Shown piece after piece: positions 1 to 63,923 of a DNA stretch of 63,923 bases; position 1 is the first letter of the stretch, and each line of letters starts with the position of its first letter. Source of the stretch: a virus. Taxonomy: Duplodnaviria; Caudoviricetes. A model generated the notes under the pieces. That model was not told the origin of the DNA and did no database searches. It worked only from the letters and a program-made list of their open reading frames with translations. The position numbers were made by a program, and so were the translations under genes. The stretch spans positions 1 to 63,923 of IMG/VR virus record IMGVR_UViG_3300037722_000953; one strand, given 5' to 3'.

Positions 1-293
1 TGCCACGTGGCATTGTGGTTGGTGTCAGAGATATAGACCTGATCACCAGCCACAATGCTTCTGATTTCGGCGTCACGCTCCCTGCCTTTTCTGTCGGCAC
101 GCAGCATGCGATAATGCTCTAGGCCAGGCAGGCCAAAATAGAGCGCGACGCCCAGGATAGCGATCGCAACGGCGGCCAGCAGTGCCAGGCCGATTAAATC
201 AATCGTCTGTTGAGGCAATCTCAACAGGGTCACGACTAGGATCGTGGTACCCATTGCAATTGACACCCAGGATAATCCGGTCGATAACCTCAT
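1..293 (-). CDS. Probable N-terminal membrane part of the FtsK/TraB-like ATPase (runs off window start; likely joins 62988-63923)
   Basis: Not in ORF track. ATG at 293 opens MRLSTGLSWVSIAMGTTILVVTLLRLPQQTIDLIGLALLAAVAIAILGVALYFGLPG..., two hydrophobic helices, no stop down to base 1. Confidence 0.6.
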   Translation of the reverse strand, partial: MRLSTGLSWVSIAMGTTILVVTLLRLPQQTIDLIGLALLAAVAIAILGVALYFGLPGLEHYRMLRADRKGRERDAEIRSIVAGDQVYISDTNHNATW

Positions 294-424
294 CGTTAAA
301 CCCCGTTCTAAACCCCATCCATCGGCGAGCCTTCCGGACGGCCCACCTTACGCGCTGTACAAACCGCACTTCTTCGGCCCAGATCGTCAGGCCAGCAGTT
401 TGCCGGTTTGAGAGGCGTCTTAAG

Positions 425-703
425 TTAAACATTAAACAGCCCCCACCGCAAACTAACAAACCGGATCCCCGCCACCTTGACCCCCACCTCCACCGCCTCC
501 TGCGCGTCTGCTACTACCCCGGCCAACCTGCCCACCGCGCGGCTGATTTTGCCAGCCAGGGCCAGGCCACCGAAGAGGATATTGAGGCCGGCGATGATGT
601 TTTCGGGGTCGGCCAGTTGGCGCTCTATCCAGAAAAAATCTTCATTCATCATCCGCAGCGACACCGCTACGGATGTCTGATGGCGCATTATGGCGGTGGT
701 CAT
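425..703 (-). CDS. Hypothetical protein
   Basis: ATGA-coupled to 700-939 in the leftward operon. Confidence 0.5.
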   Translation of the reverse strand: MTTAIMRHQTSVAVSLRMMNEDFFWIERQLADPENIIAGLNILFGGLALAGKISRAVGRLAGVVADAQEAVEVGVKVAGIRFVSLRWGLFNV

Positions 704-939
704 ACTAACTCGCTCTCATCGAGGATGTACCAGCAATCCAGCCCGCGACCGTACATTACTCGGGTGATGGGATCGCTGTATCCATCGGGGTGAAAACTCA
801 CGCGGCCATCTCTGGCCGTATGTTGAGCAAAATCGTTGATGTGCATCACGGTAATGCCGCTATCTAGCGCGTATATACCGCTGCCGTTGGGTACTACCAT
901 TGCAACCCGGGGTAATCGGTAATACATTTGGTCGATCAT
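700..939 (-). CDS. Hypothetical protein
   Basis: Start overlaps stop of 939-1121; operon context. Confidence 0.5.
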   Translation of the reverse strand: MIDQMYYRLPRVAMVVPNGSGIYALDSGITVMHINDFAQHTARDGRVSFHPDGYSDPITRVMYGRGLDCWYILDESELV

Positions 940-1121
940 TAGTCAACCTCTTCGACCTGCGGCCAGGTACGCCGCTCCATATCTCTATCGATCAGCCGGC
1001 GCACTATGTTGCTGAGCGTCAATCCATCGCGCCTCAGCAGGTGGCGAATATACTCTATCCGCTTTTCGTCACGCTCAATTGTCGATGTTAGTAGAACGTG
1101 TATATCGTATTTTTCGGTCAT
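939..1121 (-). CDS. Small ribbon-helix-helix-like DNA-binding protein
   Basis: 60 aa; short beta segment then helices 'DGLTLSNIVRRLIDRDM', typical of RHH. Confidence 0.45.
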   Translation of the reverse strand: MTEKYDIHVLLTSTIERDEKRIEYIRHLLRRDGLTLSNIVRRLIDRDMERRTWPQVEEVD

Positions 1122-1136
1122 AATTGTGCGGCTCTA

Positions 1137-1221
1137 TTACGGGGCCGGGATTCGAACCCGGATCATTGGCTTTTCCTGTTTGATGTGTACACGCCCGCTC
1201 TTACCGTTGAGCTACCCCGTA
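1137..1221 (-). tRNA. tRNA-like gene (pseudo-tRNA) with an expanded anticodon loop
   Basis: Acceptor TACGGGG/CCCCGTA+A; D arm GCTC-AACGGTAA-GAGC; T arm CCGGG-TTCGAAT-CCCGG; anticodon stem GGCGT/AAGCC closes an 18-nt loop; no encoded CCA. Confidence 0.7.
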
Positions 1222-1239
1222 TTGCTAAAGTGATTTGTG

Positions 1240-1386
1240 GTGTACGGACCTATAACCTAAACAGTTTGCACCAACAGGCGCCCGTATCGAGCGGGTTATG
1301 GGGTTACAAGCCCCGACTTTGTCCACAACTATCGTCGGTTGGGTATTTAGGTTCGCCGTGTGTCTGTACCCTCCCTCTACCATTCC
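1240..1386 (-). ncRNA. Putative structured ncRNA (long stem capped by tRNA-like hairpins)
   Basis: 1344-1353 pairs with 1254-1263; 1338-1342 with 1271-1275; hairpins GGGG-CTTGTAA-CCCC (1300-1314) and CCCG-CTCGATA-CGGG (1281-1295); directly downstream of a consensus promoter. Confidence 0.5.
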
Positions 1387-1392
1387 GGTAGG

Positions 1393-1421
1393 ATTATAAC
1401 ATTCTTGTCAAAAATTGTCAA
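1393..1421 (-). promoter_or_regulatory. Consensus sigma70 promoter
   Basis: TTGACA-17 nt-TATAAT. Confidence 0.85.
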
Positions 1422-1445
1422 GCATTAGGCCGAAAAGCCCCTGTC

Positions 1446-1733
1446 TTAACCAAGTAAATCCTTCAGATCGTCAGGTGACATGCCCCCTGCCAATGGTGAG
1501 GCGATCAACTGTTTGTTCTCTTGCTCTGCCTGGTATTCGGGTGACATTTGATGCATAACGAGTACCCCGGCTGCAACATCGTCACGATCGCGGTAGCTTG
1601 CCGGTGATCGGCTCATGATCCGGGACATCGCCCCAAGCAGCCCCGCTATTGCCAGATTGTCGCCATTGTTATCCTCAATCCGTTGGCCGGTCTTTTTTTC
1701 CATTCGCTCGGTTAAATCACTTGCTGCTGACAT
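1446..1733 (-). CDS. Hypothetical protein
   Basis: AAGGAG RBS upstream of ATG. Confidence 0.6.
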   Translation of the reverse strand: MSAASDLTERMEKKTGQRIEDNNGDNLAIAGLLGAMSRIMSRSPASYRDRDDVAAGVLVMHQMSPEYQAEQENKQLIASPLAGGMSPDDLKDLLG

Positions 1734-2081
1734 TACAATCTCCTTTTGCCCCGGCTTTTACGGGGCCGCTTTTAGTCAATCACTCACAAGTATCTTTTTG
1801 TTGCCGCATCTCTGGCAACTCTACCAACCACCAATGACGACGTGTATTCGCCATCGGCGGCAAGCATCACAGTACAAGCGCCAAAATTTTCTCATTCCCT
1901 CCTCCTGAACGTAGGTCGCCAGGTTGTACGGACCGCGTTCGCCCTCCTGGAACACGAGGTCTACCATATCCTGGCGGCGGGTCGGGCGTTTTTCGATGGA
2001 TGCCAATAGATTCACTTTACTACTCCTTTTAGCCGCCGCCCAACCCCGCTACCCGGTGGCGGCAGGGTCGGGCAACTCTAC

Positions 2082-2618
2082 TTACTCGTACTGCATCACA
2101 GGACGCTCCAACTTTATCACCTTGTCCGGCTTGTCACTGCCGTCCTTCGTAATGTAGCTGGCTATATACGGTTTCATGGGGTAGGTCTGCATCGGGTCCA
2201 GGTCACCGACGAAAAATCCAGCAGCCTCTAGCACCTCCGGCCAGACCATCACGCCGAATTTGGCAAACTTGCCGCCCTTAACCTTCCAGTAAACCTTGCC
2301 GTCGAGGATGCTGGCGGCCAGGGTGTCGGCGGCAAAGGTGAGTTCACTGCTCGGTTGGGCGGTTGGGCGCGACTGAGTGGGGGACTTTGTTTCGCCACGT
2401 TCCACCCGGCGTTGATCGACATACGCGTCGAAAGAAACGTAGCCGTGATCAATCATCCACTTTTCGATGACGGGCATGCGCTCTAGCACCTCGCCCAGGG
2501 TATGAGCGCGGGTAGTCACAAGCCACTCCATTTGAGTAGCCGGGTTGACGACCTTGGCGGTCGCCGAGGCTGGGGCCTCGGGTAGGGGTGGGTTTTGGTT
2601 ACCGTTTGTTTCAGTCAT
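2082..2618 (-). CDS. Hypothetical phage protein
   Basis: 178 aa, GGAGAG RBS, early leftward operon. Confidence 0.65.
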   Translation of the reverse strand: MTETNGNQNPPLPEAPASATAKVVNPATQMEWLVTTRAHTLGEVLERMPVIEKWMIDHGYVSFDAYVDQRRVERGETKSPTQSRPTAQPSSELTFAADTLAASILDGKVYWKVKGGKFAKFGVMVWPEVLEAAGFFVGDLDPMQTYPMKPYIASYITKDGSDKPDKVIKLERPVMQYE

Positions 2619-2639
2619 TTTACTCTCCTGTCTCCGCTA

Positions 2640-3050
2640 CTATGACTTTTTATACCTGTATACCATCTTACCGGTTTGCACCTCGGTCGCCACCAGCGTA
2701 TAGCCGTCAAGCCAGCCTTTGGCCGCAATTGCGGCCATCGTCATGCCTGGCTGGCTTTTCCCCGATTCACCGGCTTTTTTGTACCAGAGAATCGGGGCAG
2801 CCTGGGTCGTGGTCGCCCCAAAGCCGTACTTTTTGGCGCATATAACCAGATCATACACCGGCTGATCCGGGCCCGGGGGTTGGCTTTCCGGGGGCGCGAC
2901 GAGCGCGGCTTTCAGGGCGTCGGCGATGCGTTGATTGTGGTCGAGTTCGGGGTAGCCATCGATAGTGGTAATGATTTTTCTGTATGCCACAGGCGCGATC
3001 CGGCTTAGCTGGCTTAGCTGCCGGTACCGGTTGAGGGTCAGTGTTTTCAC
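2640..3050 (-). CDS. Hypothetical phage protein
   Basis: GTGA-coupled to 3047-3385. Confidence 0.6.
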   Translation of the reverse strand: MKTLTLNRYRQLSQLSRIAPVAYRKIITTIDGYPELDHNQRIADALKAALVAPPESQPPGPDQPVYDLVICAKKYGFGATTTQAAPILWYKKAGESGKSQPGMTMAAIAAKGWLDGYTLVATEVQTGKMVYRYKKS

Positions 3051-3385
3051 GGACGCGCCTCCGGGGCGGCATCCGCCGGGTTCAGCGGGCCAGGTGCGTC
3101 GGGTTCGGGGCCATCCAGGTCTACTATGCCGTTGACGCGGGTCGACCGGTGTGCGTGGTGGCCGTCGAAATCGATTTCGACATAGTATGTACTGCCCCCG
3201 GAGGAGACGACCATCATTTCCTCCAGCTCACTCGTCTCACCTTCTCGGAATACTGCTCTAGTCAGGACGATGGTCGCCTCTTTATAACCTTGCTCGCTAT
3301 AGTACAGCTTTTCCTTTGCGGATTCGAGCTCCTCCGCTGCCCTGACGAATGCCACGACAGCCTTCTTGTCAATCGAGTTCATCAC
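3047..3385 (-). CDS. Hypothetical phage protein
   Basis: AAGGAG RBS; operon context. Confidence 0.6.
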   Translation of the reverse strand: MMNSIDKKAVVAFVRAAEELESAKEKLYYSEQGYKEATIVLTRAVFREGETSELEEMMVVSSGGSTYYVEIDFDGHHAHRSTRVNGIVDLDGPEPDAPGPLNPADAAPEARP

Positions 3386-3414
3386 ATCTTACTCCTTCCG
3401 GCCCCGCAGGGCCA

Positions 3415-3705
3415 CTATTCGCCAGTCTGCAGGCTGGCCTGCTCCAACATAATCAACCGCACTTCAGCCGCACGGCTCAACCGATTCCTACGCCAGGCAC
3501 GGAGCCTGGCCCCTTCGGCCGACAGCGTACCGGCTAACCTGGCCAGCATATCGGCGGCCATTTCGGTTGCCAGCGAATCGGCTAACAGGTCCAACATGTC
3601 AAGGTCTGCGCTCATAACCGCTTGCTCGCGTTCCACTTGTTCCCGTGCCGCGCTCAGGACTGAGCGGCTCGTGTTTTTTACCAGGTCCAATCCGTACTTC
3701 ATCAT
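3415..3705 (-). CDS. Hypothetical protein
   Basis: GGAGG RBS; ATGA-coupled to 3702-3950. Confidence 0.55.
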   Translation of the reverse strand: MMKYGLDLVKNTSRSVLSAAREQVEREQAVMSADLDMLDLLADSLATEMAADMLARLAGTLSAEGARLRAWRRNRLSRAAEVRLIMLEQASLQTGE

Positions 3706-3950
3706 TCGCCTCCAACTCTCTCGAGTTCGCGGTCGTTGTTCTGATCGCGTGCTATCCGGCCCGTTGCGGTTGGCCAGTAACCGGTACGGATATTCTTGCC
3801 GGTTTGAGCGGCATATTCCAACCGCAACGATTTAATTATGGCCTTGATGGTGGCACACTCTCCAACTACCGCCTCATCATATGCACGCCAAGCGGCGTCA
3901 TACAGGGTTTGGATTGTGCTCGATGTCAAAGTGTACAATTCAACGTTCAC
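3702..3950 (-). CDS. Hypothetical protein
   Basis: AAGGAG RBS before GTG. Confidence 0.55.
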   Translation of the reverse strand: MNVELYTLTSSTIQTLYDAAWRAYDEAVVGECATIKAIIKSLRLEYAAQTGKNIRTGYWPTATGRIARDQNNDRELERVGGE

Positions 3951-3961
3951 AGTTTGCTCCT

Positions 3962-4153
3962 TTATCTAAAGTCGACCCGGTCAATGGCATCGTAAAACGC
4001 CGCCAAGAACTCCGGCGTCCGGGGCAGTATTGACCCGCCTCCGACACCACCGTATTCGACGGGCCAGCCGCCTGCCTTCAGTAGGGCAACGATGGCGGCG
4101 CATCGTTCGGGTTTGCATTCGGTGCATATGGCGCCGGTTCTCAGGATAAACAT
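3962..4153 (-). CDS. Hypothetical protein
   Basis: AGGAG RBS. Confidence 0.55.
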   Translation of the reverse strand: MFILRTGAICTECKPERCAAIVALLKAGGWPVEYGGVGGGSILPRTPEFLAAFYDAIDRVDFR

Positions 4154-4162
4154 TTGTTGCTC

Positions 4163-4411
4163 CTACAGATGGTGATTGTACTTGTGTGTCGAGTTATTGC
4201 CGGTCAGGTTGATCGGCGTAACCTCGAACATCGTGCCATCTCTCTCATAATGTTCGGTCCAGGCGCGACCGCCGTAGGCTTTTAGCAGCTTTTTGGCGGC
4301 CTTGATGCTGACACACACGACGCCCTCTCTCACGACGATCTCGGCAAGGCGGGGGTCCTCTATATGATCGGTATCAAAGTCCTCGTTGGGTTGCCAGAAC
4401 GATAACCTCAC
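4163..4411 (-). CDS. Hypothetical phage protein
   Basis: Coupled to 4411-4665. Confidence 0.55.
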   Translation of the reverse strand: MRLSFWQPNEDFDTDHIEDPRLAEIVVREGVVCVSIKAAKKLLKAYGGRAWTEHYERDGTMFEVTPINLTGNNSTHKYNHHL

Positions 4412-4665
4412 TACCCGTCACCATTATTGGCGCTGAGTGTTCGGACAACCCGGCGGCCATCAACCGTGCCGGTAACAGCGTCCAAACTGTCATTCAGCCG
4501 GCCAAGCTGCTCACCGATTGCCATCATTGTGAGCACCATCACTTTGGTGGTCTGAAAACCCAGGACATCCTGCTTGTCCGCCCCGCTTTCCACTACGGCA
4601 TCGGCAAGCTCTTGCAGGGCCTTGCTCGCCTCTAAAAGTGCGTCCATTTCAACCTCCTGTATCAT
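4411..4665 (-). CDS. Hypothetical protein (probable start at internal ATG after GGAGG)
   Basis: Near the head of the leftward early operon. Confidence 0.55.
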   Translation of the reverse strand: MIQEVEMDALLEASKALQELADAVVESGADKQDVLGFQTTKVMVLTMMAIGEQLGRLNDSLDAVTGTVDGRRVVRTLSANNGDG

Positions 4666-4838
4666 TGTGGCCTGCCATCGTCAGCGCCGGGCGGCCGGTC
4701 CCGGTCGGACGCGCCGGTTAGGGCGCGTTTCGGCTTACTGGCTGTCGGAACGCCGCAGGTCGTCTAACTCAAATCTCTCTGCATTGGTCAACATTTTCAT
4801 TCTCCTCGTGCTAAAAACTTCATAATCAACTATAATTG

Positions 4839-4867
4839 ATTTTACCACACATTGGCTTATTTGTCAA
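4839..4867 (-). promoter_or_regulatory. Leftward early promoter
   Basis: TTGACA-17-TAAAAT with extended -10 TG. Confidence 0.75.
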
Positions 4868-4891
4868 TGGTTTTTTACACGAACTACACGG

Positions 4892-4920
4892 TTGACATTT
4901 TTTTACTTTGCGTTTATAAT
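4892..4920 (+). promoter_or_regulatory. Rightward early promoter (divergent from 4839-4867)
   Basis: TTGACA-17-TATAAT, followed by GGAGG RBS and ATG 4941. Confidence 0.85.
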
Positions 4921-4940
4921 ATCATCGGAGGTATATTGCG

Positions 4941-5165
4941 ATGAATGATTTCAGAACTTTGTTTCTTGGCACCGGACGGACGGTGCTAGATGAAGCTAAA
5001 CGAACCGGCCTATCCAGACCGACGTTCAGCAAGATTGTCTCGAATGAGTATGAGATACCGGATGATCTGATCGTTCGGAAACTGCGGCGCTTTGCCGCAA
5101 AGTATGGTATGAAGGTAGTTATCCGGCTAGAGCCAATCGGGAATGGTAACAATGACCCCCACTGA
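4941..5165 (+). CDS. Cro/Xre-like HTH transcriptional regulator
   Basis: 'VLDEAKRTGLSRPTFSKIV' HTH pattern; first gene after the divergent promoters. Confidence 0.65.
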   Translation: MNDFRTLFLGTGRTVLDEAKRTGLSRPTFSKIVSNEYEIPDDLIVRKLRRFAAKYGMKVVIRLEPIGNGNNDPH

Positions 5166-5325
5166 CGAACTCGCCCGCCTCCGCGCCGAAAACAAGGCGC
5201 TCCGGCTGGCCTGCAAAATGGCTATCGATCCGCTGCGGAAGCGCGGCAGGCGGCCAAAGGTCGGACCGTTTTGCGAGACGTTTACGGGCGTGCTAGAGGA
5301 TGCGGAGAGGATAATCGACAGGTGA
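5143..5325 (+). CDS. Hypothetical protein
   Basis: Operon-coupled small ORF. Confidence 0.45.
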   Translation: MVTMTPTDELARLRAENKALRLACKMAIDPLRKRGRRPKVGPFCETFTGVLEDAERIIDR

Positions 5326-6218
5326 AAATCACCCAGGCGCCCCTGCTACCAGGCACAAAACCGAAGCGCGTCCTACACCTCCGCAATTTTGACCAGGAAA
5401 AACGCGTCGCCCGTGTCCTGCACCTCGGCGCCGGCCGCCAATCGAGCACGCTGGCGGAGATGTCGGCCAGCGGTGATTTGTCACCGATTGATTTTGCGAT
5501 TTTTGCCGACACCGGCAACGAGCCGGACTGGGTATACGGTCAGGTCGATTACCTGGCCGGGCGCGTACCGGTCGTCAGGGTTTCGGGAGGCAATATCGTT
5601 GAGGATGCCAAATCCGGTAGCGGGCGCTTTGCCTCGATGCCGTTTTATACCAAAGATGCCGGCGGCAACGTTGGGCGGCTGAGACGACAATGCACGAGCG
5701 AGTACAAAATCAAGGTAATTCGGGATTACCTGAGAGACTGGCTCATCGAGCATGATTACGGTAAAGTAGCAAGCGACGGCTCGCGCCGGATCGACGCTGG
5801 CGTCTACATCGAGTCGTGGTTCGGGATCTCGTATGATGAGATCGAGCGGTTGAAAAACCGGGCCACGGCCTGGGAGCAGGACATTTATCCGCTGATCGAC
5901 AAGCGGATGTCGGTGAGGGACTGCCTCGATTACCTGCAATCCCACGGCCTGCCCGTACCCGGCAGATCATCATGCCTAGTGTGCGCCTTCCACGACGATG
6001 GCTATTGGCTGGATTTGGCGACCGACCGCCCGGACCTCTTTGAGGAGGCTTGCCAATTCGACGATTGGATCAGGTCACCGGAGGCCGCGCAACGGTTGAC
6101 GGTCGGTCTGCGCGGAGATGTTTTCTTACATAAATCGTGCATCCCGCTGCGCCAAGTCGATTTTGCCGAACAACCGATTGCGCTGCCGATGTTCTGCGGT
6201 GCACACTGTATGACGTGA
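5322..6218 (+). CDS. Phage PAPS-reductase-like (PP-loop/AANH) protein
   Basis: LGAGRQSS PP-loop, FADTGNE, RQCTSEYKI, SSCLVCAFH; GTG 5322 overlaps upstream TGA. Confidence 0.75.
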   Translation: MKITQAPLLPGTKPKRVLHLRNFDQEKRVARVLHLGAGRQSSTLAEMSASGDLSPIDFAIFADTGNEPDWVYGQVDYLAGRVPVVRVSGGNIVEDAKSGSGRFASMPFYTKDAGGNVGRLRRQCTSEYKIKVIRDYLRDWLIEHDYGKVASDGSRRIDAGVYIESWFGISYDEIERLKNRATAWEQDIYPLIDKRMSVRDCLDYLQSHGLPVPGRSSCLVCAFHDDGYWLDLATDRPDLFEEACQFDDWIRSPEAAQRLTVGLRGDVFLHKSCIPLRQVDFAEQPIALPMFCGAHCMT

Positions 6219-6224
6219 GATGAG

Positions 6225-6422
6225 ATGAGCGACGAAATCAAGCAACTCTTCGACGATTACCAGGCCGGCCAAACTGGCCCCGGCTGGGAAAAGCGGCTGC
6301 TGAACCTGGCCGTCCGGTTGGCGAAGGCCAATCGTCACCTGACGGCCGCGCTGCTGGTAAGCCAGCGGCGGTATGCGGAGTTGGCGGACGTGGTAAAAGA
6401 GGCGCATGGGGAGATGGAGTGA
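6225..6422 (+). CDS. Hypothetical protein
   Basis: Coupled between the PAPS-like gene and the C5 MTase. Confidence 0.5.
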   Translation: MSDEIKQLFDDYQAGQTGPGWEKRLLNLAVRLAKANRHLTAALLVSQRRYAELADVVKEAHGEME

Positions 6423-7576
6423 AAACATTTTCGACATTACTAACCGGCGGTGGTGGCTTCGATACCGGCGCGCAGGCGGCAGGGTACAAGCCGCTCTGGG
6501 GCGTCGAAATCGATCCCGACATTGCCAGGTATGCCGAACTGAACACCCCCGGCCTGACGGTTGTCAGGTCGGATATTGCCACCGTCGGCTACGCTGGCCT
6601 GGAACGGCCGTATCACCTGCACGCGTCCCCGCAGTGCGCGAACGCCTCGGTCGCAAACACTAACGCTGGAGAGACAGACGAGGACCTGAGCCAGGCGCGG
6701 GCCATCTGCGGAGCATTGGAGGTCCTGGAGCCGGTATCGTTTTCGCTGGAAAACGTTTGGCGGTACCGGGGTTTCGAGAGCTTCAGAACGATCCGGGATC
6801 GGCTGACCGAGTTGAACTATGCCATCGACTGGTGGCATCTAAACGCGGCTGATTATGGTGTTCCTCAGACACGTAAGCGGCTTGTTCTGCTAGCCAGCCG
6901 CGAGCGCCAACCCCGCAAGCCGACGCCAACGCATAGCGAAAACGGCGGCGCGGGGATGTTTGGCGGTTTGTATCCCCGATGGGTTAGCTGGTACGAGGCC
7001 ATCGAGGACCTGATCCCGACGTTGCCAGATAGCGAGTTCGCGGCCTGGCAACTGGAACGGTTGCCGCCAGAGATGGCAAGTATGCTAGCGGGGGTGTCCG
7101 GGTATGGGGGTCGGGCGGTCAGGGCGATGGTCGAAGAGCCTGCCTTTACCATCACGGCCAACCGCAACCAGACAGGGATAGGAGCGTTCTTGGCCGATGG
7201 ACAGAACAGAAGCTCGGGTACGGTCCGTAACGGGAGCATGCCGGCTTTCGCCATCACCGATCAGTCGAAGGGCGTATCAAGAGCTTTTGTCATTGGCTCG
7301 CAGTATGGCCAGCCCAACACCGTAGAAAACCGGCGTCCGCAAATCAGGACCGGAGATGAGCCGTACTTCACGATTACGGCTAGCGGCGGTCAACACAGCG
7401 GCCAGCGTGCCTTCGTCGGCCCCCGTGTTGTCGGTATGACGCCCCGCGCCCTGGCCCGGATACAGTCAGTGCCGGACAGCTACGCATTACCGGGCTCTAA
7501 TCCGTTGTCTTGTAAGATCATTGGCAATATGGTCCCGCCGCTGTTGGCGCAACGGGTTGTGGAGAGCCTGCAGTGA
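6419..7576 (+). CDS. DNA (cytosine-5)-methyltransferase
   Basis: Motif I LTGGGG, motif IV SPQC, VI ENV, VIII QTRKR, IX ARIQSVPD, X GNMVPP. Confidence 0.9.
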   Translation: MKTFSTLLTGGGGFDTGAQAAGYKPLWGVEIDPDIARYAELNTPGLTVVRSDIATVGYAGLERPYHLHASPQCANASVANTNAGETDEDLSQARAICGALEVLEPVSFSLENVWRYRGFESFRTIRDRLTELNYAIDWWHLNAADYGVPQTRKRLVLLASRERQPRKPTPTHSENGGAGMFGGLYPRWVSWYEAIEDLIPTLPDSEFAAWQLERLPPEMASMLAGVSGYGGRAVRAMVEEPAFTITANRNQTGIGAFLADGQNRSSGTVRNGSMPAFAITDQSKGVSRAFVIGSQYGQPNTVENRRPQIRTGDEPYFTITASGGQHSGQRAFVGPRVVGMTPRALARIQSVPDSYALPGSNPLSCKIIGNMVPPLLAQRVVESLQ

Positions 7577-7727
7577 CCAGCCCACCCCTTGACCTTCTCA
7601 TTCTGCGCCGCTTGGGCTGGCTCGTCGGGACGTGGCAAGTGGAAAAGTGTTGGTGCGGAGCGTGGCATTTGAGGAGGAAAAACCGATGACCAACCCACCC
7701 CTCGACCTTCTCATCCTACGCCGCTTG
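7573..7727 (+). repeat. 42-bp imperfect direct repeat forming the N-termini of two tandem micro-ORFs (7573-7689, 7686-7844)
   Basis: 7573-7614 vs 7686-7727: MTSPPLDLLILRRL vs MTNPPLDLLILRRL. Confidence 0.8.
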
Positions 7728-7836
7728 CTTATCCTCTACCTGTGGCGACGCACCAAAGAGCGTAAGCGGTTGCGGCCACCGGTGTCTTTTGGCAACCGTA
7801 AACAGGATTTTTGGGCGATGGAAGGGAAGGTTAGTG

Positions 7837-7995
7837 ATGGGTAGGAATTGGCAGCCGAAGTATAAATGCTACTGTGAGGCATGCGGGTGGCGCGGCGTGC
7901 GGACCGATAGGACGATGCGCAGGCGGTGTCCACGATGCAGTCACTATCCGGTGAAGCCACTGCCGAAAAGGGAGGCCGATGAACACCGCACCTGA
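7837..7995 (+). CDS. Small zinc-ribbon protein
   Basis: CEAC...CPRC. Confidence 0.5.
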   Translation: MGRNWQPKYKCYCEACGWRGVRTDRTMRRRCPRCSHYPVKPLPKREADEHRT

Positions 7996-8630
7996 CGCGC
8001 CAACCAGACCAGTACTGTACTATCACGGTGGCAAGTTCCGGTTGGCAAAGTGGATCATTAGCCACTTCCCACAGCACCGAGTTTACGTCGAGCCGTACAG
8101 CGGCGCGGCGGACGATTATGAGGTCGTTTATGGGGTATAGCTCTAATATGTCACCGGATTGGCGGACCGGCTTTAGGGACTACACGGGACCAAACCGAGC
8201 GTCAATCCCTGCCCACGACTGGGCCAGCTACCCAAATCACGTTTTAGCGTTCACCGACCGCCTGCGCGGCGTCGTCATCGAAAACAGACCCGCCCGGGAG
8301 GCGATCGCCCAGCAGGACAGCCCGGAGACGTTGTTTTATGCCGATCCGCCGTACCCCAAATCGACCCGCTCAAAATCCAGCCACTACAGTTGCGATATGA
8401 CCGATAACGAGCACCGCGAATTGGCCGAACAGTTGCGCGCCGTGGCCGGAATGGTGGTTGTCAGCGGCTATCCGTGTGATTTGTACGACATCGAGCTATA
8501 CCCGGATTGGCAACGGGTTCAGCGGGCCGCACGGGGTGATGGCGCGGTTGAGCGGATAGAGGTGTTGTGACTGTCGCCGCACGCCTGGCAGGCGCTGGAA
8601 GCGGGGCGGTTGCAGCCGAAACTTTTCTAG
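7979..8630 (+). pseudogene. Dam-like (D12-class) adenine MTase pseudogene
   Basis: 7979-8140 encodes YHGGKFRLAKWIISHFPQHRVYVEPYSG; another frame encodes RRTIMRSFMG...LFYADPPY; middle of protein missing; in-frame TGA in EVL*LSP. Confidence 0.85.
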
Positions 8631-8646
8631 CTAAAGCGATTTTACT

Positions 8647-9372
8647 ATGAGCCTAAAAACCCGCATCCGAGTTGAGCGCGCGCCAATCGACTGGGCGCAG
8701 TGGATAGCCACAAAATACCATTATCTACATCGGCCTGTTCACCCGCGCGCGCATCCGTTTGCGTACCGGGTTTGGTTCGATGGCTCACCTATCCGGCCTG
8801 ACGGCATGCCGTGTGGCATGCTAATGTTTGCTACAATCCACTACACGCGGCAAAAAGGGCTATTCGGCTACGATGAGATCAAGTTTACCAACTGTACCCG
8901 GCAGTTGAGCGGGCTAGCCGACCCCAACTCTGCGGCTGAAATCGCCAACCAGTTGGCGATGACACTAACTGATAACTGGACTGCCCGGCATCTGCCCGGC
9001 CTGGACAAATGGCAGGTGCTGGTACTATCTCGGATGTGGCTACATGACGACCTGCCGCGCAACTCCGCGACAGTCGTGATGGCTAAAATATGGCGGCGGA
9101 TTCAGCGTGACTGGTTGGAGCACCATCCGCCGGTTGATAGTGGTAGACCATACCATATCCGGCTTATCGTCTCCTGGGCTGACCTGGATCAGGGCCACCA
9201 GGGTACGGTCTACAAGGCAGCCAACTTTACGGAGGTCAAGCGGACGGTGAGTCAGAGGCGGCACGGCAAGAGTAATACGCGCGGTTCGGGTGGATTCAAC
9301 CTTATCCAATATGCGTACTGGTTGAGAGAGCCGCGGTGGAGGTTTGAGCAACTGCGGCTTTTTGAGACTTGA
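8647..9372 (+). CDS. Mom-like adenine-modification enzyme (GNAT-fold)
   Basis: YHYLHR, LSRMWLHDDLPRNSAT, IVSWAD-GHQGTVYKAANF. Confidence 0.8.
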   Translation: MSLKTRIRVERAPIDWAQWIATKYHYLHRPVHPRAHPFAYRVWFDGSPIRPDGMPCGMLMFATIHYTRQKGLFGYDEIKFTNCTRQLSGLADPNSAAEIANQLAMTLTDNWTARHLPGLDKWQVLVLSRMWLHDDLPRNSATVVMAKIWRRIQRDWLEHHPPVDSGRPYHIRLIVSWADLDQGHQGTVYKAANFTEVKRTVSQRRHGKSNTRGSGGFNLIQYAYWLREPRWRFEQLRLFET

Positions 9373-9397
9373 CAGCCGGGGCGATTGGTGGTAAGAT
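9369..9397 (+). promoter_or_regulatory. Internal promoter overlapping the mom-like stop codon
   Basis: TTGACA-17-TAAGAT with extended -10 TG. Confidence 0.7.
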
Positions 9398-9450
9398 GAG
9401 GGGATCCGCGAGAGTGGCGTCTCGGGGATAACCGAATAATAAGGAAAGTA

Positions 9451-9568
9451 GACTGTGGGGACAGTTGCAAAGCCTTGAGTTTTTGTACAGGGCGGGTATG
9501 GCGTACCCTAGCCAATAGGGACCCCACAGCCGCCAACCGCCCGGTACAAGAATTTAAGGCTTTTTTAT
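9451..9568 (+). ncRNA. C4/CI-like structured leader RNA with upstream complementary target and U-tract
   Basis: 20-bp stem 9469-9488/9544-9563; internal CCCCACAG (9522-9529) complementary to CTGTGGGG (9453-9460). Confidence 0.55.
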
Positions 9569-9590
9569 TCCCCCAGAAAGGTGACAACGT

Positions 9591-10874
9591 GTGGATTCTC
9601 ACCCAATAGCCAACATATTTCCACTTATCGAAGGTGAGGAGTTTGAGCGGCTCAAAACCGACGTATCGGCAAACGGCCTGATCGAATCGATCTGGCTTCA
9701 CCCAGATGGCAGTATCCTCGATGGCCGGAATCGTTGGCGCGCCTGTGAAGCGACGAATACGAACGCACACTTCCAGACCTACGACGGTAACCTCTCCAGC
9801 GCCGCCCTGATTGCCTTCATTGTTTCGCTCAACAAAGAGCGCCGGCACTTGACCAGCAGCCAACTCGCGGCGTGCGTGGTCAAGACCGGGGACCTGTTGG
9901 AACAGTTGGAGAGTGAGGCAAGGGGGAGGCAGGCGGTTGGACATTTCAATGCGCCCCAATATGCTGATAATCCAGTTGTGGAAATGTTTCCACAACTGGA
10001 ACAAGGCAAGTCCCGCGACCAGGCCGCCGCGCTGTTTGGGACAAACGGGCGGTACGTTCAGGACCTGAAGAGTATCGGTGAACGAGATCAGGGATTGCTC
10101 GATGATGTCTTTCAGGGCACTTTCTCAGTACCGGATGCCAAAATTCTGGCGAAATTGCCCGTTGGGAAAAGGGAGCGCGTTAAAAAAAAGGTTGTCGGAG
10201 ACGGCAAGAAATTAAAGGCGGCCATTCATGATGTTGAGCAAGAGACCAGGCTTGAGACTATCAAGCCGGTTAATGCCGACTGGCTGATAGTTGGTGATCT
10301 TCGCCAGGTTGGCGGCCAGATACCGGGCGATTCGATTGATCTGATATTTACTGACCCCCCTTACGACAAGTCCGCCGTAAAACTCTACAGCGACCTGGCT
10401 CAACTTGGAAAACGAGTCCTGAAGCCCGGTGGTATCCTCATGGCCTACAGCGGCCAAATGCACCTACCGGAAATAATGCCGCTAATGAGCGAGCACCTTG
10501 AGTATATGTGGCTATGCGGAATAGGCCATTCCGATGGCGCTACCTGGTTCAAGAAGTGGAACCTGGATAACCAATGGAAGCCAATTCTGATGTACGGTAA
10601 GCCACCGATAGCGCCATACTGGAATAAATTCGATGATTTCGTTTCCGGGGGGCGCGAAAAGGACAACCATAAATGGCAGCAGGCGCTGGCCGAATCGGCT
10701 CACTATATCAAGGCCCTATGTCCAGGCGGCGGCGCTGTACTCGACCCGTTCCTGGGGAGCGGCACAACATTGGTTGCGGCCAAACAGTTAGGCTGTCAGT
10801 ATTTCGGGATCGAGAAAGACGACCTGACAGCCCGGCAAGCAGAGGAAAGGATAGTGAATAGTGTCACAACGTGA
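9591..10874 (+). CDS. ParB-N domain fused to N4/N6 DNA methyltransferase (beta class)
   Basis: ILDGRNRWRAC and SLNKERRHLT (ParB/Srx); FTDPPY precedes LDPFLGSGTT. Confidence 0.9.
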   Translation: MDSHPIANIFPLIEGEEFERLKTDVSANGLIESIWLHPDGSILDGRNRWRACEATNTNAHFQTYDGNLSSAALIAFIVSLNKERRHLTSSQLAACVVKTGDLLEQLESEARGRQAVGHFNAPQYADNPVVEMFPQLEQGKSRDQAAALFGTNGRYVQDLKSIGERDQGLLDDVFQGTFSVPDAKILAKLPVGKRERVKKKVVGDGKKLKAAIHDVEQETRLETIKPVNADWLIVGDLRQVGGQIPGDSIDLIFTDPPYDKSAVKLYSDLAQLGKRVLKPGGILMAYSGQMHLPEIMPLMSEHLEYMWLCGIGHSDGATWFKKWNLDNQWKPILMYGKPPIAPYWNKFDDFVSGGREKDNHKWQQALAESAHYIKALCPGGGAVLDPFLGSGTTLVAAKQLGCQYFGIEKDDLTARQAEERIVNSVTT

Positions 10875-11442
10875 ACGAACCGGTCAGAGGCCGCGTACCT
10901 ACTCGGCATGGCATAGGCGTGACAGTATCAAGCGGTTTTTGGCCGGGGATGAAATCCTGGCCTCTCGATTGACAATGATCGATATTGATGCTCTATACGT
11001 TGAAGCCAAGCATCCGTATGACAGGCCACCGGTTGCCTTGATTGAAACAGTTGAGGTATCGAGACCTCTCAAGCCGGATGGCTATCACCCTAAGAGTGTA
11101 AATATTCTTTACCAACTTGGTAGGGCCGCGAATGTTCCGGTTTTCTTGGTTCTGTATCTACCCAACCACGATATGTCTAACCCGGCTGACCGGCAAGTTT
11201 TCGACATCACCGAATTTTACGTGAAGGAATATTATCCGGTCAAGTCAAAAGGATGGAAAGTTTATTCACCAGAACAGTACGCACAGTTTCTGGTTAACCT
11301 GCGCCAAAACCATTTGAGGATCAAAAAGAGCGGTTCGCAGCTTCAGTTGCCGCTCGGTGAACATCTGCAGGAAATCGATGATGATGATATCGAGCGGCGC
11401 TGGTATGTCCACGAGTGGGCCAGACGGGAGTTTGTACGTTGA
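10861..11442 (+). CDS. Hypothetical protein, possible PD-(D/E)xK nuclease fold
   Basis: Coupled to the MTase; DID...ALIE and 'LYQLGRAANVPVFLVLY' resemble restriction-endonuclease-like phage proteins. Confidence 0.45.
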   Translation: MSQRERTGQRPRTYSAWHRRDSIKRFLAGDEILASRLTMIDIDALYVEAKHPYDRPPVALIETVEVSRPLKPDGYHPKSVNILYQLGRAANVPVFLVLYLPNHDMSNPADRQVFDITEFYVKEYYPVKSKGWKVYSPEQYAQFLVNLRQNHLRIKKSGSQLQLPLGEHLQEIDDDDIERRWYVHEWARREFVR

Positions 11443-11908
11443 GCGCCAAAACAAACCACATCGCCCGCCTGATGACCACCATTGGTATGACCTGCGGCTC
11501 GGATGCATGTCTGTACGCCTGGCTGCTGCCGGGTAAGCGCAAATAAAAAAGCGGACCGGCCCTTCGCCAAAGCCGATCCGCTTAACCCAAAAAGGAGAAA
11601 ACCGTATGCGTATCTATTTTACCAAACTCTACCGATTTATGCAAACTGTTCGCCGCCAACCAGTCGGCCCCGGGCCCGCTGCGGAAACGCGGGCGGTGCT
11701 GGTGCAGGTAGGTAGGAAGTTTTGGGTGATGGAGGTTCGCCGATGACCCGATCCGAATTATCACGCGCGCTCGACGAGGCGCGCGCTCACGAAGAGCATC
11801 ACCGGGCCATGTTGCTGCTGTGGAAGCGACGGCGGCAACAGTTTGAGGCAATGATACCCACGGCTAACGCGCTAATTGCATTTATCATCGACGAGCTGGA
11901 GCCTGACG

Positions 11909-12850
11909 ATGGCGACAAGTCCGAACCTCTCTAGGCACGATTTGACCCGGTTACCAAACTACCGGCAAAAAACCAAACACGAATGGAGCGCGGCCTGCCC
12001 GGCCTGCCAAACCGGTGATGACCGCTTCCTCTACTGGCCGGACAAAGGCAATTATTTTTGCCGGCAATGCGGCCTGAAGGGGTTCGTGATCGAGGCTGAC
12101 CAGTCATCGATCACGCCGGAACAGCGCGAATCCTGGAAACGCGCCGAAGCCAAACGAAGGCAGAATCAGGTCGAAACTGAGGCCCGAATGCAGGCCGGGG
12201 TAGCCAGGCTAGAGCCGATGGTGCAGCAGTACCACCGGCAACTAGCCGGGGCAAACGGCTACTGGACACACTGCGGCTTGGAGCCAGAGACGGTTAGGCG
12301 TTACCGGCTGGGGTACTGCGAATCGTGTCCCACACTGCCGGGATACGATTCCTACGTCATCCCGGTTTACCAGTCCAAAAAACTGACTACGATTCGCCAC
12401 CGATTAACCAACCCGCCGACGCCAGGCGACAAGTACCGCTATCACGCTGTCGGGATGCGAGCGCAACTATTCAATGCCGACGCGCTCTTGCCGGGTGATG
12501 ACGAGGTACATTTCGGCCTCTTGGACCGGGGTCAGGCGCTATTGGTAGAAGGCGAGGTCAAGGCAATGTTCCTCGATCAGGCCGGGATCACTGTAGCCGG
12601 TGTGCCCGGAGCGACGATTTGGAAAGACGAGTGGGGGCAGTTTTTTGAACGCCTGGATACGGTGTTCGTGGCCTTTGATCCGGGCGCAAATGGGGCAGCA
12701 TACAAAACAGCAAGCCGGTTGACCGAAGTGGTTAGGCGCGTTTGTTTGGTGACCTTACCCGCCAAGCCGGACGATCTGTTTGTTAAATACGGCTGTAGCA
12801 TGAGCGACTTTTTGACGATGTTAGAGCAAGGCCGGGTAATTCGGCCTTGA
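11909..12850 (+). CDS. DNA primase (zinc finger + TOPRIM)
   Basis: CPAC...YFCRQC; LVEGE, GVPG, AFDPG, PAKPDD; ATG 11909 after GGAG. Confidence 0.85.
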   Translation: MATSPNLSRHDLTRLPNYRQKTKHEWSAACPACQTGDDRFLYWPDKGNYFCRQCGLKGFVIEADQSSITPEQRESWKRAEAKRRQNQVETEARMQAGVARLEPMVQQYHRQLAGANGYWTHCGLEPETVRRYRLGYCESCPTLPGYDSYVIPVYQSKKLTTIRHRLTNPPTPGDKYRYHAVGMRAQLFNADALLPGDDEVHFGLLDRGQALLVEGEVKAMFLDQAGITVAGVPGATIWKDEWGQFFERLDTVFVAFDPGANGAAYKTASRLTEVVRRVCLVTLPAKPDDLFVKYGCSMSDFLTMLEQGRVIRP

Positions 12851-12876
12851 CAAATGATAGGGGGTTGTGGTATAGT
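12847..12876 (+). promoter_or_regulatory. Internal promoter overlapping the primase stop codon
   Basis: TTGACA-18-TATAGT with extended -10 TG. Confidence 0.7.
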
Positions 12877-12883
12877 GGATAAA

Positions 12884-13012
12884 GCTGAGATGAGTATTGG
12901 GGCATTTTTATTGCCAAGCAGCCAAATATCGTGGGTTTTTCGCCCCTTGTCAGTGGACAAATGTCCCGTCACTCGTCTCAGCAACGATGGCAAAACTGAC
13001 AAGGGGCTTTTT
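12884..13012 (+). ncRNA. C4/CI-like antisense leader RNA
   Basis: Perfect 13-bp stem 12942-12954/12995-13007 plus U-tract; loop 12971-12982 complementary (12 bp, one G.U) to 12884-12895. Confidence 0.65.
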
Positions 13013-13030
13013 ATTTACCTGGAGTAGAAA

Positions 13031-14959
13031 ATGACGGAACAATACCAAACCTTAGCAAGTGCGCTCCGACACCTAGCCTCGGTCTGTGATGGCGCTCAAT
13101 CGCAGGACGGTCAGGGTTTCAATGGTCGCGATACCGGGTTCGGGAGGAGTCTGGCCGAACAATCACAGACCAGAACGTTGTCGGTCAAACAGCAGCTCGC
13201 AGCCATAAAAATGCTGCAAACCTACCGGGGCCAGTTGCAGGCCGCCGGAATCGAGCTGCCGGAAATCGGCAACTATGCGGTTTACCAGAACGGCAACGAC
13301 AGACCAAAAACCGAAACACCCAAACAGATAACCGGTCGGTTGGTCATGCGCGGCGCAGAGATTGCGCTCATTTCCGACTATGACCCCAAACTGGTTGACC
13401 GTGCTCGGTCGCTAAGCAACCGGCGATTCGATCCAAAGACAAAGACCTGGCTAGCACCAACCTCGATCATCGACGAGGTTGTCGCCAAGTTCCCAGAGTT
13501 TCAGGTAGCATCCGAAATCCAGGCGCTATCTGACAGCCAAAAACAACTGGCCTCGATGAGTAGTCAGGCAAGTTCTGATTTCGAGATACCCGGCATTTTG
13601 GGGCAACCGTTACCGTACCAACGCGCCGGCGTTCAGTTTATCGACCTGGCCGGCGGGCGGGGTATCATCGCCGACGAGATGGGGCTGGGAAAAACGTTGC
13701 AATCGCTGGCGTATCTACAACTGCATCCCGACAAACGACCGGCCATCATCGTTGTCCCGGCGTCGCTCAAGATCAACTGGGAGCGAGAGATCGCTAAATG
13801 GCTATCGACCGAAGAGCGCATTGTCACCCTGGGCGGCACAAAACCGGATGCTCAGGCGTTGACCGGTGCGTCAATTGTAATCCTCAACTGGGACATCCTG
13901 ACGCATTGGGTTGATACGTTAATCGATGCGGGACCGATAGTGCTTATCTATGACGAGGCACACTACGCCAAAAACTCGAAAAGCAGACGCGCTAAGGCGG
14001 CAGCGGTTCTAGCCAAAAAAACCGAACACGCTATCCTCCTGACCGGCACGCCGCTTACCAACCGACCGGTCGAGTTATTTCCCTTACTCAACATGGTCGA
14101 TCCCGGCGCGTGGCCCAAATTTTTCCCGTTCGCCAAAAGGTATTGTGACGCGCACAACAACGGATTTGGGTGGGATTTTTCGGGCGCGTCAAACCTCGAC
14201 GAACTACATCAAAAAATCAAGCCGTTTATGATCCGGCGTACCAAGGCTCAAGTAATGGCCGAGCTGCCGGCCAAGCGTCGATCAACCGTCGCCATCGAAC
14301 TGGATCCAAAAATGAGACGGGAATACGATCGCTCGGTGGCCGAGGCAAGGGCAATGATCGAAGAGTCAATCGAATCGGGCGAGTCGTTTGGCGCGGCCCA
14401 CCTGGCAATGATCGAGAAAACAAAACAGATCGCGGTCGCCGCGAAAATGGCGCAATCCAAGCAATGGATTGCCGATTTCCTGGAATCAGGCCAGAAGCTG
14501 ATCGTATTTGCAACCCACAAATCAGTAGTTGCGGAACTGATGGCGGCCTTCGGGGAGCAGGCGGTCAGGGTGACCGGCGATGACAGCCAACAAGATCGTC
14601 AGCAGTCCGTTGACCGATTCCAGGCAGACGATTCGGTCAGACTGTTCGTCGGCAACATCAAGGCGGCCGGCGTGGGATTGACGCTCACGGCGGCTTCAGG
14701 TGTGGCGTTTTTGGAATTTGCCTGGACGCCGGGTGACCACCTGCAAGCAGAAGACAGAGCACACAGAATCGGCCAGACTGATAGTGTGACTGCCTGGTAT
14801 CTGGTTGCTCAGGACACGATTGACGAGACGATTGTCAGGCTGATTCAATCCAAGGCCGGTGTCATCGATCAAGTGGTTGACGGCAAAAACGAAAGCGATT
14901 TCAAGGTGTCGATTCTGAGAGAATTGGCAAAGGAGATTGTCGGTGGCAAAAGTGTTTAG
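13031..14959 (+). CDS. SNF2-family (HARP/SMARCAL1-like) helicase
   Basis: ADEMGLGKT, DEAH, LTGTP, QAEDRAHRIGQ. Confidence 0.92.
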   Translation: MTEQYQTLASALRHLASVCDGAQSQDGQGFNGRDTGFGRSLAEQSQTRTLSVKQQLAAIKMLQTYRGQLQAAGIELPEIGNYAVYQNGNDRPKTETPKQITGRLVMRGAEIALISDYDPKLVDRARSLSNRRFDPKTKTWLAPTSIIDEVVAKFPEFQVASEIQALSDSQKQLASMSSQASSDFEIPGILGQPLPYQRAGVQFIDLAGGRGIIADEMGLGKTLQSLAYLQLHPDKRPAIIVVPASLKINWEREIAKWLSTEERIVTLGGTKPDAQALTGASIVILNWDILTHWVDTLIDAGPIVLIYDEAHYAKNSKSRRAKAAAVLAKKTEHAILLTGTPLTNRPVELFPLLNMVDPGAWPKFFPFAKRYCDAHNNGFGWDFSGASNLDELHQKIKPFMIRRTKAQVMAELPAKRRSTVAIELDPKMRREYDRSVAEARAMIEESIESGESFGAAHLAMIEKTKQIAVAAKMAQSKQWIADFLESGQKLIVFATHKSVVAELMAAFGEQAVRVTGDDSQQDRQQSVDRFQADDSVRLFVGNIKAAGVGLTLTAASGVAFLEFAWTPGDHLQAEDRAHRIGQTDSVTAWYLVAQDTIDETIVRLIQSKAGVIDQVVDGKNESDFKVSILRELAKEIVGGKSV

Positions 14960-15752
14960 TGGATTTGACGAACCAACCGAAAACTGGAGCAAGTTGCCAC
15001 ACGCATTAGTGGAAACTATGCACCTTATGACCAGTCAAGCTGAAATCAAGGTGGTGCTGTATATACTCCGGCACACGTGGGGATTCGGTGACGACGAAAA
15101 GAAAATTACGATTGATGAGTTCTGCAATGGCCGCAAGCGCAGGGATGGCAGCCGGTTGGACGCCGGAACCGGGTTATCAACGAATGCGGTCAAGGCAGGA
15201 ATCGCCAGTGCTGTCGACCACGGTTTTATACGAGTAGTGGAGGATGATTCAGACAAGGCCAGAATCAAACGATACTACCAACTCAGAAATTCAGGGGGTC
15301 AGAAGTTGACCCCCTGGGGGTCAGAAGTTGACCCCCTACTGTCAGAAGTTGACCCCCGTACAGAGAAAGAAACTCTTAGAAAGAAACCCAAGAAAGAACA
15401 AAAAACTTCAGGTGACTTGTCACCTGGACCGAAAACTGTAATTAAAGAAGAATTCTGTCGCCTTACCGGCATAGCCATGCCGGGTATAAAAAGCCAGCAA
15501 GGGTTTTGGTGGTCACAATTTGGCGAAATCCTGCGCGTATGCGGCGACGCTGATAAGGCGACGCTTATTATGGCATCCGTCGTCAAGAAAATGCGAGACG
15601 ACGATTTAACCATCTCCGGCCCGCAATCCATTGTGAACATGTGCCGATCCAGAGTAGCCGGGCAATCGCCTGCTGCCAACAACGGCAGACACCCCCCCGG
15701 CCCAGACATCACGCTCAACGAAGCCGGTGAAACCGTGTTGAGGATCGGCTAA
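14937..15752 (+). CDS. Lambda O-like replication initiator
   Basis: 'KVVLYILRHTWGF...KITIDEF...TGLSTNAVK' N-terminal pattern; internal iterons; upstream of DnaB. Confidence 0.8.
   Translation: MSVAKVFSGFDEPTENWSKLPHALVETMHLMTSQAEIKVVLYILRHTWGFGDDEKKITIDEFCNGRKRRDGSRLDAGTGLSTNAVKAGIASAVDHGFIRVVEDDSDKARIKRYYQLRNSGGQKLTPWGSEVDPLLSEVDPRTEKETLRKKPKKEQKTSGDLSPGPKTVIKEEFCRLTGIAMPGIKSQQGFWWSQFGEILRVCGDADKATLIMASVVKKMRDDDLTISGPQSIVNMCRSRVAGQSPAANNGRHPPGPDITLNEAGETVLRIG
15298..15406. repeat. Putative replication origin: three 17-bp iterons plus an A-rich tract
   Basis: GTCAGAAGTTGACCCCC at 15298, 15320 and 15341; A-rich 15362-15406. Confidence 0.8.
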
Positions 15753-15753
15753 T

Positions 15754-16767
15754 ATGACCTTGGCTATCGACCGCAAGCGCCTTAACCAAATTGTCAAGGC
15801 CGGCGAAATGTTCCTTCATACGCCGTCCGAATCGGCAACGGCCTATGTCCAGTCTGTCGAAGAGCTGCTGGCCGCGCCGCAAATCGATTACGGCAGCCGT
15901 TTGCTCGACAAAAACATAACACCAATGCGACCCGGCGAGGTAACCGTTGTCAAGGCCCGGCCCGGCAACGGCAAGACCAGCTTCCTGATTTATATGGCAC
16001 GCCGGCATGCCCAGCGCCTGGTAGAGACCCGCCAGGACGTAAATAAATGCGTAATTTACGTCACCTGGGAAGAACCAATCGAGAGCATCGAGATGAGCAT
16101 CCAGAGCGGCATCGACTACACCGCTGAGGATGTGGCCTGGGGCCGGGTCGATCCGGACCTGGTAACCCGTAAGGCCGTAAAACGGCCCGGCCTGCCGCTG
16201 TACGTTTTTGGCCGGAGCCTGATTAGAGATCGCAGCAAGCGAAAGCCGCCAATGACGATTGATCTGGTTATCGATACGATCTACGCGCTGTTTTATGAGT
16301 TCGGCATCGAGCCGGTTTTGATCTGTGGGGATTATCTGCAAAAAGTGCCGGTACCGAAGAAGCGGGACCGTATCTCGGAGGTAACCGAGGCGATGTTTTC
16401 GCTCAGCACGCTATCGATGGATGTCAACTGCCCGATTCTGCTAGCGGTGCAGGCATCGCGCGATGTCGATGATCAAGCGCTGCCGATACCGACGCTATCC
16501 GGTGGACAGTGGACAAGCGCCATCGAGCAGGAGGCATTCCGGGAAGTAGGCATTCTGAGGCCATCGACGGTGATTACCAAGGCTGGCAAATCACTAGAGA
16601 GGATTGATATTGGCGGGGTCGAATACGAGGTTACCAAGGACCTCATGCTCATTCGTTTGCTCAAACAGCGCAAGTTTTTTCCAGAGCGAAATACATTCCC
16701 TGTGCATTTCAAGCCAGATAAATTCGAGCTATATGACATTGATCCGATAACGGGCGTGGCATACTAA
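15754..16767 (+). CDS. DnaB-like replicative helicase
   Basis: ARPGNGKT, CGDYLQ, AVQASR, IEQEA, KQR. Confidence 0.88.
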   Translation: MTLAIDRKRLNQIVKAGEMFLHTPSESATAYVQSVEELLAAPQIDYGSRLLDKNITPMRPGEVTVVKARPGNGKTSFLIYMARRHAQRLVETRQDVNKCVIYVTWEEPIESIEMSIQSGIDYTAEDVAWGRVDPDLVTRKAVKRPGLPLYVFGRSLIRDRSKRKPPMTIDLVIDTIYALFYEFGIEPVLICGDYLQKVPVPKKRDRISEVTEAMFSLSTLSMDVNCPILLAVQASRDVDDQALPIPTLSGGQWTSAIEQEAFREVGILRPSTVITKAGKSLERIDIGGVEYEVTKDLMLIRLLKQRKFFPERNTFPVHFKPDKFELYDIDPITGVAY

Positions 16768-17151
16768 GTGTTATTTCACATCCAAGGCCGCATTGTGCCG
16801 TACACCCGAATGACCCAACGGTCCAAATGGACCGACCGAGCCAAACGTTATCTATCCAGTCAGGACGCGATTGCCGGGCAGTTATGGCGACAAATGAGAG
16901 ATAACGATTGGCAGGCATTGCCGGATAACACGCCGCTGAGTATCAGGCTCTTTGTTTGGCAGCCGTCCGGGTTACACAAATGCGACCTGTCGAATGTCCT
17001 CAAAGCGGTCGAGGATGCGGCGCAGGGTATCGTTTTTAGAAACGATTGCTGGGTCGATAAAATCGAAACGGGGCGGTATCTGGGAAGTGAGTACCGCTGT
17101 GAATTTCTAATAGAGATTATGGAAAGTGAGACAAACGATGCAACGAACTAA
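16768..17151 (+). CDS. rusA: RusA-family Holliday junction resolvase
   Basis: CDLSNVLKAVEDAAQGIVFRNDCWV. Confidence 0.85.
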   Translation: MLFHIQGRIVPYTRMTQRSKWTDRAKRYLSSQDAIAGQLWRQMRDNDWQALPDNTPLSIRLFVWQPSGLHKCDLSNVLKAVEDAAQGIVFRNDCWVDKIETGRYLGSEYRCEFLIEIMESETNDATN

Positions 17152-17330
17152 GATTTTTGTTCACGGCAAACCTACAGCCCAATCGCTGGCCCGGCTCTGT
17201 GGGCAGCATGCCGTTGTCAAGACCGGTCACCATCTGCCCGGCATTGGGCTGTTGGTTCAGGTCGATGCCGACGCCACCGGGCAAACAATCGTTGAAAAAA
17301 CGCTAGGTATGAAGTGCGACTGGAGACGCA

Positions 17331-18116
17331 ATGAAAACAAAAACACTCAATATTCCCGATAACATCATAGACATTCTAGCTGAAATGAGAATCGAGCAAC
17401 GGGGTGATGTCTATATGGGCATCTACGAAAAACAACTCGACCGGCCAACCTACGAGGCGTTCGCCAAGGCGATCAAGGCCCTTGGCGGCAAATGGGATGG
17501 CAGGCTCAGAGCGCAGGTTTTTACCGATGATCCCGGGCCAGCCCTGGGGCTGGTCATCGAGACCGGTACGGTCGAGGTCACCAAAGACGGCTTTCTCCGA
17601 ACGCCTATGAGCGTGGTAGACAGAATGGCTGGCGCAATCGGCTTTGATCCCCGCGTCCATAGATTCCTGGAACCCAGCGCGGGCGATGGCGCAATCGTTG
17701 ACATCCTGACTGGTAAATATGGCGTGCCGTACCGGCTCATTGACTGTGTGGAGATGAACCCGGTCCGGGCGGAGGCCCTAGGAAAAAAGGGATATCGGGT
17801 TTACCCCATCGACTTCTTGAAATATATTACCGCTACCCGCTACGACCGCATCCTGATGAACCCACCATTTGAGGATGGTCAGGATATCGACCATGTCCGG
17901 CACGCATACAAATTACTGGTACCGGGTGGCAAGTTGGTCTCGGTAGTGAGCGAAGGCTCGTTTTTTCGGACCAACCGTAAGGCGGTCGAATTTAGGCAAT
18001 GGATAGTGTCCAAACACGGCTACTTCGATATCAAGCTGCCGGATGGCTCGTTTAGGGCAAGCGGCACGGGCGTAAACGCCAGGATTGTGAAGATTGAAAA
18101 AGGTGAGAACAAATGA
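17331..18116 (+). CDS. N6-adenine-type SAM methyltransferase
   Basis: LEPSAGDG, ILMNPPF, DIDHVRHAY, FRASGTGV. Confidence 0.85.
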   Translation: MKTKTLNIPDNIIDILAEMRIEQRGDVYMGIYEKQLDRPTYEAFAKAIKALGGKWDGRLRAQVFTDDPGPALGLVIETGTVEVTKDGFLRTPMSVVDRMAGAIGFDPRVHRFLEPSAGDGAIVDILTGKYGVPYRLIDCVEMNPVRAEALGKKGYRVYPIDFLKYITATRYDRILMNPPFEDGQDIDHVRHAYKLLVPGGKLVSVVSEGSFFRTNRKAVEFRQWIVSKHGYFDIKLPDGSFRASGTGVNARIVKIEKGENK

Positions 18117-18277
18117 CTGACCCAGCCACCATCTCCATTGACCTCGACCGCCGCCCATCCTGATCGGTCACGGCGCCGACTTTGGGGCCCACTCCGCCAT
18201 CAACTTGGACGAGGGTTGCGATTACGTACCGCGCTCGATTCGGTGGCTGCGGGTCGGTGGCGTACCGTACTTGATAT

Positions 18278-18595
18278 TTGAGTAGAGAGGATAAGGCAAT
18301 GAATCAAATCAAGGCACTTTCGCCCTGGCAACCCTGGGCCTTACTCGTGGCCTTGGGGGAAAAGCAGTACGAAACCCGGTCGTGGCCGACCAGTCACCGG
18401 GGCCCGCTGGTTATCCAAGCAGCGAAACGCAAGTTCTCCACTCTTGATCTTTCGCCGGCTTGCCGGAGCGCGCTACTCCAAGTGCTGAAAGCGCGCTCAT
18501 CAATCAGATGGCCCTACGGCTCTGCCCTGTGCATCGTCACCTTAGTTGACGTCCACCGGGTCGAATCGCGGCATGACAGGCGGCCTAACATTTGA
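18278..18595 (+). CDS. ASCH-domain protein (possibly C-terminally truncated)
   Basis: ALSPWQPWALLVALGEKQYETRSW...RGPLVIQA. Confidence 0.75.
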   Translation: MSREDKAMNQIKALSPWQPWALLVALGEKQYETRSWPTSHRGPLVIQAAKRKFSTLDLSPACRSALLQVLKARSSIRWPYGSALCIVTLVDVHRVESRHDRRPNI

Positions 18596-19072
18596 GTGAT
18601 GAACGAGGCGGGCTATATCGGTGGCCTGATGACCGAGATGACAAACAGCATCCAACCCGGCTGTTTTAGCTTGATCCCTTTTTCCACGATTGAGTGCCAA
18701 TACGTCAGACTCAACCGGTACGTGCTACAAACAGACGAGCGGGGGCGGCCTGTGGGGTACTTACTCCACGGCGCGCCTAGGCGCGGTCAGCCGTTGGTCA
18801 TCAGCCAGCACGCAATAGATTACGATCATTGGCTGACAGGCTACGGTCAGACCGCCTTTGACACACTACTGCAACGCGCCCGGCTTGTTGGCTGTTCGTC
18901 GATTCGGGTGCGCTGTGCGGATGATTTACCCGCACTGTTGTTTTGGCAGACGCTCGGATTTAGGACGTTGCGTGCAGAGCCGGGGGGCAGGACCAGACAA
19001 AGAATGATTGCGGTGATGTACTATCCACTTGAGTTGCCGCTACCTAGTGCGCAGAAAGGACACGAACTATGA
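18596..19072 (+). CDS. GNAT-family acetyltransferase
   Basis: GYG motif A region, 'RCADDLPALLFWQTLGF'. Confidence 0.65.
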   Translation: MMNEAGYIGGLMTEMTNSIQPGCFSLIPFSTIECQYVRLNRYVLQTDERGRPVGYLLHGAPRRGQPLVISQHAIDYDHWLTGYGQTAFDTLLQRARLVGCSSIRVRCADDLPALLFWQTLGFRTLRAEPGGRTRQRMIAVMYYPLELPLPSAQKGHEL

Positions 19073-19419
19073 ACATACCAAATGACCACGTAGGCCGTCC
19101 GACCATCGTTTGTCTTTGTGGCTCAACTCGTTTCTGGTGCGAGTTTCAGCGCGCTGGGTTGGTCGAAACGTTGGCCGGCAAAATTGTGCTGAGCATAGCC
19201 ACCGGCGCGGGCGGTTGGCATTTCGGCGGCAACCCGGACCGGGCAGATAGGGACCGGGTTAAGGCAATGCTCAACGAGTTGCACCTGCGAAAAATCGATC
19301 TTGCCGATGAGGTTTTGATTTTGAACGTTGAAGGCCACATCGGCGAATCGACCGCGCGCCAACTGGACTACGCCCGGTCGAAGGGGAAGATAATTAGATA
19401 CTTGGAGGATAATCAATGA
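19069..19419 (+). CDS. Nucleoside deoxyribosyltransferase-like (DUF4406-like) protein
   Basis: CLCGSTRF...HLRKIDLADEVLILNVEGHIGEST. Confidence 0.65.
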   Translation: MNIPNDHVGRPTIVCLCGSTRFWCEFQRAGLVETLAGKIVLSIATGAGGWHFGGNPDRADRDRVKAMLNELHLRKIDLADEVLILNVEGHIGESTARQLDYARSKGKIIRYLEDNQ

Positions 19420-19829
19420 TAACCAAACGCGAAGCAACCTACTACGCCGCCCCGGACCTGGCGGCCTACATCCCGCCGCGCCGGATAAAGCGCAGCAGGC
19501 AGCGAGGCGCACGTCTGCCTGCGGGCGCTATCGTTTGCAGCCGGCCAACGTTTCTTGGAAATCCGTTCAACTGGCGCTCAGCCGATCTGGGTATGATACC
19601 AGAGAGGATCGCCAAGGGCTACGGCACCGAAGAGTTTATCAAGTGGCTCAATGGACAGGGCGTATGGGTAGACGGTCAGATTGTCAATGACTACCTGCCC
19701 CAACGCCGCCAACAAGTGTTAGACTGGCTCGCGGCACATCAGGGCCAGAGTGGTCTGATCCTGGTGTGCTGGTGCTGGCCGGATGATCCGTGCCACGTTG
19801 ATGAGTATATCAGGAGGCCTAGCCGATGA
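19416..19829 (+). CDS. DUF4326-family protein
   Basis: SRPTFLGNPF...LVCWC-PCH. Confidence 0.75.
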   Translation: MITKREATYYAAPDLAAYIPPRRIKRSRQRGARLPAGAIVCSRPTFLGNPFNWRSADLGMIPERIAKGYGTEEFIKWLNGQGVWVDGQIVNDYLPQRRQQVLDWLAAHQGQSGLILVCWCWPDDPCHVDEYIRRPSR

Positions 19830-20068
19830 AAGCCGTATCCCTGTACTACATATCTGATAGCAACCGGTATGGCCGCGATCAGACCACCAACGCCGCGCAA
19901 CTGCGAGAGTGTTTCGCAGCTTGTGACCCGGTGGTGAAAATGCAGCTTGGGATTTTTTTGGACAGCAATGACCAAAAAATCGACTTCGGCTTTGCCACCG
20001 GTCAGCAGGTGACGATCACACGCGAAACGGTGGAGTTACAGCCGGCGGTGAAGCGGAGGCGAATATGA
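19826..20068 (+). CDS. Hypothetical protein
   Basis: ATGA-coupled. Confidence 0.5.
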   Translation: MKAVSLYYISDSNRYGRDQTTNAAQLRECFAACDPVVKMQLGIFLDSNDQKIDFGFATGQQVTITRETVELQPAVKRRRI

Positions 20069-20307
20069 GAGACAAAGCAGATTTCATCACCCGCTACCTG
20101 AGAACCCGAGAAGGACAAAAACAAATGACGAACACACCTGAGAACACCATCCAATACCTGGCCCTACAACTGTTGATCTGGCAGTTGCAGCAGCGAATAA
20201 CAGCCGGCGAGCCGTTGCTGAGGCCGCTGCTAGTTGAGGCGTTAGAGTGCCTTGATGACTTTACGGTGATTGCAATAGCCGCTGGTCTGAATCGAGGTGG
20301 AAAATGA
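20065..20307 (+). CDS. Hypothetical protein
   Basis: Operon-coupled, end of rightward arm. Confidence 0.45.
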   Translation: MRDKADFITRYLRTREGQKQMTNTPENTIQYLALQLLIWQLQQRITAGEPLLRPLLVEALECLDDFTVIAIAAGLNRGGK

Positions 20308-20389
20308 GTATTGGGTGCATCGAACCACAACAACGTATCATCGAGGTTATGTGGTGGCGGGGCAATTGGATCTACTATTTTGAGACACC

Positions 20390-21196
20390 TCAAACACCAA
20401 ACGCCCCCCGTGTCCGCTGAAAAAGCGAGCCTACAGTGGCATCTGGCAAGGCGTTGGCACATAGGAAGCAGTGTGAGGCGCGACCGGTCAGTAGGCTCAT
20501 GCCAGCGTTGAACGCTCCAACCTGAAGCGCGGACGTTCCACTGTGTATGGACGCTGGAATAGAGGTCGTATTTGTTGTTTTTACTCCGTCGAGAAAAATA
20601 GCTAGTTCGCTCGATGGGGTGAAGCGACCCACCACAAAGTGAAACGCGGCGGCGGAAACAGACGCTGCCCCCGAACTTGCGCTTGTAATGGCGCTCCCGT
20701 CGACAGAAACGAACACTGCCGCGCTGCCATCGCCCTGGATATCCACCAGGTAAGACCGCTGGTTGCCCGCCCCGTTCCACTTGCTAATTAACCCCTGCGC
20801 GGCCCCCGCCGCCACAGCCCAAAAATACCCCCCCATCGTCAACCCACGTACCCCGCTGGCGTAAATTGTCTCAGTCCCTGAAATATCAAGGCCAGCCTCA
20901 TCGGCCCGGCTCAGAAAATCCCCCGTACCGTCGAGATCGATATATGGCACAAGGTTGTTATAAATGTTATACGTCGGATTGCCGTTATAGGTCAGGGTCC
21001 GGCCCTGCCCGCTCAGGTCGTAAGCATTGCCCGTACTGCCCTGGACGCTCGACATCGGCCAGAAACCGACCAGGCCGGGCAGGTCCAGAAATGGGCTAAT
21101 CAGGTCTGAGCTTTTCTCCGGCTTGACCAGGTTGTTAACCTGAGTTTGTAAATCCTTTACTTGCCGGGTTAGATCAATCATCGCCTGGTCAATCAT
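20390..21196 (-). CDS. LamG/ConA-like tail-tip (receptor-binding) protein
   Basis: GLVGFWPM, FHFVVGRF...IFLDG, LQVGA; last gene of the tail operon. Confidence 0.75.
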   Translation of the reverse strand: MIDQAMIDLTRQVKDLQTQVNNLVKPEKSSDLISPFLDLPGLVGFWPMSSVQGSTGNAYDLSGQGRTLTYNGNPTYNIYNNLVPYIDLDGTGDFLSRADEAGLDISGTETIYASGVRGLTMGGYFWAVAAGAAQGLISKWNGAGNQRSYLVDIQGDGSAAVFVSVDGSAITSASSGAASVSAAAFHFVVGRFTPSSELAIFLDGVKTTNTTSIPASIHSGTSALQVGAFNAGMSLLTGRASHCFLCANALPDATVGSLFQRTRGAFGV

Positions 21197-22323
21197 AATG
21201 CCGCTTCAAAATCTAACCGGGTATTGACCGTCTCCAGCCCGGTTTCGTCAACCGATAGCGCGACCGCCCGAATGATGCTATCAAATTGAATGTTGGCATA
21301 TTTAGCCCGCACTTTGTCACCAAAGTTCCAATGGATACCAAATCGCGTACCCTTGGTGTCTACCGGCTGGCCGGTAAAGTGAATACGGGGCCTGCCTTCG
21401 CTCAAATGCCGGCGGCCAGTTTCCCGGACGCCATTGGCCGTCGTCTGATCCCTGGCGTCTACAAAGCCCTCGCAGCGCGCCCACTGCGAGACGCCGTACC
21501 GGTCGGCATCGTAGACCTGTTGAATGTTTCTACTGCTGCCCTCCCCCTGGCCGGCGGCGTAGACGTAGTTCTCCTCATTGCTGTGATCGTATTCCAACGA
21601 AGGGTTTTTGAGGTTACCGGTCTCTTGAGAGAAGGCGACCTGGGCCGAAACATCCTGGCCCGGCTGGTTGATGGTAGTTTGGAATTGAAAACTAATTGAA
21701 TTGGAACTAATCACATTCGGGACTATATCAAAAAATACCTCATTACCCGCTGCCCTGGCGGCTTTGGCGATGTCATTAAATATGCCACTTTCGCCGGTAG
21801 CCAACAGCTTACCAAACTCAAGATTTCTTACCAGGATCGGCCCCAGACTGGTATCAGCTTGAACCGAGAGATCGCCCCAGACCCGTGTGCCGGCGTCCGG
21901 CGTGGGTGCCACGCTATCCGAGGTGGCTTCCGACAATATCTCTTTCATCATATTATCGGCATAGTCGGCCTTAGTAGCCTGAGATGAGCCTGAATAGGCG
22001 ATGGCATGGCGACGCCTGAGTAAATCCTTCATATCCGGGCCGGCAAGGGTAACAACTTCGTCACTCTCATTATGCTGAAATATCCAGCGCCTGAGAAGAT
22101 AGGTATTCCATAGCGACAGGACGCCACCGGTGGGCTGTCGCCAGATTTGCACCATTCGATCCGGTCCGATGAGATCGCGGCTGAATGAAAGAGGCATGGT
22201 CATAGTAAAATTGGCGATTTGATTGGCCGTTTTACCGGCCTGGAGATTAGTAAGGTTATCAAGTGAGGCCAACCTTACGCCAAAGCCGTCAGTGAGCCAG
22301 ATTTCATAATTAGCGGTCATCAA
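21193..22323 (-). CDS. Siphovirus minor tail protein (ReqiPepy6 Gp37-like)
   Basis: NYVYAAGQGEG, EGFVDAR, FGIHWNFGDKV. Confidence 0.8.
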   Translation of the reverse strand: MMTANYEIWLTDGFGVRLASLDNLTNLQAGKTANQIANFTMTMPLSFSRDLIGPDRMVQIWRQPTGGVLSLWNTYLLRRWIFQHNESDEVVTLAGPDMKDLLRRRHAIAYSGSSQATKADYADNMMKEILSEATSDSVAPTPDAGTRVWGDLSVQADTSLGPILVRNLEFGKLLATGESGIFNDIAKAARAAGNEVFFDIVPNVISSNSISFQFQTTINQPGQDVSAQVAFSQETGNLKNPSLEYDHSNEENYVYAAGQGEGSSRNIQQVYDADRYGVSQWARCEGFVDARDQTTANGVRETGRRHLSEGRPRIHFTGQPVDTKGTRFGIHWNFGDKVRAKYANIQFDSIIRAVALSVDETGLETVNTRLDFEAAL

Positions 22324-24914
22324 TCATAGCCATCATAGGCGTCTTGCCACAACAACCGGGCTGTAACAGCAGCCGCATAGATGCCCGATCCCGTATCGAC
22401 GTAACAGGTGATGTCATTACTACCAGGCAATAATGCCCAAGTCCCCAAGTCCGAAGCAGGCAAAACAGCGCCTGGTTTTGGTCTGGTGGATGGAAGAGAG
22501 ACAACACTCTGACTCGTTGGTGTTAAATCAATCACCAGGGTTTCACCATCTTTTAGGCTATAATTGATGCTAATTTCCTTGCCCGTCGTTTCGTTTCTGA
22601 CCTTTGTTATCGTAGTCGTACTCCCCCCCGTTCTGGTAAATATAATCGTCGGACGCGCTGCTACAGTGCCGGAATTATTAACAGTGACCAAACCACCATA
22701 ATACGACGTAACACCGGCCAAGCTCGATGCCCCCACGAACACAGAATACCTTTGTTTAATCAATGGATCGTGGTATTTACTGGCATAAATGGCAAACAAA
22801 CTAGGCGTGCCACCTAATTCAAGATCGATATGTGTCCAGGCCGAGCCATTCCATCGGCTAATGCGATTAGTTAAACTCAACCCCCCGGCCTCGGTAAAAA
22901 TACCGGAAGCCCAAAGACTCTTATCAGGCGCTATCGATACATCAAAAACAATATTATCCATACCAGAACTTAACGGAACAAAAGACACTCCGTTCCAGGC
23001 AACGATAAAATTTACCAAATTACCGTCACCATCCACCGTGAATGATCCGCCGATATAGGCTATGCCGGTATCTGGATCGACCTGTATCACGAACGCGCCA
23101 CCCGCCCCCAGGCCGTTACCCAATGCACTCCAGGCCGAATTTACGCTATCCCAGGCGGCTATATAATTAGCGGCGCTACCCCCGGCAGTGGTAAATTGTC
23201 CGCCTGCCAAAATAGTTGTGCCGTCGAGCAGAACGCCCAGAGATAAACCCTGGTTATTCAGACCACTACCCAAAGCGGACCAGGTGCCGTTGAATATGTC
23301 CCAGGATGCGATACGGTTAGCCGCCCCGCCACTGCCCAATGTTGTAAAATCACCGACTACATATAAAATATCGTTATCGTCGACAACAACGTCTCTGGCA
23401 ATACCTCCCAGGCCACTACCCAGGGCGGCCCACGTTTCCGATACCGTGTCCCAGGCGGCGATACGGTTGGCCCCCGACCCACCTGCGGTAGTAAAACTGC
23501 CGACAACATATAAAACGCCGTTGTCAGAAAGCCACAGGGCAATGCCAGAAGCATTTAGACCGGTGCCCAATGCGCTATAGACTTGATCGACCTTATGCCA
23601 CCTTACAATATAATCTGCGTTGGCTATATTATCAAAGTTGGTAAAATTGCCCGTGATGTATACATATGTTTCGTCTTCGGCAAAGTCATTTATATTTGTG
23701 TATGTGCCCGAAGCACTGGGCGGCCCTAAATTAGACCATTGTCCGGTTGACCTCAATCGACCGGCGACATATCTAAATGTTGCGCTGTCCTGAGTGTCTA
23801 GCAGCGCCGCACTCTCCCCAATCTCATACCAAAACGGATTAGGCGCTTGTAACTGGATGGATGCTTTCTCGGTATAAAGTTCTGCTTTGCCCCACTTATC
23901 ATCGTCAATGATTTCCCAGCCACCATAAAAAGCCGACTTTTTACCCTCCAGCCCCCCGGCATAGTAAGCCGAAATTTCCTTCTGGACTTGCGCGCCGCTA
24001 AACCTGATCTTTGTCGCCTGTCCGCCCAGTGTCTGAAATTCCAATCGCAGAGCCTGCCTTTTGGCGTGTAGCTCTTCTTCACTTTCGGCAATAAATTTAC
24101 CAATCAAAGTAAATTCACGTGGCAATATCTTCTCGGAATTCAGTTCGCCGCCCGGCAGGATTGCGTACTGATCGATGCCCAGCCGCAGCGGGCTGGCTCC
24201 GGCATCGATTATCTCCTCGATTCTAAAGCCGTATTCTTCGTAGAAATCGACCGGCTCACCACCCGCTTTCGAGCCGCCGCTTCGTCGACTGACCGCGGCA
24301 TGCTCTGGGCCCAACCACTCACAGCCCTCCTGACTACCGTCGATATAAGTCGTTAGTTGCCCCGGTTCGACCTGCAAGCCGTCGATGTAGACATCCATAT
24401 TGGTACTGGCCAGGATATTTAGATTAGTCTGGCCGTTCGTCTCCCCGGCTGAAAACTCGGCGCTGTACAAGTTCCACTGCTTATCTATTTTCCCGACGAG
24501 TTGAAGTGTGTGCTGACCGGTTCCTACCTGGCCTACCAGTTCACCCTTGGCCAGGTTCCTGACACGGACCGACACGGTATGGTTCGAGTTCGTCAGCGTA
24601 CCAAGCGTCAGGCTAATGCCGTCATTAGTTGCGCCGGCCTGAACACGGTATGAGTACGGGCCATATTTTTGATACGTGGTTGAGCGGGTAACGGTCGCCC
24701 CGGCGACGGCGCTGAAGTTGCCGGTTGTCTCGGCACTCGGATTGAGCACGTAATTTATTCGCGCCTCATTCAGGTATTTAACTATCTGCCACGAGTTATT
24801 ATCACAATTATTCATGCACATTATCACCGGTAAATAGATAAACGTCTGAGCATGTACCGAGGTTTGAAGTACTATCAACAAAAGCAGAGTAATAATCCAT
24901 TTCGCTAATCTCAC
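22320..24914 (-). CDS. Distal-tail-like protein with CBM-like and beta-propeller insertions and an N-terminal signal-peptide-like leader
   Basis: Directly after the TMP; NYVLNPSAE; repeats V.G.FTT.GG..AN.IA.WD...W.ALG.GL; C-terminal LLPGSNDI. Confidence 0.75.
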   Translation of the reverse strand: MRLAKWIITLLLLIVLQTSVHAQTFIYLPVIMCMNNCDNNSWQIVKYLNEARINYVLNPSAETTGNFSAVAGATVTRSTTYQKYGPYSYRVQAGATNDGISLTLGTLTNSNHTVSVRVRNLAKGELVGQVGTGQHTLQLVGKIDKQWNLYSAEFSAGETNGQTNLNILASTNMDVYIDGLQVEPGQLTTYIDGSQEGCEWLGPEHAAVSRRSGGSKAGGEPVDFYEEYGFRIEEIIDAGASPLRLGIDQYAILPGGELNSEKILPREFTLIGKFIAESEEELHAKRQALRLEFQTLGGQATKIRFSGAQVQKEISAYYAGGLEGKKSAFYGGWEIIDDDKWGKAELYTEKASIQLQAPNPFWYEIGESAALLDTQDSATFRYVAGRLRSTGQWSNLGPPSASGTYTNINDFAEDETYVYITGNFTNFDNIANADYIVRWHKVDQVYSALGTGLNASGIALWLSDNGVLYVVGSFTTAGGSGANRIAAWDTVSETWAALGSGLGGIARDVVVDDNDILYVVGDFTTLGSGGAANRIASWDIFNGTWSALGSGLNNQGLSLGVLLDGTTILAGGQFTTAGGSAANYIAAWDSVNSAWSALGNGLGAGGAFVIQVDPDTGIAYIGGSFTVDGDGNLVNFIVAWNGVSFVPLSSGMDNIVFDVSIAPDKSLWASGIFTEAGGLSLTNRISRWNGSAWTHIDLELGGTPSLFAIYASKYHDPLIKQRYSVFVGASSLAGVTSYYGGLVTVNNSGTVAARPTIIFTRTGGSTTTITKVRNETTGKEISINYSLKDGETLVIDLTPTSQSVVSLPSTRPKPGAVLPASDLGTWALLPGSNDITCYVDTGSGIYAAAVTARLLWQDAYDGYD

Positions 24915-27900
24915 ACCATTCCTTGCATTACGGCAAACTGGCCTATGACCGCTCGCGGATTGGCCGTCGTATTGACCGTCATATTGAAATTGTTGTGCGT
25001 GACACTTGAATTGCCGGCGATAGGCGCCTGGTTGATCAACGGCTGTATCACGGGCGCCATAACCGATTGTATAGTCGGTATCATCGAAGCCAGCCCCTCG
25101 GCCATACCCAGACCGACATTACGGAATTTCTCGAACATTACCTTGCTCGGAGAGGCTATACCCAAATCGGTATTGATTTGCTCGATCATTGCCTGGATAA
25201 CTGCGTTCGTTGCTTCGACGATATCTTGTGTAGAGGCGTCGAGGCCCAAACCAATACCCCCCAGAATTTCAGAAGCGTTCAACCCGGCCTCGTCTATCTG
25301 ATCGAGCAACGCCAATTGCCTATCCAGAAACGCCAGCTGTTGCTGCGACTGCTGCAACTCGTTTAGATCATCTTGGATCTCTCGGCGCTCAGCCAACATT
25401 TCGTTGAGTCTGTCTGCGGCTTCAGCCGCCGTTAACATCTGTCCGGCAAACTCAACGTCCGTGCCTTTGTTGACCAGATTGGCCAGGGTGGCAATATCGG
25501 AGTTGAGTTTGCTTACAGATTGATTGGCTACATCCAGCAGGGTATTGCCAAAAGCGACAGCTTGCCGTGCGCCGTCCCGGAACATTTCCTGTAGTGCGGC
25601 TTCGTTTTCGGCTTGAAAAATATCGAAGTTATTCTCAAACACATCCGCTACCCTAGCTGCCAACCGGTCAGTCATTTTGATGCCGGCTTTTTCCCAGTTT
25701 GGAATGGCCTGCTGAATCAGCTTGGCAATGAAGTTCTCCCTTTCTTTGCCGCCTAACTCACCCAGTCTCGTCATCTCGTCGATGTTGCTCTTGATGACGT
25801 TTTTGGCAACATTAAGAATGAGGGTGGCCTTTGGTTGTGATATACCCAAGCCACCGTGCTCCAATAATTCCTCCACCTCATCAAAAGCGGCCCCGGCGGC
25901 ATTTAGAGGATCGGTGATGGACCGGTCGACACTAAACAACTGGTCCAGTGCCGCCTTGAACTCAGGACCTTTTTTGTCCAATCCAATGATGCCACCCTCG
26001 ACGAAATCCTCCATCAAACTCATCATAACAGTTGATGGAGACTGAATACCCAACTCCCTGGCGACATCCTCGACGGCGGTTCTGGCCAAGCCCTTCAGTG
26101 TCTCGCGTACCGCCTCGATGTTGTCCTGGATACCCTTATCGATTCCCATCACGATGCTTTCACCGACTTCGGGCCATTCCATCTCTGTGATGGCGTCGCC
26201 AAAATCGCTGATTTGCTGAGTGGCCGTTTCTAACCCCGCGCCCAGATCGCTCCCGAAAGCCTCGGTGCTCTCCTGCGCCTCCTCCATCCCTTCCTGCAAG
26301 AGATCGACATCGCCTTTGGTGTCTTGCGCCGCAGTCTGCATGCTGGTAAAGGTGGTTTGCACCCCTTCGGCGCTCATCTCCTGTTGAACGAGGTCGATAA
26401 GTTGCTGCCTTAGTTGGTCTTGCTGCAACTGCTGCCGGACTTGATTTTTGATTAGCCCAACATCCCAGAGCTTGGTCACCTGATTGGTCAGGATGTCCGT
26501 AGCAGCGGCTTGTAATGCCTCCTGGTTTCCGGACGCCATAGCGTCCCGGATTGGCTGGAAGAAGTCTTGTCCGGCAAATTGTTGATTGAGTTGGTCCAGC
26601 CACTCCGAACCAAAACCGCTAGTAGCCACCGTAGCCAGGCGTCTGGCCGCCTCGTCCATTCGTTGACCTTCGCCAACTTCGGGCGGCTGCCAAACCTCAG
26701 ATAAAGTCGGTTTGATGACGCTCTCGATAGTGCCTCTAATATTGTCAGCGGCGCCCTCGAACGAACTCTGGAATGCCTTCGCGCTTTCCTTTGCCGCATC
26801 CTCCTCTAGTTTTTGTCGTTCGTCTATTCTCTCCTGGTCGATTTTACGCTGAAAATCGGCCTGCAACTCTACTTGTTTCCCCCGCGCCATAGCCATTTGC
26901 CTGAAAGCATCCGCTTGCCTGGCCGTGTCGGGCGTGACAAAGCCTTGCTCAGCGGCTTTGGCCAACTGTATCTCCAAAGTGGCGTCACTGGCCGCCTTCT
27001 TAACAGCGTCGAAGGCATCTGCTGTTAGAGCAAGGCTTTCTTGCAGCGCCTCGTCGCCTGCCGCAACCTCATCTACCGCTGTTTTATAATCGACAAATGT
27101 TGCTGATGTGGCTATAATTTCTTGTTGCAAATCTTGGATAGCAGCTTGATTTTCTTCTATGCCGCTGGCGGCGTCTTCTGAAGCTTCTCCCAAATCCTCA
27201 GCGGCGGCGGCCTGGTCCTCAATCGGGGGTATAGCCCGCATTACAGCTTGTTCCAGTTCTTCTCCCCCGACTGCCAACTTAACCAACGCCACTACGCCAT
27301 CGGCGGATAACTGTAACAAGGCCTCTTGTCGGGCAAACCAGGTATCAAATGCAGTGGAGGCCGTGTTGGTAGCACTGGCCCAAGTTTGCATAGCCAAACT
27401 TGTTGTGCCAAGCTCTTCGCTGATTGCGCCCAGTTGAGTTAATGTTGTCTGCCAGGTTCGCACGCCATCTGATAAAACAACAATCATGTCCGTACCGGCT
27501 TGGGTGACTGCTCTCAGACCCCCCTCCATGGCATCAAAAGTATCCAACCTCAACCCGCTCAAGGCAGAGTTAAAGAGCGTCAGGTCGCCTTCGAGGTTGT
27601 CCAGTTGTTTTGCGGCGATTCCGCTTGCGGTACCAACGCTATCCCTTAATTCGTTGCCGTAATTTCTTAAGTCACCCTCGCCTTTATTCAATAAAACCTG
27701 AAAAGCTGAGAATTGACGTGTGCCAACCAGGGTTTTTAGTGCCGCAGTTTGTTGCTCCTGGGTTAATCCCCTCAACGCCTGATTGACATTACCCACAATG
27801 GCCGGTAGCTCAAGCATATTACCCTGGGCGTCAAAGATACTGATACCAAGTTCGTCCATCGTGGCTTGGGCCTTGGCGCTTGGCGAGGCCAATTGTAGAA

Positions 27901-28582
27901 GCACACCCCGCAAGCTGCTCCCGGCCAGGGACCCCTGTATACCCGCATCCCCCAACGTACCAATCGCAGCAGCGGTATCGGCTACATCCAGGCCGAGACT
28001 GGCCGCAGCCGGCGCGGCGAATTTCATAGCCTGCCCAAGCTGGACGAGTGAGGTGTTGGACGTGGTGAAGGTTTTCGTGAGCGTATCGACGAACCGGTCA
28101 GTGCTCTCGGCTGTCAGGTTGAACCCGCTCAGGACATTCGAGACGATATCCGCCGATTTGGCTAAGTCCAGATTGGAGGCAGCAGCAAGGTTGAGCGCGC
28201 CTGGCAATGCACCGATGATCTCGGCAGCCTCGAAGCCGGCCATCGCCAGAAAACCCATACCCTCAGCGGCTTCGGTTGCCGTGAACTTTGTGGTTGCGCC
28301 CAGGCCCCGCGCTTGCTCCTCAAGCGCCGCAAACTCGTCAGATAGTTTATCCAGCCTGGCAACCGCGCCAACGTTAGAGAGCGCCGCGGTAAACTCTCTA
28401 CCTTCCTGAACCGCCGCCTTGCCAAACGCAAAAATGGCCCTGGTAACAGCGCCCAGGGCCTGCTGGGTCGAAGGCAGGCCCAATCCGACAGAGGCTATTG
28501 ATTTATTGATCGCTTTGGTATCGCGCTGAAACGCTTGCAGGTTTTCGACGACAGCGCGAACGCCGACTTCAGGTAAGGCCAC
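24911..28582 (-). CDS. Tail tape measure protein (TP901-like)
   Basis: 1223 aa, helical; 'TTKFTATEAAEGMGFLAMAG', 'AGIQGSLAGSSLR', two GI.SPS motifs. Confidence 0.93.
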   Translation of the reverse strand: MALPEVGVRAVVENLQAFQRDTKAINKSIASVGLGLPSTQQALGAVTRAIFAFGKAAVQEGREFTAALSNVGAVARLDKLSDEFAALEEQARGLGATTKFTATEAAEGMGFLAMAGFEAAEIIGALPGALNLAAASNLDLAKSADIVSNVLSGFNLTAESTDRFVDTLTKTFTTSNTSLVQLGQAMKFAAPAAASLGLDVADTAAAIGTLGDAGIQGSLAGSSLRGVLLQLASPSAKAQATMDELGISIFDAQGNMLELPAIVGNVNQALRGLTQEQQTAALKTLVGTRQFSAFQVLLNKGEGDLRNYGNELRDSVGTASGIAAKQLDNLEGDLTLFNSALSGLRLDTFDAMEGGLRAVTQAGTDMIVVLSDGVRTWQTTLTQLGAISEELGTTSLAMQTWASATNTASTAFDTWFARQEALLQLSADGVVALVKLAVGGEELEQAVMRAIPPIEDQAAAAEDLGEASEDAASGIEENQAAIQDLQQEIIATSATFVDYKTAVDEVAAGDEALQESLALTADAFDAVKKAASDATLEIQLAKAAEQGFVTPDTARQADAFRQMAMARGKQVELQADFQRKIDQERIDERQKLEEDAAKESAKAFQSSFEGAADNIRGTIESVIKPTLSEVWQPPEVGEGQRMDEAARRLATVATSGFGSEWLDQLNQQFAGQDFFQPIRDAMASGNQEALQAAATDILTNQVTKLWDVGLIKNQVRQQLQQDQLRQQLIDLVQQEMSAEGVQTTFTSMQTAAQDTKGDVDLLQEGMEEAQESTEAFGSDLGAGLETATQQISDFGDAITEMEWPEVGESIVMGIDKGIQDNIEAVRETLKGLARTAVEDVARELGIQSPSTVMMSLMEDFVEGGIIGLDKKGPEFKAALDQLFSVDRSITDPLNAAGAAFDEVEELLEHGGLGISQPKATLILNVAKNVIKSNIDEMTRLGELGGKERENFIAKLIQQAIPNWEKAGIKMTDRLAARVADVFENNFDIFQAENEAALQEMFRDGARQAVAFGNTLLDVANQSVSKLNSDIATLANLVNKGTDVEFAGQMLTAAEAADRLNEMLAERREIQDDLNELQQSQQQLAFLDRQLALLDQIDEAGLNASEILGGIGLGLDASTQDIVEATNAVIQAMIEQINTDLGIASPSKVMFEKFRNVGLGMAEGLASMIPTIQSVMAPVIQPLINQAPIAGNSSVTHNNFNMTVNTTANPRAVIGQFAVMQGMV

Positions 28583-28826
28583 CGGCTAACCCTTGCATTT
28601 TTTGATAATAAGTTGCGTACCTGTTTCTGGCATCTAGCTCTTCTTTGCCGGACAGATCACGTAGCCTTTTACGCCTGACCTGCAGCTTGGGATGATCGTA
28701 GTAGGAATGGTAAAAGGCTCCGCAGTGGGGGCACTCAAAGCCTACGTCAATAAAATCGGCCTCATGCGGCTTACTCGACTGGACAGCCGAGACTTGCCCC
28801 TTGCACTTGTCGCAGATAATTATCAT
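28569..28826 (-). CDS. Small zinc-finger protein
   Basis: CDKC...CPHC. Confidence 0.5.
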   Translation of the reverse strand: MIIICDKCKGQVSAVQSSKPHEADFIDVGFECPHCGAFYHSYYDHPKLQVRRKRLRDLSGKEELDARNRYATYYQKMQGLAGGLT

Positions 28827-29101
28827 CGCCCTCGCCGCTTCCTGTTCGCTCTCTTGGCGTTCCGCTTGGCTTCCATCTGTTGCTCAAAACTCGATATGGC
28901 ATCAACTCGCCATTGAACTTCATACCAGGCCAGAATGTCTATGCGGGTGTCCTTGGGTAGAGAGTAAAAGTATTCGGGTGAAGGGCACCCCCATCTTTGC
29001 GCGGCATTGAGATCACGCAGCCTCTGGCTCCATTTCCACTTGCTCGGCGCCATCAGCGCCTGATGCTTGAGCGTCATCAGTGGCTGGTTGCTCCACGTCA
29101 C
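28823..29101 (-). CDS. Tail assembly chaperone, downstream (frameshift) part
   Basis: Overlaps 29013-29615 in the +1 frame; 'WGCPSPEYFYSLP' motif; precedes the TMP. Confidence 0.6.
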   Translation of the reverse strand: MTWSNQPLMTLKHQALMAPSKWKWSQRLRDLNAAQRWGCPSPEYFYSLPKDTRIDILAWYEVQWRVDAISSFEQQMEAKRNAKRANRKRRGR

Positions 29102-29615
29102 CTTGAAAGCTATTTATGCGCGCCGCTACCTCCTCACCAGTAATAGTCGCCTGCCTGAGGGCGAGGCTGAGCACCCGCCTATAATCCGAGCGTTTGCGCA
29201 GAACGAACTGAGATAGGAACTCTTCTCTCAGGTCATATTCGTTGTCGGGTACATCCAGGCCGGATTTACCGAGATAACGCAAGAACTTTTCTAGCTCGCC
29301 CTTATAGGCATCTATATCGATTTCGAGACAAAGGCTCAGGAGCGTTTGAATATACCGGCGCGCGACGTAATCGTTGCGGCTGACGTTGACCTCAGCCAGT
29401 TCCCGCTTGTACCCCTCGTCTTCCGTATCATCCACTTCCTCCTTGCCACCCAGCGTGTCGATCTGTTTTTTTGGCGCAATGGGATCAGGAAACATTTCGA
29501 TCATATCTGCCTGTATCCGGTCATAGATAATCATCGGAAACGGCAGGACACGGACGGTTATGCCGCTTGCCGTGAACTCTTGATCTCTTGGCTCTCTACC
29601 GTCCTTCTTTGACAT
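29013..29615 (-). CDS. Tail assembly chaperone
   Basis: Acidic 200-aa protein between tail tube and TMP. Confidence 0.65.
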   Translation of the reverse strand: MSKKDGREPRDQEFTASGITVRVLPFPMIIYDRIQADMIEMFPDPIAPKKQIDTLGGKEEVDDTEDEGYKRELAEVNVSRNDYVARRYIQTLLSLCLEIDIDAYKGELEKFLRYLGKSGLDVPDNEYDLREEFLSQFVLRKRSDYRRVLSLALRQATITGEEVAARINSFQGDVEQPATDDAQASGADGAEQVEMEPEAA

Positions 29616-31133
29616 TTAACTTGCCTTTATAAACACTGGGTAGCCGCCGTTGTTCTCACCGGCTGCGATTGCGGTATTGACATCGCAACAAGCCAACGCA
29701 TTGAGGTCAATGGCCGCCGCAATCACCTGGGTATAGCCACTTACAATCTCAACATCGGCCGAGCCTGCGCCGCCGGACAGGTCTCTAAGAATGCGCCCCC
29801 GCGGGCCGGCGTCATTGTGTAAAATCCATAACACATCGCTACCACACGGGCCGCAGAAGCTCAGATCATCGATGGTGCCTACCCCATCCCCGTCAAACGA
29901 GATAGCCGCGAACGTGGCTCCCTCATCCTTTGAGCGGTAGATTTTACCATCGTTACCACCGACGTAAACTTCTTTTTGTCTGCCATCCGTTGGCGGGACA
30001 ACCACGACTAGCAGGTTGGCGGACGTAGTAGAGGTTTCGGTCAGGTCGCTCCAACTCTCACCGCCATCGTTTGACTTGAGGATAACGCCATTATTGCCGA
30101 CCGCATAGACCAGGTCTTTATCGACGGCATAAACGGCGTTGATATCTTCGGCAGTCAGTTCACCGGCACCCAATACCCCATTCCAGGTGCCGCCATCGAC
30201 CGTCTTGTAAACCGCGCCACCGACACAGCCAACATATCCCTCGCGGGCGGTCCGCATGTAAAGCGCGTTATGGTTCGAGCTTGGCGCATCGGCCAATACT
30301 ACAAAGTTCCATTCATCGGGGTCGCCATCGTTGGTGTTGAATGCGATCCCGCTCGCGCCGTTGGAGTGGACAACCAATCGACTGCCAGCGCACTCGACGC
30401 CGTCCGCATTGTTGCCGCCAAAAGGCAGAATTGGATTGGTTGTCCAGGTGACGACATCCGTCGTAAGGTTTTTTACCGCCTTGATAAGATTGGGTGCGGC
30501 ATACGGCGCTTCGTCGGCGTCGGTCACGGCGTACCAGATCGAGCAGCCATCCGATCTATCACCGCAGTCACCCCCGCAGGACTGAGTATCGCAGAATTCG
30601 ATATCATTGACCGGCTGGTCGCCTACGGTTGCGGCGCTACTCGACAGCCGCGCCGGTGTAATCATTTTGACCCGGTACTCGTCGTCTGCCTGTACCGGCG
30701 CGGTAATGAGAATTTCGTCGTTTTCGCCGGGGTCGGTTATGACCAAATCGTCATAGCTGTATTCCTGCAGCTCGCTGTTGCAGTAAGTCAGCATCAGTGG
30801 ATTGTAATTGGATGGGTCTTCCCGCTCACCACAGTTGGCGAACCGGGCCCGGGTCCCAAACGGACATTTCAAATCTGCCAGCGCGTCCAGCTTGCCGAGC
30901 TTGGTCATCAGGTCGAACGACACCTGGTCTGCCGCTGTCCGTATTTTGCTTGATTTCTTGAATGCCCCCGCCCGCTTGGGGTCCTGGCAGTATCTGATTT
31001 CGGTACCGCCTAGCGGCACCGTGGGGCCGCTCATAGCCGCACACGAGCTAAGATATATCCAGTTATTACCCGGTCCGCCCGGCTGTACGTCCACCTGACC
31101 TTCGCCCTTCAGAGCAAGGATTTCATCAGCCAT
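29616..31133 (-). CDS. Major tail (tube) protein with C-terminal BNR/Ycf48-like propeller
   Basis: Position before chaperones; KTVDGGTW, KSNDGGESW, RSKDEGATF repeats. Confidence 0.7.
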   Translation of the reverse strand: MADEILALKGEGQVDVQPGGPGNNWIYLSSCAAMSGPTVPLGGTEIRYCQDPKRAGAFKKSSKIRTAADQVSFDLMTKLGKLDALADLKCPFGTRARFANCGEREDPSNYNPLMLTYCNSELQEYSYDDLVITDPGENDEILITAPVQADDEYRVKMITPARLSSSAATVGDQPVNDIEFCDTQSCGGDCGDRSDGCSIWYAVTDADEAPYAAPNLIKAVKNLTTDVVTWTTNPILPFGGNNADGVECAGSRLVVHSNGASGIAFNTNDGDPDEWNFVVLADAPSSNHNALYMRTAREGYVGCVGGAVYKTVDGGTWNGVLGAGELTAEDINAVYAVDKDLVYAVGNNGVILKSNDGGESWSDLTETSTTSANLLVVVVPPTDGRQKEVYVGGNDGKIYRSKDEGATFAAISFDGDGVGTIDDLSFCGPCGSDVLWILHNDAGPRGRILRDLSGGAGSADVEIVSGYTQVIAAAIDLNALACCDVNTAIAAGENNGGYPVFIKAS

Positions 31134-31137
31134 TTCA

Positions 31138-31668
31138 TTACTCCTGTACTAATCTTGCCGCTTGTCGAAAAGCGTTATCTATTTCTTTTCTAAATCCTGG
31201 CTTGATGTCCTCTGCAATCGTCTTGGTGAATTCCCGGGCCTCTGTTCCGGGATGATTTACCTTTTTAGCGAATACTGTTGGTCCCGTAGCCATGCCCCCG
31301 CCAGATACCGTTCTGGCTGGGCTGGCTAGTGTTTTTGGATTGTAACCAGTTCTGAACCTCAACCTTGGCGCATTCCTAGGTAAAATGACGTGAGGTTTGG
31401 TTCCCTGGTCAACATAGGTCCAGATAGCCTTATCTCTACCTATGGCATTGATCGAAATAGCTATCTGGTCACCACTAATAAACTTACGCGCCTTAAACCC
31501 CACATCGCTTTTCCAACTAGACACAATCTTTTCGTGACTTTTTAGTAATGCCGGCTTAACCCTTTGCTCCATTCTCTGTTCGATTTGTTTCCTGGCAATA
31601 GAGTTAAGATCGAGCAACGCCATTTTGCGTTTACCGCTGCGAACATCTCTTAATAATGTCTTAGCCAC
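31138..31668 (-). CDS. HK97 gp10-like neck/tail completion protein
   Basis: YVDQGTKPHVI.P...FAKKVNHPGT; GTG 31668 after GAGGA. Confidence 0.75.
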   Translation of the reverse strand: MAKTLLRDVRSGKRKMALLDLNSIARKQIEQRMEQRVKPALLKSHEKIVSSWKSDVGFKARKFISGDQIAISINAIGRDKAIWTYVDQGTKPHVILPRNAPRLRFRTGYNPKTLASPARTVSGGGMATGPTVFAKKVNHPGTEAREFTKTIAEDIKPGFRKEIDNAFRQAARLVQE

Positions 31669-32869
31669 GGTATCCTCTACCCATTTTACCACCCCGGCCC
31701 CTGGCGAATTTCTTGACTATTCGCCACGCCTCAAGCCCCCCCCTGGTATACAAATCCCAGGGCAGGTTGGCAGCCTCTTCTGTTAGCGGATCGACGTTTT
31801 CTCTGTCCTGCTTCCACCTGATTTTTGCTTCATCGCAAAAGCCACACGGTGACTCAGGCAGCAGGACATTCGTCAACTTGACGATGGCGCGTTCCAGGTT
31901 GGGGTCCATCCGGCAAGTTCTGGCGTCTAAGGGATATCCGGCTCTGTAATTTACGTCGATGCTCTCAGGCGCAAACCAGTATGTCGGTATCGCTTCAATA
32001 TTGATTGATCCATTCCAGGTTGCCGGCCGGGGCGCAAACGCCCCTCTCTTTTTGTCTGTCGCATAGGCGCAAGCGGTCTGGGTTTTGTGTTGGCAAAATC
32101 CGGGGCAATCGCACACACCATCCCACTTCAGCGTTACCGGCGTTTGCTGATTGACCGTCCGGCAGTAGACATCAACTCCGGATACAAGATTGGCAAGCTC
32201 CCAATTCCACTTCCACTTATCCGCGTCGCTCGATCCAATGCAGTCCTGCTCGTTCAGCTTCCACAACATCGGGTTGACGAACAGGTTAGAGTTGGCCGTT
32301 ATCCGCATCGTTGCGCCATCGATATCGACTTTGACCGGCTTTATCTCCCATCGCGGATCAGCCGCATCTTCGGCGCCATCTGCTACTCGAAAAAAAACAG
32401 CCGCGTCGCATGGGCTAGCGCAGGCCGGGAGATCATCATAAATGGCAGTGCCTATCGTGGCCGTTGATTCCTGATTGAGTGGGTTGTTATTGAGATTTTC
32501 ATATTTGACACCAGCGTCGGCCTGAGCCAATGTTAATTGTTCCGTACCGTAACACTCGACAAAGCTATAATGCGTTCTGACTTCGGCGTTGTACCAGTCG
32601 CGTCTAGTTCGATCTATGCCGAACGGTATGTTTTCATCAGTGATAAACTTAGGCGATGGCCGGAAGCCAAGTTCGTTGGCTATCAACCCTTCTGCTTCGG
32701 CCATTGTCCAGGCCAAAAATTCACGCGCGTTTTGATCCCAGATAACACCACACCCGGCTCGCTGCGGCGCCTTTTCACCAATGAGTTGGTTAAAATGCGC
32801 CGGGTTGATTTGCATGAGTTCGGCGTATCTATCAAGAGGTAATAAAGTTACAGTTTCGGCGCGTGCCAT
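31661..32869 (-). CDS. Head-tail connector/adaptor (Cys-rich)
   Basis: Position; 'AEAEGLIANELGF', 'IDVNYRAGY', 'ERAIVKL'. Confidence 0.6.
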   Translation of the reverse strand: MARAETVTLLPLDRYAELMQINPAHFNQLIGEKAPQRAGCGVIWDQNAREFLAWTMAEAEGLIANELGFRPSPKFITDENIPFGIDRTRRDWYNAEVRTHYSFVECYGTEQLTLAQADAGVKYENLNNNPLNQESTATIGTAIYDDLPACASPCDAAVFFRVADGAEDAADPRWEIKPVKVDIDGATMRITANSNLFVNPMLWKLNEQDCIGSSDADKWKWNWELANLVSGVDVYCRTVNQQTPVTLKWDGVCDCPGFCQHKTQTACAYATDKKRGAFAPRPATWNGSINIEAIPTYWFAPESIDVNYRAGYPLDARTCRMDPNLERAIVKLTNVLLPESPCGFCDEAKIRWKQDRENVDPLTEEAANLPWDLYTRGGLEAWRIVKKFARGRGGKMGRGYRG

Positions 32870-32873
32870 AAAT

Positions 32874-32916
32874 AAAAATAGTCCACTCTATTTCAAGTGG
32901 ACTATTGAAGCGGACT
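32874..32916 (-). promoter_or_regulatory. Conserved hairpin element, copy 1 (terminator/translational switch)
   Basis: AATAGTCCACT/AGTGGACTATT stem + T-run directly before ATG 32869; near-identical at 51852-51893. Confidence 0.65.
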
Positions 32917-32953
32917 TGATTTATCGACGGGCCGTAAGGCGGGTCTCTGTTTT

Positions 32954-34306
32954 TTAGCTTAGGAAGTTTTTAGCTTTCCCAATGATTTCCTGACTTCTCT
33001 TTTCGCCGATACCTTTGTACGGTATCAACTCCATCGGATCAACCTCGGCCAATTTCTCAATGGTCCAGCTTTCGGCCTCTAGAATCTCTTTGATCCCATC
33101 GGGTAGGTCAAGCGGCGTCAGATCATAGTGAACAACAACCTGCTTGGTCACTTCGACCGCTTGCACTTGTTGTTCACCAACACCCAACTCCTCACTAGCT
33201 ATTCTATCATAGCGTTCTATTTCCGTCAATGCTGGCTTGGGCGCTACGTATGGCGCCGGCTCTTCTTTCCCTGGTCTGATTTCTGTGTAGCCGTCCGGTG
33301 GAGCAACGCCTACGGCAAAATCCTGACCACGGCCAAAGCCCCTGAACCGCGCCTCTTCCGCCTTATGGACTTCAAACTTATGCCCGGTTCCCAGAATTTG
33401 GTAGGTGTGATGAAACCCCTGAACGGTACTTCTTACTGATAGAGCGCCAGACACAGCGCCTTTGTACTCGACCCATACCTTTTGGTCACTCGGCAGTTGA
33501 TCCAGGGTCGTTATTTTTAGATTTTGTTGTTGCTGGCCGTTGTTCTGTTGGCCCGTGTAGCTCGCTTTACCTGATCCGCAACACCCCATAGGGTACCTCC
33601 CCTCGTAAACGTCTTTATGTATTTCCATTATTCTATTACGCATCTCTGAAATGCGTCCATTCTTGTGTGTTAAGGCATATGATCTCGACCAATCGTGTTT
33701 TCGATACATCAGAGTGATGGTATTGATTTTCTTGCCACAGAAACCAGCCTTGCCTGCGCCTATCCAGTATTCGACATCCTCTAAACCAGCCTCTAATTCA
33801 TTCTTCCAACCGCCTGTCTTGATGTGACAATCGTAGCTGTGCAAAGCGGTTACGGGGATGATACCACCCAGGTCCAGTATGCCATTAAAGGTATAATCGG
33901 GTAGGCTGAAGAACTTGCCTTTTTCGCCATTATCGACCCGTTGCAAATTGCCATAAATGACTTTTGTCTTATCCTCTAGCCATGCGCTATACATTGCCTC
34001 AAGGGTGTAATCCTCGGCCAGCATGTCGTCAGCATCTAAGGCCAGAATAGCTTCACCCCGGCTGATTGCTGCGCCGGTATTGCGCGCAAGTGCTGGCCCG
34101 GATTGCCGGGTGGTTCTGATCTTCCGCAGCTTCTCATTGCCATCCCTCAGAGTGACGATTGAAATAGGCGAACTGTCATCAACTAGAACAATTTCCCAAT
34201 CGATGAACGTCTGGCTGAACACACTCTCAGTGCATTCATTCAGCCATTCGGCTTTTTGAACGCTGTCGATATAGGCTGGTATAATAATCGAGATAGCTGG
34301 CTTCAC
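32954..34306 (-). CDS. GT2 glycosyltransferase with C-terminal MGCCG domain and HhH
   Basis: ISIIIPAY, VDDSS, ARNTG, LDADD, EDVEYW; C-terminal KGIGEKR. Confidence 0.85.
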   Translation of the reverse strand: MKPAISIIIPAYIDSVQKAEWLNECTESVFSQTFIDWEIVLVDDSSPISIVTLRDGNEKLRKIRTTRQSGPALARNTGAAISRGEAILALDADDMLAEDYTLEAMYSAWLEDKTKVIYGNLQRVDNGEKGKFFSLPDYTFNGILDLGGIIPVTALHSYDCHIKTGGWKNELEAGLEDVEYWIGAGKAGFCGKKINTITLMYRKHDWSRSYALTHKNGRISEMRNRIMEIHKDVYEGRYPMGCCGSGKASYTGQQNNGQQQQNLKITTLDQLPSDQKVWVEYKGAVSGALSVRSTVQGFHHTYQILGTGHKFEVHKAEEARFRGFGRGQDFAVGVAPPDGYTEIRPGKEEPAPYVAPKPALTEIERYDRIASEELGVGEQQVQAVEVTKQVVVHYDLTPLDLPDGIKEILEAESWTIEKLAEVDPMELIPYKGIGEKRSQEIIGKAKNFLS

Positions 34307-34797
34307 AATAGATTGGCTCCTCTCAGGCAGTTCTCTACATACTCATTAGCTATATGATCCGAACCAATGTCCTTATAAAATATCCAGGTATAATCACTGG
34401 CTGTTGCATCGAGCGCAACATTATGCTGCCCGGAGTGCATTGTGTAACAAAAACAAATGTTATGCCTGTCGGGATACTGTATCTGTTGAAAGTGTACCAT
34501 TGAACCGAGCAATAGTCCAGTCAATCCACACTCTTCTTTAGCCTTACGGACGGCGCATTCCTCTAATGTTTCGCCGTAATACAGGCGGCCGCCGGGCAAA
34601 AACCATTTGTCTTTTAGTGGCTCTTCAGCGCGTTTGGCAAAAAGAACGTGTTGGTTATGGATACAAATAATATCGACACAGACGATGGGTACCAGAGATT
34701 GGATTTTTTGATAGGTTCTTTTAGGGATAATCACGGTCTCTAATCTCTCCTTGTCATCGCCAATATTCCCCAGCCTCAACCCTCTCATTTTTACCAA
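34303..34797 (-). CDS. Nudix hydrolase, GDP-mannose mannosyl hydrolase-like (true start probably further downstream)
   Basis: PIVCVDII...WFLPGGRLYYGETLEECAVRKAKEECGL. Confidence 0.8.
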   Translation of the reverse strand: MVKMRGLRLGNIGDDKERLETVIIPKRTYQKIQSLVPIVCVDIICIHNQHVLFAKRAEEPLKDKWFLPGGRLYYGETLEECAVRKAKEECGLTGLLLGSMVHFQQIQYPDRHNICFCYTMHSGQHNVALDATASDYTWIFYKDIGSDHIANEYVENCLRGANLL

Positions 34798-36553
34798 GTA
34801 CCTCTAACAACTCCTGCACTCTGATATCGAAAGAGTGACGCTCCAATGCCAACTTCACCCCGGCCTTGGCTATTGCCTGACGCTCGGCTTCGTTCCTCAA
34901 ATAGTATCTGATCTTGTCTTCCAATTCCTTGAAGTTCGACCAGACGAGGCACGTTTCACCATCGGTCAAGCCAAGTTCCTCCATCCCTCTAAACCATTGG
35001 TGAGCCAGAGCGCTTCCACCGGCTGCCAGGGCCTGAAACACTCGATTGGAGACAAACCCGCTGTCAGGCCATTGGCTATCGCCAATGCTTATTTTCGCGC
35101 CGCGATAAATCTTGCAGCCTTCGATGAAATTATAGAGTGTGTTGCCCTTGGCCCAGCCTGACGGCCAGCCCGCGCCATACAATCCAAAGGAGAACCCGTT
35201 AAGGCTCTTTAATCGTTTGACGAATGCTTGCCTATCAGGGCTATAGCCATTGGCTAAGAATACGACATCATCAAACGTATCAGGTTCATGGCCAACCCCG
35301 TCAGGCTCATAACCGATCTGCCAATAGGCCGAGTTGATACCTAGTCTCAAGTATTTTTCGTTGACATCACGATTAACCGTAGTCATCAGATCAAATGACC
35401 TGGCTAATTTTATACCATCATCGCTTAGTAGATTGTCGGGCCAATAGTCACCATTCCAGTTGACGAATCTGGCCTTGGGTGCAATCATCCTGAGACTGGC
35501 TATGTCGTTTTGGTCGATATTAGCGCCATTGTGCAGCTGAGTTAGTACAATCGTCGGATCGATTTTGCTTATTAGCCTCTGGAGATTGGCAAGCATTAGT
35601 GCCTTACCGCCTGACCGGAACTCGGTCACGTAGTCGAACTCAGCTACCAATGCCGCTTTGGCTAGGGCCTCTCTTAGCCCCCTTTTTTGCTGTTTCTGAA
35701 TTTCAAAGCCCGGCTCATAAATCGGCAAATAAACAACTCTATCCCTTGGCGTCAGTGGATTGGTGTAAATCGGCACATCCCGCGCTGTCGGTCCGGTCAA
35801 TCCACCGTATTCAGGCTTGCGCCATTTTCGGCCCCAGGCGTAGCTATCGCGGTGTTGCCCGTAGACCGCGCGTGGGTCCTTTGCTCCATCTACATTGTTG
35901 ATGCGCCGTAGCTCGTCTGCTGCTTCGGCGTCGTGTATTCTCGTACCCGGTACAGGTTCGACCCGATAGCCGACCTCGTAAACATTGCAACTAATCTCGT
36001 TGTCACCGCCATAGGTATGCAGGTAATCACCCCACCAACCAACTTCATCGCCTAGCCATTTAGGCACTATACAGACCTGGCCATAATAGCCCGTTTGTGG
36101 CCGGTGTTCATTGTTGCCTACAGGTACCAATGTCGCCATTCGCTCTACATGCCAATCCAGTCCGTTTCGATCCTGGTAGAAACAGCCTATCCCGCATAGT
36201 GGATTATTCTGCATATACAGCCACCCTAGATAGATTGTGTCTCTCAGAAACTCGATATCATCGTTAGCCAGGATGACATACTGTCCATTGGCAGCATAAG
36301 CGCCATCATTGAATGCCTTGACCGCGCCTCTAAGGGCGCCGTGTTCGATCAGGCGGCAATCGGGTTGCTGCCCGATCCAATCAAGTGTGCCATCGGTCGA
36401 ACCGCCATCGACTAAAACAAATTCGTGGGATAGGCCGTGAAATGAGCCAAGCGATTGGCGGCCGGATTCAACCATCTTGGTGAGGTATGACAATCGGTTG
36501 TAGGTGCCAGAGACAATGCTTATATCCATGTTAACACAGACTTGACACATCAA
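34754..36553 (-). CDS. Bifunctional glycosyltransferase (GT2 + CgeB-like GT-B)
   Basis: VDGGSTDGT, ANDDI; C-terminal SNRVFQALAAG...EAERQAIAKAG...HSFDIRV. Confidence 0.85.
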   Translation of the reverse strand: MMCQVCVNMDISIVSGTYNRLSYLTKMVESGRQSLGSFHGLSHEFVLVDGGSTDGTLDWIGQQPDCRLIEHGALRGAVKAFNDGAYAANGQYVILANDDIEFLRDTIYLGWLYMQNNPLCGIGCFYQDRNGLDWHVERMATLVPVGNNEHRPQTGYYGQVCIVPKWLGDEVGWWGDYLHTYGGDNEISCNVYEVGYRVEPVPGTRIHDAEAADELRRINNVDGAKDPRAVYGQHRDSYAWGRKWRKPEYGGLTGPTARDVPIYTNPLTPRDRVVYLPIYEPGFEIQKQQKRGLREALAKAALVAEFDYVTEFRSGGKALMLANLQRLISKIDPTIVLTQLHNGANIDQNDIASLRMIAPKARFVNWNGDYWPDNLLSDDGIKLARSFDLMTTVNRDVNEKYLRLGINSAYWQIGYEPDGVGHEPDTFDDVVFLANGYSPDRQAFVKRLKSLNGFSFGLYGAGWPSGWAKGNTLYNFIEGCKIYRGAKISIGDSQWPDSGFVSNRVFQALAAGGSALAHQWFRGMEELGLTDGETCLVWSNFKELEDKIRYYLRNEAERQAIAKAGVKLALERHSFDIRVQELLEVLGKNERVEAGEYWR

Positions 36554-36574
36554 GTTCCTCCGACAGGGTGTTCG

Positions 36575-37129
36575 TTATCCAAACCATTTCACCCCAAAGC
36601 CACCCTCAGCCGTTGCGTGTAATTCATCCAATCTCAACTTAGGCTCTTCTAAATCATCCCAGAACGTGCCCATTTCTTCGCGCAGCAAGTCATCAAGACA
36701 AACAATCGCGCCATCACTCAAGTAAGGTAGCCAGGCAAAGTATTCTCGCCACGTCCTGTCCTCAGTGTGTGTTGTATCCACAAACAAAAGATCGACCGGC
36801 CCATGCTCGTCATGAACAGCCTTAGCCAATTCAACGCTATCGCCAAGCCAGAATTCAAAATTAGGACAGCGGATACCTATGTAGTCGATATTATCTGGCA
36901 CTTCCTTAACGATGTCGATACCCACCACTTTTGAACTCTGGCAACCCAGGCACATATGCAGCGATCCGCCGCCACCGGCCACGCCCAGTTCGACAGCCAA
37001 CCTGGGTTTTAGATCCTGCGCTAACACTTTCAAAAAACGGTAATAAAGCGATGGCGGGAAATTTGGGTTGGGATATGGCGACATTCTCAGGGCCTTGTCA
37101 CGGTATTCCCTGATCAAATCCTGATTCAT
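36575..37129 (-). CDS. Class I SAM O-methyltransferase (Methyltransf_24-like)
   Basis: VELGV, DLLFVDTTH, CLDD. Confidence 0.8.
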   Translation of the reverse strand: MNQDLIREYRDKALRMSPYPNPNFPPSLYYRFLKVLAQDLKPRLAVELGVAGGGGSLHMCLGCQSSKVVGIDIVKEVPDNIDYIGIRCPNFEFWLGDSVELAKAVHDEHGPVDLLFVDTTHTEDRTWREYFAWLPYLSDGAIVCLDDLLREEMGTFWDDLEEPKLRLDELHATAEGGFGVKWFG

Positions 37130-37746
37130 ATCAATACGACCCCCATCGCATTGCCATTGTGAAGGCTGTTTTCATACAGCCTTTTATCACCCGGCAACTC
37201 CTCAAAATACTGGACCATCCCTTTGCCAGGCGGATCGACCAGTGGATCGTAAAACGCTTCTGTAATATCATCGCATACCCAGACAGCGCCATCGGCCAGC
37301 AGTCCTGAGTACAACCCCCATTCTGTTTTCGATGGCTCATAGTGATGTGAGCTATCTTGAAACACCAAGCCTAATTTGCCGAATCTATCTACTAAATCTG
37401 ATACCTGATCGAATACCTTCGTCGAATCACCCCGGATAAAGTGGTAATTTACCCTGAATAAATCAACCTGCTCCAGATCGATGCCTATAACCTGTATACC
37501 CGCTTCACACATATAGCCAGAACCATAACCCTCCTGCACACCTATCTCCAAAGCGAGTTGCGGTTTATAGGTTCTGGCCAAGTGATAAAGAAATCTATAA
37601 TACCTGATCCTGTCTGGGTTTTTAGGGATTTGATCCAGGCATAGATGAGGCTTGATAGGCGCTTGACTTAGCTCAATCAGAGCCTCGATCTCATCCCATC
37701 CACTCATACAATAAAACTCCCCACCCACAACTTGGGTGCAAATCAT
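37126..37746 (-). CDS. Class I SAM O-methyltransferase (Methyltransf_24-like)
   Basis: LEIGV, FQDSSHHY, VCDD. Confidence 0.8.
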   Translation of the reverse strand: MICTQVVGGEFYCMSGWDEIEALIELSQAPIKPHLCLDQIPKNPDRIRYYRFLYHLARTYKPQLALEIGVQEGYGSGYMCEAGIQVIGIDLEQVDLFRVNYHFIRGDSTKVFDQVSDLVDRFGKLGLVFQDSSHHYEPSKTEWGLYSGLLADGAVWVCDDITEAFYDPLVDPPGKGMVQYFEELPGDKRLYENSLHNGNAMGVVLI

Positions 37747-38248
37747 CGTCCCTTACTTTCGAGTAAGGTAGGCTCTGGAAATATCTCCCTACCTCATTTT
37801 CTTTGGCATTCAAATCGTCAAAAATGACAACAGCACCTTTTTTCAGAAACGGCCTATAGGCTTCGAATTCTTCGCGCGCTTGCGCCTCCGAGTGCTCGGT
37901 ATCGATATGCAGCAGAGCTATCGTATCAGGCTCCAAGAAATCAGGGGGCGGCAATGAAGACTGCTCCAAGAACTGGATATTGTCAAGCTTGTTCAATACC
38001 GTATCCAGCTCAGGCTTCTTCTGGCTGTCGATGCCAAGGACTGGATTGCCGGACAGCGCCAGGCCGGTTAGGCCCCGACCGGTCTCGACGCCTAACTCAA
38101 CCAGCAAGCCGTCTAATTGTTTCGAGACAAGGTACATAAACAGGTAATATGGCGAGTAATATTCACCGCAAACTCTGAGCAGTATGTCCGGTATCGAAGT
38201 ATTTCTTTTGGCCTTAATTACCAATCTACTCAGCGTTACCAGGTTCAT
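37691..38248 (-). CDS. Class I SAM O-methyltransferase (Methyltransf_24-like)
   Basis: VELGV, LLHIDTEH, IFDD. Confidence 0.8.
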   Translation of the reverse strand: MNLVTLSRLVIKAKRNTSIPDILLRVCGEYYSPYYLFMYLVSKQLDGLLVELGVETGRGLTGLALSGNPVLGIDSQKKPELDTVLNKLDNIQFLEQSSLPPPDFLEPDTIALLHIDTEHSEAQAREEFEAYRPFLKKGAVVIFDDLNAKENEVGRYFQSLPYSKVRDDDLHPSCGWGVLLYEWMG

Positions 38249-38864
38249 ATTTCAAAAATCCCATCGGGTAGCCGATGTGTATCCGGTTTTCCAGATGCTT
38301 GTCGCCTTCCATCTCATTCCAGAAGTCCAGCATCCCGGCTATCGTGGGGCCGTAACCGCCAACAATATCATCGCAAATGACCAGGGCACTCTTGCTCAGC
38401 AATGGCCGGTACAAATCCCAATCCTTCTTGGCGTATTCGTACATATGCCAGCTATCGATAAACAGGATGTCGATAGGCTGATTGAACGCCTTGACCGCGC
38501 CGATAACGTCCCAAGTCCAGCCTTGGAGGTAGGTCAGATTTGGATACAGCGCCAATGCCTCGATGCACTTGGACTTATTTAGATCGTCGCCAGGGTCACC
38601 GTGATGATCGATTGTCACCACCTTGGCTTTGTCGTATCCTGCGGCGAAACAACAGGCAGCGGTACACTGCCACGCGCCCAATTCGACAACCAGGTCAGGC
38701 TTGAGTTCTTTGGCCAGGTGGTGAAATGTCTTGTAGTAGGGGTGTGCCGTGCCGTGATCGCGTTCATAGCCGGCTATCCGTTCATCGATGAACGGGTCCC
38801 CGGTGCGCCAATCACCTAGAGAATTGTCGATGATCTTTTGGACTTGTGCCAGGGTGAATTTCAT
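38226..38864 (-). CDS. Class I SAM O-methyltransferase (Methyltransf_24-like)
   Basis: VELGA, DILFIDSWHMY, ICDD. Confidence 0.8.
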   Translation of the reverse strand: MKFTLAQVQKIIDNSLGDWRTGDPFIDERIAGYERDHGTAHPYYKTFHHLAKELKPDLVVELGAWQCTAACCFAAGYDKAKVVTIDHHGDPGDDLNKSKCIEALALYPNLTYLQGWTWDVIGAVKAFNQPIDILFIDSWHMYEYAKKDWDLYRPLLSKSALVICDDIVGGYGPTIAGMLDFWNEMEGDKHLENRIHIGYPMGFLKYEPGNAE

Positions 38865-39292
38865 CTTATCCCAAAAGTCTCCAATAGCTCATTGCAATAA
38901 TCAATGCTTTTTGTTGTCTCGTTTCTCCAAGAAATCAAACTGAAACGCACCTCTTTTAGACCATCTTTGACCAAGCGTCTAAATTTTCTTGTCATCTCAT
39001 CGTCCAAATGGTCGATGATGAACCTATAATTTGCCATATTGAACACGGGCAAACTCATCCCGTTTGCCTCTTTTTCTTCAAGATCGACAGTCCACCTGAA
39101 ATATAAGTCAAGTTTAGGTTCATATGCCCTGAATGATACAGAGCTTATCATACCAAGTCGGTGCATCCCTGCGTTGCAATCAATGACTAAATCCCAAGGC
39201 AGCTCCTCAAACCATTCCAGCCAGATATCATTTATACCCAATGCCTTCAAGTGTTCTGCCTTTTTAGGTATGTCCTTATACTTTAGTTTCAT
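38861..39292 (-). CDS. Hypothetical protein (AT-rich)
   Basis: ATGA-coupled. Confidence 0.55.
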   Translation of the reverse strand: MKLKYKDIPKKAEHLKALGINDIWLEWFEELPWDLVIDCNAGMHRLGMISSVSFRAYEPKLDLYFRWTVDLEEKEANGMSLPVFNMANYRFIIDHLDDEMTRKFRRLVKDGLKEVRFSLISWRNETTKSIDYCNELLETFGIR

Positions 39293-39708
39293 TCTATTTC
39301 AATTTTATGATTTTTTGCTACTACGGGCCACCTATCACCATAAATATCTTTGCCGAACTTGCGTGGATTGTCCTTTGGGTAAAGCAAAATCGCGCCAAAT
39401 GGACCATCCGCACAGTAGCCATTGTAAAGTCTGGCTTCCCATCCCCACCGTTGGTATTGTTTACATATTCTTTCTGCAATATGTGCGGGTATTTTTAGAT
39501 CGCTAATCATAAAGATCAAGGACCCCACAGGCCGGTCACTACTAGTGAATGATGTACTATAATGATACGACATCCGAGATACCTTGGCATTAAACAGTTC
39601 CAGGGATGTCCTATACAGCTGATTATCAAAAGATGCTTGGTAGTCAAACGGTATATTATCAGGTGTTATCATTTTGCACTCATAACTATAGCGGTGAAGA
39701 CCGAACAC
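39289..39708 (-). CDS. Hypothetical protein (AT-rich)
   Basis: Operon-coupled. Confidence 0.5.
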   Translation of the reverse strand: MFGLHRYSYECKMITPDNIPFDYQASFDNQLYRTSLELFNAKVSRMSYHYSTSFTSSDRPVGSLIFMISDLKIPAHIAERICKQYQRWGWEARLYNGYCADGPFGAILLYPKDNPRKFGKDIYGDRWPVVAKNHKIEIE

Positions 39709-39843
39709 AAAAACGCAACAAAGGAAAACCCAATAACCTCCAGGGCTACACTTCTGGCAGTGGGCACATTCGTCACGATTCTGGTATAGTCCGTTCGGAC
39801 GTTGTTGTTATCGTCAATCGGGATGACGATTACTCTTGATTTT

Positions 39844-40164
39844 TTAGCCATCTGTAAGCCGCCACAAAAACGATTGTACCCCGGCTAGCCCCAGCACCAA
39901 CCAGACCAAATCAGGCGCCAGGTCAAAGTGCAACAGCAAACCTGTGGGAACCGCCAACCATAAGCCAACGCAATATGGACACGTAACGCCATCGTGAAAT
40001 GATCGCCACCCGGAGCGTTTCGCGCCGGCCTTTTCCCGCTCGTAGGCTTTGTTGTCGATCCAACTTCTGAGCCGGAGCATGATCCATACTGGACCGTCAT
40101 CGATGGCTACAAGCCGAGCTAGCCGGTAGAGGCTGAAGGCTGCCAAGATCAAATTGATTATCAT
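39844..40164 (-). CDS. DUF1360-family membrane protein
   Basis: YRLARLVAIDDGP...TCPYCVGLW. Confidence 0.75.
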   Translation of the reverse strand: MIINLILAAFSLYRLARLVAIDDGPVWIMLRLRSWIDNKAYEREKAGAKRSGWRSFHDGVTCPYCVGLWLAVPTGLLLHFDLAPDLVWLVLGLAGVQSFLWRLTDG

Positions 40165-40196
40165 TCCTCAGTATAGCGAAATGGTATTCGGGTGTA

Positions 40197-41036
40197 TTAA
40201 TCAGAACTCTTTAGCGCTTCCAACAACTCCGGCCTCAATTCGTACCGCGTCTTGCCAACGTGATACCGCAAAATAGCCGGTAGGTTATATGGCGATTCTG
40301 TCCTGGTCCAATCTGGATTAGCCATAGCATCTCTGGCCCATTCGTCAGCCGGCTTGCCCTCGATGCTCGGCGCTTCGTGCCAAAACGGCGCGTGCAAGGC
40401 TCGGCGCTCGATGATGTTATCCCTAAAGCCGCCAACGAGAGAAACGTCTGTTATCATCTCGTTGACAAACGGCTTGACCTTCTCCTGCCCCATTTCACCC
40501 CACTGGGTGAAATATTCGCCGCCGTATTGTGAGCAGATTTTAGGCTCAAGGTAGCGGTCGCTGTTCATCCCATCGCCAACGAAGTTGAAACTACCCTTCT
40601 GGCCGGCACGGTGAACAATCTGAGGGAACCACTTCACACGCTGGAAATTATCGCGATATTGAATGCGCCAGAAGGCAAGATCATAATTACCTTGCTCAAA
40701 TTGCTGTCTTGTTAGTTCTATTAGGTCCTCATGCCATATCTCGTCTGCCTGATAATACAGCACGTTATCATATCGACACACATCTATAAGATTATTGGCT
40801 AGCGTAGCAAAAACACCTGCGTCGATCTCGGGCCATTTGTCCTTATACAGCTTGACCTTGGAATTGCTGTTGGCGATCTCAAGCAGGCGCTCGAATGTGC
40901 CATCTGTTGAGCCTAAATCCAATACCAGAAGCTCATCGACTAATGGCAGGAGTTGGTACATCGATTCGAAGATACAGAAAGCACCGGTGAAAGTGTCTTT
41001 TATGAATACACAGGCTGAAATGGGTTCTTCACCCAC
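40197..41036 (-). CDS. GT2-like glycosyltransferase
   Basis: LDLGSTDGT, YQADE. Confidence 0.8.
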   Translation of the reverse strand: MGEEPISACVFIKDTFTGAFCIFESMYQLLPLVDELLVLDLGSTDGTFERLLEIANSNSKVKLYKDKWPEIDAGVFATLANNLIDVCRYDNVLYYQADEIWHEDLIELTRQQFEQGNYDLAFWRIQYRDNFQRVKWFPQIVHRAGQKGSFNFVGDGMNSDRYLEPKICSQYGGEYFTQWGEMGQEKVKPFVNEMITDVSLVGGFRDNIIERRALHAPFWHEAPSIEGKPADEWARDAMANPDWTRTESPYNLPAILRYHVGKTRYELRPELLEALKSSD

Positions 41037-41901
41037 TATTCTTCATCTCCTCTAGTCCTTGTTCGATGCTCAGTAGCCTAGTTCCCAGCCCGTGCAATCT
41101 ACCCAGGTCATAGCTGGTATCTTTTGGCCTGGACGCGATTGTTTCAAAGTGGCTCGACAACACCGGCCCTAGCAGGCTGCCATCCAGTCCCCACGTCCTG
41201 GCCACCTGCTGTCCAAATTCATAAAGCGTCACTTTGTCATCGGTCGCCACGTTAAATATTTCATCCACTCTATGTTTGTGTTCTAGTATTTTCCAAATCG
41301 CAGAGGCGCAATCAGGTGCGTAGGTCGGCTGCCATATGGTATCATCGACCAACTTTAATGGTTGATTTTGCTGCAATTTGTTTTTGATGATGACCGCCCA
41401 GTTGGTGCGGCCACCCGGATAATGCCAGCCGTAAAGCAAGAAAGGCCGGATAATGAGCCAACCACGGGGGTAGTCCTCCACTCTTAACTCAGCCTGCCGC
41501 TTGATCTTGCCGTAGGCATTAACAGGATTGAATGGTCCCGTTTCAGCATATGGCGGATTGTCACCATTGTATACGGCGTTGGTCGAAATATAGACAACCC
41601 TGGCTCTGCAATCGCTGGCAGCGCGCAAAATATTTGCAGTGCCATCGACATTAGTCCTATACGCCTCACGGTAATTCTCTTCTGCAAAATCTACATTACC
41701 GTTTGCGGCGCAGTGGATAACAACATCTGGTTTAGCCTGGGAGAATACGTACCTAACCTGGGACTGGTCGCAAATATCCATTTGGTAAGATGGATGGTTG
41801 GGATAGTTGGTATACCAGGTCGAATGAATAGTATGACCAGAACCTGTCTCGATTAAGGACTTACCCAGGAGTGACGAGCCGCCGGTAATCAAGACCTTCA
41901 T
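41029..41901 (-). CDS. rmlD: dTDP-4-dehydrorhamnose reductase-like SDR
   Basis: ITGGSSLLG, PDVVIHCAA, YISTNAVY, PVNAYGKIK, PTYAPD, RPKDTS. Confidence 0.85.
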   Translation of the reverse strand: MKVLITGGSSLLGKSLIETGSGHTIHSTWYTNYPNHPSYQMDICDQSQVRYVFSQAKPDVVIHCAANGNVDFAEENYREAYRTNVDGTANILRAASDCRARVVYISTNAVYNGDNPPYAETGPFNPVNAYGKIKRQAELRVEDYPRGWLIIRPFLLYGWHYPGGRTNWAVIIKNKLQQNQPLKLVDDTIWQPTYAPDCASAIWKILEHKHRVDEIFNVATDDKVTLYEFGQQVARTWGLDGSLLGPVLSSHFETIASRPKDTSYDLGRLHGLGTRLLSIEQGLEEMKNSG

Positions 41902-42689
41902 TGATACTTCTCCAAATCTGTCTCAAGCATTCCATCTGGTCTAATCCGGTTGTGGTGCCAATATCTATATTCTGGACCTAGTACATAACGATGTTGATTA
42001 GTCACCCGGCAATGCAATTCTATTCTACCCTCTAGTAATGCCCAATATTCAGGAAATGGGCCACCCGAAACATTCACATTCCCATCCCAACCCGGCTGAT
42101 TAAAATCCGCTTGCCTAAATTCTTCGGTTCGCGCCATAAACATCTGTTGGCTAATCCGCCGCGTAAACCGTTCCCCCTCTCCATCATTAGGCGAGACCAT
42201 AAATACGCTGGGGTTGGCCTTTAATATATTGATGCCTCTTCGTACCCACGAGTTTGGTTGCCTAACCATCCGGCAATCGTTATCGGCAAAAACAATGTAG
42301 TCCGACTTGGATAGCATCACAGCGGCCAGGTGATTGGCAACGTGGTTCTTCCAGGTATGTCGCCTATCGGTATCGGATACATATTGAGGTTTGTCTATAT
42401 TTATGTCAAAAGCAAAAATGATACTGTCTAAGTCCTCAATGGTGAACATTCGAATATGATCCCTAGGAAAATCCTGGAAGGGTATTAGCTGTTCGCCTTT
42501 GTAATCGTCAGGGCAGCACAATTGATGGATAACGATTATCTCATCAAAATCGTAGCCGTTAGATTCCACCTGCTTCTGCAACTGCCCCGGCGCGTGTAAT
42601 CTATGAGCATCTTGAGAATAGCAGAACGTTGCGAAGGACACACTAGGTATCACTGTCATATCTCTCTCTAAGCGATAGACTTTTCTCAT
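41898..42689 (-). CDS. GT-A (GT2-like) glycosyltransferase
   Basis: FDEIIVI, DYIVFADND (DxD). Confidence 0.6.
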   Translation of the reverse strand: MRKVYRLERDMTVIPSVSFATFCYSQDAHRLHAPGQLQKQVESNGYDFDEIIVIHQLCCPDDYKGEQLIPFQDFPRDHIRMFTIEDLDSIIFAFDINIDKPQYVSDTDRRHTWKNHVANHLAAVMLSKSDYIVFADNDCRMVRQPNSWVRRGINILKANPSVFMVSPNDGEGERFTRRISQQMFMARTEEFRQADFNQPGWDGNVNVSGGPFPEYWALLEGRIELHCRVTNQHRYVLGPEYRYWHHNRIRPDGMLETDLEKYQ

Positions 42690-43447
42690 TATCCCATCAA
42701 CCTCTTATAATTTACGCTATCCTGATACCTCAAACAACCCAACAGCGGCTTGAGGATTTCAGGTATATCAAATGGCGTCGATTGGTAATGCCAGATTTGT
42801 TGTTTCAAGAAACCGTCAGCGCTATCGACAAAGGTTGAATGATTGAAATGTACCGGCACATGCAGGTAACTGGGCTGCACGCTCCGCCATAATTTAGCCT
42901 GATTGTAATTACGTATTAGCCAGTTATCCCTGAAGCAATTTGTGATGTCCCACAGGTACCCGTAGGTCATACCAACCGTATCAATCAATCCCTTGAAGTT
43001 GGTCGTATGCCCCTCTTTCGTGACAGTCCCTTTCTGAAATACCCTATGAACCGCTTCGGGATACCAGCGGCATCGTTGGAAATCCTGTTCGAGCTGCAGG
43101 CGGTAAACCTGTATCTGCCTCCAGCCCATATCGATCTGTTTTCGGATCTCTTTTATCAGGCTGTCCGAAAATACCTCGTCTGCCTCAAAATGGATTATAA
43201 TGTCGTGCTCACATTGGCAATGCAGCAGGTGAGCTTGCTTTAATGTTTCACCGGCCCTATTTCCCCACAGGCCGTCGATGACACGCACCCCCAGCCGCTG
43301 TAGCACGTCGCGCGTGTTGTCTGTCGATTGGCAATCGGCAACCACTATTTCGTCGACGTAATCCTGAACGGATACGATAGCCTCGATGATTGGGTAGCCG
43401 GCCTCGATAAGGTTGTGACCGTAGGAGAAAGCGGATACTTTAGTCAT
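42689..43447 (-). CDS. GT2-like glycosyltransferase
   Basis: MTKVSAFSYGHN...GYP, DEIVVADCQSTDNT, FEADE. Confidence 0.8.
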   Translation of the reverse strand: MTKVSAFSYGHNLIEAGYPIIEAIVSVQDYVDEIVVADCQSTDNTRDVLQRLGVRVIDGLWGNRAGETLKQAHLLHCQCEHDIIIHFEADEVFSDSLIKEIRKQIDMGWRQIQVYRLQLEQDFQRCRWYPEAVHRVFQKGTVTKEGHTTNFKGLIDTVGMTYGYLWDITNCFRDNWLIRNYNQAKLWRSVQPSYLHVPVHFNHSTFVDSADGFLKQQIWHYQSTPFDIPEILKPLLGCLRYQDSVNYKRLMG

Positions 43448-43833
43448 TAAACTATTCTCCAGCGACGGGAGAATGTAACATAAGTAATCATCGCTTCCCC
43501 GCCGGACGGACGGAGAGCAACAAGGTTTTTTATTGACCCCGAGATTACACAGCAATCACAGCAATGGATTATAACTCTGCCACTTTTGTATTCACCGGGC
43601 GAGCCGCTGCCCTCTTGATAGATTATATCAAGATCAACAGAATCCATCTCTGTCAAATACTGAGCATTGGGCATTGTCCCGGTTAAGGTGATTTCGCCCT
43701 TGATGAACCCTTTGTCATCCCGGCCGCCCGCCCCTTGTATGATAAACACTCCAATATTTTCCAAGTAAGTAGGACCACCCGCCCTCATCTCAAATACATT
43801 TGTTTTGCTATTGATCCAGTAGCTTATCGTCAT
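43447..43833 (-). CDS. Hypothetical protein
   Basis: Operon-coupled. Confidence 0.45.
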   Translation of the reverse strand: MTISYWINSKTNVFEMRAGGPTYLENIGVFIIQGAGGRDDKGFIKGEITLTGTMPNAQYLTEMDSVDLDIIYQEGSGSPGEYKSGRVIIHCCDCCVISGSIKNLVALRPSGGEAMITYVTFSRRWRIV

Positions 43834-44011
43834 TGGAATATCCGGATTGCAATTGCCAAGTATAGCATCCCGAACGGAAAAGGTATCCAGCGGTATAGTT
43901 GCTTTGCTATAAGTTTACCCGTAATTTCGACATTCAGAATTACCTTGGCCAATTCCCCAAAAATCGCACCCACAACCGACCAGATAACCATCGATAGAAT
44001 ATACCAAATTA

Positions 44012-44851
44012 TTATCGCCATTTGCTCAGCACGCTCTCTTCTACTGCTGCCCGTACCATCTTGCCGAACTGATACGTTTCTGTCATCATATGATGCGCTT
44101 CCTGTCCAATCCGTTGAAACTTCCCGTAATCGTCATCAAGTAACTGTTTGATCTTCGACACGATTCCATCATATCCGGCTGTGATCATCGTCTCTGAATT
44201 CCAGGGATAGGCATCGTACATACTCTCCGAGATAATCGGCAGCGCATAAGCGGCAAACAGGGCGAATCGAAGAGGCTCTTGAAACGGGTGGTTGTCCTGA
44301 TGGATGTTAAGGCCGAACATCGATTGTTTTAGTGTCTTGTCGCGTTCATCGCCCCAACAGTTGGGGCCTATCCTGATGCCGTCGAATGCATCGATTATCC
44401 CTTTGCGCCTGTCAGTCAGGTACATCAGGTGGGTGAAGTAATATTTATGTGGCCCTCTTTGCGACAGGTCGGCCAGCCCTTTGTCGCTGCCCAGGATAAC
44501 AAAATTGAGCCGCGCCTCGCTGGCTAGTTGCCGGTCGCTAACCCATATCTCGTCAAACCAGCGTCGATAGAAAAGCGTTCTGGCATTTTCTTTGTACCCC
44601 CCTATTCCGCCGCGTGGAATGGGTCTTTCCAGGTCCCATAAGATCAAATGCGCTTCACGCGGCTTGCCGTTTTGGCTATCGATGTGCTGAGGCCATTCAG
44701 CCGGAGACCAGGGGGAAGCGATATAGACACCCGGCTTGGATACGTCTAGCTCGTCGATGTATATGATCGGAAAGCCGGATAGCTCGGCCAGTTTGAAAAA
44801 GTCCATATACTGGTCGTAGTGGTGCCGCGTTCTTACAAAAACGATATCCAT
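44012..44851 (-). CDS. CgeB-like GT-B glycosyltransferase
   Basis: WGDERDKTL...GLNIHQ...EPLRFALFAAYALPIISE. Confidence 0.65.
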   Translation of the reverse strand: MDIVFVRTRHHYDQYMDFFKLAELSGFPIIYIDELDVSKPGVYIASPWSPAEWPQHIDSQNGKPREAHLILWDLERPIPRGGIGGYKENARTLFYRRWFDEIWVSDRQLASEARLNFVILGSDKGLADLSQRGPHKYYFTHLMYLTDRRKGIIDAFDGIRIGPNCWGDERDKTLKQSMFGLNIHQDNHPFQEPLRFALFAAYALPIISESMYDAYPWNSETMITAGYDGIVSKIKQLLDDDYGKFQRIGQEAHHMMTETYQFGKMVRAAVEESVLSKWR

Positions 44852-45111
44852 TGAAAGTACGCCCCTGGATACATCAACTCACTTTCAAGTAACCACTTTC
44901 TCCCTACGTCTACTAAAAAGCCCCCCTTACCCTCGACACATCCCGGACAGTACCAGGAGCCGTCATCGACCGCAACTGGCAAGCTGTCTATTCTTAGTCG
45001 TTGCCAATGTGCGTCGTAGATCGTGTTTATAAAGTTCTCCCAAGATATGCCTTTATCATACCTTAGGCCTTGATGACAAGTATCATTATTCTTGCAGACT
45101 ACTAGAGGCAC
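44833..45111 (-). CDS. Hypothetical protein
   Basis: Operon-coupled; Cys-containing. Confidence 0.4.
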   Translation of the reverse strand: MPLVVCKNNDTCHQGLRYDKGISWENFINTIYDAHWQRLRIDSLPVAVDDGSWYCPGCVEGKGGFLVDVGRKWLLESELMYPGAYFQWISFL

Positions 45112-45872
45112 TACTCCACCCTATCTAAATTAAAATAAGGATGAACTCTCATAACCTCCGGCAACAGTATCTTATCGAACGGCTCCGGGGTCCAGAAATC
45201 CTTGTCATTTGTCGGATGCACATCGGTTATGCCCGGCTGCCAATTGTGCCATTTTTCTTCGAACCAATTCGGGCGCAAGTCGTTCTTGTGACCGTGAATG
45301 GACCACTTGTACCGCATTATGTCATCAGTCACAGCATAGCCAAAGTGATAAACCTCACCAAGCTCGCGGTCCATGTACCGGGTGTCGTTGTTGTCAGCCG
45401 TCAAGTCGATGAACCGGACCGGCCAACCGTTGTCACGGCACACGTGGTTGAACGACCGCCACATATGCGTCATATTCACCAGCCAATTTCTGGCCCCACC
45501 AAGATCACCTTTAATGCGCTGCATCATCCAGAGCAGAGTTTTGCCCGGCCAAATCTCGTCGTAGTCAACAACCAAAACAACGTCGGCACCGTTTCGCTTG
45601 CACAAATCAACGGCCCAGTCGCGCTGTTGTCCCTCTTGCGAAAACTCGGCTTCGTATACCCTGAACTTATTAGTTCGGATAGAGCCAATTTCTTTATGGA
45701 TGTCCTCTTTTGTATCGGGATTTCTAGCTAACGTCGAGTGACCGTGCGAGGGGGTGGGGGTATAGATGATATGAGCTAGATCGACGAACGGCAATACTTG
45801 CTCGATGGCTTCAAGAAGGTACGCCTTGCCGTAATGGATTATGGTGTAGGATTGAAGGTTCACTAAAACCAC
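45111..45872 (-). CDS. GT2-like glycosyltransferase
   Basis: QQRD, VVDYDEIW, YHFGYA. Confidence 0.7.
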   Translation of the reverse strand: MVLVNLQSYTIIHYGKAYLLEAIEQVLPFVDLAHIIYTPTPSHGHSTLARNPDTKEDIHKEIGSIRTNKFRVYEAEFSQEGQQRDWAVDLCKRNGADVVLVVDYDEIWPGKTLLWMMQRIKGDLGGARNWLVNMTHMWRSFNHVCRDNGWPVRFIDLTADNNDTRYMDRELGEVYHFGYAVTDDIMRYKWSIHGHKNDLRPNWFEEKWHNWQPGITDVHPTNDKDFWTPEPFDKILLPEVMRVHPYFNLDRVE

Positions 45873-45978
45873 CTCTCAGTCAGTCGATCAATGAGCTTGG
45901 TTATATACGGCCTCAAAAAAACGCGGTAAGAAATTACACCTATTGCAAATCCTACCGAGAAAGGAGATAGATGATCCA

Positions 45979-46230
45979 TCAATCCCACCATAAGTTATGC
46001 TCATAACCATCTTTCTTATATTCATCAGGATTTAACAAAGATATTGAAAATGTCTCAAACCCATCCAACTCTCTAGTCATAGATAGTTGGAATCTATCGA
46101 CTTTACCGGCTATGTATGCGACAGGCAATCGTTCGAGAATAGCCGTTGTTAGATAGATCGTAGGCCGATTGTTTGCCCCCCACCTATCGCTATTTTCCTT
46201 TAATTGTTCAAATATTTCATCACCCGTCAT
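45979..46230 (-). CDS. Hypothetical protein (AT-rich moron-like)
   Basis: GAGGAGG RBS. Confidence 0.55.
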   Translation of the reverse strand: MTGDEIFEQLKENSDRWGANNRPTIYLTTAILERLPVAYIAGKVDRFQLSMTRELDGFETFSISLLNPDEYKKDGYEHNLWWD

Positions 46231-46400
46231 TTTTGCCTCCTCTGGGCAAGATTCATTTATTTACTTGATTCACTTGCAGGATTGCCACAAGAACAAAAAA
46301 GATCGCCCCTTGTATCGGCAATGACGATCCAACTATGAATGCACCCATACTCATTAAGTGTGATCGACGTAAAAAAAGTCATTCTCGCCTCCTCTGGGCA

Positions 46401-46450
46401 TATTGACCTGCTGGCTCCTATCATATCACAGTTAAGCCAGCAGGTCAATA
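46401..46450 (-). promoter_or_regulatory. Promoter embedded in a 16-bp inverted repeat, heading the glycosylation island
   Basis: TTGACC(46448-46443)-17-TATGAT(46425-46420) with TG; IR 46401-46416/46435-46450. Confidence 0.65.
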
Positions 46451-46456
46451 CTTCAA

Positions 46457-47902
46457 TTAACAGTCTGTACATCCATAGAGGGTTGGCAGAGGCGTCAGGG
46501 TCCGCCCGCCGGTGTCCTCATACACCCGGCCACTGCCGGTAACATCCGGCACCGGTTCGCCGGGGATGTCGCAGCAGACGTTTTGCAGCCGTCCCAACAG
46601 CCACGGCATCTTAGCTACAATGCGCGGCTTGGTCAAAATTTGCACATCGAAGCAGCCGCGTGAATTGTCGCGGATCAGAGCAAAGCGTCCATTGTCGGTG
46701 ATAGCGATATCGTCACTGCCAAACATGCTGACCAACTCGTTCCGGATCCGGCCGTAAGTCATGTTGAAATCCTGATACTGACCGTATGTAACCGTTTCGC
46801 CATTGACATCTGTCGTCAAGAAATAGATATCGGAGCAAATGCCATTGGCCTGCCCTGGCGTCTCAGGAATGAGATTATCCAGAATAACAGGATACCACCG
46901 GCCATAAATCGGCAATGCCATTCGCGACAGATACTCCTCATAGCGGTCCTGTGCTTGCCGAGCATCCTGACTGACGCGGGTACCGGTCGCGTTGCCGACA
47001 GAGCACAGGTCGATCCCGGCGCAAGCGTAAGCTTTGGCAACACAGTCCCACATATTGGGTGTCATCACGATATACATTTGTGACGTCGCCCAATCGAAGC
47101 CCGCCCCGCCGGCGCGGGTCATAAACTGAAGTACCATCCGCCGAAAGTAGTTGGTGATAGCCAAACTGCCATCAGATTGCACGGCATTGTTTTGATAGTC
47201 CAACAGAAAACTGTCGGCTCCGGGGCATAGGCTCTGGGTATACGCATCGAATTTGCCGGTGTTGACAATCTTCTGGAAGCCGTCATACTCGTTATAGATG
47301 CGACCAACGTTGTTAGCGCAGTTACCATTCCAGAGCATTGTGCTATTTTTCAGCCGCTGCAGGTAGGCTGTCACTCGCATCTGAAGCATGAAGGCGTCGG
47401 TGATCTGTTCGCCGCGCCGGACTAAAACATTACCGGTAGCATCCGTGATGTCACCAAACAGGGCTTTGACAGGCACATTCGCATTGTCTCTTACTCCCAA
47501 TCGGTCGAACTGTAGCTCGTCTGTCTGACTACAGAAGCGGCCAAAGCAGTATAGCTGGGTGCACATCTGCAGGGCCGGTGAGGTACAACTACCACAAGCC
47601 GCCGTTTGTTCGGCGCCAACTTCAGAGATGCTGGTCCAGGCATCGACGAACTCTTTCTCGGTGTTCGTGCCAGTCCACTGCATGACGGCCTCAAAGCCCA
47701 TCGGTCCAACCATAGCGTTGATGAGCTGCGCTGAGCCATCACACCGGCCAAACAGGCCGCCGGCTTCATACAGGTATGCCGTTTCACTCGGCGTGCCATC
47801 GGCCTTGATCCCATAACGGTAGCCTTTACTGCCCCCTGATTGGCCTGAGACAAGGGGGGCAAGAGCCTTTGCCAGTTCACTCGCAAATAATTGTTCATTC
47901 AT
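46457..47902 (-). CDS. Major capsid protein (Cys-rich)
   Basis: 481 aa following protease/scaffold; 'LWNGN...EYDGFQKIV', 'CSDIYFL', 'PRIVAKMPWLLGRLQNV'. Confidence 0.75.
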   Translation of the reverse strand: MNEQLFASELAKALAPLVSGQSGGSKGYRYGIKADGTPSETAYLYEAGGLFGRCDGSAQLINAMVGPMGFEAVMQWTGTNTEKEFVDAWTSISEVGAEQTAACGSCTSPALQMCTQLYCFGRFCSQTDELQFDRLGVRDNANVPVKALFGDITDATGNVLVRRGEQITDAFMLQMRVTAYLQRLKNSTMLWNGNCANNVGRIYNEYDGFQKIVNTGKFDAYTQSLCPGADSFLLDYQNNAVQSDGSLAITNYFRRMVLQFMTRAGGAGFDWATSQMYIVMTPNMWDCVAKAYACAGIDLCSVGNATGTRVSQDARQAQDRYEEYLSRMALPIYGRWYPVILDNLIPETPGQANGICSDIYFLTTDVNGETVTYGQYQDFNMTYGRIRNELVSMFGSDDIAITDNGRFALIRDNSRGCFDVQILTKPRIVAKMPWLLGRLQNVCCDIPGEPVPDVTGSGRVYEDTGGRTLTPLPTLYGCTDC

Positions 47903-47905
47903 TGT

Positions 47906-49801
47906 TTAAACTCCGGTGAAAAACGCACCGGCCAACGATCCATCCTGTTGCGCCCGGGTGCTTTCTTTTGGCTTTTTGGTCTTGAGCTCATCGTCATCTG
48001 CGAGCTTGGTGTCTTCGGCTGTGGTTGCGCACACGAGGTTAAACATCTGTTTAGTCATATTGTGCTTACGTGCGGTCTCTTCGGTCTTTTCGAACTTGTT
48101 CAACCGATCCTCGAATTTCTTTTGGCTCTCTACAACTACACCGATGGCCTCTACCAACGGTTCGAGGTCGATTGAAAATTGTTTTGATAACTGCTTGGCT
48201 ACAGCATCGGCTACCGTGTCCAGTGAAAGGACTTCGGCCTTTGTAGTTTCCTCAGCAGCCTCTTCGGTAGTTCTTCCGGCGGCTTCCTCTGCGCCCTCAC
48301 CGTTCGCCTTGTAGCGAGCATTGCTTTCGAGTGCGACCGATTTATTCTCGGCGTCCCCGATTAAACGAGAGGCCAAGTCGTCACCAAACATAACAACGCT
48401 TGCCTTTTTTTGTTCCTCTGTCATTGCCATATTTTTAACCTCATTTACTTTTGTCCAGATATTGGCCGCTGCAAACAACGGCAACACGCTGGTACGTGGA
48501 ATGTCTATATTTTCATAAACACCTGTTACCCGCTCCTCTGGCAGATATTTATATTCAACAGAGCACCCCCAGCCCTCTGGTGATACTTCGGGATGTCCAT
48601 CGGGGTACCGCTTGAGTGTCTTTAGTGCTGCCCGTCCAAGCTCGTTATCCAGAAATGGGCCAGCTTCGACCAGGATACGGCCCGGCACGGCCACCCATCG
48701 TTTCTCGGCAAAGTCCGTACCAGGTATGTGATAGAAGTTGAAGTATCCTTTTACTTCACGATCCTCTACCTTCTTCACCCAGGTCTCGAGAGATTTTGTC
48801 GAGAAAATCTCTTTTTCTCTATCCTCGAATGCATTCGCCGACCAGGTGAACAACCACGGCTCGCCGTTGATTTCTTTGATCCGAAATCCGGCTTCGGTAT
48901 CGAACATCTTGGCTTCCGGTGGACTGTCTTTGATCAGTTTAATGGCGTTGACCATTTCGCCAAAGGTGACACCGAGGCCGGACAGTTGGGATTTAGCATT
49001 TTCCGACATCTCGGCAAGTCTCGATAGAAATCCTTTAGTCTCTATAGACTTCGTCATCTCACCCTCGGTGATATTCAGCGCCGCCAATTGCGCCTCAGCA
49101 TCCTCTCTTGTTTCGTGGCAACCCTCGACCCCGTCATTGCTCTCTTTGACCACGGCAAAGCCCGAACAGTCGCCAAAACTCTCCCTAATGTCCCACGGCA
49201 TGTTAGCCTCCTGCTTGCTTCCCTCTTTTTTTTTCAGTAGTAGCAACGGCTTGCGGACAAGAGCAAGATCATACAGAGCCAATTCGTTGTCGCCCATATC
49301 AAGGCCGTTCAAAGTGACCTCGATGGCCTTATGCAGCTCACTCACGTCCTGACACTGGCCGATGCATTTATGACCTGTGCTATCGAGCACCACGGCCTCA
49401 TCTACCACCACGATTTGTTTAGGTAGTTTTCTGACCTGCTCGATAACCCTGAGTTCGCTACCTGTTAGCTTGCGCTCTACGATCGTGCCGTCAAACCGCT
49501 TCGTCTTGCTGAAGCCTTTGAACTCAGCGATTGGGTGGACGTAAAACGAAACGCTATCCGGCCAGAGTAGAAGACGCTCTTCTGGCCGGATGCGGTGTTT
49601 ATCGGCATTCTCCAGCCGGTCGAATTCGCCATCCACCATCCGGGCCGGCTGCGATAAAGTCAGATAGCCGAATGCCTCACCGTCGGAGGTCAAGAGTAGT
49701 TCCTTACCGGCCTCTAGTGGCTCAACAGACGCTATAGCAGTTTGTTTACCGCGCCAGATTAAAAATCCGTGCGGCTTTGGTAAATCAAGGTTTGCTATCA
49801 T
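47906..49801 (-). CDS. Multidomain prohead protease/scaffold protein
   Basis: Position; 'WSANAFEDREKEIF', 'FYH', 'WGCSVEY'; acidic coiled C-terminus. Confidence 0.65.
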   Translation of the reverse strand: MIANLDLPKPHGFLIWRGKQTAIASVEPLEAGKELLLTSDGEAFGYLTLSQPARMVDGEFDRLENADKHRIRPEERLLLWPDSVSFYVHPIAEFKGFSKTKRFDGTIVERKLTGSELRVIEQVRKLPKQIVVVDEAVVLDSTGHKCIGQCQDVSELHKAIEVTLNGLDMGDNELALYDLALVRKPLLLLKKKEGSKQEANMPWDIRESFGDCSGFAVVKESNDGVEGCHETREDAEAQLAALNITEGEMTKSIETKGFLSRLAEMSENAKSQLSGLGVTFGEMVNAIKLIKDSPPEAKMFDTEAGFRIKEINGEPWLFTWSANAFEDREKEIFSTKSLETWVKKVEDREVKGYFNFYHIPGTDFAEKRWVAVPGRILVEAGPFLDNELGRAALKTLKRYPDGHPEVSPEGWGCSVEYKYLPEERVTGVYENIDIPRTSVLPLFAAANIWTKVNEVKNMAMTEEQKKASVVMFGDDLASRLIGDAENKSVALESNARYKANGEGAEEAAGRTTEEAAEETTKAEVLSLDTVADAVAKQLSKQFSIDLEPLVEAIGVVVESQKKFEDRLNKFEKTEETARKHNMTKQMFNLVCATTAEDTKLADDDELKTKKPKESTRAQQDGSLAGAFFTGV

Positions 49802-49819
49802 CCAAGATTAGTCGTGCCA

Positions 49820-50383
49820 TTACCTTATCAGCTCCACTTTAGGAATCTCCCCCGGCGTTGCCTCTTTGTCTGTCGCCTCAAAACCACAGTCACACAACCA
49901 GCCACCGCAAACCAAGAAGTCATTCGGTGGATGCTGCGGCCTGGCGCCGCTTGCCAGCCATTCGCTGGCCGGTTTAACGTGCCCGTTTAGCCTGGTACAC
50001 GATACACAGTGGTCCTCGGTTCCGCCTAGCTCCCATATCAGATGCCGCTCCCCGCAACTCATCATCATCCCAAGATTTCTTACGTCCCGATACCGGTTGA
50101 CCCATAGCTCAGCCCGTAAGAACAACGGCTCCAAAAACGGATCGGCCTCTGAGCTAACCGCCAGTGAATTCAGGTGCTCTATCTCAGAGTTGACAACACC
50201 CTGTATGGCTTCCTCATCTATGTTATCGTTGCCGCATTCTCGCGAGCCTTCAAGGAAGGCATCAGGCATTTCGCGGTTGAGCGCTATCTCCATATTGGTA
50301 ATAAACTGCTGACGCGTAATGACGCCGGAGTTGACGGCCTCGATGTTGGATTGGATTTCAAGCCGGTAATCATCTAAGCTCAT
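49820..50383 (-). CDS. Head morphogenesis (MuF/SPP1 gp7-like) protein
   Basis: WELGGTEDHCVSC..LNG...CGGWLCDC. Confidence 0.75.
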   Translation of the reverse strand: MSLDDYRLEIQSNIEAVNSGVITRQQFITNMEIALNREMPDAFLEGSRECGNDNIDEEAIQGVVNSEIEHLNSLAVSSEADPFLEPLFLRAELWVNRYRDVRNLGMMMSCGERHLIWELGGTEDHCVSCTRLNGHVKPASEWLASGARPQHPPNDFLVCGGWLCDCGFEATDKEATPGEIPKVELIR

Positions 50384-51851
50384 TCATCCGATACCGCACC
50401 AGTTGATCTAATCTAACTTTGCCGGCTCTGTAGTTCTCTTCGGCCTGCCGGGTTAAGTAGCTTTTGTGCCTGATCGGATACCGGATGTTACCAAATCTAT
50501 CCAGTATCATCTTCTGTTCGCGGTCGGTGTCGGTTAAATCTTCCTCATCGGTAATGTCAGCCAGCAAAAAATCCTCTTTGAAGTAATCGACATTATCAGC
50601 CAGCATCTGTCGGATCAGTTCGGCGTTCACTGGCGTTTCCTGATCCTGGCTGCCCGGCATCCACATACCCATAATCGTTTCAGTCTTTTTCTTGTTGATG
50701 TCGGCGCGAAGCAGATCCTCCTCGTCATCTTGAAAATCGAAGGCGAAATTAACCGATTTCGGCAGCACCTTCCAATTGATTTCGCGCTCGACCATCGAGA
50801 TGATTTCACCGATCAACTTGCCCTTTGCCTTTTGGTGTTGGACCTCTGTCTCTGTTGCCGTACCCAGCGGACCGGCGCTGATCGGCCAGAACTCGCGGAC
50901 ATCGACGCCAAACGACAGGGCCACGATATTGATATATAGATTGGTTGCCGTGTTTTCGTCAAAGTTGTCCGGGACAGAGGCAAAATCTATAAAGTCGATA
51001 GAGGCCGGCTTCGAGGGATCGAGCGAGAACAGTTGCAGAATCGGCGCAAAGATGCTTTGACCCTGCCGCCGCCTTCCAGCCGCGTACGATGCCTCAGCAT
51101 CCTCGAACTGTGTCTCCAGTATGTTGTTGAATATGGCGACCCCGGCCGGTGGCAGGTCGTCAAGTTTTTGGTTTTTGTACTTGTTGAATTTGAGCAATAT
51201 CTGAGAGGATGATACGACACGCGACACACTGCAAAAGCCAACGTCGTTCATGTCCTCATTCGGGGACGGCAGATCGACGATGTGCATTACGCGTGTGCTG
51301 TGCAGCTTTCGGGCGGTGTTGTCTTTGGCGTTGTTGAACACAACGGGGTAATCAAGGTCCCCGGTCAATGTACACTGGGCCGCGTCAAGGTGAGCCAGCC
51401 CCAGGGGTAACCCCTCGATCGGCCCGGCGGGATCGCCCTCACCAATTAACTCGATAAAGCCGCCCTTGTCCTGCGATAGGAAGTCGTACAGGACCTTGGA
51501 AATTAGAAGTGACCAACCTTTGCCGAACTCGGCGCTTGACAGAACGAGCTGACGCTCTTCCACCCGTGATTTTGGACCCTGAAGCCGCCAATTCATCGCC
51601 TTGAACTTTTTGATAACTGAGGCGATAGCGCCTTGAAGAATATCGTTGCCGGGAGCCAGGACAAACTGCCTCAAGTCAGCGTCACGTCTCGGTGCCCACC
51701 ATGGCCAGATATCATCGGCGGTGCCAAGATGCCGGTGAAACCAGATAGTACCAGAGCCAGCGGCTGAGGCCTGTACCTCTGTCCTGCGCTGGACCGAAAG
51801 CCCTTCGATCTTTTTATCGGTTGTTAGTTGCTTGGAGCCGTTTTGAGACAC
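50370..51851 (-). CDS. Portal protein
   Basis: Position after terminase; 'YDFLSQDKGGFIEL', 'IVALSFGVD'; start moved to GTG 51851 because a promoter and hairpin lie in the annotated 5' end. Confidence 0.75.
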   Translation of the reverse strand: MSQNGSKQLTTDKKIEGLSVQRRTEVQASAAGSGTIWFHRHLGTADDIWPWWAPRRDADLRQFVLAPGNDILQGAIASVIKKFKAMNWRLQGPKSRVEERQLVLSSAEFGKGWSLLISKVLYDFLSQDKGGFIELIGEGDPAGPIEGLPLGLAHLDAAQCTLTGDLDYPVVFNNAKDNTARKLHSTRVMHIVDLPSPNEDMNDVGFCSVSRVVSSSQILLKFNKYKNQKLDDLPPAGVAIFNNILETQFEDAEASYAAGRRRQGQSIFAPILQLFSLDPSKPASIDFIDFASVPDNFDENTATNLYINIVALSFGVDVREFWPISAGPLGTATETEVQHQKAKGKLIGEIISMVEREINWKVLPKSVNFAFDFQDDEEDLLRADINKKKTETIMGMWMPGSQDQETPVNAELIRQMLADNVDYFKEDFLLADITDEEDLTDTDREQKMILDRFGNIRYPIRHKSYLTRQAEENYRAGKVRLDQLVRYRMNELR

Positions 51852-51893
51852 AAAAATAGTCCACTTGCAACAGTGGACTATATGAAGTGAACT
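51852..51893 (-). promoter_or_regulatory. Conserved hairpin element, copy 2
   Basis: ATAGTCCACT/AGTGGACTAT stem + T-run immediately before GTG 51851. Confidence 0.65.
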
Positions 51894-51935
51894 GTACTTT
51901 TTGCGAGGTACGGTTACCGGGCAGAGTTGATATAG

Positions 51936-51964
51936 ATTATAATCCATATGTCAGTTGGTGTCAA
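51936..51964 (-). promoter_or_regulatory. Consensus promoter for the head genes
   Basis: TTGACA-17-TATAAT. Confidence 0.8.
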
Positions 51965-52123
51965 CCGGTGTTGGATTAAGTTTGATCCGGTGAGCCTTGG
52001 TTACCAGCATCCTTATCTGCGCTTCTGACATCCTCGATCCACTTGTCGATAATGCCGAGACAACGCTTGACGACGTGAACCAGAAAATGCTTCAGCCAAG
52101 GCGGGACGGTTGTTAACGGGTTG

Positions 52124-52597
52124 TTAGACATTTCTTGATTGGTAACAATGCTCCCCCCTTGGGGGGGGCTGCGTATCGTCAGCAGTAACCCCCGCAAAGG
52201 CTGCCCGATTCCAGTCATAGTCCAACTCCACCCGTCCCTCATCTCCGGGATCATACTCCCGATCCGTTACATAGATCAGGTGAGCCGGCCCGGCCAATAC
52301 TGTAAAGCCGTGAGCATGATTAGGCGGGATGGTTAATACTTGCGCCGGCTGGCCTTCACCCAACAAAAACTCCTGATATCGACCACGACCGCCGCGCATA
52401 TCAACGACAACCGCCTTGATGACGCCAATCGGGACGTACCAGTAATCCGTTTGATTTTTGTGCAGGTGGAATTCAGGCGTAAAATAACCTGTGAACTTCA
52501 TCGAATGATTAACTTGCCTTAGATTGTCGCCTTTGATGATCTCCCTGAAGAAGCCGCGATCATCGGAATGTGTTTTGACTTGTCTTAGTTCAGTCAT
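52124..52597 (-). CDS. rmlC: dTDP-4-dehydrorhamnose 3,5-epimerase (cupin)
   Basis: HSDDRGFFRE, FHLHKNQ, VVVDMR, IPPNHAHGF; AAGGAG RBS. Confidence 0.88.
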   Translation of the reverse strand: MTELRQVKTHSDDRGFFREIIKGDNLRQVNHSMKFTGYFTPEFHLHKNQTDYWYVPIGVIKAVVVDMRGGRGRYQEFLLGEGQPAQVLTIPPNHAHGFTVLAGPAHLIYVTDREYDPGDEGRVELDYDWNRAAFAGVTADDTQPPPRGEHCYQSRNV

Positions 52598-52619
52598 TTT
52601 GTTTTGTCTCCTTTGGACA

Positions 52620-52763
52620 CTATGCATCTCTTACAATTGCTTGGTAGAATGTGCCGCCATCGACCGATACACCACCCAGCGGACGCCAGCCGTCGTTTAT
52701 TCGACTTAGTACCAGTGTTCGCAGTGCGCCGATGTTACCGGCTGTTAAAATGTCGTAATCCAT
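52620..52763 (-). CDS. DUF1737-like small protein (47 aa, below ORF-track cut-off)
   Basis: MDYDIL...DGWRPLGGVS...FYQAIVRDA. Confidence 0.6.
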   Translation of the reverse strand: MDYDILTAGNIGALRTLVLSRINDGWRPLGGVSVDGGTFYQAIVRDA

Positions 52764-52767
52764 CAGG

Positions 52768-54234
52768 TTACCCTATATTATAATATAAAATGCGACTGGC
52801 CGCCATTGAGAGCGCCACCGCCGCGTCTACTTTCTTGTTAGAGGCCGCCTTGATAACTCGCACGCCATCCTCAGACGATGTCCCATCGCCATACTTTTTG
52901 ACACTGGCATTGTCGATGTGCTGTCTCAGTAGCGGATTGCCATCGTGTGCTATGCGGCGGTTGGTAATCAGCGTCTGTAATTGTTTATCGGCCTTAATCC
53001 TGTCCGGCCCCTGGGAGAATTCTTTGAACAGCGTCAGACCCATCTTGCCCAGATGGTTGTTGCACAGATAGTGCAGTTGAGTCGGGTCGTAGGTCACCTC
53101 GACCACATTGTACTCTTTACACAGCCGCTTGATCTCGTTTTCGATTGGATCAAAGTCCAACAACTGACCCTGATCCGGTTGCCAGATACCGCAGTACCGG
53201 ACGGCCACATCCTTGGGCCGGCCAGGGTGGCGCGTCACTCCGACAACGCTAAATGTATCGGCTATGTAGCCGACGCTCTCAGAGCCTTTGGCCGCGTCCA
53301 GGGCCAGCACCACGCTTTCGCGTCCGGTCAGCGGCGGCAACTGCTCCTGGCAGTTGTCCCACCAAACGATATTCACGAACTTTTCAGTACCGCTACCCCA
53401 CTCGTTTCGGTGGACGCGCCTGAACTCAGACGGCAAGAGTATCTCTTGCTCAGAGTTGTAGTACTCCTGGGTTTGCCAAGGCAGACGCGGCGTCGTGTTC
53501 CACAAGCACAGAGTAGAGCCGTTGGCATATAGTTCTAAGTCGCTATCCAGTCTTTGGCCGTTCTTGACACACCGCTCGTAAAGCTGTTCGAGTATTGGAC
53601 TTTCGCCGGTATAGCCGGCGTAAGTCTCGATCCATCTCTGCGAGTGGCCGAATTTTGTTGGACTTAGGGTCATCTCGGTCCACATTTGACTGATCGCCTT
53701 ATGTTTAGCAGCCCACAACTCAGAGAAGATGATCAAATCGTCATTACCCCCCGCTTCGCCGCCCGGATCAATCGGGATGGCCTCGATCGTCGTCTTATTG
53801 GGTAGCGTCGTTTTATATTGCACCTGCTTGATATCGCTGGCCATCTGAGGATTGAGACTAACCGCCCGGCGCAGGTAGTAAGCCACCCGGCTATCAGCCT
53901 GCTTGAGATCGTTGGCTACGATTTTAATGCTACCCCACCGGGTGGACAGGCCGCGGTAGAGCGCCACCACGGCCGCTATGGTCGATTTGGCCGATTTCTT
54001 GATATCGCCCCAGACAACGGTGTTGTAGATGTATTGCCCTTCGTCATCTCGTCTGGCTGCCTCTCTGAGTACCTGCTGCTGGTAAGGATACAGAACAATC
54101 GGTCCCTTTAGCTCAGGTATGTAAAAACACCGCTGCGCCCAGTCGGCGCAACTTTCGCCATCTCTGGGATAATAATCCGGCGCCTCTAGCAACGGCAACC
54201 GCTTGCGGGCGATCTCAGCTATTAACATTGGCAA
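52768..54234 (-). CDS. terL: Terminase large subunit
   Basis: LYPYQ, DIKKSAKST (Walker A variant), IFSELW, RNEWG, ALDAA, YDP, KVDAAVAL. Confidence 0.9.
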   Translation of the reverse strand: MPMLIAEIARKRLPLLEAPDYYPRDGESCADWAQRCFYIPELKGPIVLYPYQQQVLREAARRDDEGQYIYNTVVWGDIKKSAKSTIAAVVALYRGLSTRWGSIKIVANDLKQADSRVAYYLRRAVSLNPQMASDIKQVQYKTTLPNKTTIEAIPIDPGGEAGGNDDLIIFSELWAAKHKAISQMWTEMTLSPTKFGHSQRWIETYAGYTGESPILEQLYERCVKNGQRLDSDLELYANGSTLCLWNTTPRLPWQTQEYYNSEQEILLPSEFRRVHRNEWGSGTEKFVNIVWWDNCQEQLPPLTGRESVVLALDAAKGSESVGYIADTFSVVGVTRHPGRPKDVAVRYCGIWQPDQGQLLDFDPIENEIKRLCKEYNVVEVTYDPTQLHYLCNNHLGKMGLTLFKEFSQGPDRIKADKQLQTLITNRRIAHDGNPLLRQHIDNASVKKYGDGTSSEDGVRVIKAASNKKVDAAVALSMAASRILYYNIG

Positions 54235-54832
54235 GCTCAGCTATGATCTTTTGGTACAACTCTGGCTCCAGCCGCTGTTGTAAAACGTCGAGCGCCTTCT
54301 CTAGTTCGCGTTCGACCTTGACCGTTATGTTGTCTGAGAGCAGCCCGTAATGCCGGGCCAGTTTTTCTAACGCGTCGAGGGCCGAATAAAGCTCTAGTTG
54401 GAAACTACTGCTGTTATCGCCAACTCGCTGATTGACCCTCTTCACCAGGTCGGACTTGGGATGATCCTTCAAATCTTGTCGGAACGTCAGTACATCCGAA
54501 AACTCGCCAATGTCGCCACGAGCCATAGCCGATAATCGGGCGATGACCTCAGCCGCTGGCATATGCTGCCGCTCCCATTCGGACAGGCGCAAGGCGGCCA
54601 GGTGATCGTCGTAAGCGGCGGCGCGGGCAGGCCAGGAGGGGTGGTCGGTGGGCCAGGCCATTGCAGTCCAGGAACCGGGCATTTTTCCTGCCGGTTTTCT
54701 ACCAGTCTTCTGCCTCCATTGCCGGTAGGCTGTCTCAACCGAGCGCGGAGGCTCCTGAACGAGATAGAACCGGCTGAAGCGGTCGAAGCTGGCCGGGGTA
54801 TCGAAGGGCTGGCGTTGCCAGAGGTCAGCCAT
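54215..54832 (-). CDS. terS: Terminase small subunit
   Basis: W..RAAAYD, EVIARLSAMARGDI, ELYSALDALEKLARHYGL. Confidence 0.8.
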   Translation of the reverse strand: MADLWQRQPFDTPASFDRFSRFYLVQEPPRSVETAYRQWRQKTGRKPAGKMPGSWTAMAWPTDHPSWPARAAAYDDHLAALRLSEWERQHMPAAEVIARLSAMARGDIGEFSDVLTFRQDLKDHPKSDLVKRVNQRVGDNSSSFQLELYSALDALEKLARHYGLLSDNITVKVERELEKALDVLQQRLEPELYQKIIAELANVNS

Positions 54833-55034
54833 TGGTAGTTTCCTTCAGAAGCTGAAGCAGTTTTTCAACCAACGCCGGTACCTGATCAAGCCCCAAAACC
54901 AACGCACCGAACTCATCATAATGCAGATTGTCGGTGTCGACGATGGCAATCCAGCCGTCATCGATATCGGCGTCTATGACGATGTTTTCATCGACGAAGA
55001 TTCGGGTGATTGTGGGTTTAGGTTCGTTGGTCAT
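54825..55034 (-). CDS. Hypothetical protein
   Basis: Operon-coupled. Confidence 0.5.
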   Translation of the reverse strand: MTNEPKPTITRIFVDENIVIDADIDDGWIAIVDTDNLHYDEFGALVLGLDQVPALVEKLLQLLKETTNG

Positions 55035-55471
55035 TGGATTAGCTCAGGGTGTAGGCCGATGTCGGCGGCGCGCTGTAGAGTAACAGCGGCGTAACCGGGA
55101 TCGATTTCGATGCAGCGGGCGCGGCGGCTTAGGTTTTCACAAGCGACTAGGGTTGTGCCGGAGCCTGTGAACGGGTCGAACACCACCGACCCAGCGTTGC
55201 CACTTATTCGGATGTATCTCTCAATAAGCTCCCTTGGCTTGATGGTCGGATGTGGCGCATCGCCACCGAAGTCTCTCCGGCCCTCCAGCTTCGCGCTCCC
55301 GTAATATTTAAAATAGGTCGAGGTTGGAGAGATGTGGTTCACCCAATCCTGCACAACTGGCACAAGCTCCCAGCCCAACAGGCCGAGTTCGCTTAGTCTA
55401 TCCTCCGGGTAGAAGCCTGGAGAGATGACTTTGTATTCGTATCGTTGGTTAAACTCGGTCAAGTCACTCAC
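55031..55471 (-). pseudogene. DUF4177-like N-terminus fused to the C-terminal half of an N4/N6 DNA methylase
   Basis: YEYKV...LSELGLLGWELV, then HPTIKP...FDPFTGSGTTL; no DPPY/SPPY catalytic motif. Confidence 0.65.
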
Positions 55472-55702
55472 CAAAAAGCCATCTCCTGATACCATTGAGG
55501 TAAAACAAATCGAATGACACCCCACCTGTCCCAAGCCAAACCTCTAGCAGGCTGCTGGTCCAGCCCCGGGTCTCGATCTCAGCAACGACCACCCCGGCGT
55601 CGCCTTCCCAAAAACTGATAGTGAGAAGGTGGAATGAGAGACCCTTGGGGCTAGGCTTAGACAGGACCTTGTTGTACTTTGCCCTTTCTTCTAGTAAATC
55701 TT

Positions 55703-56098
55703 TCACCGGCCAACCTCAGCCAACGGGTTGGTGTACGTGATCGTCAGCTTGAACCATTCACCCGGTCTGGCCCCGGCATCCTCTAGCAAATCGGATACCA
55801 TATTTTTCATATTGGCGTCTGTCGGTATCCAGCCCCAGCCATCTACAGAGATGCCAGCCACAACTGTTGCGGTCGTTCTGCAAATAGGGCTGACATATAC
55901 GCCTAATTCAGCCAGGGGAGGCGCTTCGAATAGAGCCACTGCGTAAGTGGGCACGGACAAATCGCCCAGGCTGGTCCACTTTTCCAGAGACAATGTGTCA
56001 CCCGTCCTGATTGCCAAAATCGGCAACTCTTCGGCATGCACCAAATCTTTTTTAAGACTGTCCTGAAACATAAACTTGTGCGCCGCTTCTCTTATCAT
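55703..56098 (-). CDS. Hypothetical protein
   Basis: GAGG RBS; operon context. Confidence 0.5.
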   Translation of the reverse strand: MIREAAHKFMFQDSLKKDLVHAEELPILAIRTGDTLSLEKWTSLGDLSVPTYAVALFEAPPLAELGVYVSPICRTTATVVAGISVDGWGWIPTDANMKNMVSDLLEDAGARPGEWFKLTITYTNPLAEVGR

Positions 56099-56776
56099 CG
56101 GGTTACCTCGTTACCAGCGTGTTCCGGTAGCCCGCTCAACCAACTTTGCAGCGCTCCGTGGGGGATTCTCTCATTGGTTTGACACCTCCGCCCAGCCCAA
56201 ACGGTCCTGCCTCGGTCCTGTTACACCAGGGACAAAAACGAAATGAGAACCTGCCGCCGTCTACCCTGACCTGATCGTACCAACGTCCCCAGTTATGAAT
56301 ACCAACCTTACAGAGCATCCGTGGAGCTTCAATTCTCATATCGACCAGCCCTCTCCACCAACTCACTTCCATCCGGCAGTGCATCATCAATCAAGGGGTA
56401 ACTAAACCTCTTGCCGCGCACTATGTAGTATATCTCCTGTTCCGACAAGCCACCCCGGCCAGCCAATAGCCGTAAGCACGTCTTACAGGTGACATTCGCC
56501 GGATTGGGTGATGAGGTCAACGTGCAAGACGCCCAACGTCGAGAACAGTTGCACGGGGTGCCTTTGTAATGCACTCTCACGACTAAACACCCACCCTCTC
56601 CACCCTTACCCGCTGCCCGCTCCTCAGCGGCCAAATCGCAAACGGCTCGCCCGGATCGGCGTACCACAACTGTAAATCGGTGCGGATTTTATCGGCCTCA
56701 TCAGGTTCGAAACCAATGAGGATGATAATGGTCTTGGCAGTTGGGTCGAGTTGGATGGTTTGGACGGCGGGTGTTG

Positions 56777-57010
56777 TCATACCGTATCTGTCGGCGTGAA
56801 ATCAAGATAGGACTCTCGACCCATGTCGAGTTCTCCCAGGACCGCCGGGTTGCGAATCGTCATCGTCAGCTTGCCGGTCGGTGTGACCTCTTCAAACCGC
56901 CGGTCCCCTGGGATGCTGTCGTCATACCGGGGCTTCATCTCGATTTCGCACCCTTGCGGATCATAAGCAAATCGAGTAATGGCTGTCACTGCAAATTTTG
57001 CGCGTATCAT
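56777..57010 (-). CDS. Conserved hypothetical phage protein
   Basis: IRAKF...TPTGKLTMTIRNP...YLDFT; AAGGAG RBS. Confidence 0.6.
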   Translation of the reverse strand: MIRAKFAVTAITRFAYDPQGCEIEMKPRYDDSIPGDRRFEEVTPTGKLTMTIRNPAVLGELDMGRESYLDFTPTDTV

Positions 57011-57013
57011 ATC

Positions 57014-57607
57014 CTACTCCTTTTTTGGATCCTCTTTAACGATCAGTTCAGTTATCCAGGCCAACTGCTGCCAGCCCGACGTAGCAGTTAGCAGGTTGAT
57101 CAAATCGTGCCGGATCAGCCGCAGCCGGTCGCGCCGGGCGTCGTTGTGCAAATCCGGCCATTCCTTGAGCAAGGCGCTGATCCGGCCAATCGTCTCGTCC
57201 AAGAACTTGATGTTGCCGTTCAGGTCATCGACGAAATTGCGCGCCTGCTGGTTATGTTCGGCTTGTAGCTGCGCCGCTTTTGCAATTCTGGCGCCGACTT
57301 CCAAATCGGCCATAGCCACACGCCATAACCTCGTCCGGTAGCCGATGATCGCGCCGGTAATAGCCAGGCTCAGACCGACGGTCCCGGCCCGGAGCAGATC
57401 GCCGGTCAGGTAGAACGAGTACAGCCCGGCCCAGATACCGGCCACGACACCGGCACGTAAGCCGCTGGTAAAGCCAGCCAGGGCCACGAGCGGCGTGATC
57501 CAGGCCACGGTCGGCATGGCTATGCCGAGCCAGGTGACGGTCAGGTGGTAGAGAATGGTGGCGGCAACAGTGATGGTCGGTCCGGTGATCCGGTTATAAT
57601 GTTTCAA
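57014..57607 (-). CDS. Membrane protein (DUF4118-like 4-TM bundle + coiled coil)
   Basis: 'VALAGFTSGLRAGVVAGIW' TM hairpin; helical C-terminus. Confidence 0.55.
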   Translation of the reverse strand: MKHYNRITGPTITVAATILYHLTVTWLGIAMPTVAWITPLVALAGFTSGLRAGVVAGIWAGLYSFYLTGDLLRAGTVGLSLAITGAIIGYRTRLWRVAMADLEVGARIAKAAQLQAEHNQQARNFVDDLNGNIKFLDETIGRISALLKEWPDLHNDARRDRLRLIRHDLINLLTATSGWQQLAWITELIVKEDPKKE

Positions 57608-58037
57608 AATACTTTAGCTCCGCTTCGATTTCCTCTATCCGCTCCTTGATCACCCTGAGCGCGCTGGTTGTTTCGATCCGAGGAAACGGGCCCTGAAGCG
57701 CGGCCTGTTCCTCTAAATCGTTTAGCGCGTCGTACTGGCCAACAAGCTGCTTCCTCAGCGACCGTTTCCGCTTATCGATCGGCATCGATGTCAGCGGACC
57801 GGTGGCCTCCCTGTCGTGGTCCGGAAGTTGAGACTGTAAAATAGCCAGGGTCAACGTGCTGGTCCGCTCGATAACCTCGAGCCGGTCTTCGATCTGACCG
57901 GTGATCTCGGTCAAGATATCACCGGTTTGCTGCGTGTTTGTAAAATACCGGTAAATCAGCCGTGCAGTTTGCTCCAAACGGCGCAGGGCGGCAGCGATAA
58001 ACCGGATCTCGTCATTGCGATCAGGCACATTACGCAA
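57594..58037 (-). CDS. Hypothetical helical protein
   Basis: C-terminal 'SLRKQL...LNDLEEQAALQG..P...IEEIEAEL' hairpin. Confidence 0.55.
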   Translation of the reverse strand: MRNVPDRNDEIRFIAAALRRLEQTARLIYRYFTNTQQTGDILTEITGQIEDRLEVIERTSTLTLAILQSQLPDHDREATGPLTSMPIDKRKRSLRKQLVGQYDALNDLEEQAALQGPFPRIETTSALRVIKERIEEIEAELKYFETL

Positions 58038-58539
58038 TCAACTTTTTATCCGCCGCGTGACCGACCTGGCTAACCAGCCACACGCCGGCGGGGGCAAGCA
58101 GTAAGACCAGTCCATAGACGACCGCCGACACATCACCTAGCTCAGGCCGCCAGATCGGCGTCACGAAGTTGGCTATTGCAGGCACTACAAAGGCCGCGAT
58201 GCTATTGATAAGCTGTTTGGATCGAGGTGACAAGTCGTTAAACGAACCAAAACGCTCCTGAACAAAGGCCACGATCAGACCGTAAATGCCCAGGATAGCC
58301 AGCCCGACAGAATCGGGCGGCGGTTCAGGCTGGGGCGCCGGATCAGGTTCTGGCAACGGCTCGACGTCAACCGCTGGGGTTGGGGTCGCCACCGGCGAAT
58401 CGAGTGGCGGGTCCTGGGCCAGGATGACGACACCGGCCAGGTTGACGACCAAGGCAATCGCTACGGAAGTGATTACAGAAGCGACAGAAAAAAGTGATCG
58501 GTGTGACATTTTTAATCTCCAGTCTCCCTCACCCCCCAC
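58030..58539 (-). CDS. Membrane protein with signal peptide, Pro-rich linker and 3 TM segments (holin candidate)
   Basis: Hydrophobic N-terminus ending ILA-QD, SPVATPTP, three TM helices. Confidence 0.55.
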   Translation of the reverse strand: MGGEGDWRLKMSHRSLFSVASVITSVAIALVVNLAGVVILAQDPPLDSPVATPTPAVDVEPLPEPDPAPQPEPPPDSVGLAILGIYGLIVAFVQERFGSFNDLSPRSKQLINSIAAFVVPAIANFVTPIWRPELGDVSAVVYGLVLLLAPAGVWLVSQVGHAADKKLIA

Positions 58540-58577
58540 GTGTGTGGAGAAATTAGGATATCAGATAGGTCATATGG

Positions 58578-58775
58578 CTATAACTTTGTGCTGCAGGCCG
58601 GGCGGACCGAGGTATCCTCATTAATTTCCGCATTACAGTAGCCGCAGTGTACCGACTCAACTGTATTGCCAATTGTAATAATCCACCATATTACGTGTAA
58701 GTCAACATGGCGGTGCTGGAAATCAATATGGAATCCGAGTGAAAACCACGGGCCGATGATTGCATCTATCCTCAC
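58578..58775 (-). CDS. Small hypothetical protein, probably leaderless
   Basis: GTG 58775 lies 7 nt after a -10 box. Confidence 0.45.
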   Translation of the reverse strand: MRIDAIIGPWFSLGFHIDFQHRHVDLHVIWWIITIGNTVESVHCGYCNAEINEDTSVRPACSTKL

Positions 58776-58781
58776 ACCACT

Positions 58782-58810
58782 ATCATAATCGCAAACGGCC
58801 GAAATGTCAA
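58782..58810 (-). promoter_or_regulatory. Promoter heading the packaging operon
   Basis: TTGACA-17-TATGAT. Confidence 0.75.
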
Positions 58811-58826
58811 CCGGGGCGGGAACAAG

Positions 58827-58853
58827 AAAAAACCCCGGTGGGGGCCGGGGCTT
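58827..58853 (-). terminator. Intrinsic terminator
   Basis: GCCCCGG-CCCCCA-CCGGGGT followed by a T-run. Confidence 0.7.
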
Positions 58854-58892
58854 GGGGGGGGGGGGGGTTAGGACGTTGACGGTCTTAGTCAT

Positions 58893-59174
58893 TTAATACT
58901 CACTCCATCCGTCCGAACGCGCAGATGTTAGCGCAGAAAGGCAATCGTATTTCGCGTATCGCTCGAGCTCGGCGGGCGGTGTCAACTCGCAGGTGTCACC
59001 GAACCTCAGCTCGAATGTCTTTCCACGCATTCGAGCTTCCACGAACCGGTGGTAGTTTCCACCGTTGTGGTGCATGGTCCGGGCACCGCAATCGCACGGC
59101 TCGTCGAATCGAACTGTTTGACCAGCCCTTAGCCGGGCCAGGTATTCATTTTCTACTGCAAATGTGCTTTTCAT
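58893..59174 (-). CDS. Hypothetical Cys-containing protein
   Basis: GAGGA RBS; CDCG. Confidence 0.5.
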   Translation of the reverse strand: MKSTFAVENEYLARLRAGQTVRFDEPCDCGARTMHHNGGNYHRFVEARMRGKTFELRFGDTCELTPPAELERYAKYDCLSALTSARSDGWSEY

Positions 59175-59217
59175 TCCAATCCTCTGCCCCCGGCTTCAAC
59201 GGGGGCCGCTTGTCGTA

Positions 59218-59547
59218 CTAACTCCGTTTTGGCCGGACCTCGATCACCGGCTCGCCGATCTCGGCGCAGAAGCCGCATTGCGGACCGAATGGCCGCAGGT
59301 CGCCGGTGAAGCCGATGTAAATACCGGCCTCACTGAACGGCTGGCCGCAGTCGCATTCCGAGTTGCCGGGACGGTCGCCACCGGTCAGGTAGATAAAGCC
59401 GAGCACGATCTCGGGGTCGAAGCCGCCGACCAGGCCGGCGATGTGATCGAGCAGGAACTCCTGGCGCGACGTGGCTGCCTGCCGGGCCAGGTTGTCGATA
59501 CCGGCGATCTGGGCGTCGGTCAGGTTGCGGATTAGGATGTTAGGCAT
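59218..59547 (-). CDS. RHH (Arc/FitA-like) protein with C-terminal zinc finger
   Basis: MPNILIRNLTD...SRQEFL; CDCG...CGFC. Confidence 0.6.
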   Translation of the reverse strand: MPNILIRNLTDAQIAGIDNLARQAATSRQEFLLDHIAGLVGGFDPEIVLGFIYLTGGDRPGNSECDCGQPFSEAGIYIGFTGDLRPFGPQCGFCAEIGEPVIEVRPKRS

Positions 59548-59553
59548 TTAAGG

Positions 59554-59767
59554 CTACCGCAAATACACACCGGCGTACCGCACATCGCCGGCCGTGATTT
59601 TCTCGCCATCGGGGTGATTACGATTGTAGACGATGGCGACGACCGCGTCATCAGCCAGGGCGGATACCGGCGTACCAGCGTTGACTGGTTCGTATTTGCC
59701 GGACTTGATGCCGATCGCTGCGGCGCATTTTCGAACTTCAATCGAGGCGTGCCTTAGGTTAGGCATT
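59554..59767 (-). CDS. Hypothetical protein
   Basis: AAGGAG RBS before ATG (MPNLRH), downstream of promoter 59816-59844. Confidence 0.55.
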
Positions 59768-59815
59768 TCAATCTCCTTATGACTAGCTAATAAATAGTTT
59801 ATACTGTTGGTAACA

Positions 59816-59844
59816 ATGATAGCACAGATAGCAGTATTTGTCAA
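59816..59844 (-). promoter_or_regulatory. Sigma70 promoter
   Basis: TTGACA-17-TATCAT. Confidence 0.75.
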
Positions 59845-59877
59845 GCGTTTTCTGACATAATGTCAAAACTCGTTCAA

Positions 59878-59938
59878 CAGAAAAGCCGCCTCGGGGTAGA
59901 GGCGGCTAAGGAGAGGAGGAGTTCACAGGCGATCTGGT
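59878..59938 (-). ncRNA. Putative ~60-nt sRNA with an anti-Shine-Dalgarno tract
   Basis: Own promoter (59945-59973), CTCCTCCTCTCCTT, then terminator AGCCGCCTC/GAGGCGGCT + TTT; no ORF. Confidence 0.6.
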
Positions 59939-59944
59939 AACTAG

Positions 59945-59973
59945 AGTTTACCACGGATTAGCCGTGATGTCAA
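59945..59973 (-). promoter_or_regulatory. Sigma70 promoter for the sRNA
   Basis: TTGACA-17-TAAACT with extended -10 TG. Confidence 0.7.
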
Positions 59974-60647
59974 TCACTTCTTCGCCGGCAACGGCGGCGG
60001 ACTGGTTGCGGGGCTTTTTTGCGCGTTGTCGGCCAGGCCGGCCTGTGTCCGGCCAACGGTTGCCGGGCTAGCTACGGGTCGTGGTTCCGCCATCATCGCG
60101 TTGCCTCAAAGGCGGCTGCAATATCTGCCTTGATTTCGGCGCGCTGGGCGGGGGTGAAGTCGCCAGCGACCGTCCACTCTGCAACCTTGCGGTCACAAAA
60201 TGCGGCCTCAAAAGCATCGGCCATCTCTCCGGGCTTGGGGCCTTGCCAGCCGGTGTTCGGTACTTTACCTTCGGGGACAACTGTGGTACTATTCGTCCTG
60301 CTCATATGTCAGCACCTCCGATGCTGTGTGTGAGTGAGCCGCCTGGCTTCGCACACCGGGCGGCTTTTTGATTTACCAGTTTTCGGCGGCCCAGTCCGAG
60401 TTCAATGAGTCGAACCAGGGCGCGCTAAACGCCACGTTCTCGGGCAGCGTAGGTTCGCCAGCTTTGGCGCGACATTCGGCCAGCACTTCGTCGACGGTCT
60501 GGGGGCGGTATGTCTTGCGGGCTTCCGCTAGAGCGGCTTCGGCTTTTTCGATCTTGGATTTTCCGAACATGTTTGCTGTTTCTCCTTTCTGATGATTTTG
60601 TAAGATCATTGTACCACAGGTGCGGCGCAATGTCTGTAAAGGTTGAG

Positions 60648-61076
60648 TTAAGATGCAACGTAATGCGGCTCCCGGCAGTGATAACAAAAAGCCTTTTCAA
60701 TCGCCGCATCAACAGCGGCTTGCAGCTCACTTGGGATATTGCCGTCGCCGTTCTGGTGTTCTGCGACAACTTCTACCTCAAGCTCGTCCGGGGCGCTGTC
60801 GATCCCGATGGCCAAGATTTGGCGGACGGTCACATATTCGCCCGACCGATCTCGACTTGCCGAAATCACATGCATCCCCGGTCCTACCACGAAGAGGGCG
60901 TGCTCCCCGTTGGAGTAGCCTTTCGGGATAAAGAGGGGCTTTAGCGGTTGCCCCAAGGGACCACAGACAATTGTACTGCTGCCCGTGTTCGACATCCCGC
61001 CGCCGCTTTCGGCGATGACGGGTTTACCGGTCTTGCTTCTCCTGATCTTCATTTCGAGCTCTCCTTTCTGGGTCAC
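60648..61076 (-). CDS. Conserved hypothetical phage protein (probable start MKIRR)
   Basis: AAGGAG RBS; ESGGGMSNTG, C-terminal CYHCREPHY. Confidence 0.6.
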   Translation of the reverse strand: MTQKGELEMKIRRSKTGKPVIAESGGGMSNTGSSTIVCGPLGQPLKPLFIPKGYSNGEHALFVVGPGMHVISASRDRSGEYVTVRQILAIGIDSAPDELEVEVVAEHQNGDGNIPSELQAAVDAAIEKAFCYHCREPHYVAS

Positions 61077-61157
61077 CCCGGCGCTATGCCTGCAAGGTTG
61101 CGGGCTAACGTCTGGCCCCGACCGGACGTGGTCGGCGTGGTCGGGGCCAGGGTTAGA

Positions 61158-61598
61158 CTACAACTCGACTACCTTGCGGGGCCGTCCGCCCCTCTTGCCA
61201 TTGCGGCGCGAAGCGGCGGCGGCGCGCTCGGACTTGATCTTGCCCAGGTCGGACATGACTCTGGTCAGCGACCTGTCGACCTCAACGATCTCGTAAGGTT
61301 CGCGCTGGTCCGGTACCCGGACCAGCGCGCCGTCATAGCTGCTGGACATATCGACATCATACGTCCAACCGTCGACGCCGATAATCTGCCGGCTAAATTC
61401 CCGGTTCCTCCGGTCGGCCTGGATCGTGGCCGACTCGGTGGTGTGCGTGCTGTAGCCCCGGCCACCGTAGTAAGTGGCCAGGACAACGGCGAACTTTGCG
61501 CCTTGTGGGAACTTAATCTCGCGGGGGCCTAAGTCCGAAGCAAGATCGTGGATTGAGCCGGTACCGCTCATTTTTTGGGGGATGATTACCTTTTTCAT
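61158..61598 (-). CDS. Hypothetical protein with basic KGG-like DNA-binding tail
   Basis: SERAAAASRRNGKRGGRPRK. Confidence 0.6.
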   Translation of the reverse strand: MKKVIIPQKMSGTGSIHDLASDLGPREIKFPQGAKFAVVLATYYGGRGYSTHTTESATIQADRRNREFSRQIIGVDGWTYDVDMSSSYDGALVRVPDQREPYEIVEVDRSLTRVMSDLGKIKSERAAAASRRNGKRGGRPRKVVEL

Positions 61599-61912
61599 AA
61601 CTCTCCTTTTCTGCCGGTTACGATGCCACCGGCTGGGGCCAATGATATTAAGCTCCGTTGCTTGGCGACGATTTCCAGGGCCAGGTCACGTAGTTGGCTT
61701 TGCAGTTCTTTAAAAACTTCTTTTTCTTCCTCGGCCAGGTGAATTTTTTCCACCTTCCCGAGGAACCAGCCCGCCATTTGGTGGGCCTCTGACTTTCGCT
61801 TGGTCCAGCCAAGCGTATTGTGGAATGTACCATTATCAGCCGGGACATTGACATCAAACTTCTCGATTTCTTTGGCGATTGTCTGGGCTACTTCGTTGAT
61901 ATTGTGTTTCAT
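61595..61912 (-). CDS. Hypothetical protein
   Basis: GGGAG RBS; first gene after promoter 61963-61991. Confidence 0.6.
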   Translation of the reverse strand: MKHNINEVAQTIAKEIEKFDVNVPADNGTFHNTLGWTKRKSEAHQMAGWFLGKVEKIHLAEEEKEVFKELQSQLRDLALEIVAKQRSLISLAPAGGIVTGRKGEL

Positions 61913-61962
61913 TCTGGTCTCCCTCGGGCTAATCGTGAGTGCTCATCACTCAACTCTACCTT

Positions 61963-61991
61963 ATTATAACCTGTCCGTTGGGTTTTGTCAA
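61963..61991 (-). promoter_or_regulatory. Consensus sigma70 promoter
   Basis: TTGACA-17-TATAAT. Confidence 0.8.
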
Positions 61992-62026
61992 CCCCTCTTT
62001 TGACATAATCCAGAGACTCGTTCAAC

Positions 62027-62054
62027 AAAAAAGCCCCGGCAATCGAACCGGGGC
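62027..62054 (-). terminator. Intrinsic terminator ending the tra/spd-like operon
   Basis: GCCCCGG/CCGGGGC stem + TTTTTT. Confidence 0.8.
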
Positions 62055-62057
62055 CTG

Positions 62058-62117
62058 GAGGTGTGTCAAAATACCTGACACGGCGTGTCCGACACGGTGA
62101 CACACCTTGACACACCT
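62058..62117. repeat. Cluster of (T)GACAC(ACC) repeats (clt-like or operator array)
   Basis: ggtgtgtca, tgacacgg, cgtgtc-c-gacacg, tgacacacc x2 within 60 bp. Confidence 0.7.
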
Positions 62118-62748
62118 AATCTGGCCTCTGAGCCAAAAACCTGCGCTTGTGTTCGCTGGCCGTACCGATAGATACGCCGCTGGCGTCGGCTATTTCTTGG
62201 ATTTTGGCGCTTTCAGGGTCTTTCAGGGTTTCGAGGTAGACTCTGACATTTTCATTTATTTTCAGGCCGTTTTTAGTTTCAAACCCCGAAAAAGCGGCTT
62301 CCCGCGCCCTGGCCCGGGCTGCGGCAGCCACTTGTTTTGAGATAGCCAGGTCAAGTTCTTTCTCCGACCGCTCCTCAGCTCGTTGCGCTCGGTGCGTATC
62401 GAGCGATGCAAAAACCAAATACAGCAACGAGACGAAAATAAATACCGGCCAGAGGCGTGTACCCCAGGTCAAGGTAATGCCAAAATAGCTATACCCGACC
62501 AGGGCAGCCAGGGCAATGAACATCCTGATCCAGCTTCGTTGCTGCCAAAACGTAGTCAGTCCCATTGCGGCAAACGCGCCGCCAAGCTCGATGGTCATTG
62601 CCAGAGTTATGGCGGCCAATAGGGCCAGGTAGGCATGCCAATGCTGATTGTAAGTCAGGTCGCGCCAGAACTCTACGCCGACCACAAACGCCGGCGATGC
62701 GGGCGCGACCCAGGGGACAATAGTATATCGGATAGATAGATTAGTCAT
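62116..62748 (-). CDS. SpdB2/DUF2637-like membrane protein with coiled coil and C-terminal HTH
   Basis: About 4 TM helices, charged coiled segment, 'AKIQEIADASGVSIGTASEHK'. Confidence 0.6.
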   Translation of the reverse strand: MTNLSIRYTIVPWVAPASPAFVVGVEFWRDLTYNQHWHAYLALLAAITLAMTIELGGAFAAMGLTTFWQQRSWIRMFIALAALVGYSYFGITLTWGTRLWPVFIFVSLLYLVFASLDTHRAQRAEERSEKELDLAISKQVAAAARARAREAAFSGFETKNGLKINENVRVYLETLKDPESAKIQEIADASGVSIGTASEHKRRFLAQRPD

Positions 62749-62987
62749 CGTCTCAACTCCCGGTCCAGTAGTCTATAATAGCTTCGGCTGCCTTTTTAGC
62801 TCATAACGTCCGGTGCGGCAACGGTAAACCCGGCCGCATTCCGATGACCGCCGCCGCCAAATTGTTTGGCGATCTCAGACACATCGATACCGTTTCGCCG
62901 GGCTTGAGTTTGTCGTGATCGGTGAAAGTAGGCTTTACCCAGTCAGTGAACAATTCACCTTCGCCCTCACTGCCGCAAAATCTACAT

Positions 62988-63923
62988 TTACCCATAGATC
63001 ATAATCCCCTCCTCCCCCAACACCCGCTTAACCTCTTCTACCTGCCTGCCCCCCTCGCTCATCCCCGCCCGCCGGCAAACGTCTCTCAGTGAATACGTCC
63101 CGGCCTCGCGTGATGCGTGATAAGCATCCAAGATAATTTGACGGGTGGTATCTTCACCTGGGTGGAAAACCATATCAGGCACCGCCACGCCACCGAACAG
63201 CGCCACCGGCAATCTGTCTTTGCTCGACCCTGGCCGGACCAGGTAACCCTGATTACGCCGCCGATCTAGTAGGCCGGTACCGTCATAGCCCGGCTCGATG
63301 AGCAACTTGACGAAGTTGTTCTTCAGCGCGGCCCCGATCTGACCGACGCCCCAGGCGTTGGCGGTGTCCAGGTGGATAATAAAATACAAAATAATATTGA
63401 CGCTGGCGAACAACGTTGTTGCTTGCAGGATAAATTGCTCAGCGCCACTAATCTCGGCCCGAGTTGAAGTCCAATCATCGACGAACACCGGCTGAATCGA
63501 GTGTGTCCGATGACCGCGTCCGGTGTCGGCGTGACGTTCGGCGGCCAGCCTCTCGACGTTAACCAGCCCCCGGCGCACGGCGTCGTAGTTGCCGCCGCCG
63601 CCGAAAAGAGCGCAGCCGGCCCATTCGCCAATGTCCCACTTTGGGCCGATCACAATCGGCTTATGTCCGGCCGCCAGCCAATGACGCGCAATGTACATTG
63701 CCTGAAACGTCTTGCCAACCTGCTGGCCGGCGATGATCGCGTATGCCTGCTGCGGCTGGGTCAGCACAGCCAGCAGATCGAGCCGCTGACTAATAGCCTG
63801 AGCGGGCAATGCCAGCGGCTGGCGCGGGGCGGTTCGCGGCGCATTGAACTGCTGCCAAATAGCGATCTCCAAATCGGATGGCTCGACAAACGAGCCGTTA
63901 GCGTAAATGTTGGGATTGCGGTG
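62988..63923 (-). CDS. FtsK/TraB-like P-loop ATPase with C-terminal HTH (5'-truncated at window end)
   Basis: Walker A IIAGQQVGKT, Walker B PVFVDD, 'YSLRDVCRRAGMSEGG'; frame is open to base 63923. Confidence 0.65.
   Translation of the reverse strand, partial: HRNPNIYANGSFVEPSDLEIAIWQQFNAPRTAPRQPLALPAQAISQRLDLLAVLTQPQQAYAIIAGQQVGKTFQAMYIARHWLAAGHKPIVIGPKWDIGEWAGCALFGGGGNYDAVRRGLVNVERLAAERHADTGRGHRTHSIQPVFVDDWTSTRAEISGAEQFILQATTLFASVNIILYFIIHLDTANAWGVGQIGAALKNNFVKLLIEPGYDGTGLLDRRRNQGYLVRPGSSKDRLPVALFGGVAVPDMVFHPGEDTTRQIILDAYHASREAGTYSLRDVCRRAGMSEGGRQVEEVKRVLGEEGIMIYG

Follow-up and report, generated by a model that had tools for sequence, protein, structure and literature searches.

The window, i.e. 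the whole stretch of 63,923 nucleotides of viral DNA that was analysed, carries on its minus strand a tape-measure gene, the gene for a large tail protein (P0001) and a Sipho_Gp37-like (Tal) gene, which is the order found in siphovirus Dit loci (Table 1). Its predicted domains identify P0001 as a distal tail protein (Dit) that also includes a CBM-like module and a Kelch-like propeller. It has in common with the siphovirus Dits the place between tape measure and Tal, the PF22768 domain, the match to phrog_33 and the presence of extra glycan-binding modules. In addition, phage models named 'distal tail protein' or 'minor tail protein' resemble its model in fold. Examples of such Dits, among which the 'evolved' ones with carbohydrate-binding insertions are closest to P0001, are SPP1 gp19.1, TP901-1 Dit, T5 pb9 and the Dits of the Lactobacillus phages J-1 and PL-1. 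A tblastn search of P0001 against 50,697 GenBank phage records gave no match.

The various regions of the protein could be recognized to a different extent. The CBM_4_9-like region resembles viral CBM_4_9 clusters (ESM Atlas feature score 0.91, TM 0.79), and NF048003 is found in 26 of the 59 aligned homologues but not in P0001 itself. The putative ring region has a weak match in the PDB (9m8o_G Gp15, E 0.05) and low-TM matches to models that BFVD names 'distal tail protein'; TIGR01633 appears weakly in five of the 59 homologues (best E 0.041). When the whole AlphaFold2 model (pLDDT 88.7, pTM 0.83) is compared to the PDB with Foldseek, propellers dominate the matches. Profile searches detected no enzymatic domain. 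At the N-terminus the model places a helix (residues 2-17) apart from the fold, after which residues 18-34 have a pLDDT below 50 and the fold begins only at about residue 42. Considering this predicted disorder, the YLP-box contained in this part of the protein (see below) would be a free tag outside any domain.

Table 1. Features of the Dit locus and of the encoded protein, in coordinates of the window
Feature	Position	Strand	Evidence and remarks
Tal-like tail protein, 376 aa	21193..22323	-	PF14594 Sipho_Gp37 E 1.4e-22; phrog_538; start overlaps Dit stop
Dit gene (P0001, 864 aa)	22320..24914	-	
Dit C-terminal domain, residues 749-841	22392..22670	-	PF22768 SPP1_Dit 30.0 bits (cut-off 25); phrog_33 'distal tail protein Dit' E 2e-14
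Kelch/WD40-like beta-propeller inserted in Dit, residues ~400-700	22815..23714	-	PF12768 E 4.1e-11; PDB Kelch chains by sequence and fold
Dit N-terminal (ring) region, residues ~220-400	23715..24257	-	Weak; phrog_106
CBM_4_9-like beta-sandwich, residues ~42-215	24270..24791	-	Begins W42-Q-I-V ... N58-P-S-A-E; pLDDT above 90
Internal ATGs M32 and M34	24813..24821	-	Alternative starts named in the original prediction; SD duplex -3.0
YLP-box region, residues 23-33 (QTFIYLPVIMC)	24816..24848	-	Core Y27-L28-P29-V30-I31; Cys replaces Lys/Arg at box position 7
Sec/SPase-I-type signal peptide (predicted), residues 1-22	24849..24914	-	n-region R2, K5; h-region W6-L16; c-region QTSVHA; predicted cleavage between A22 and Q23
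GTG start codon of Dit gene	24912..24914	-	Shares GTGA with tape-measure TGA (24913-24911)
Tape-measure gene, 1223 aa	24911..28582	-	PF10145 E 3.8e-50; phrog_1533 E 1.3e-87
AAGGA, Shine-Dalgarno-like (SD)	24920..24924	-	5 nt 5' of GTG; anti-SD duplex -6.6 kcal/mol

Start site and conservation of the leader

The original prediction placed the start of the gene at a GTG that overlaps the TGA of the tape-measure gene. That overlap (GTGA) is indeed found at 24914-24911, and the N-terminal translation, V(M)RLAKWIITLLLLIVLQTSVHA-QTFIYLPVIMCMNN, agrees exactly with the peptide that was given. Wherever a related locus contained a tape-measure ORF (16 out of 16), the leader started between -4 and +54 nt from the tape-measure stop. 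A search for an internal promoter yielded just weak matches, to 9 of 12 consensus positions.

Translation from M32 or M34 instead, in which case the leader would never be made, is hardly credible. Admittedly, the annotated start lies downstream of the leader in 37 of the 120 best database homologues of Dit. However, the entries of this kind that were checked (L014, L015 and L016, all called from an internal Met) do contain the leader ORF upstream in their DNA. Moreover, the two internal ATGs of the window lack an SD, the energy of their duplex being at the level of the background (median -2.9 kcal/mol over 2000 random positions, 8.3% of which reach -6.6), whereas the GTG has both an SD and the stop overlap. 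The leader is also conserved as a peptide, with a pN/pS below 1.

More specifically, the leader is present in 83 of these 120 homologues and is kept by the close ones. The finding that would have refuted the original prediction, an internal start together with leaderless homologues, was thus not made. All but one of the 83 have the box (aromatic-[LFMI]-P-h-h), and 82 have an [aliphatic/small]-x-[A/S] site that is followed by Q, D, G or E and located 4-11 residues ahead of the box. The residue at position -1 is Ala in 80 leaders, the one at +1 is Gln in 69, and the charge of the n-region is +2 in 77. In five out of five close pairs the leader codons show a pN/pS of 0.08-0.45, i.e. purifying selection. 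Considering both this selection and the recurrence of box and A-x-A-type site, the leader is not a product of chance and is almost certainly translated and selected for. The best explanation of the first 45 codons is that they form a real extension of Dit, in which a cleavable Sec/SPase-I signal (residues 1-22) is followed by a copy of the YLP-box that has degenerated a little (residues 23-33) and then by a flexible linker.

Predicted signal peptide and YLP-box

The signal peptide was called on basis of descriptive rules and of a leader profile that matches the N-terminal signal peptides of cellular ORFs. The leader of the window has all the attributes of a Sec-type signal (a basic n-region, an h-region of about 7-15 residues and small residues at -3 and -1), where V20-H-A22 fills positions -3 to -1 of the predicted cleavage site and Q23 comes next. 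A Tat twin-Arg, a lipobox (L-x-x-C) and a prepilin motif (G, then F-x-x-x-E) are absent from it. The elements on which the original prediction was built, a basic n-region, a hydrophobic core and a VHA site followed by YLPVI, are therefore all present, and they are conserved in the homologues. The signal-peptide part of the profile corresponded to a true N-terminal signal peptide in 11 of the 11 cellular ORF matches examined that cover this part. Taken together, these features suggest that the leader quite probably functions as a Sec/SPI signal. Dit is the only one of the 94 window ORFs of at least 50 aa that combines a hydrophobic N-terminus with a box, its box is the sole one in a real gene, and no signal peptide was found on the other tail proteins among these ORFs. 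Two side observations concern the leader family as a whole. The relative L167 has a lipobox-like LVAC in its leader, and the leader profile picks up a conserved NuoL/M-type membrane motif as a false positive (8 loci, 7 of them among the 28 box-spanning matches).

The original prediction had also offered membrane-tethered tail assembly, in which an uncleaved leader would hold the tail-initiation complex at the cytoplasmic membrane. The coupling of Dit translation to that of the tape measure and the hydrophobic nature of the modelled N-terminal helix would fit such an arrangement. Nevertheless, it found no support and is very improbable. By the positive-inside rule the basic n-region would direct the bulk of the protein to the outside, and the cleavage site is conserved. 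In addition, the uncharged stretch is as long as in a signal peptide (10-20 residues, with a mode of 15-17) and rather short to serve as a membrane anchor, and among close relatives there have been both gains and losses of the leader.

The 'YLP' motif that the original prediction ascribed to secreted Chloroflexota proteins corresponds to a curated, putative sorting motif, the NCBIfam 'YLP-box' (NF050076 sort_motif_YLP and NF053834 ultrashort_CTERM). The YLP-box is enriched in some Chloroflexota genomes: in a set of 41, NF050076 has 240 matches, with up to 78 in a single genome, as compared to 26 matches, and never more than 3 per genome, in 41 genomes of Planctomycetota. These counts confirm the enrichment in the phylum. 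The bearer of the box in the window has a predicted signal peptide as well, but is a phage protein with a presumed Chloroflexota host. The position of the box and the window copy itself fit the motif less well. The phage copy is N-terminal on a structural protein, whereas most cellular boxes lie between domains or right at the C-terminus; close inspection of a single YLP-rich genome showed eight boxes that were C-terminal, three located between domains and none that was N-terminal. Furthermore, the window copy lacks the Lys/Arg, and the peptide encoded at 24780-24914 has no match to NF050076 or NF053834, not even at E 10.

The relatives are closer to the curated motif. Phage leaders and cellular motif share an aromatic-L-P-h-h-x-K/R core that is preceded by P/x/K/V. 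In the leader alignment P29 is invariant and L28 is conserved in at least 90%, and a Lys or Arg occupies the position of the window's C33, two past the hydrophobic pair, in 47 of the 83 homologues. The curated cut-offs (15 bits for NF050076, 10 bits for NF053834) are reached by seven of 30 phage leaders, several of which are closely related to each other (L003, L004, L008, L015, L147, L149 and L152), and three more match below the cut-off at the aligned position. These numbers apply to N-terminal peptides of 22-52 residues; a full-length NCBIfam scan, affected by filters and protein length, found the box in just 2 of 59 proteins. Apart from a conserved FLPILRG within the tape-measure proteins, no other boxes were found in the 94 ORFs of the window or in 43 related loci.

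A cellular counterpart of the complete leader could be identified as well. Within a set of 61 Chloroflexota genomes there are eight ORFs, distributed over 5 of the genomes, that begin with a signal peptide and a box, with a spacing of 6-12 residues between signal-peptidase site and box, as in the phage leaders. They encode extracellular proteins with DPBB, CAP or GH5 domains, and three of the five such ORFs tested reach the NF050076 cut-off. The suggestion that the phage had captured a host leader fits these ORFs. We consider the phage box probably equivalent to the host box, and the host presumably belongs to the Chloroflexota. As a candidate host marker the propeller was rejected: with the full-length profile, propeller repeats were matched in more genomes of Planctomycetota (65 of 401) than of Chloroflexota (34 of 401). 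A literature search on 'YLP-box' as a term found nothing. Among the matches listed, and within the portions of those sources at hand, there was nothing relevant on Chloroflexi signal peptides with YLPL; the same holds for such a leader in the literature on Chloroflexota phages.

Origin of the leader and of the second start

In a quick tree the 14 closest rows form a single leader-bearing clade (support 99), and the deep outgroups of Dit are all leaderless. Since the deeper relatives, among them an integrated Anaerolineales prophage, lack it, the leader is a derived insert of about 45 codons. One leaderless relative is found on a contig of 36.9 kb that was binned to a Pirellulales MAG, which counts against a host in the Chloroflexota. 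One leaderless gene (L150), which was left out of the tree, has an N-terminal sequence like that of the sub-clade of the window.

The ancestral start is kept in frame, as ATG or GTG, in 18 of 29 leader-bearing genes, and in 14 of these 18 it is accompanied by an SD of -6.6 or lower. Leaderless genes have such an SD at their start at the same rate (22 of 30, against 8.3% of random positions), where the genes compared are related and not independent of each other. The retention of the ancestral start together with its SD implies two isoforms in these relatives, a long one that is secreted and a short one that stays in the cytoplasm. The window itself has no start codon at the ancestral position, and the internal start is likewise absent from ten other genes of its sub-clade. 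The exported isoform that was originally put forward is therefore backed by the relatives, which have a second in-frame start with an SD of its own, and not by the sub-clade of the window, which lost it.

The loss of the internal start could be taken to mean that the leader was useful in dual-start ancestors and is a decaying or neutral remnant in the window phage, with an eroding box and weak or absent export. The box without a basic residue and without an HMM match, and the GTG start with its moderate SD, point in the same direction. However, the n-region, the h-region, the VHA site and the Y-L-P-V-I core are all intact, and sister lineages (L003, L004 and others) retain full boxes that reach the cut-off and are under purifying selection, by which we regard such decay as improbable.

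A possible exported form of the tail hub

Tailed phages are assumed to produce and assemble the core parts of their virions in the cytoplasm, and for that reason a conserved and cleavable export signal on a tail hub is unexpected. To our knowledge, no Dit has been described that carries a sorting motif of its host or a signal peptide that can be cleaved off. A literature search on Dit signal peptides and on virion proteins that use Sec returned, among the matches listed and in the parts of these texts that could be consulted, none that states such a leader.

We infer the export, cleavage, docking and biological role of the leader as follows. In one lineage within a family of uncultured siphoviruses, a host-type export-and-docking leader would have been added in front of the ancestral start of Dit, directly after the tape-measure gene. 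The ribosome would initiate at the GTG that is coupled to the tape-measure stop, and the leader would route the Dit polypeptide, or a share of the pool, via Sec. Cleavage by signal peptidase after VHA would leave the YLP-box about four residues from the new N-terminus, from where it could anchor Dit in the cell envelope, presumably as it does host exoenzymes. There, the CBM-like and propeller modules might bind a surface glycan that is also recognised by the virion. Masking of the receptors would then result in superinfection exclusion, or in protection of the progeny from debris or from neighbouring filament cells. In many relatives the Dit of the virion would be initiated internally, at the second start that corresponds to the ancestral one. 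An exported Dit alone could not build tails, considering that tails are assembled in the cytoplasm and that the internal start is missing from the window and from ten further genes of its sub-clade; in this sub-clade one precursor would have to supply both fates, which counts against the proposal. We hold the chances to be even that an exported, envelope-docked form of Dit is made; a role in receptor masking or exclusion is a more tentative, and rather doubtful, proposal.

The same loss of the internal start can be read differently. In the sub-clade of the window the long form is the sole SD-led product, and the virions must therefore hold a product of the Dit reading frame. The leader could thus be kept and exposed on the Dit of the baseplate, where the box would plug the tail tip, at adsorption, into the envelope component that takes up the YLP-box proteins of the host, or where the helix would insert into the host membrane at infection. 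In the model the box sits on a disordered tether beside the peripheral CBM-like domain, and cellular boxes occur at N-termini, at C-termini and between domains, as would be expected of a binding epitope. Still, such a virion-borne function seems unlikely. It requires neither the basic n-region nor the -3/-1 site, both of which are retained in 82 of 83 leaders, and a soluble part of the virion is unlikely to expose a hydrophobic helix. Besides, the N-terminal sequence of the leaderless L150 closely resembles that of the window's sub-clade, and a leaderless Dit can be made from 18 of 29 leader-bearing genes. A related idea, distinctly unlikely in our estimation, is that the baseplate displays a host sorting tag. 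Six or more YLP-box tethers would then dock to an envelope receptor or to the sorting machinery of the Chloroflexota, so that adsorption would proceed by mimicry and the signal peptide would serve to mature or hide the tag.

The proposed export of Dit has several partial precedents. Cor and Ltp are exported phage proteins that block receptor or entry. The same has been described for Llp of T5, which acts on the phage's own receptor or entry according to the available excerpts of two reports (PMC9586334; bioRxiv 10.64898/2026.03.26.714494). The logic proposed here would be analogous: a signal-peptide-bearing phage protein in the envelope of the infected cell stops further adsorption or entry. 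However, Llp, Cor and Ltp are small dedicated lipoproteins encoded by separate genes, whereas here the tail hub itself would take this part, possibly by way of alternative starts. Two products from one phage gene via an internal start are known from lambda S107/S105. In endolysin genes, too, in-frame internal starts give two products, as stated in the accessible parts of the respective papers (PMC9430671, PMC12203907, PMC4777826). The 18 of 29 leader-bearing relatives are alike in this respect, except that their products would differ in compartment (secreted versus cytoplasmic) and that the gene encodes a virion hub; the window has no second start. Finally, some endolysins carry a signal peptide or a SAR domain, for instance fOg44 Lys44 and P1 Lyz. 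Like Dit in our proposal, they are late phage proteins that make use of the host Sec system, but they are made to attack the wall from the outside and do not belong to the virion.

The Dit family thus presents a natural series, from no leader via a leader with a retained internal start to a leader only, which suggests that a structural protein gained a second, extracellular job. The phylum-typical YLP-box is now linked to a phage as well, and its sequence could point to the hosts of Chloroflexota viruses that are uncultured. Dit is also a compact protein on which the function of the YLP-box can be worked out and, if the sorting tag were indeed mimicked, the family would be the first handle on the binding partner of the box. 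As a minor observation, the cysteine counts of the Dit proteins are suggestive of an extracytoplasmic life but confounded by relatedness, with 1-4 (and 11 in one case) in the leader-bearing cores and 2-10 in the leaderless ones.

An export-type leader on the distal tail protein

The protein P0001, encoded directly behind the tape-measure gene, is a distal tail protein (Dit): it matches phrog_33 ('distal tail protein Dit', E 2e-14), residues 749-841 constitute the Dit C-terminal domain (PF22768, 30.0 bits; cut-off 25) and a Rax2/Kelch-like propeller is present. The original prediction had recognized a signal peptide and a Chloroflexota 'YLP' motif at its N-terminus. The coordinates of the open reading frames bear out the proposed overlap between the GTG start and the tape-measure stop (GTGA), and the translated peptide, V(M)RLAKWIITLLLLIVLQTSVHA-QTFIYLPVIMCMNN, is identical to the one predicted.

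Coordinates of the Dit gene, its neighbours and other features of the window
Feature	Position	Strand	Details
Dit gene (P0001)	22320..24914	-	864 aa; GTG start at 24914-24912
Tape-measure gene	24911..28582	-	1223 aa; TGA 24913-24911; PF10145, E 3.8e-50; phrog_1533, E 1.3e-87
Sipho_Gp37/Prophage_tail-like gene, downstream of Dit	21193..22323	-	domain match
AAGGA	24924-24920	-	5 nt 5' of the Dit GTG
Protein in major-tail-protein position	29616-31133	-	505 aa; BNR/Sortilin/PSII_BNR-type repeats
Presumed portal, capsid and other head proteins	45111-51947	-	no Pfam or PHROG match at E<=1e-3
Sugar-modification block	32954-45872	-	between head and tail genes
Sugar-modification block, further part	52124-52627	-	
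DNA-modification genes	5271-10874	+	dense
DNA-modification genes	55031-55534	-	dense
tRNA-Val (CAC)	1137-1221	-	sole tRNA found

The anti-Shine-Dalgarno (anti-SD) duplex 5' of the Dit GTG has a free energy of -6.6 kcal/mol, compared to a median of -5.55 for thirty window genes (taken at longest-ORF starts) and of -2.9 for random positions, 8.3% of which reach -6.6. In all 16 related loci with a findable tape-measure ORF the leader starts between -4 and +54 nt from the tape-measure stop; two further loci, with no upstream ORF within the available stretch, were left out of this count. Moreover, the leader codons showed pN/pS values of 0.08, 0.30, 0.23, 0.45 and 0.42 in five close pairs of relatives, and the leader is thus read as protein and under purifying selection.

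A search of a 5.8-billion-protein collection yielded 276 relatives (E<=1e-3), the best 120 of which (40-51% identity) were analyzed. A hydrophobic N-terminal leader was found in 83 of these best 120. Its absence from the other 37 database proteins partly reflects the choices of gene callers, and the DNA of three loci (L014, L015 and L016) has a leader ORF upstream of the called Met. The rival reading, in which the start is wrong and the leader is not made, is close to excluded: the internal candidates M32 and M34 have an anti-SD duplex of only -3.0, which equals background, and close homologues keep the leader.

The 83 leaders have the character of a signal peptide. The n-region carries a charge of +2 in 77, and 82 possess an [aliphatic/small]-x-[A/S] site followed by Q, D, G or E, located 4-11 residues N-terminal of the box; Ala occupies -1 in 80 and Gln +1 in 69. 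The sequence aromatic-[LFMI]-P-h-h follows in 82 of the 83 (among the best 120 of 276), the exception reading S-L-P-I-I. A hydrophobic N-terminus could also tether tail assembly to the membrane, as had been suggested; however, the uncharged run of 10-20 residues (mostly 15-17) has the length of a signal peptide and not of an anchor, and we consider tethering very improbable. As a stand-in for a trained signal-peptide predictor we used A2, a 40-position profile built from 16 leaders. In a control search of Planctomycetota its signal-peptide half matched cellular ORFs: 11 of the 12 loci inspected match that half, all 11 at ORF N-termini (M-K/R, a hydrophobic run, then A-x-A followed by Q-E), whereas in the remaining one (L094) the match was to the box half and lay in a short frame.

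The AlphaFold2 model of P0001 (59-row alignment; mean pLDDT 88.7, pTM 0.83) has a helix at residues 2-17 (pLDDT about 60-69), values below 50 for residues 18-34 and a first strand from residue 42, which makes the box a free tag on a tether, outside any domain. A propeller of Kelch/WD40-like type is formed by residues ~400-700; as no more than a lead, the region ~42-215 is similar to viral CBM_4_9 modules (ESM Atlas feature score 0.91, TM 0.79). Models annotated as phage 'distal tail protein' and 'minor tail protein' are among the BFVD fold matches. In L014, L016, P0084, P0096-P0098 and P0116 the linker that surrounds the box is rich in Cys (C-x-G-[YF]-C ... P-C), and that of the window holds C33 and C37; these cysteines might form extracellular disulfides.

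The YLP-box in phage and cellular proteins

The putative sorting motif is described by the curated models NF050076 and NF053834. On full-length proteins NF050076 matched only 2 of 59. Among 30 short phage leader peptides, seven, several of which are close relatives of one another, scored at or above a cut-off, either of NF050076 (cut-off 15: L004 15.9, L008 16.0, L015 17.2, L152 16.8) or of NF053834 (cut-off 10: L003 13.4, L147 13.0, L149 11.9). Three scored below it (L009, L010, L012), and 20, including the peptide of the window itself, matched neither model. The box of the window has Cys where Lys or Arg stands in 47 of the 83 homologues. Thus, at the level of the family we are dealing with the curated YLP-box, of which the window has a somewhat degenerate copy. 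Such degeneration would fit a leader that is a decaying remnant in the window phage, but in view of the purifying selection among relatives this is improbable. A box-like FLP[IL]LR[GQ] in tape-measure ORFs (L004, L006, L010, L011, L017, L021) is itself conserved, lies within a conserved internal segment and was read as unrelated.

The claim that 'YLP' is a recurrent Chloroflexota motif holds for the curated model: NF050076 (E<=1) gave 240 matches in 41 Chloroflexota genomes versus 26 in 41 Planctomycetota genomes, the one phylum that served as control for the range of the box. The former were found in 29 genomes, 20 of them above cut-off (28 and 19 of 40 without the unpublished G040, which has two weak matches and was used for this tally only), and cluster in a handful of them (78, 35, 24, 20, 20, 18 and 8 matches). 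The latter amount to at most three per genome, many in tiny frames, with 7 of 41 genomes above cut-off. Of 14 named control genomes six had a match, two above cut-off. A2 gave 52 matches in 61 Chloroflexota genomes, 28 of them spanning the box, and 42 in 61 Planctomycetota genomes, of which 3 span it, all three in frames below 75 aa. Of the 28, seven were set aside because they represent a conserved membrane motif of NuoL/M type, and another is located in the middle of its ORF.

In G001, a YLP-rich Anaerolineales MAG, 14 matches were inspected. Eight boxes reach the stop codon or end no more than four residues short of it, three are interdomain, two are cut off by a contig end and one is doubtful; an N-terminal position was seen in none of the 14. 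Nevertheless, the arrangement of signal peptide, A-x-A-type site and box 6-12 residues later was found in eight ORFs of 5 of 61 Chloroflexota genomes. Seven of these were compared with Pfam: two have DPBB domains (expansin or lytic-transglycosylase-like), three CAP/SCP and one a GH5 cellulase domain, and one had no match. DPBB, CAP/SCP and GH5 proteins are typically extracellular. Three of five N-terminal peptides tested from such ORFs reached the NF050076 cut-off. The design of the phage leader is therefore one used by host cells, in support of the idea that a host leader was captured. The same MAG contains a 21-codon open frame ending in a perfect YLP-box (G001:C10:45874-45909), which may be a mini-ORF or a frameshifted gene end, and at G001:C11:59792-60325 a second ORF (1045 aa) whose match to the Dit profile is confined to the CBM-like N-terminal module (E 5.3e-27).

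Origin of the leader and a second start in relatives

The DNA of 104 fetched loci gave 70 distinct N-terminal regions after removal of duplicates, the window included. Signal peptide and box are present in 27, a signal-peptide-like extension without clear box in two (L032, L173), and 37 were scored as having none; among these, L013 (cut by a contig end, box visible), L157 (box after masked bases) and L027 were mis-scored. In L027 the leader, a signal peptide with degenerate box, lies further upstream and is followed by an extra domain (~250 aa). Four regions had no anchor, one of which (L023) has a leader. Variant leaders include a lipobox-like LVAC (L167), a signal peptide without box (L173) and a short hydrophobic extension (L032/L035).

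Leaderless genes begin with M-S-[DN]-W-K, immediately downstream of the tape-measure stop and 17-18 residues ahead of a conserved N-P-S-A-E. Thirty rows entered a quick maximum-likelihood tree. The 14 closest, including the window, form a leader-bearing clade (support 99), within a 22-row clade (support 100) that holds every leader-bearing row, four leaderless rows and two variants. All deeper rows are leaderless. The leader label requires three changes, at least two of them forced by well-supported branches. Outside the tree, L150 combines a leaderless Dit, its Met directly after the tape-measure stop, with an N-terminal sequence like that of the window's sub-clade. Considering the deep rows and L150, the leader is an insert of ~40-50 codons between the tape-measure and Dit genes, and tail construction apparently does not require it.

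An ATG or GTG is kept at the ancestral start in 18 of 29 genes with a signal-peptide-bearing extension. The SD duplex there is -6.6 or lower in 14 of the 18 (e.g. L020 -11.0, L153 -11.4, L168 -11.2, L026 -10.7, L173 -10.3, L014 -9.9), the same rate as at this position in leaderless genes (22/30) and compared to 8.3% of random positions, although the genes are kin and the counts not independent. Around this start the peptide is variable and the purine-rich SD conserved. At the sequence level, this implies two products in these relatives: a long one with export leader and a short one equivalent to the ancestral cytoplasmic Dit. The suggestion of an exported isoform thus gains ground from the dual starts, whereas for the window the long form alone can be discerned. 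It is one of 11 genes without a start codon at the ancestral position (with L004, L007-L012, L021, L152 and L154); nine of these are in the tree, all inside the window's 11-row sub-clade.

Proposed role, host and genomic setting

All sequence rules agree on Sec export of Dit with cleavage after VHA, which would leave the YLP-box about four residues from the new N-terminus, a design also seen in host exoenzymes. Infected cells would then display the glycan-binding modules on their surface. The simplest role would be masking of the receptor glycan, by which superinfecting phages could be excluded or progeny kept off debris and sister cells. Export, cleavage, docking and biological role are all inferences. 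The masking logic resembles that of T5 Llp (PMC9586334; bioRxiv 10.64898/2026.03.26.714494), with the difference that here the tail hub itself would do the job. The alternative starts of many leader-bearing relatives resemble the in-frame starts known for endolysins (PMC9430671, PMC12203907, PMC4777826). The main difficulty for masking by an exported Dit is the sub-clade of the window, which lacks a second start, yet needs Dit in the cytoplasm to assemble tails. There, either only part of the Dit is exported or the leader serves a function in the virion. The latter, i.e. virion-borne docking or a membrane-active function, would agree with the single start but seems rather unlikely given the dual starts of relatives.

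Taken one by one, the components are already known: the Dit family, Sec signals, dual starts in one frame and the YLP-box, the last as a database entry only; the term 'YLP-box' was not found in the literature searched. A tail-hub protein that combines a conserved export leader with a host sorting tag was found neither in that literature nor among GenBank phages.

The host is probably a member of the Chloroflexota, considering that the box is typical of some Chloroflexota and that a leaderless relative from the 22-row clade (L002, 37% identity) resides on a 139-kb contig of an Anaerolineales MAG. A phage terminase is encoded at 18 kb of this contig, and genes for cytochrome-c assembly, MoeA, Wzz/Wzy, BcsB and YLP-box exoproteins follow at a distance, which identifies L002 as a prophage in a chromosome. 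The original reading of the host phylum from the motif is upheld in part: the box is enriched in some Chloroflexota, but another leaderless relative, on a 36.9-kb contig, was binned to a Pirellulales MAG, which counts against a clean host picture. Propeller repeats were rejected as a host marker, being more common in Planctomycetota (65/401 genomes) than in Chloroflexota (34/401).

The window spans the whole of its record, on one contig (63,923 bases, GC 53%) and represents a tailed-phage genome that encodes both the large and the small terminase subunit. The lack of matches among the head proteins indicates a poorly sampled phage lineage. The sugar-modification block comprises at least six GT2/GT1-like glycosyltransferases, four Methyltransf_24/CmcI-like methyltransferases, an RmlD-like reductase, an RmlC-like epimerase, a NUDIX protein and a DUF1360 membrane protein. 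It could serve virion glycosylation or the remodelling of a host surface glycan, and the latter, if true, would bear on receptor masking. The DNA-modification genes encode a PAPS-reductase-like protein (phrog_424), a C5 methylase, a D12-type fragment, a Mom-like protein and two N6/N4 methylases.

Follow-up and report, generated by a model that had tools for sequence, protein, structure and literature searches.

A candidate membrane-anchored DNA translocase with an adjacent repeat array in a tailed phage and integrating elements of Chloroflexota

The window analysed here, i.e. the whole of a 63.9-kb siphovirus-like record, carries one gene that is cut by both ends of the record; its product has two membrane helices at the N-terminus, then a P-loop ATPase, and a helix-turn-helix (HTH) at the C-terminus. 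It lies beside a gene for a multi-pass membrane protein and a short-repeat array. We give an even chance to the reading that this module is a small membrane-anchored translocase of double-stranded DNA (FtsK/HerA superfamily), a pump that would load on the adjacent array and transfer DNA from cell to cell. The reading builds on gene anatomy and neighbourhoods, transitive family membership, the presence and location of the arrays, and the phylum of the hosts; ATP-driven pumping, binding of the array by the HTH and any transfer are what we infer from these.

In TraB-type transfer, one pump protein moves double-stranded DNA, and neither a relaxase nor a type IV secretion system takes part. To our knowledge, such transfer has been described only for mycelial actinomycetes, and a non-exhaustive literature search found no report of it from Chloroflexota. 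The presence of the module on a phage as well as on small integrating elements suggests virion-free DNA transfer between neighbouring cells. If this is correct, Pfam-invisible pumps of ~410 aa with their own arrays would extend the TraB mechanism to a second filamentous phylum, and the C-terminal HTH and a 50–70-nt array would form a compact, testable protein-site pair. The old suggestion that phages of filamentous hosts spread DNA along the filament would become directly testable, and the annotation of hundreds of 'hypothetical' metagenome genes would be aided.

A gene split across the ends of the phage record

The two pieces of the translocase gene lie at opposite ends of the window (Table 1), and the hydrophobic segments of the N-terminal piece span residues 3–21 and 26–44 (Kyte-Doolittle). 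Because both pieces align with full-length homologues of ~400–420 aa, we treat them as one gene; the combination of two membrane helices, P-loop ATPase and HTH given in the initial annotation was thereby confirmed as a single gene over both record ends. The two halves are out of frame when the record ends are abutted, and therefore one, four or seven bases are missing at the joint, with homologue spacing suggesting about seven. The record is typed 'linear' and has no end repeat, and the joint between its ends is presumed rather than seen. An independent contig (the best match among public runs) likewise ends at 63907 with no loose end, and the public runs X2–X4 contained small shares of the record only, too little to indicate a habitat. 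Since the gene is non-contiguous in the record and two assemblies end at the same place, an intact gene in the phage can only be inferred. The virion DNA may end inside the pump gene, which would then be whole only after circularisation in a new cell.

Table 1. Features of the module and of its surroundings in the window.
Feature	Position	Strand	Description
Translocase gene, 5' part	3..293	-	97 aa; two hydrophobic (membrane) segments and start of linker; runs off first base
tRNA	1137-1221	-	Upstream structured RNA
Type II hammerhead	4666-4735	-	Upstream structured RNA
Sigma-70-type promoter	61963..61991	-	TTGACA-17-TATAAT; 12/12 consensus positions; just past terminator
Intrinsic-terminator-like hairpin	62031..62056	-	10 pairs, 7 G-C; loop of 6; TTTTTGTT T tail; module end
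GACAC array	62059..62117	.	Six units (four one way, two opposite); starts at stop codon of 210-aa gene
Membrane protein with C-terminal HTH	62116..62748	-	210 aa; 3-4 hydrophobic segments
DHHA1 domain fragment (gene remnant)	62799..62942	-	48 aa; no start codon; between ATPase and next gene
Translocase gene, 3' part	62988..63923	-	311 aa; open at 5' end; linker, P-loop ATPase core, C-terminal HTH

The six GACAC units fall within 55 nt (62063–62113), and at the two edges of the array lie the arms of a perfect inverted repeat of 11 nt (AGGTGTGTCAA/TTGACACACCT). A GACAC cluster of this density occurs only once in the window, and more than four units were seen in 0 of 200 Markov simulations. TGACAC was rejected as a genome-wide motif, as its 27 sites compare with 25.2 expected and there is no enrichment outside the array. 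Both the repeat array and the terminator that had been described initially are real, but they lie just outside the interval then assigned to the module. The sigma-70-type promoter that follows marks where the next transcription unit begins, and hence the module boundary.

The gene remnant matched DHHA1 (PF02272) at E 3.5e-7 and 31.1 bits (cut-off 25.9). The structured RNAs expected upstream were found as a tRNA and a type II hammerhead, whereas the supposed RHH regulator (ORF 1121..939) had no family match. The window contains a terminase (the normal TerL of a tailed phage), and Pfam searches at E ≤ 1 for tyrosine and serine recombinases, relaxase (PF03432) and AAA_10 found no match in it, in line with the initial statement that relaxase, type IV secretion system and integrase are absent.

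The ATPase family and its link to FtsK/HerA-type translocases

The 311-aa part contains a Walker A motif (AGQQVGKT), a Walker B motif (VFVDDW) and an HLDT strand. We found 96 homologues of the ATPase, and invariance was counted over 39 sequences, in all of which G66, G70, K71, T72, D149 and D150 were retained. The Walker A pattern GxxxxGKT and the HLDT strand are conserved across the family; in Walker B, each of the 39 core members has DD, and the distant ones have DE. By sequence, the usual catalytic glutamate is missing from the core family, its Walker B being DD and not DE. The ATPase part is short (~210 aa) and lacks the FtsK alpha domain, the C-terminus resembles the LuxR-type HTH of DesR (E 0.064), and the two N-terminal membrane helices are conserved among homologues.

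No Pfam, PHROG, NCBIfam or PADLOC model matched the window ATPase. Pfam at E ≤ 0.1 gave no match for either the window fragment or a full-length copy from a relative (L008), and PF01580 in a six-frame search of the window gave none at E ≤ 10. Direct comparison of the profile of the window family (A2) with a PF01580-positive set returned a probability of 0.8%, and the same profile against PDB sequences returned a weak HTH match and P-loop matches only. At E ≤ 1e-3, the A2 profile collected a family of 486 representatives, nearly all of them ~400 aa. Among 104 distant members, PF01580 (FtsK_SpoIIIE) was matched by 18, TrwB_AAD_bind by nine, DUF87 by nine, Pox_A32 by four and GerE by three. The profile of these distant members aligned with the PF01580-positive proteins at an hhalign probability of 98.0% (E 1.8e-13). 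The 143 aligned columns extend from Walker A as far as the sensor strand, and the same profile-set pair gave 5e-14 to 3e-9 by hmmsearch. Among PDB entries, the extended matches comprised FtsK, EccC and one protein labelled 'DNA translocase coupling protein'; in the ESM Atlas, the neighbours were HerA/DUF87, FtsK_SpoIIIE and 'conjugative DNA transfer' clusters (structural TM 0.55–0.63 by query).

The initial reading of the ATPase as a TraB-like translocase is supported in that the transitive profile link and the Atlas neighbours place it with FtsK/HerA-type translocases. The profile comparison with FtsK/TraB that had been proposed as a check succeeded through intermediates but failed directly, so that the link of the family to FtsK/SpoIIIE is transitive only and the probable homology hangs on one intermediate set. 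A group of ~400-aa PF01580 proteins from the same MAGs (L024–L029) was rejected as a source of mobile modules, these genes being chromosomal and beside LexA-like genes; they served solely as a homology bridge.

Arrays, partners and neighbourhoods in the relatives

Short repeats were counted in 120 nt at the ATPase stop codon of 28 loci. At least four copies of a 6-mer were present in 11 of the 28 loci, compared to 1.5% of 10,095 background windows, and at least three copies in 19 (13.1% of background windows); nine loci had no array at the stop codon. The repeat word varies from element to element, and loci with a common word also have common HTH motifs. Covariation between the word and the C-terminal HTH is weak, with a Mantel rho of 0.149 that was reached by 41 of 5000 permutations, and a rho of 0.13 (reached by 118 of 5000) from downstream sequence alone. 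There are counter-examples, in that L042–L048 and L049–L052 share words at ~0.2 HTH identity. L009 and L014 are sisters (100/99) from one MAG, yet they have different HTH sequences and different words. The initial proposal of a clt-like site is borne out to the extent that element-specific arrays lie at the 3' end of the ATPase gene, as clt repeats would; reading of the array by the HTH is presumed. The arrays, which are partly palindromic, could instead be operators or RNA hairpins. A role as attP was rejected, because integrated copies, with host genes on either side, still have the ATPase and integrase genes next to each other, and because the window has an array and no integrase.

Most relatives of the ATPase gene belong to small integrating elements, which carry an integrase and sometimes also a primase. 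Just downstream of the ATPase gene there is a serine recombinase in seven loci and a tyrosine integrase in three. [quoted passage not shown] Searches of 26 metagenome loci with integrase and P0097-type HMMs found none, most of these loci being just 1–3 kb. Nine of the ten genome loci carry the host labels Anaerolineae, Anaerolineales or Caldilineaceae, which agrees with the Chloroflexota host named at the outset; from these taxon labels and general knowledge, we take the hosts to be filamentous. In the tree, four copies from phage contigs and six integrase-linked copies fall on opposite sides of a 100/99 branch, and G005 is a complete phage record with a related TerL. Because of this split and the related TerL, we consider the module a long-term phage resident.

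A DUF2637-type protein with four membrane helices, a coiled coil and a winged HTH (wHTH) adjoins the ATPase in nine of the 13 loci that were clustered, and Pfam identified DUF2637 in three of the four cluster members scanned (E 8e-16, 1e-13 and 1e-17). Of 26 short loci from metagenomes, three had such a partner, in one case immediately downstream, where the window has its own. A tblastn search of plasmids and phages with a Chloroflexota DUF2637 protein gave no match.

The corresponding protein of the window (210 aa) has three strong hydrophobic segments and a weaker one, a short helical stretch with charged residues, and an HTH at its C-terminus, much as in the four-helix, coiled-coil and HTH protein that had been described. 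Besides the window's own cluster it has four homologues, and a LacI-type HTH was found in three of the five members of its family (best E 7e-4). Pfam gave no match of this protein to DUF2637 (PF10935), a six-frame search of the window for DUF2637 returned nothing at E ≤ 10, and the HMM of the relatives' DUF2637-type cluster had no hit in the 210-aa protein at the same threshold. By hhalign, the comparison with DUF2637 reached a probability of 11.8%, in the HTH region only, and NCBIfam and PADLOC had no model for the protein. In the Atlas, SpdB_N and DUF2637 clusters are among its neighbourhood at no more than 0.80–0.84, which we take as a lead only. Pfam likewise gave no match for pIJ101 SpdB itself, nor, in our scan, for a Streptomyces plasmid protein annotated 'DUF2637'. 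The SpdB2/DUF2637 identity initially suggested for the partner therefore holds for the relatives, whose partners are true DUF2637-wHTH proteins, but the window's protein is not detectably DUF2637 or SpdB. It spans the membrane several times, has a DNA-binding part and is encoded beside the translocase in the position of the relatives' DUF2637-wHTH genes; in L048, a DUF2637-like gene has the same downstream position.

Proposed function, known systems and alternatives

At the level of domains and sites, the architecture of the window matches that of Streptomyces TraB and clt. TraB/Tra (KilA) proteins of Streptomyces plasmids and AICEs likewise combine a membrane-associated N-terminus, an FtsK-type ATPase and a C-terminal HTH, and the TraB-like domain order claimed initially agrees with pIJ101 Tra, which matches PF01580 at 9.3e-10 and has a C-terminal MarR-type wHTH. 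TraB systems also share with the window module the lack of a relaxase and the presence of small hydrophobic partner proteins. Differences are that the window protein has ~410 aa compared to 545–770 aa, has no direct PF01580 match and has DD in Walker B; that the HTH of its family looks LuxR/GerE-like rather than winged; that the repeats of its family are 5–8 nt long in partly inverted sets, unlike clt; and that it resides in a Chloroflexota tailed phage rather than on Streptomyces plasmids or AICEs. In PMC4447253, Streptomyces TraB is described as having element-specific short repeats read by the cognate protein, and SpdB2 as having four membrane helices, a coiled coil and DNA binding, encoded next to the translocase. 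AICEs have an integrase and a replication gene beside the transfer gene (PMC2440964). Whereas an AICE comprises integrase, replication, FtsK-type transfer, Spd-like and regulator genes in ~9–24 kb, the window represents a tailed phage of 64 kb in which no integrase was matched.

The closest parallel among phages is seen in the FtsK-like translocases of Streptomyces phages, for instance Woodruffvirus BayC gp71, a TraB-like protein with a C-terminal wHTH (HTH_24 at 9e-8) from a tailed phage of a filamentous host, as here. Like the window gene, which spans the record's ends, its gene is located at the genome end, 44 bp from the right end. With 682 aa, gp71 is longer than the window's protein, the two sequences share no detectable similarity, and the transfer role is putative for both. 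Putative SpdB2 homologues are noted in actinophages (PMC4447253), and phiBT1 gp25 has a match to a protein that is annotated as DUF2637. FtsK-like translocases and Spd homologues have thus already been reported in actinophages, and the idea is less new than the initial annotation implied.

FtsK and SpoIIIE are membrane-anchored ring ATPases whose C-terminal gamma domain reads short oriented words (KOPS/SRS). In comparison, the window protein lacks an alpha domain and has just two membrane helices, where FtsK and SpoIIIE have at least four, and its words are clustered in one array rather than spread along the chromosome. By analogy with these systems, the two N-terminal helices would anchor the protein in the membrane, the ATPase core would assemble as a ring that pumps DNA, and the C-terminal HTH would read the adjacent short-repeat array and so load the ring on the element's own DNA, as TraB does with clt. 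The multi-pass membrane protein with its own HTH would act at the septum or cell envelope as a partner resembling Spd, of DUF2637 type in the relatives and a non-homologous look-alike in the window. On the small Chloroflexota integrating elements, the outcome would be a conjugation-like transfer of unprocessed double-stranded DNA. In the tailed phage and its kin, the circularised phage genome would be moved between adjacent filament cells without virions, and septal spreading of the phage genome may be proposed on this analogy. A more elaborate scenario, which we hold tentatively and with some doubt, is a lineage of tailed phages of filamentous Chloroflexota that spreads both by virions and by a TraB-like pump, which would load on a clt-like array and drive the circular genome through septa into neighbouring cells; the virion ends would perhaps lie inside the pump gene, and HTH-array cassettes would be swapped between elements so that co-resident pumps do not cross-mobilise each other.

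Alternatively, the module could be a segregation device of an episomal prophage, with a pump anchored in the membrane or at the septum that binds the array as a centromere and clears the phage genome from closing septa or delivers it across them; all cells of the filament would thereby inherit the genome, which would be vertical maintenance and not horizontal spread. An ATPase with an HTH and a repeat array resembles a partition locus in its logic, neither class of integrase was found in the window, so that a plasmid-like lysogen is conceivable, and FtsK and SpoIIIE act at septa (general knowledge, and PMC2440964). We nevertheless consider this reading unlikely, as most relatives have an integrase next to them and are part of integrated elements, for which partition is unnecessary, the profile link of the ATPase to FtsK-type proteins shows that it is not ParA-like, and lysogeny of the window's phage is only presumed.

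We see a similarly small chance that the proteins act as membrane-tethered regulators, the HTHs binding the arrays as operators, or in the exclusion of competing phage or element DNA. Both proteins have an HTH, the arrays have partly palindromic sequences and lie upstream of the next gene, and the controlled neighbour would be the integrase in relatives and, in the window, the strong 12/12 promoter within ~70 nt. However, the array stays at the ATPase stop codon whichever gene follows, a terminator separates the window's array from the promoter, and a repressor needs no translocase-type ATPase with invariant Walker A and B motifs. Exclusion would fit the different specificities of two co-resident elements of one MAG, as seen in immunity systems, but there was no meaningful PADLOC match.

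The translocase reading also has to be set against virion extrusion. The pI/Zot-like ATPases of inoviruses and of IME1 are, like the window protein, membrane-linked P-loop ATPases, and IME1 integrates in Chloroflexota and carries small membrane proteins. In pI, the ATPase comes first and the membrane segment after; the window module has the opposite order, and its phage has its own terminase. If the ATPase of the module served in the extrusion or packaging of virions, the particles being budding or filamentous ones, the small elements would be non-tailed viruses and the phage copy a captured relic. In favour of this, Pox_A32, matched by the four distant members noted above, is a family of packaging ATPases. 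On the other hand, the phage lineage of the gene is an old one, in which it has been conserved next to a normal terminase, and a search of four phage records for Zot (PF05707) gave nothing at E ≤ 10, a result that discriminates little, as PF01580 was also unmatched there; Zot was absent, too, from the 25 families (of 61) that distant members matched most often. According to 10.64898/2026.09.15.751708, a pI-like ATPase is proposed for virion extrusion in IME1 of Dehalococcoidia, and these Chloroflexota elements combine it with membrane linkage, small membrane proteins, recombinases, a primase-helicase and repressors. The elements studied here are ~8–10 kb, compared to 21–28 kb for IME1, and have just two or three membrane proteins, and we regard extrusion as very improbable.

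Equally improbable is a replication initiator, for which the arrays would be origin iterons and the ATPase-HTH protein an origin-binding initiator or helicase loader: although iteron origins typically have short repeated words close to a gene for a DNA-binding ATPase (PMC2440964), the two N-terminal membrane helices are conserved, primase and helicase genes are carried separately by the phage and by the small elements, and homology favours translocases.

An ATPase gene at both ends of the phage record

The window spans an entire IMG/VR record (63,923 bases, class 'linear', CheckV completeness 74%), and its predicted genes are those of a siphovirus-like tailed phage. At the right end, the minus strand carries, in this order, the ATPase, a spacer, the 210-aa ORF, a repeat array, a terminator and the promoter of the next unit, a small-gene block that leads to the terminase. 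The features read here in the initial annotation were borne out as a whole, apart from the ATPase gene, whose halves are not joined in the record, and the RHH regulator, which stays putative.

Features of the phage record and of the module at its ends
Feature	Position	Strand	Details
Large terminase	54234..52768	minus	phrog_9, E 5e-45
Tape measure protein	28582..24911	minus	E 1e-87
Dit-like protein and Sipho_Gp37 protein			
Plus-strand block	5.3–19.8 kb	plus	C5 and N6/N4 methylases, SNF2 helicase, DnaB-like helicase, Mom-like protein
ATPase N-terminal ORF	293..3	minus	97 aa, extends past the record's left end
ATPase ORF, 5'-open	63923..62988	minus	311 aa
Spacer, ATPase ORF to 210-aa ORF			239 nt
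DHHA1-domain remnant	62799–62942	minus	48 aa, no start codon; PF02272, E 3.5e-7; GGGGH..AAGF motif
Partner ORF	62748..62116	minus	210 aa
Repeat array			55 nt with six GACAC units, two of them inverted relative to the other four; begins at the 210-aa gene's stop codon
Terminator hairpin	62056..62031	minus	after the repeat array
Consensus sigma-70 promoter	61963–61991	minus	TTGACA-17-TATAAT, 12/12 positions; right behind the module's terminator

A total of 96 homologues of the 311-aa fragment were found at E ≤ 0.001 from 8000 candidates scored; most were 350–447 aa long, and none of the 96 carried a precomputed Pfam domain. When full-length homologues were aligned, their N-termini were covered by the 97-aa piece, which has two hydrophobic segments, and the remainder by the 311-aa piece; as judged from sequence, both ends of the record are parts of one gene. 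Because the gene halves lie in different frames when the record ends are abutted, and a terminal repeat sought at these ends was absent, at least one base is missing at the joint; the W-x3-H spacing of the homologues suggests that seven are. When the run that best matched the window (possibly its own source run) was assembled independently, the contig likewise stopped at 63907 without read-through; the two stops are no more than 16 nt apart, and both fall in the linker-coding part of the ATPase gene. Since the independent contig stops there too, the break may be a physical, cos-like DNA end and not a product of chance.

The first 12 nt of the record (1–12) form a perfect palindrome, TGCCACGTGGCA. 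In L005, a locus on a viral contig, a CTACTAC array (5076–5150) lies inside the variable linker of the ATPase ORF, the same part of the gene as the break in the window's record. A type II hammerhead ribozyme at 4666–4735 (minus strand; RF02276, 41.3 bits, gathering score 37) heads the minus-strand small early genes, beside a divergent switch region at ~4.7–4.9 kb. An 85-nt tRNA at 1137–1221 (minus strand; ARAGORN Val (CAC), Rfam tRNA 46.6 bits), of a length that is odd for tRNA-Val, is flanked by an RHH-like ORF and by the small genes upstream.

Transitive relationship of the ATPase to FtsK-type translocases

Walker A (G66, G70, K71, T72) and Walker B (D149, D150) residues were invariant in 39 sequences. 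The ATPase had no match among Pfam, PHROG, NCBIfam and PADLOC models, and a six-frame search of the window with PF01580 returned nothing at E ≤ 10. An exhaustive profile search recovered 486 representatives at E ≤ 1e-3 (189 at ≤ 1e-10, 68 at ≤ 1e-30), nearly all of ~400 aa. The consensus of 104 more distant members, which were scanned with Pfam, resembles a classic FtsK/HerA core (GxxxxGKTT, VIDPH, DEW, RK...HS); matches were to PF01580 (18/104), TrwB_AAD_bind (9), DUF87 (9), AAA_10 (4) and Pox_A32 (4), and generic P-loop matches to AAA_22 (25/104) and nSTAND3 (19/104). In hhalign, the profile of these distant members aligned with PF01580-positive proteins from the same Anaerolineae genomes at 98.0% probability (E 1.8e-13); the 143 aligned columns run from Walker A as far as the sensor strand. 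The core family's own profile reached 0.8% in the same test. Because the core profile fails where the distant-member profile passes, the predicted assignment to FtsK-type translocases is transitive; the FtsK/TraB kinship proposed initially is thus retained by way of the distant members and not through a direct PF01580 match. The nearest ESM Atlas clusters to the ATPase fragment were HerA/DUF87, FtsK_SpoIIIE and 'conjugative DNA transfer' (features 0.90–0.96), with TM 0.55–0.63 by query for the Atlas's own model of the fragment. The C-terminal 45 residues resemble a LuxR/GerE-type HTH (DesR, E 0.064), and GerE matched 3 of the 104 distant members.

Among known systems, PF01580 was matched by pIJ101 Tra (E 9.3e-10), which also has a MarR-type wHTH at its C-terminus; pIJ101 SpdB had no Pfam match. 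FtsK-like proteins of putative function have been described in Streptomyces phages (10.1101/2024.02.16.580700, PMC11536984). In our tblastn search, plasmid TraB matched 24 phage records, 19 of them Streptomyces phages; in one phage, BayC, the FtsK-like protein carries a wHTH at its C-terminus, and no other gene follows its own, which lies 44 bp from the end of the genome.

Three Anaerolineae genomes (G001–G003) also encode a conserved chromosomal ~400-aa protein with PF01580 and no obvious membrane part (L024–L029), which adjoins two LexA-like genes in three loci and has an FtsK alpha domain in L024, the copy scanned. A single 2,971-aa open frame with at least seven tandem PF01580 matches (G003:C22:100935-107261, Anaerolineae MAG) is a predicted EccC-like multi-ATPase.

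Relatives of the module and its partner proteins

Relatives were found at three further viral-contig loci (L003, L004, L005), at ten loci in species-representative genomes (nine labelled Anaerolineae, Anaerolineales or Caldilineaceae, and one from a 'Luteolibacter' bin, on a contig of 2.9 kb) and at 27 metagenome loci, mostly of 1–3 kb. Clustering of neighbouring ORFs from 13 loci and the window's two ends placed a 4TM/coiled-coil/wHTH protein directly upstream of the ATPase in 9 of the 13; three of the four members scanned were DUF2637 by Pfam (E 8e-16, 1e-13 and 1e-17), and L005's copy had no DUF2637 match. In seven loci an 80–100-aa membrane protein lies between the DUF2637-type protein and the ATPase. 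Directly downstream of the ATPase is a large serine recombinase (seven loci) or a tyrosine integrase (three), and upstream are a primase-helicase (CHC2 zinc finger, Toprim, VapE) or AAA_25 with Toprim, together with small XRE-like and RHH-like genes. Host genes (RecJ, KaiC-like, NACHT-FGE protein) flank these elements and so bound them at ~8–10 kb in the three loci examined. Their layout is that of AICEs, but in another phylum; AICE transfer proteins, which move dsDNA, are described as having an FtsK-SpoIIIE domain (PMC2440964). On the Streptomyces plasmid NZ_CP108178.1, the gene of an FtsK/SpoIIIE protein is followed by that of a 96-aa protein and then by one annotated 'DUF2637'; this link rests on the record's annotation, since a Pfam scan of the last product was empty at E ≤ 0.01.

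A tree of 21 copies (near-duplicates L037–L039 and rows under 300 aa left out) parted four phage-contig copies from six integrase-linked copies by a 100/99 branch. One phage record, G005, is complete with terminal repeats, and its TerL is 57–72% identical to the window's. A DUF2637-like gene was present in 3 of 26 metagenome loci; in L048 this gene immediately follows the ATPase, the position of the window's 210-aa gene. At L031 (G002:C209, 4559–11239), three genes of Tn7-like size and order sit beside those of a DUF2637 protein (E 1.6e-17) and of a PF01580-positive protein of 434 aa; the locus is possibly a transposon with this same gene pair.

Of the four hydrophobic segments in the 210-aa protein, three are strong and one is weaker; the protein also has a charged helical stretch and ends in an HTH. 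Outside its own cluster only four homologues were found in 5.8 billion sequences. SpdB2 is described as a DNA-binding, pore-forming partner with four helices (PMC4447253), and the initial annotation had taken the window's protein for one of SpdB2/DUF2637 type. We rejected DUF2637 for this protein: a Pfam scan gave no match, an HMM of the relatives' DUF2637 cluster found nothing at E ≤ 10, and hhalign against those proteins reached 11.8% probability with the HTH alone aligned. ESM Atlas neighbours, which we regard as leads only, were unnamed clusters of viral origin (0.90, 0.88), one of Chloroflexota (0.86), others of actinomycetes (0.84 and 0.82; 29% or 18% of members have SpdB_N) and one of DUF2637 (0.80). 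The DHHA1 remnant between the ATPase and 210-aa genes, with an upstream piece in another frame, looks like a recombination scar, possibly of host DNA and left over from a time when the phage was integrated.

Repeat arrays and the readings of the module

The window's array is enclosed by a perfect 11-nt inverted repeat. In relatives, arrays of this kind are built from different words and sit at, or run across, the stop codon of the ATPase gene: GGTGTAA (L009), GTGTAC (L011), CGTGCA (L012, L013), GAGTAG (L014), GTACAT (L040), CTAGA(A/G) (L004, L036–L039, L043), GAGAGT (L050), TGCACAC (L056) and TTACAC (L054); in L003, L005 and L015 arrays lie elsewhere within the module. In a 120-nt window at this stop codon, at least four copies of a 6-mer occurred in 11 of 28 loci (near-duplicates L040/L041, L044/L047 and L036/L037 included) and in 1.5% of 10,095 background windows, and at least three copies in 19 of 28 loci versus 13.1%.

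The clt locus is described as containing 8-bp repeats bound by TraB (PMC4447253). Our overall reading, to which we give about an even chance, is a TraB-like, array-guided dsDNA pump common to AICE-like elements and a Chloroflexota phage lineage. New here are the family, which is invisible to existing models, and the phylum; the setting is a tailed phage, and there is a clear protein–site prediction (HTH versus array); non-exhaustive literature searches gave no report of this module under TraB-type transfer in Chloroflexota, and passing mentions without such a report under DUF2637. A segregation device instead of a transfer pump seems unlikely, and a regulator or exclusion pair equally so. The IME1 elements, also of Chloroflexota, have been proposed, in a preprint, to be budding viruses with a pI-like ATPase (10.64898/2026.09.15.751708); we consider such an extrusion ATPase highly improbable here, and give just as little credence to an iteron initiator.

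The protein–site prediction of an array-guided pump concerns the HTH, and loci with the same word had common HTH motifs: SSNKYP with GTGCA, SKGGxQN with GTGTAA, SRNEAS...LVERGK with GTAGTAG, GGNQLR with CGTAA, GGKQ with GTAC, and GGRQ with GACAC, GACAT and GTACAT. Compared with word similarity in a Mantel test, HTH identity gave a rho of 0.149 (reached by 41 of 5000 permutations), or 0.133 (87 of 5000) as a partial test on core identity; strictly downstream sequence gave 0.13 (118/5000) and, in the partial test, 0.133 (106/5000). Counter-examples were L042–L048 and L049–L052, which have words in common at ~0.2 HTH identity. Two sister copies of the whole module in one MAG (L009 and L014) differ in both HTH and array word, as if their specificity had been swapped to avoid cross-talk.
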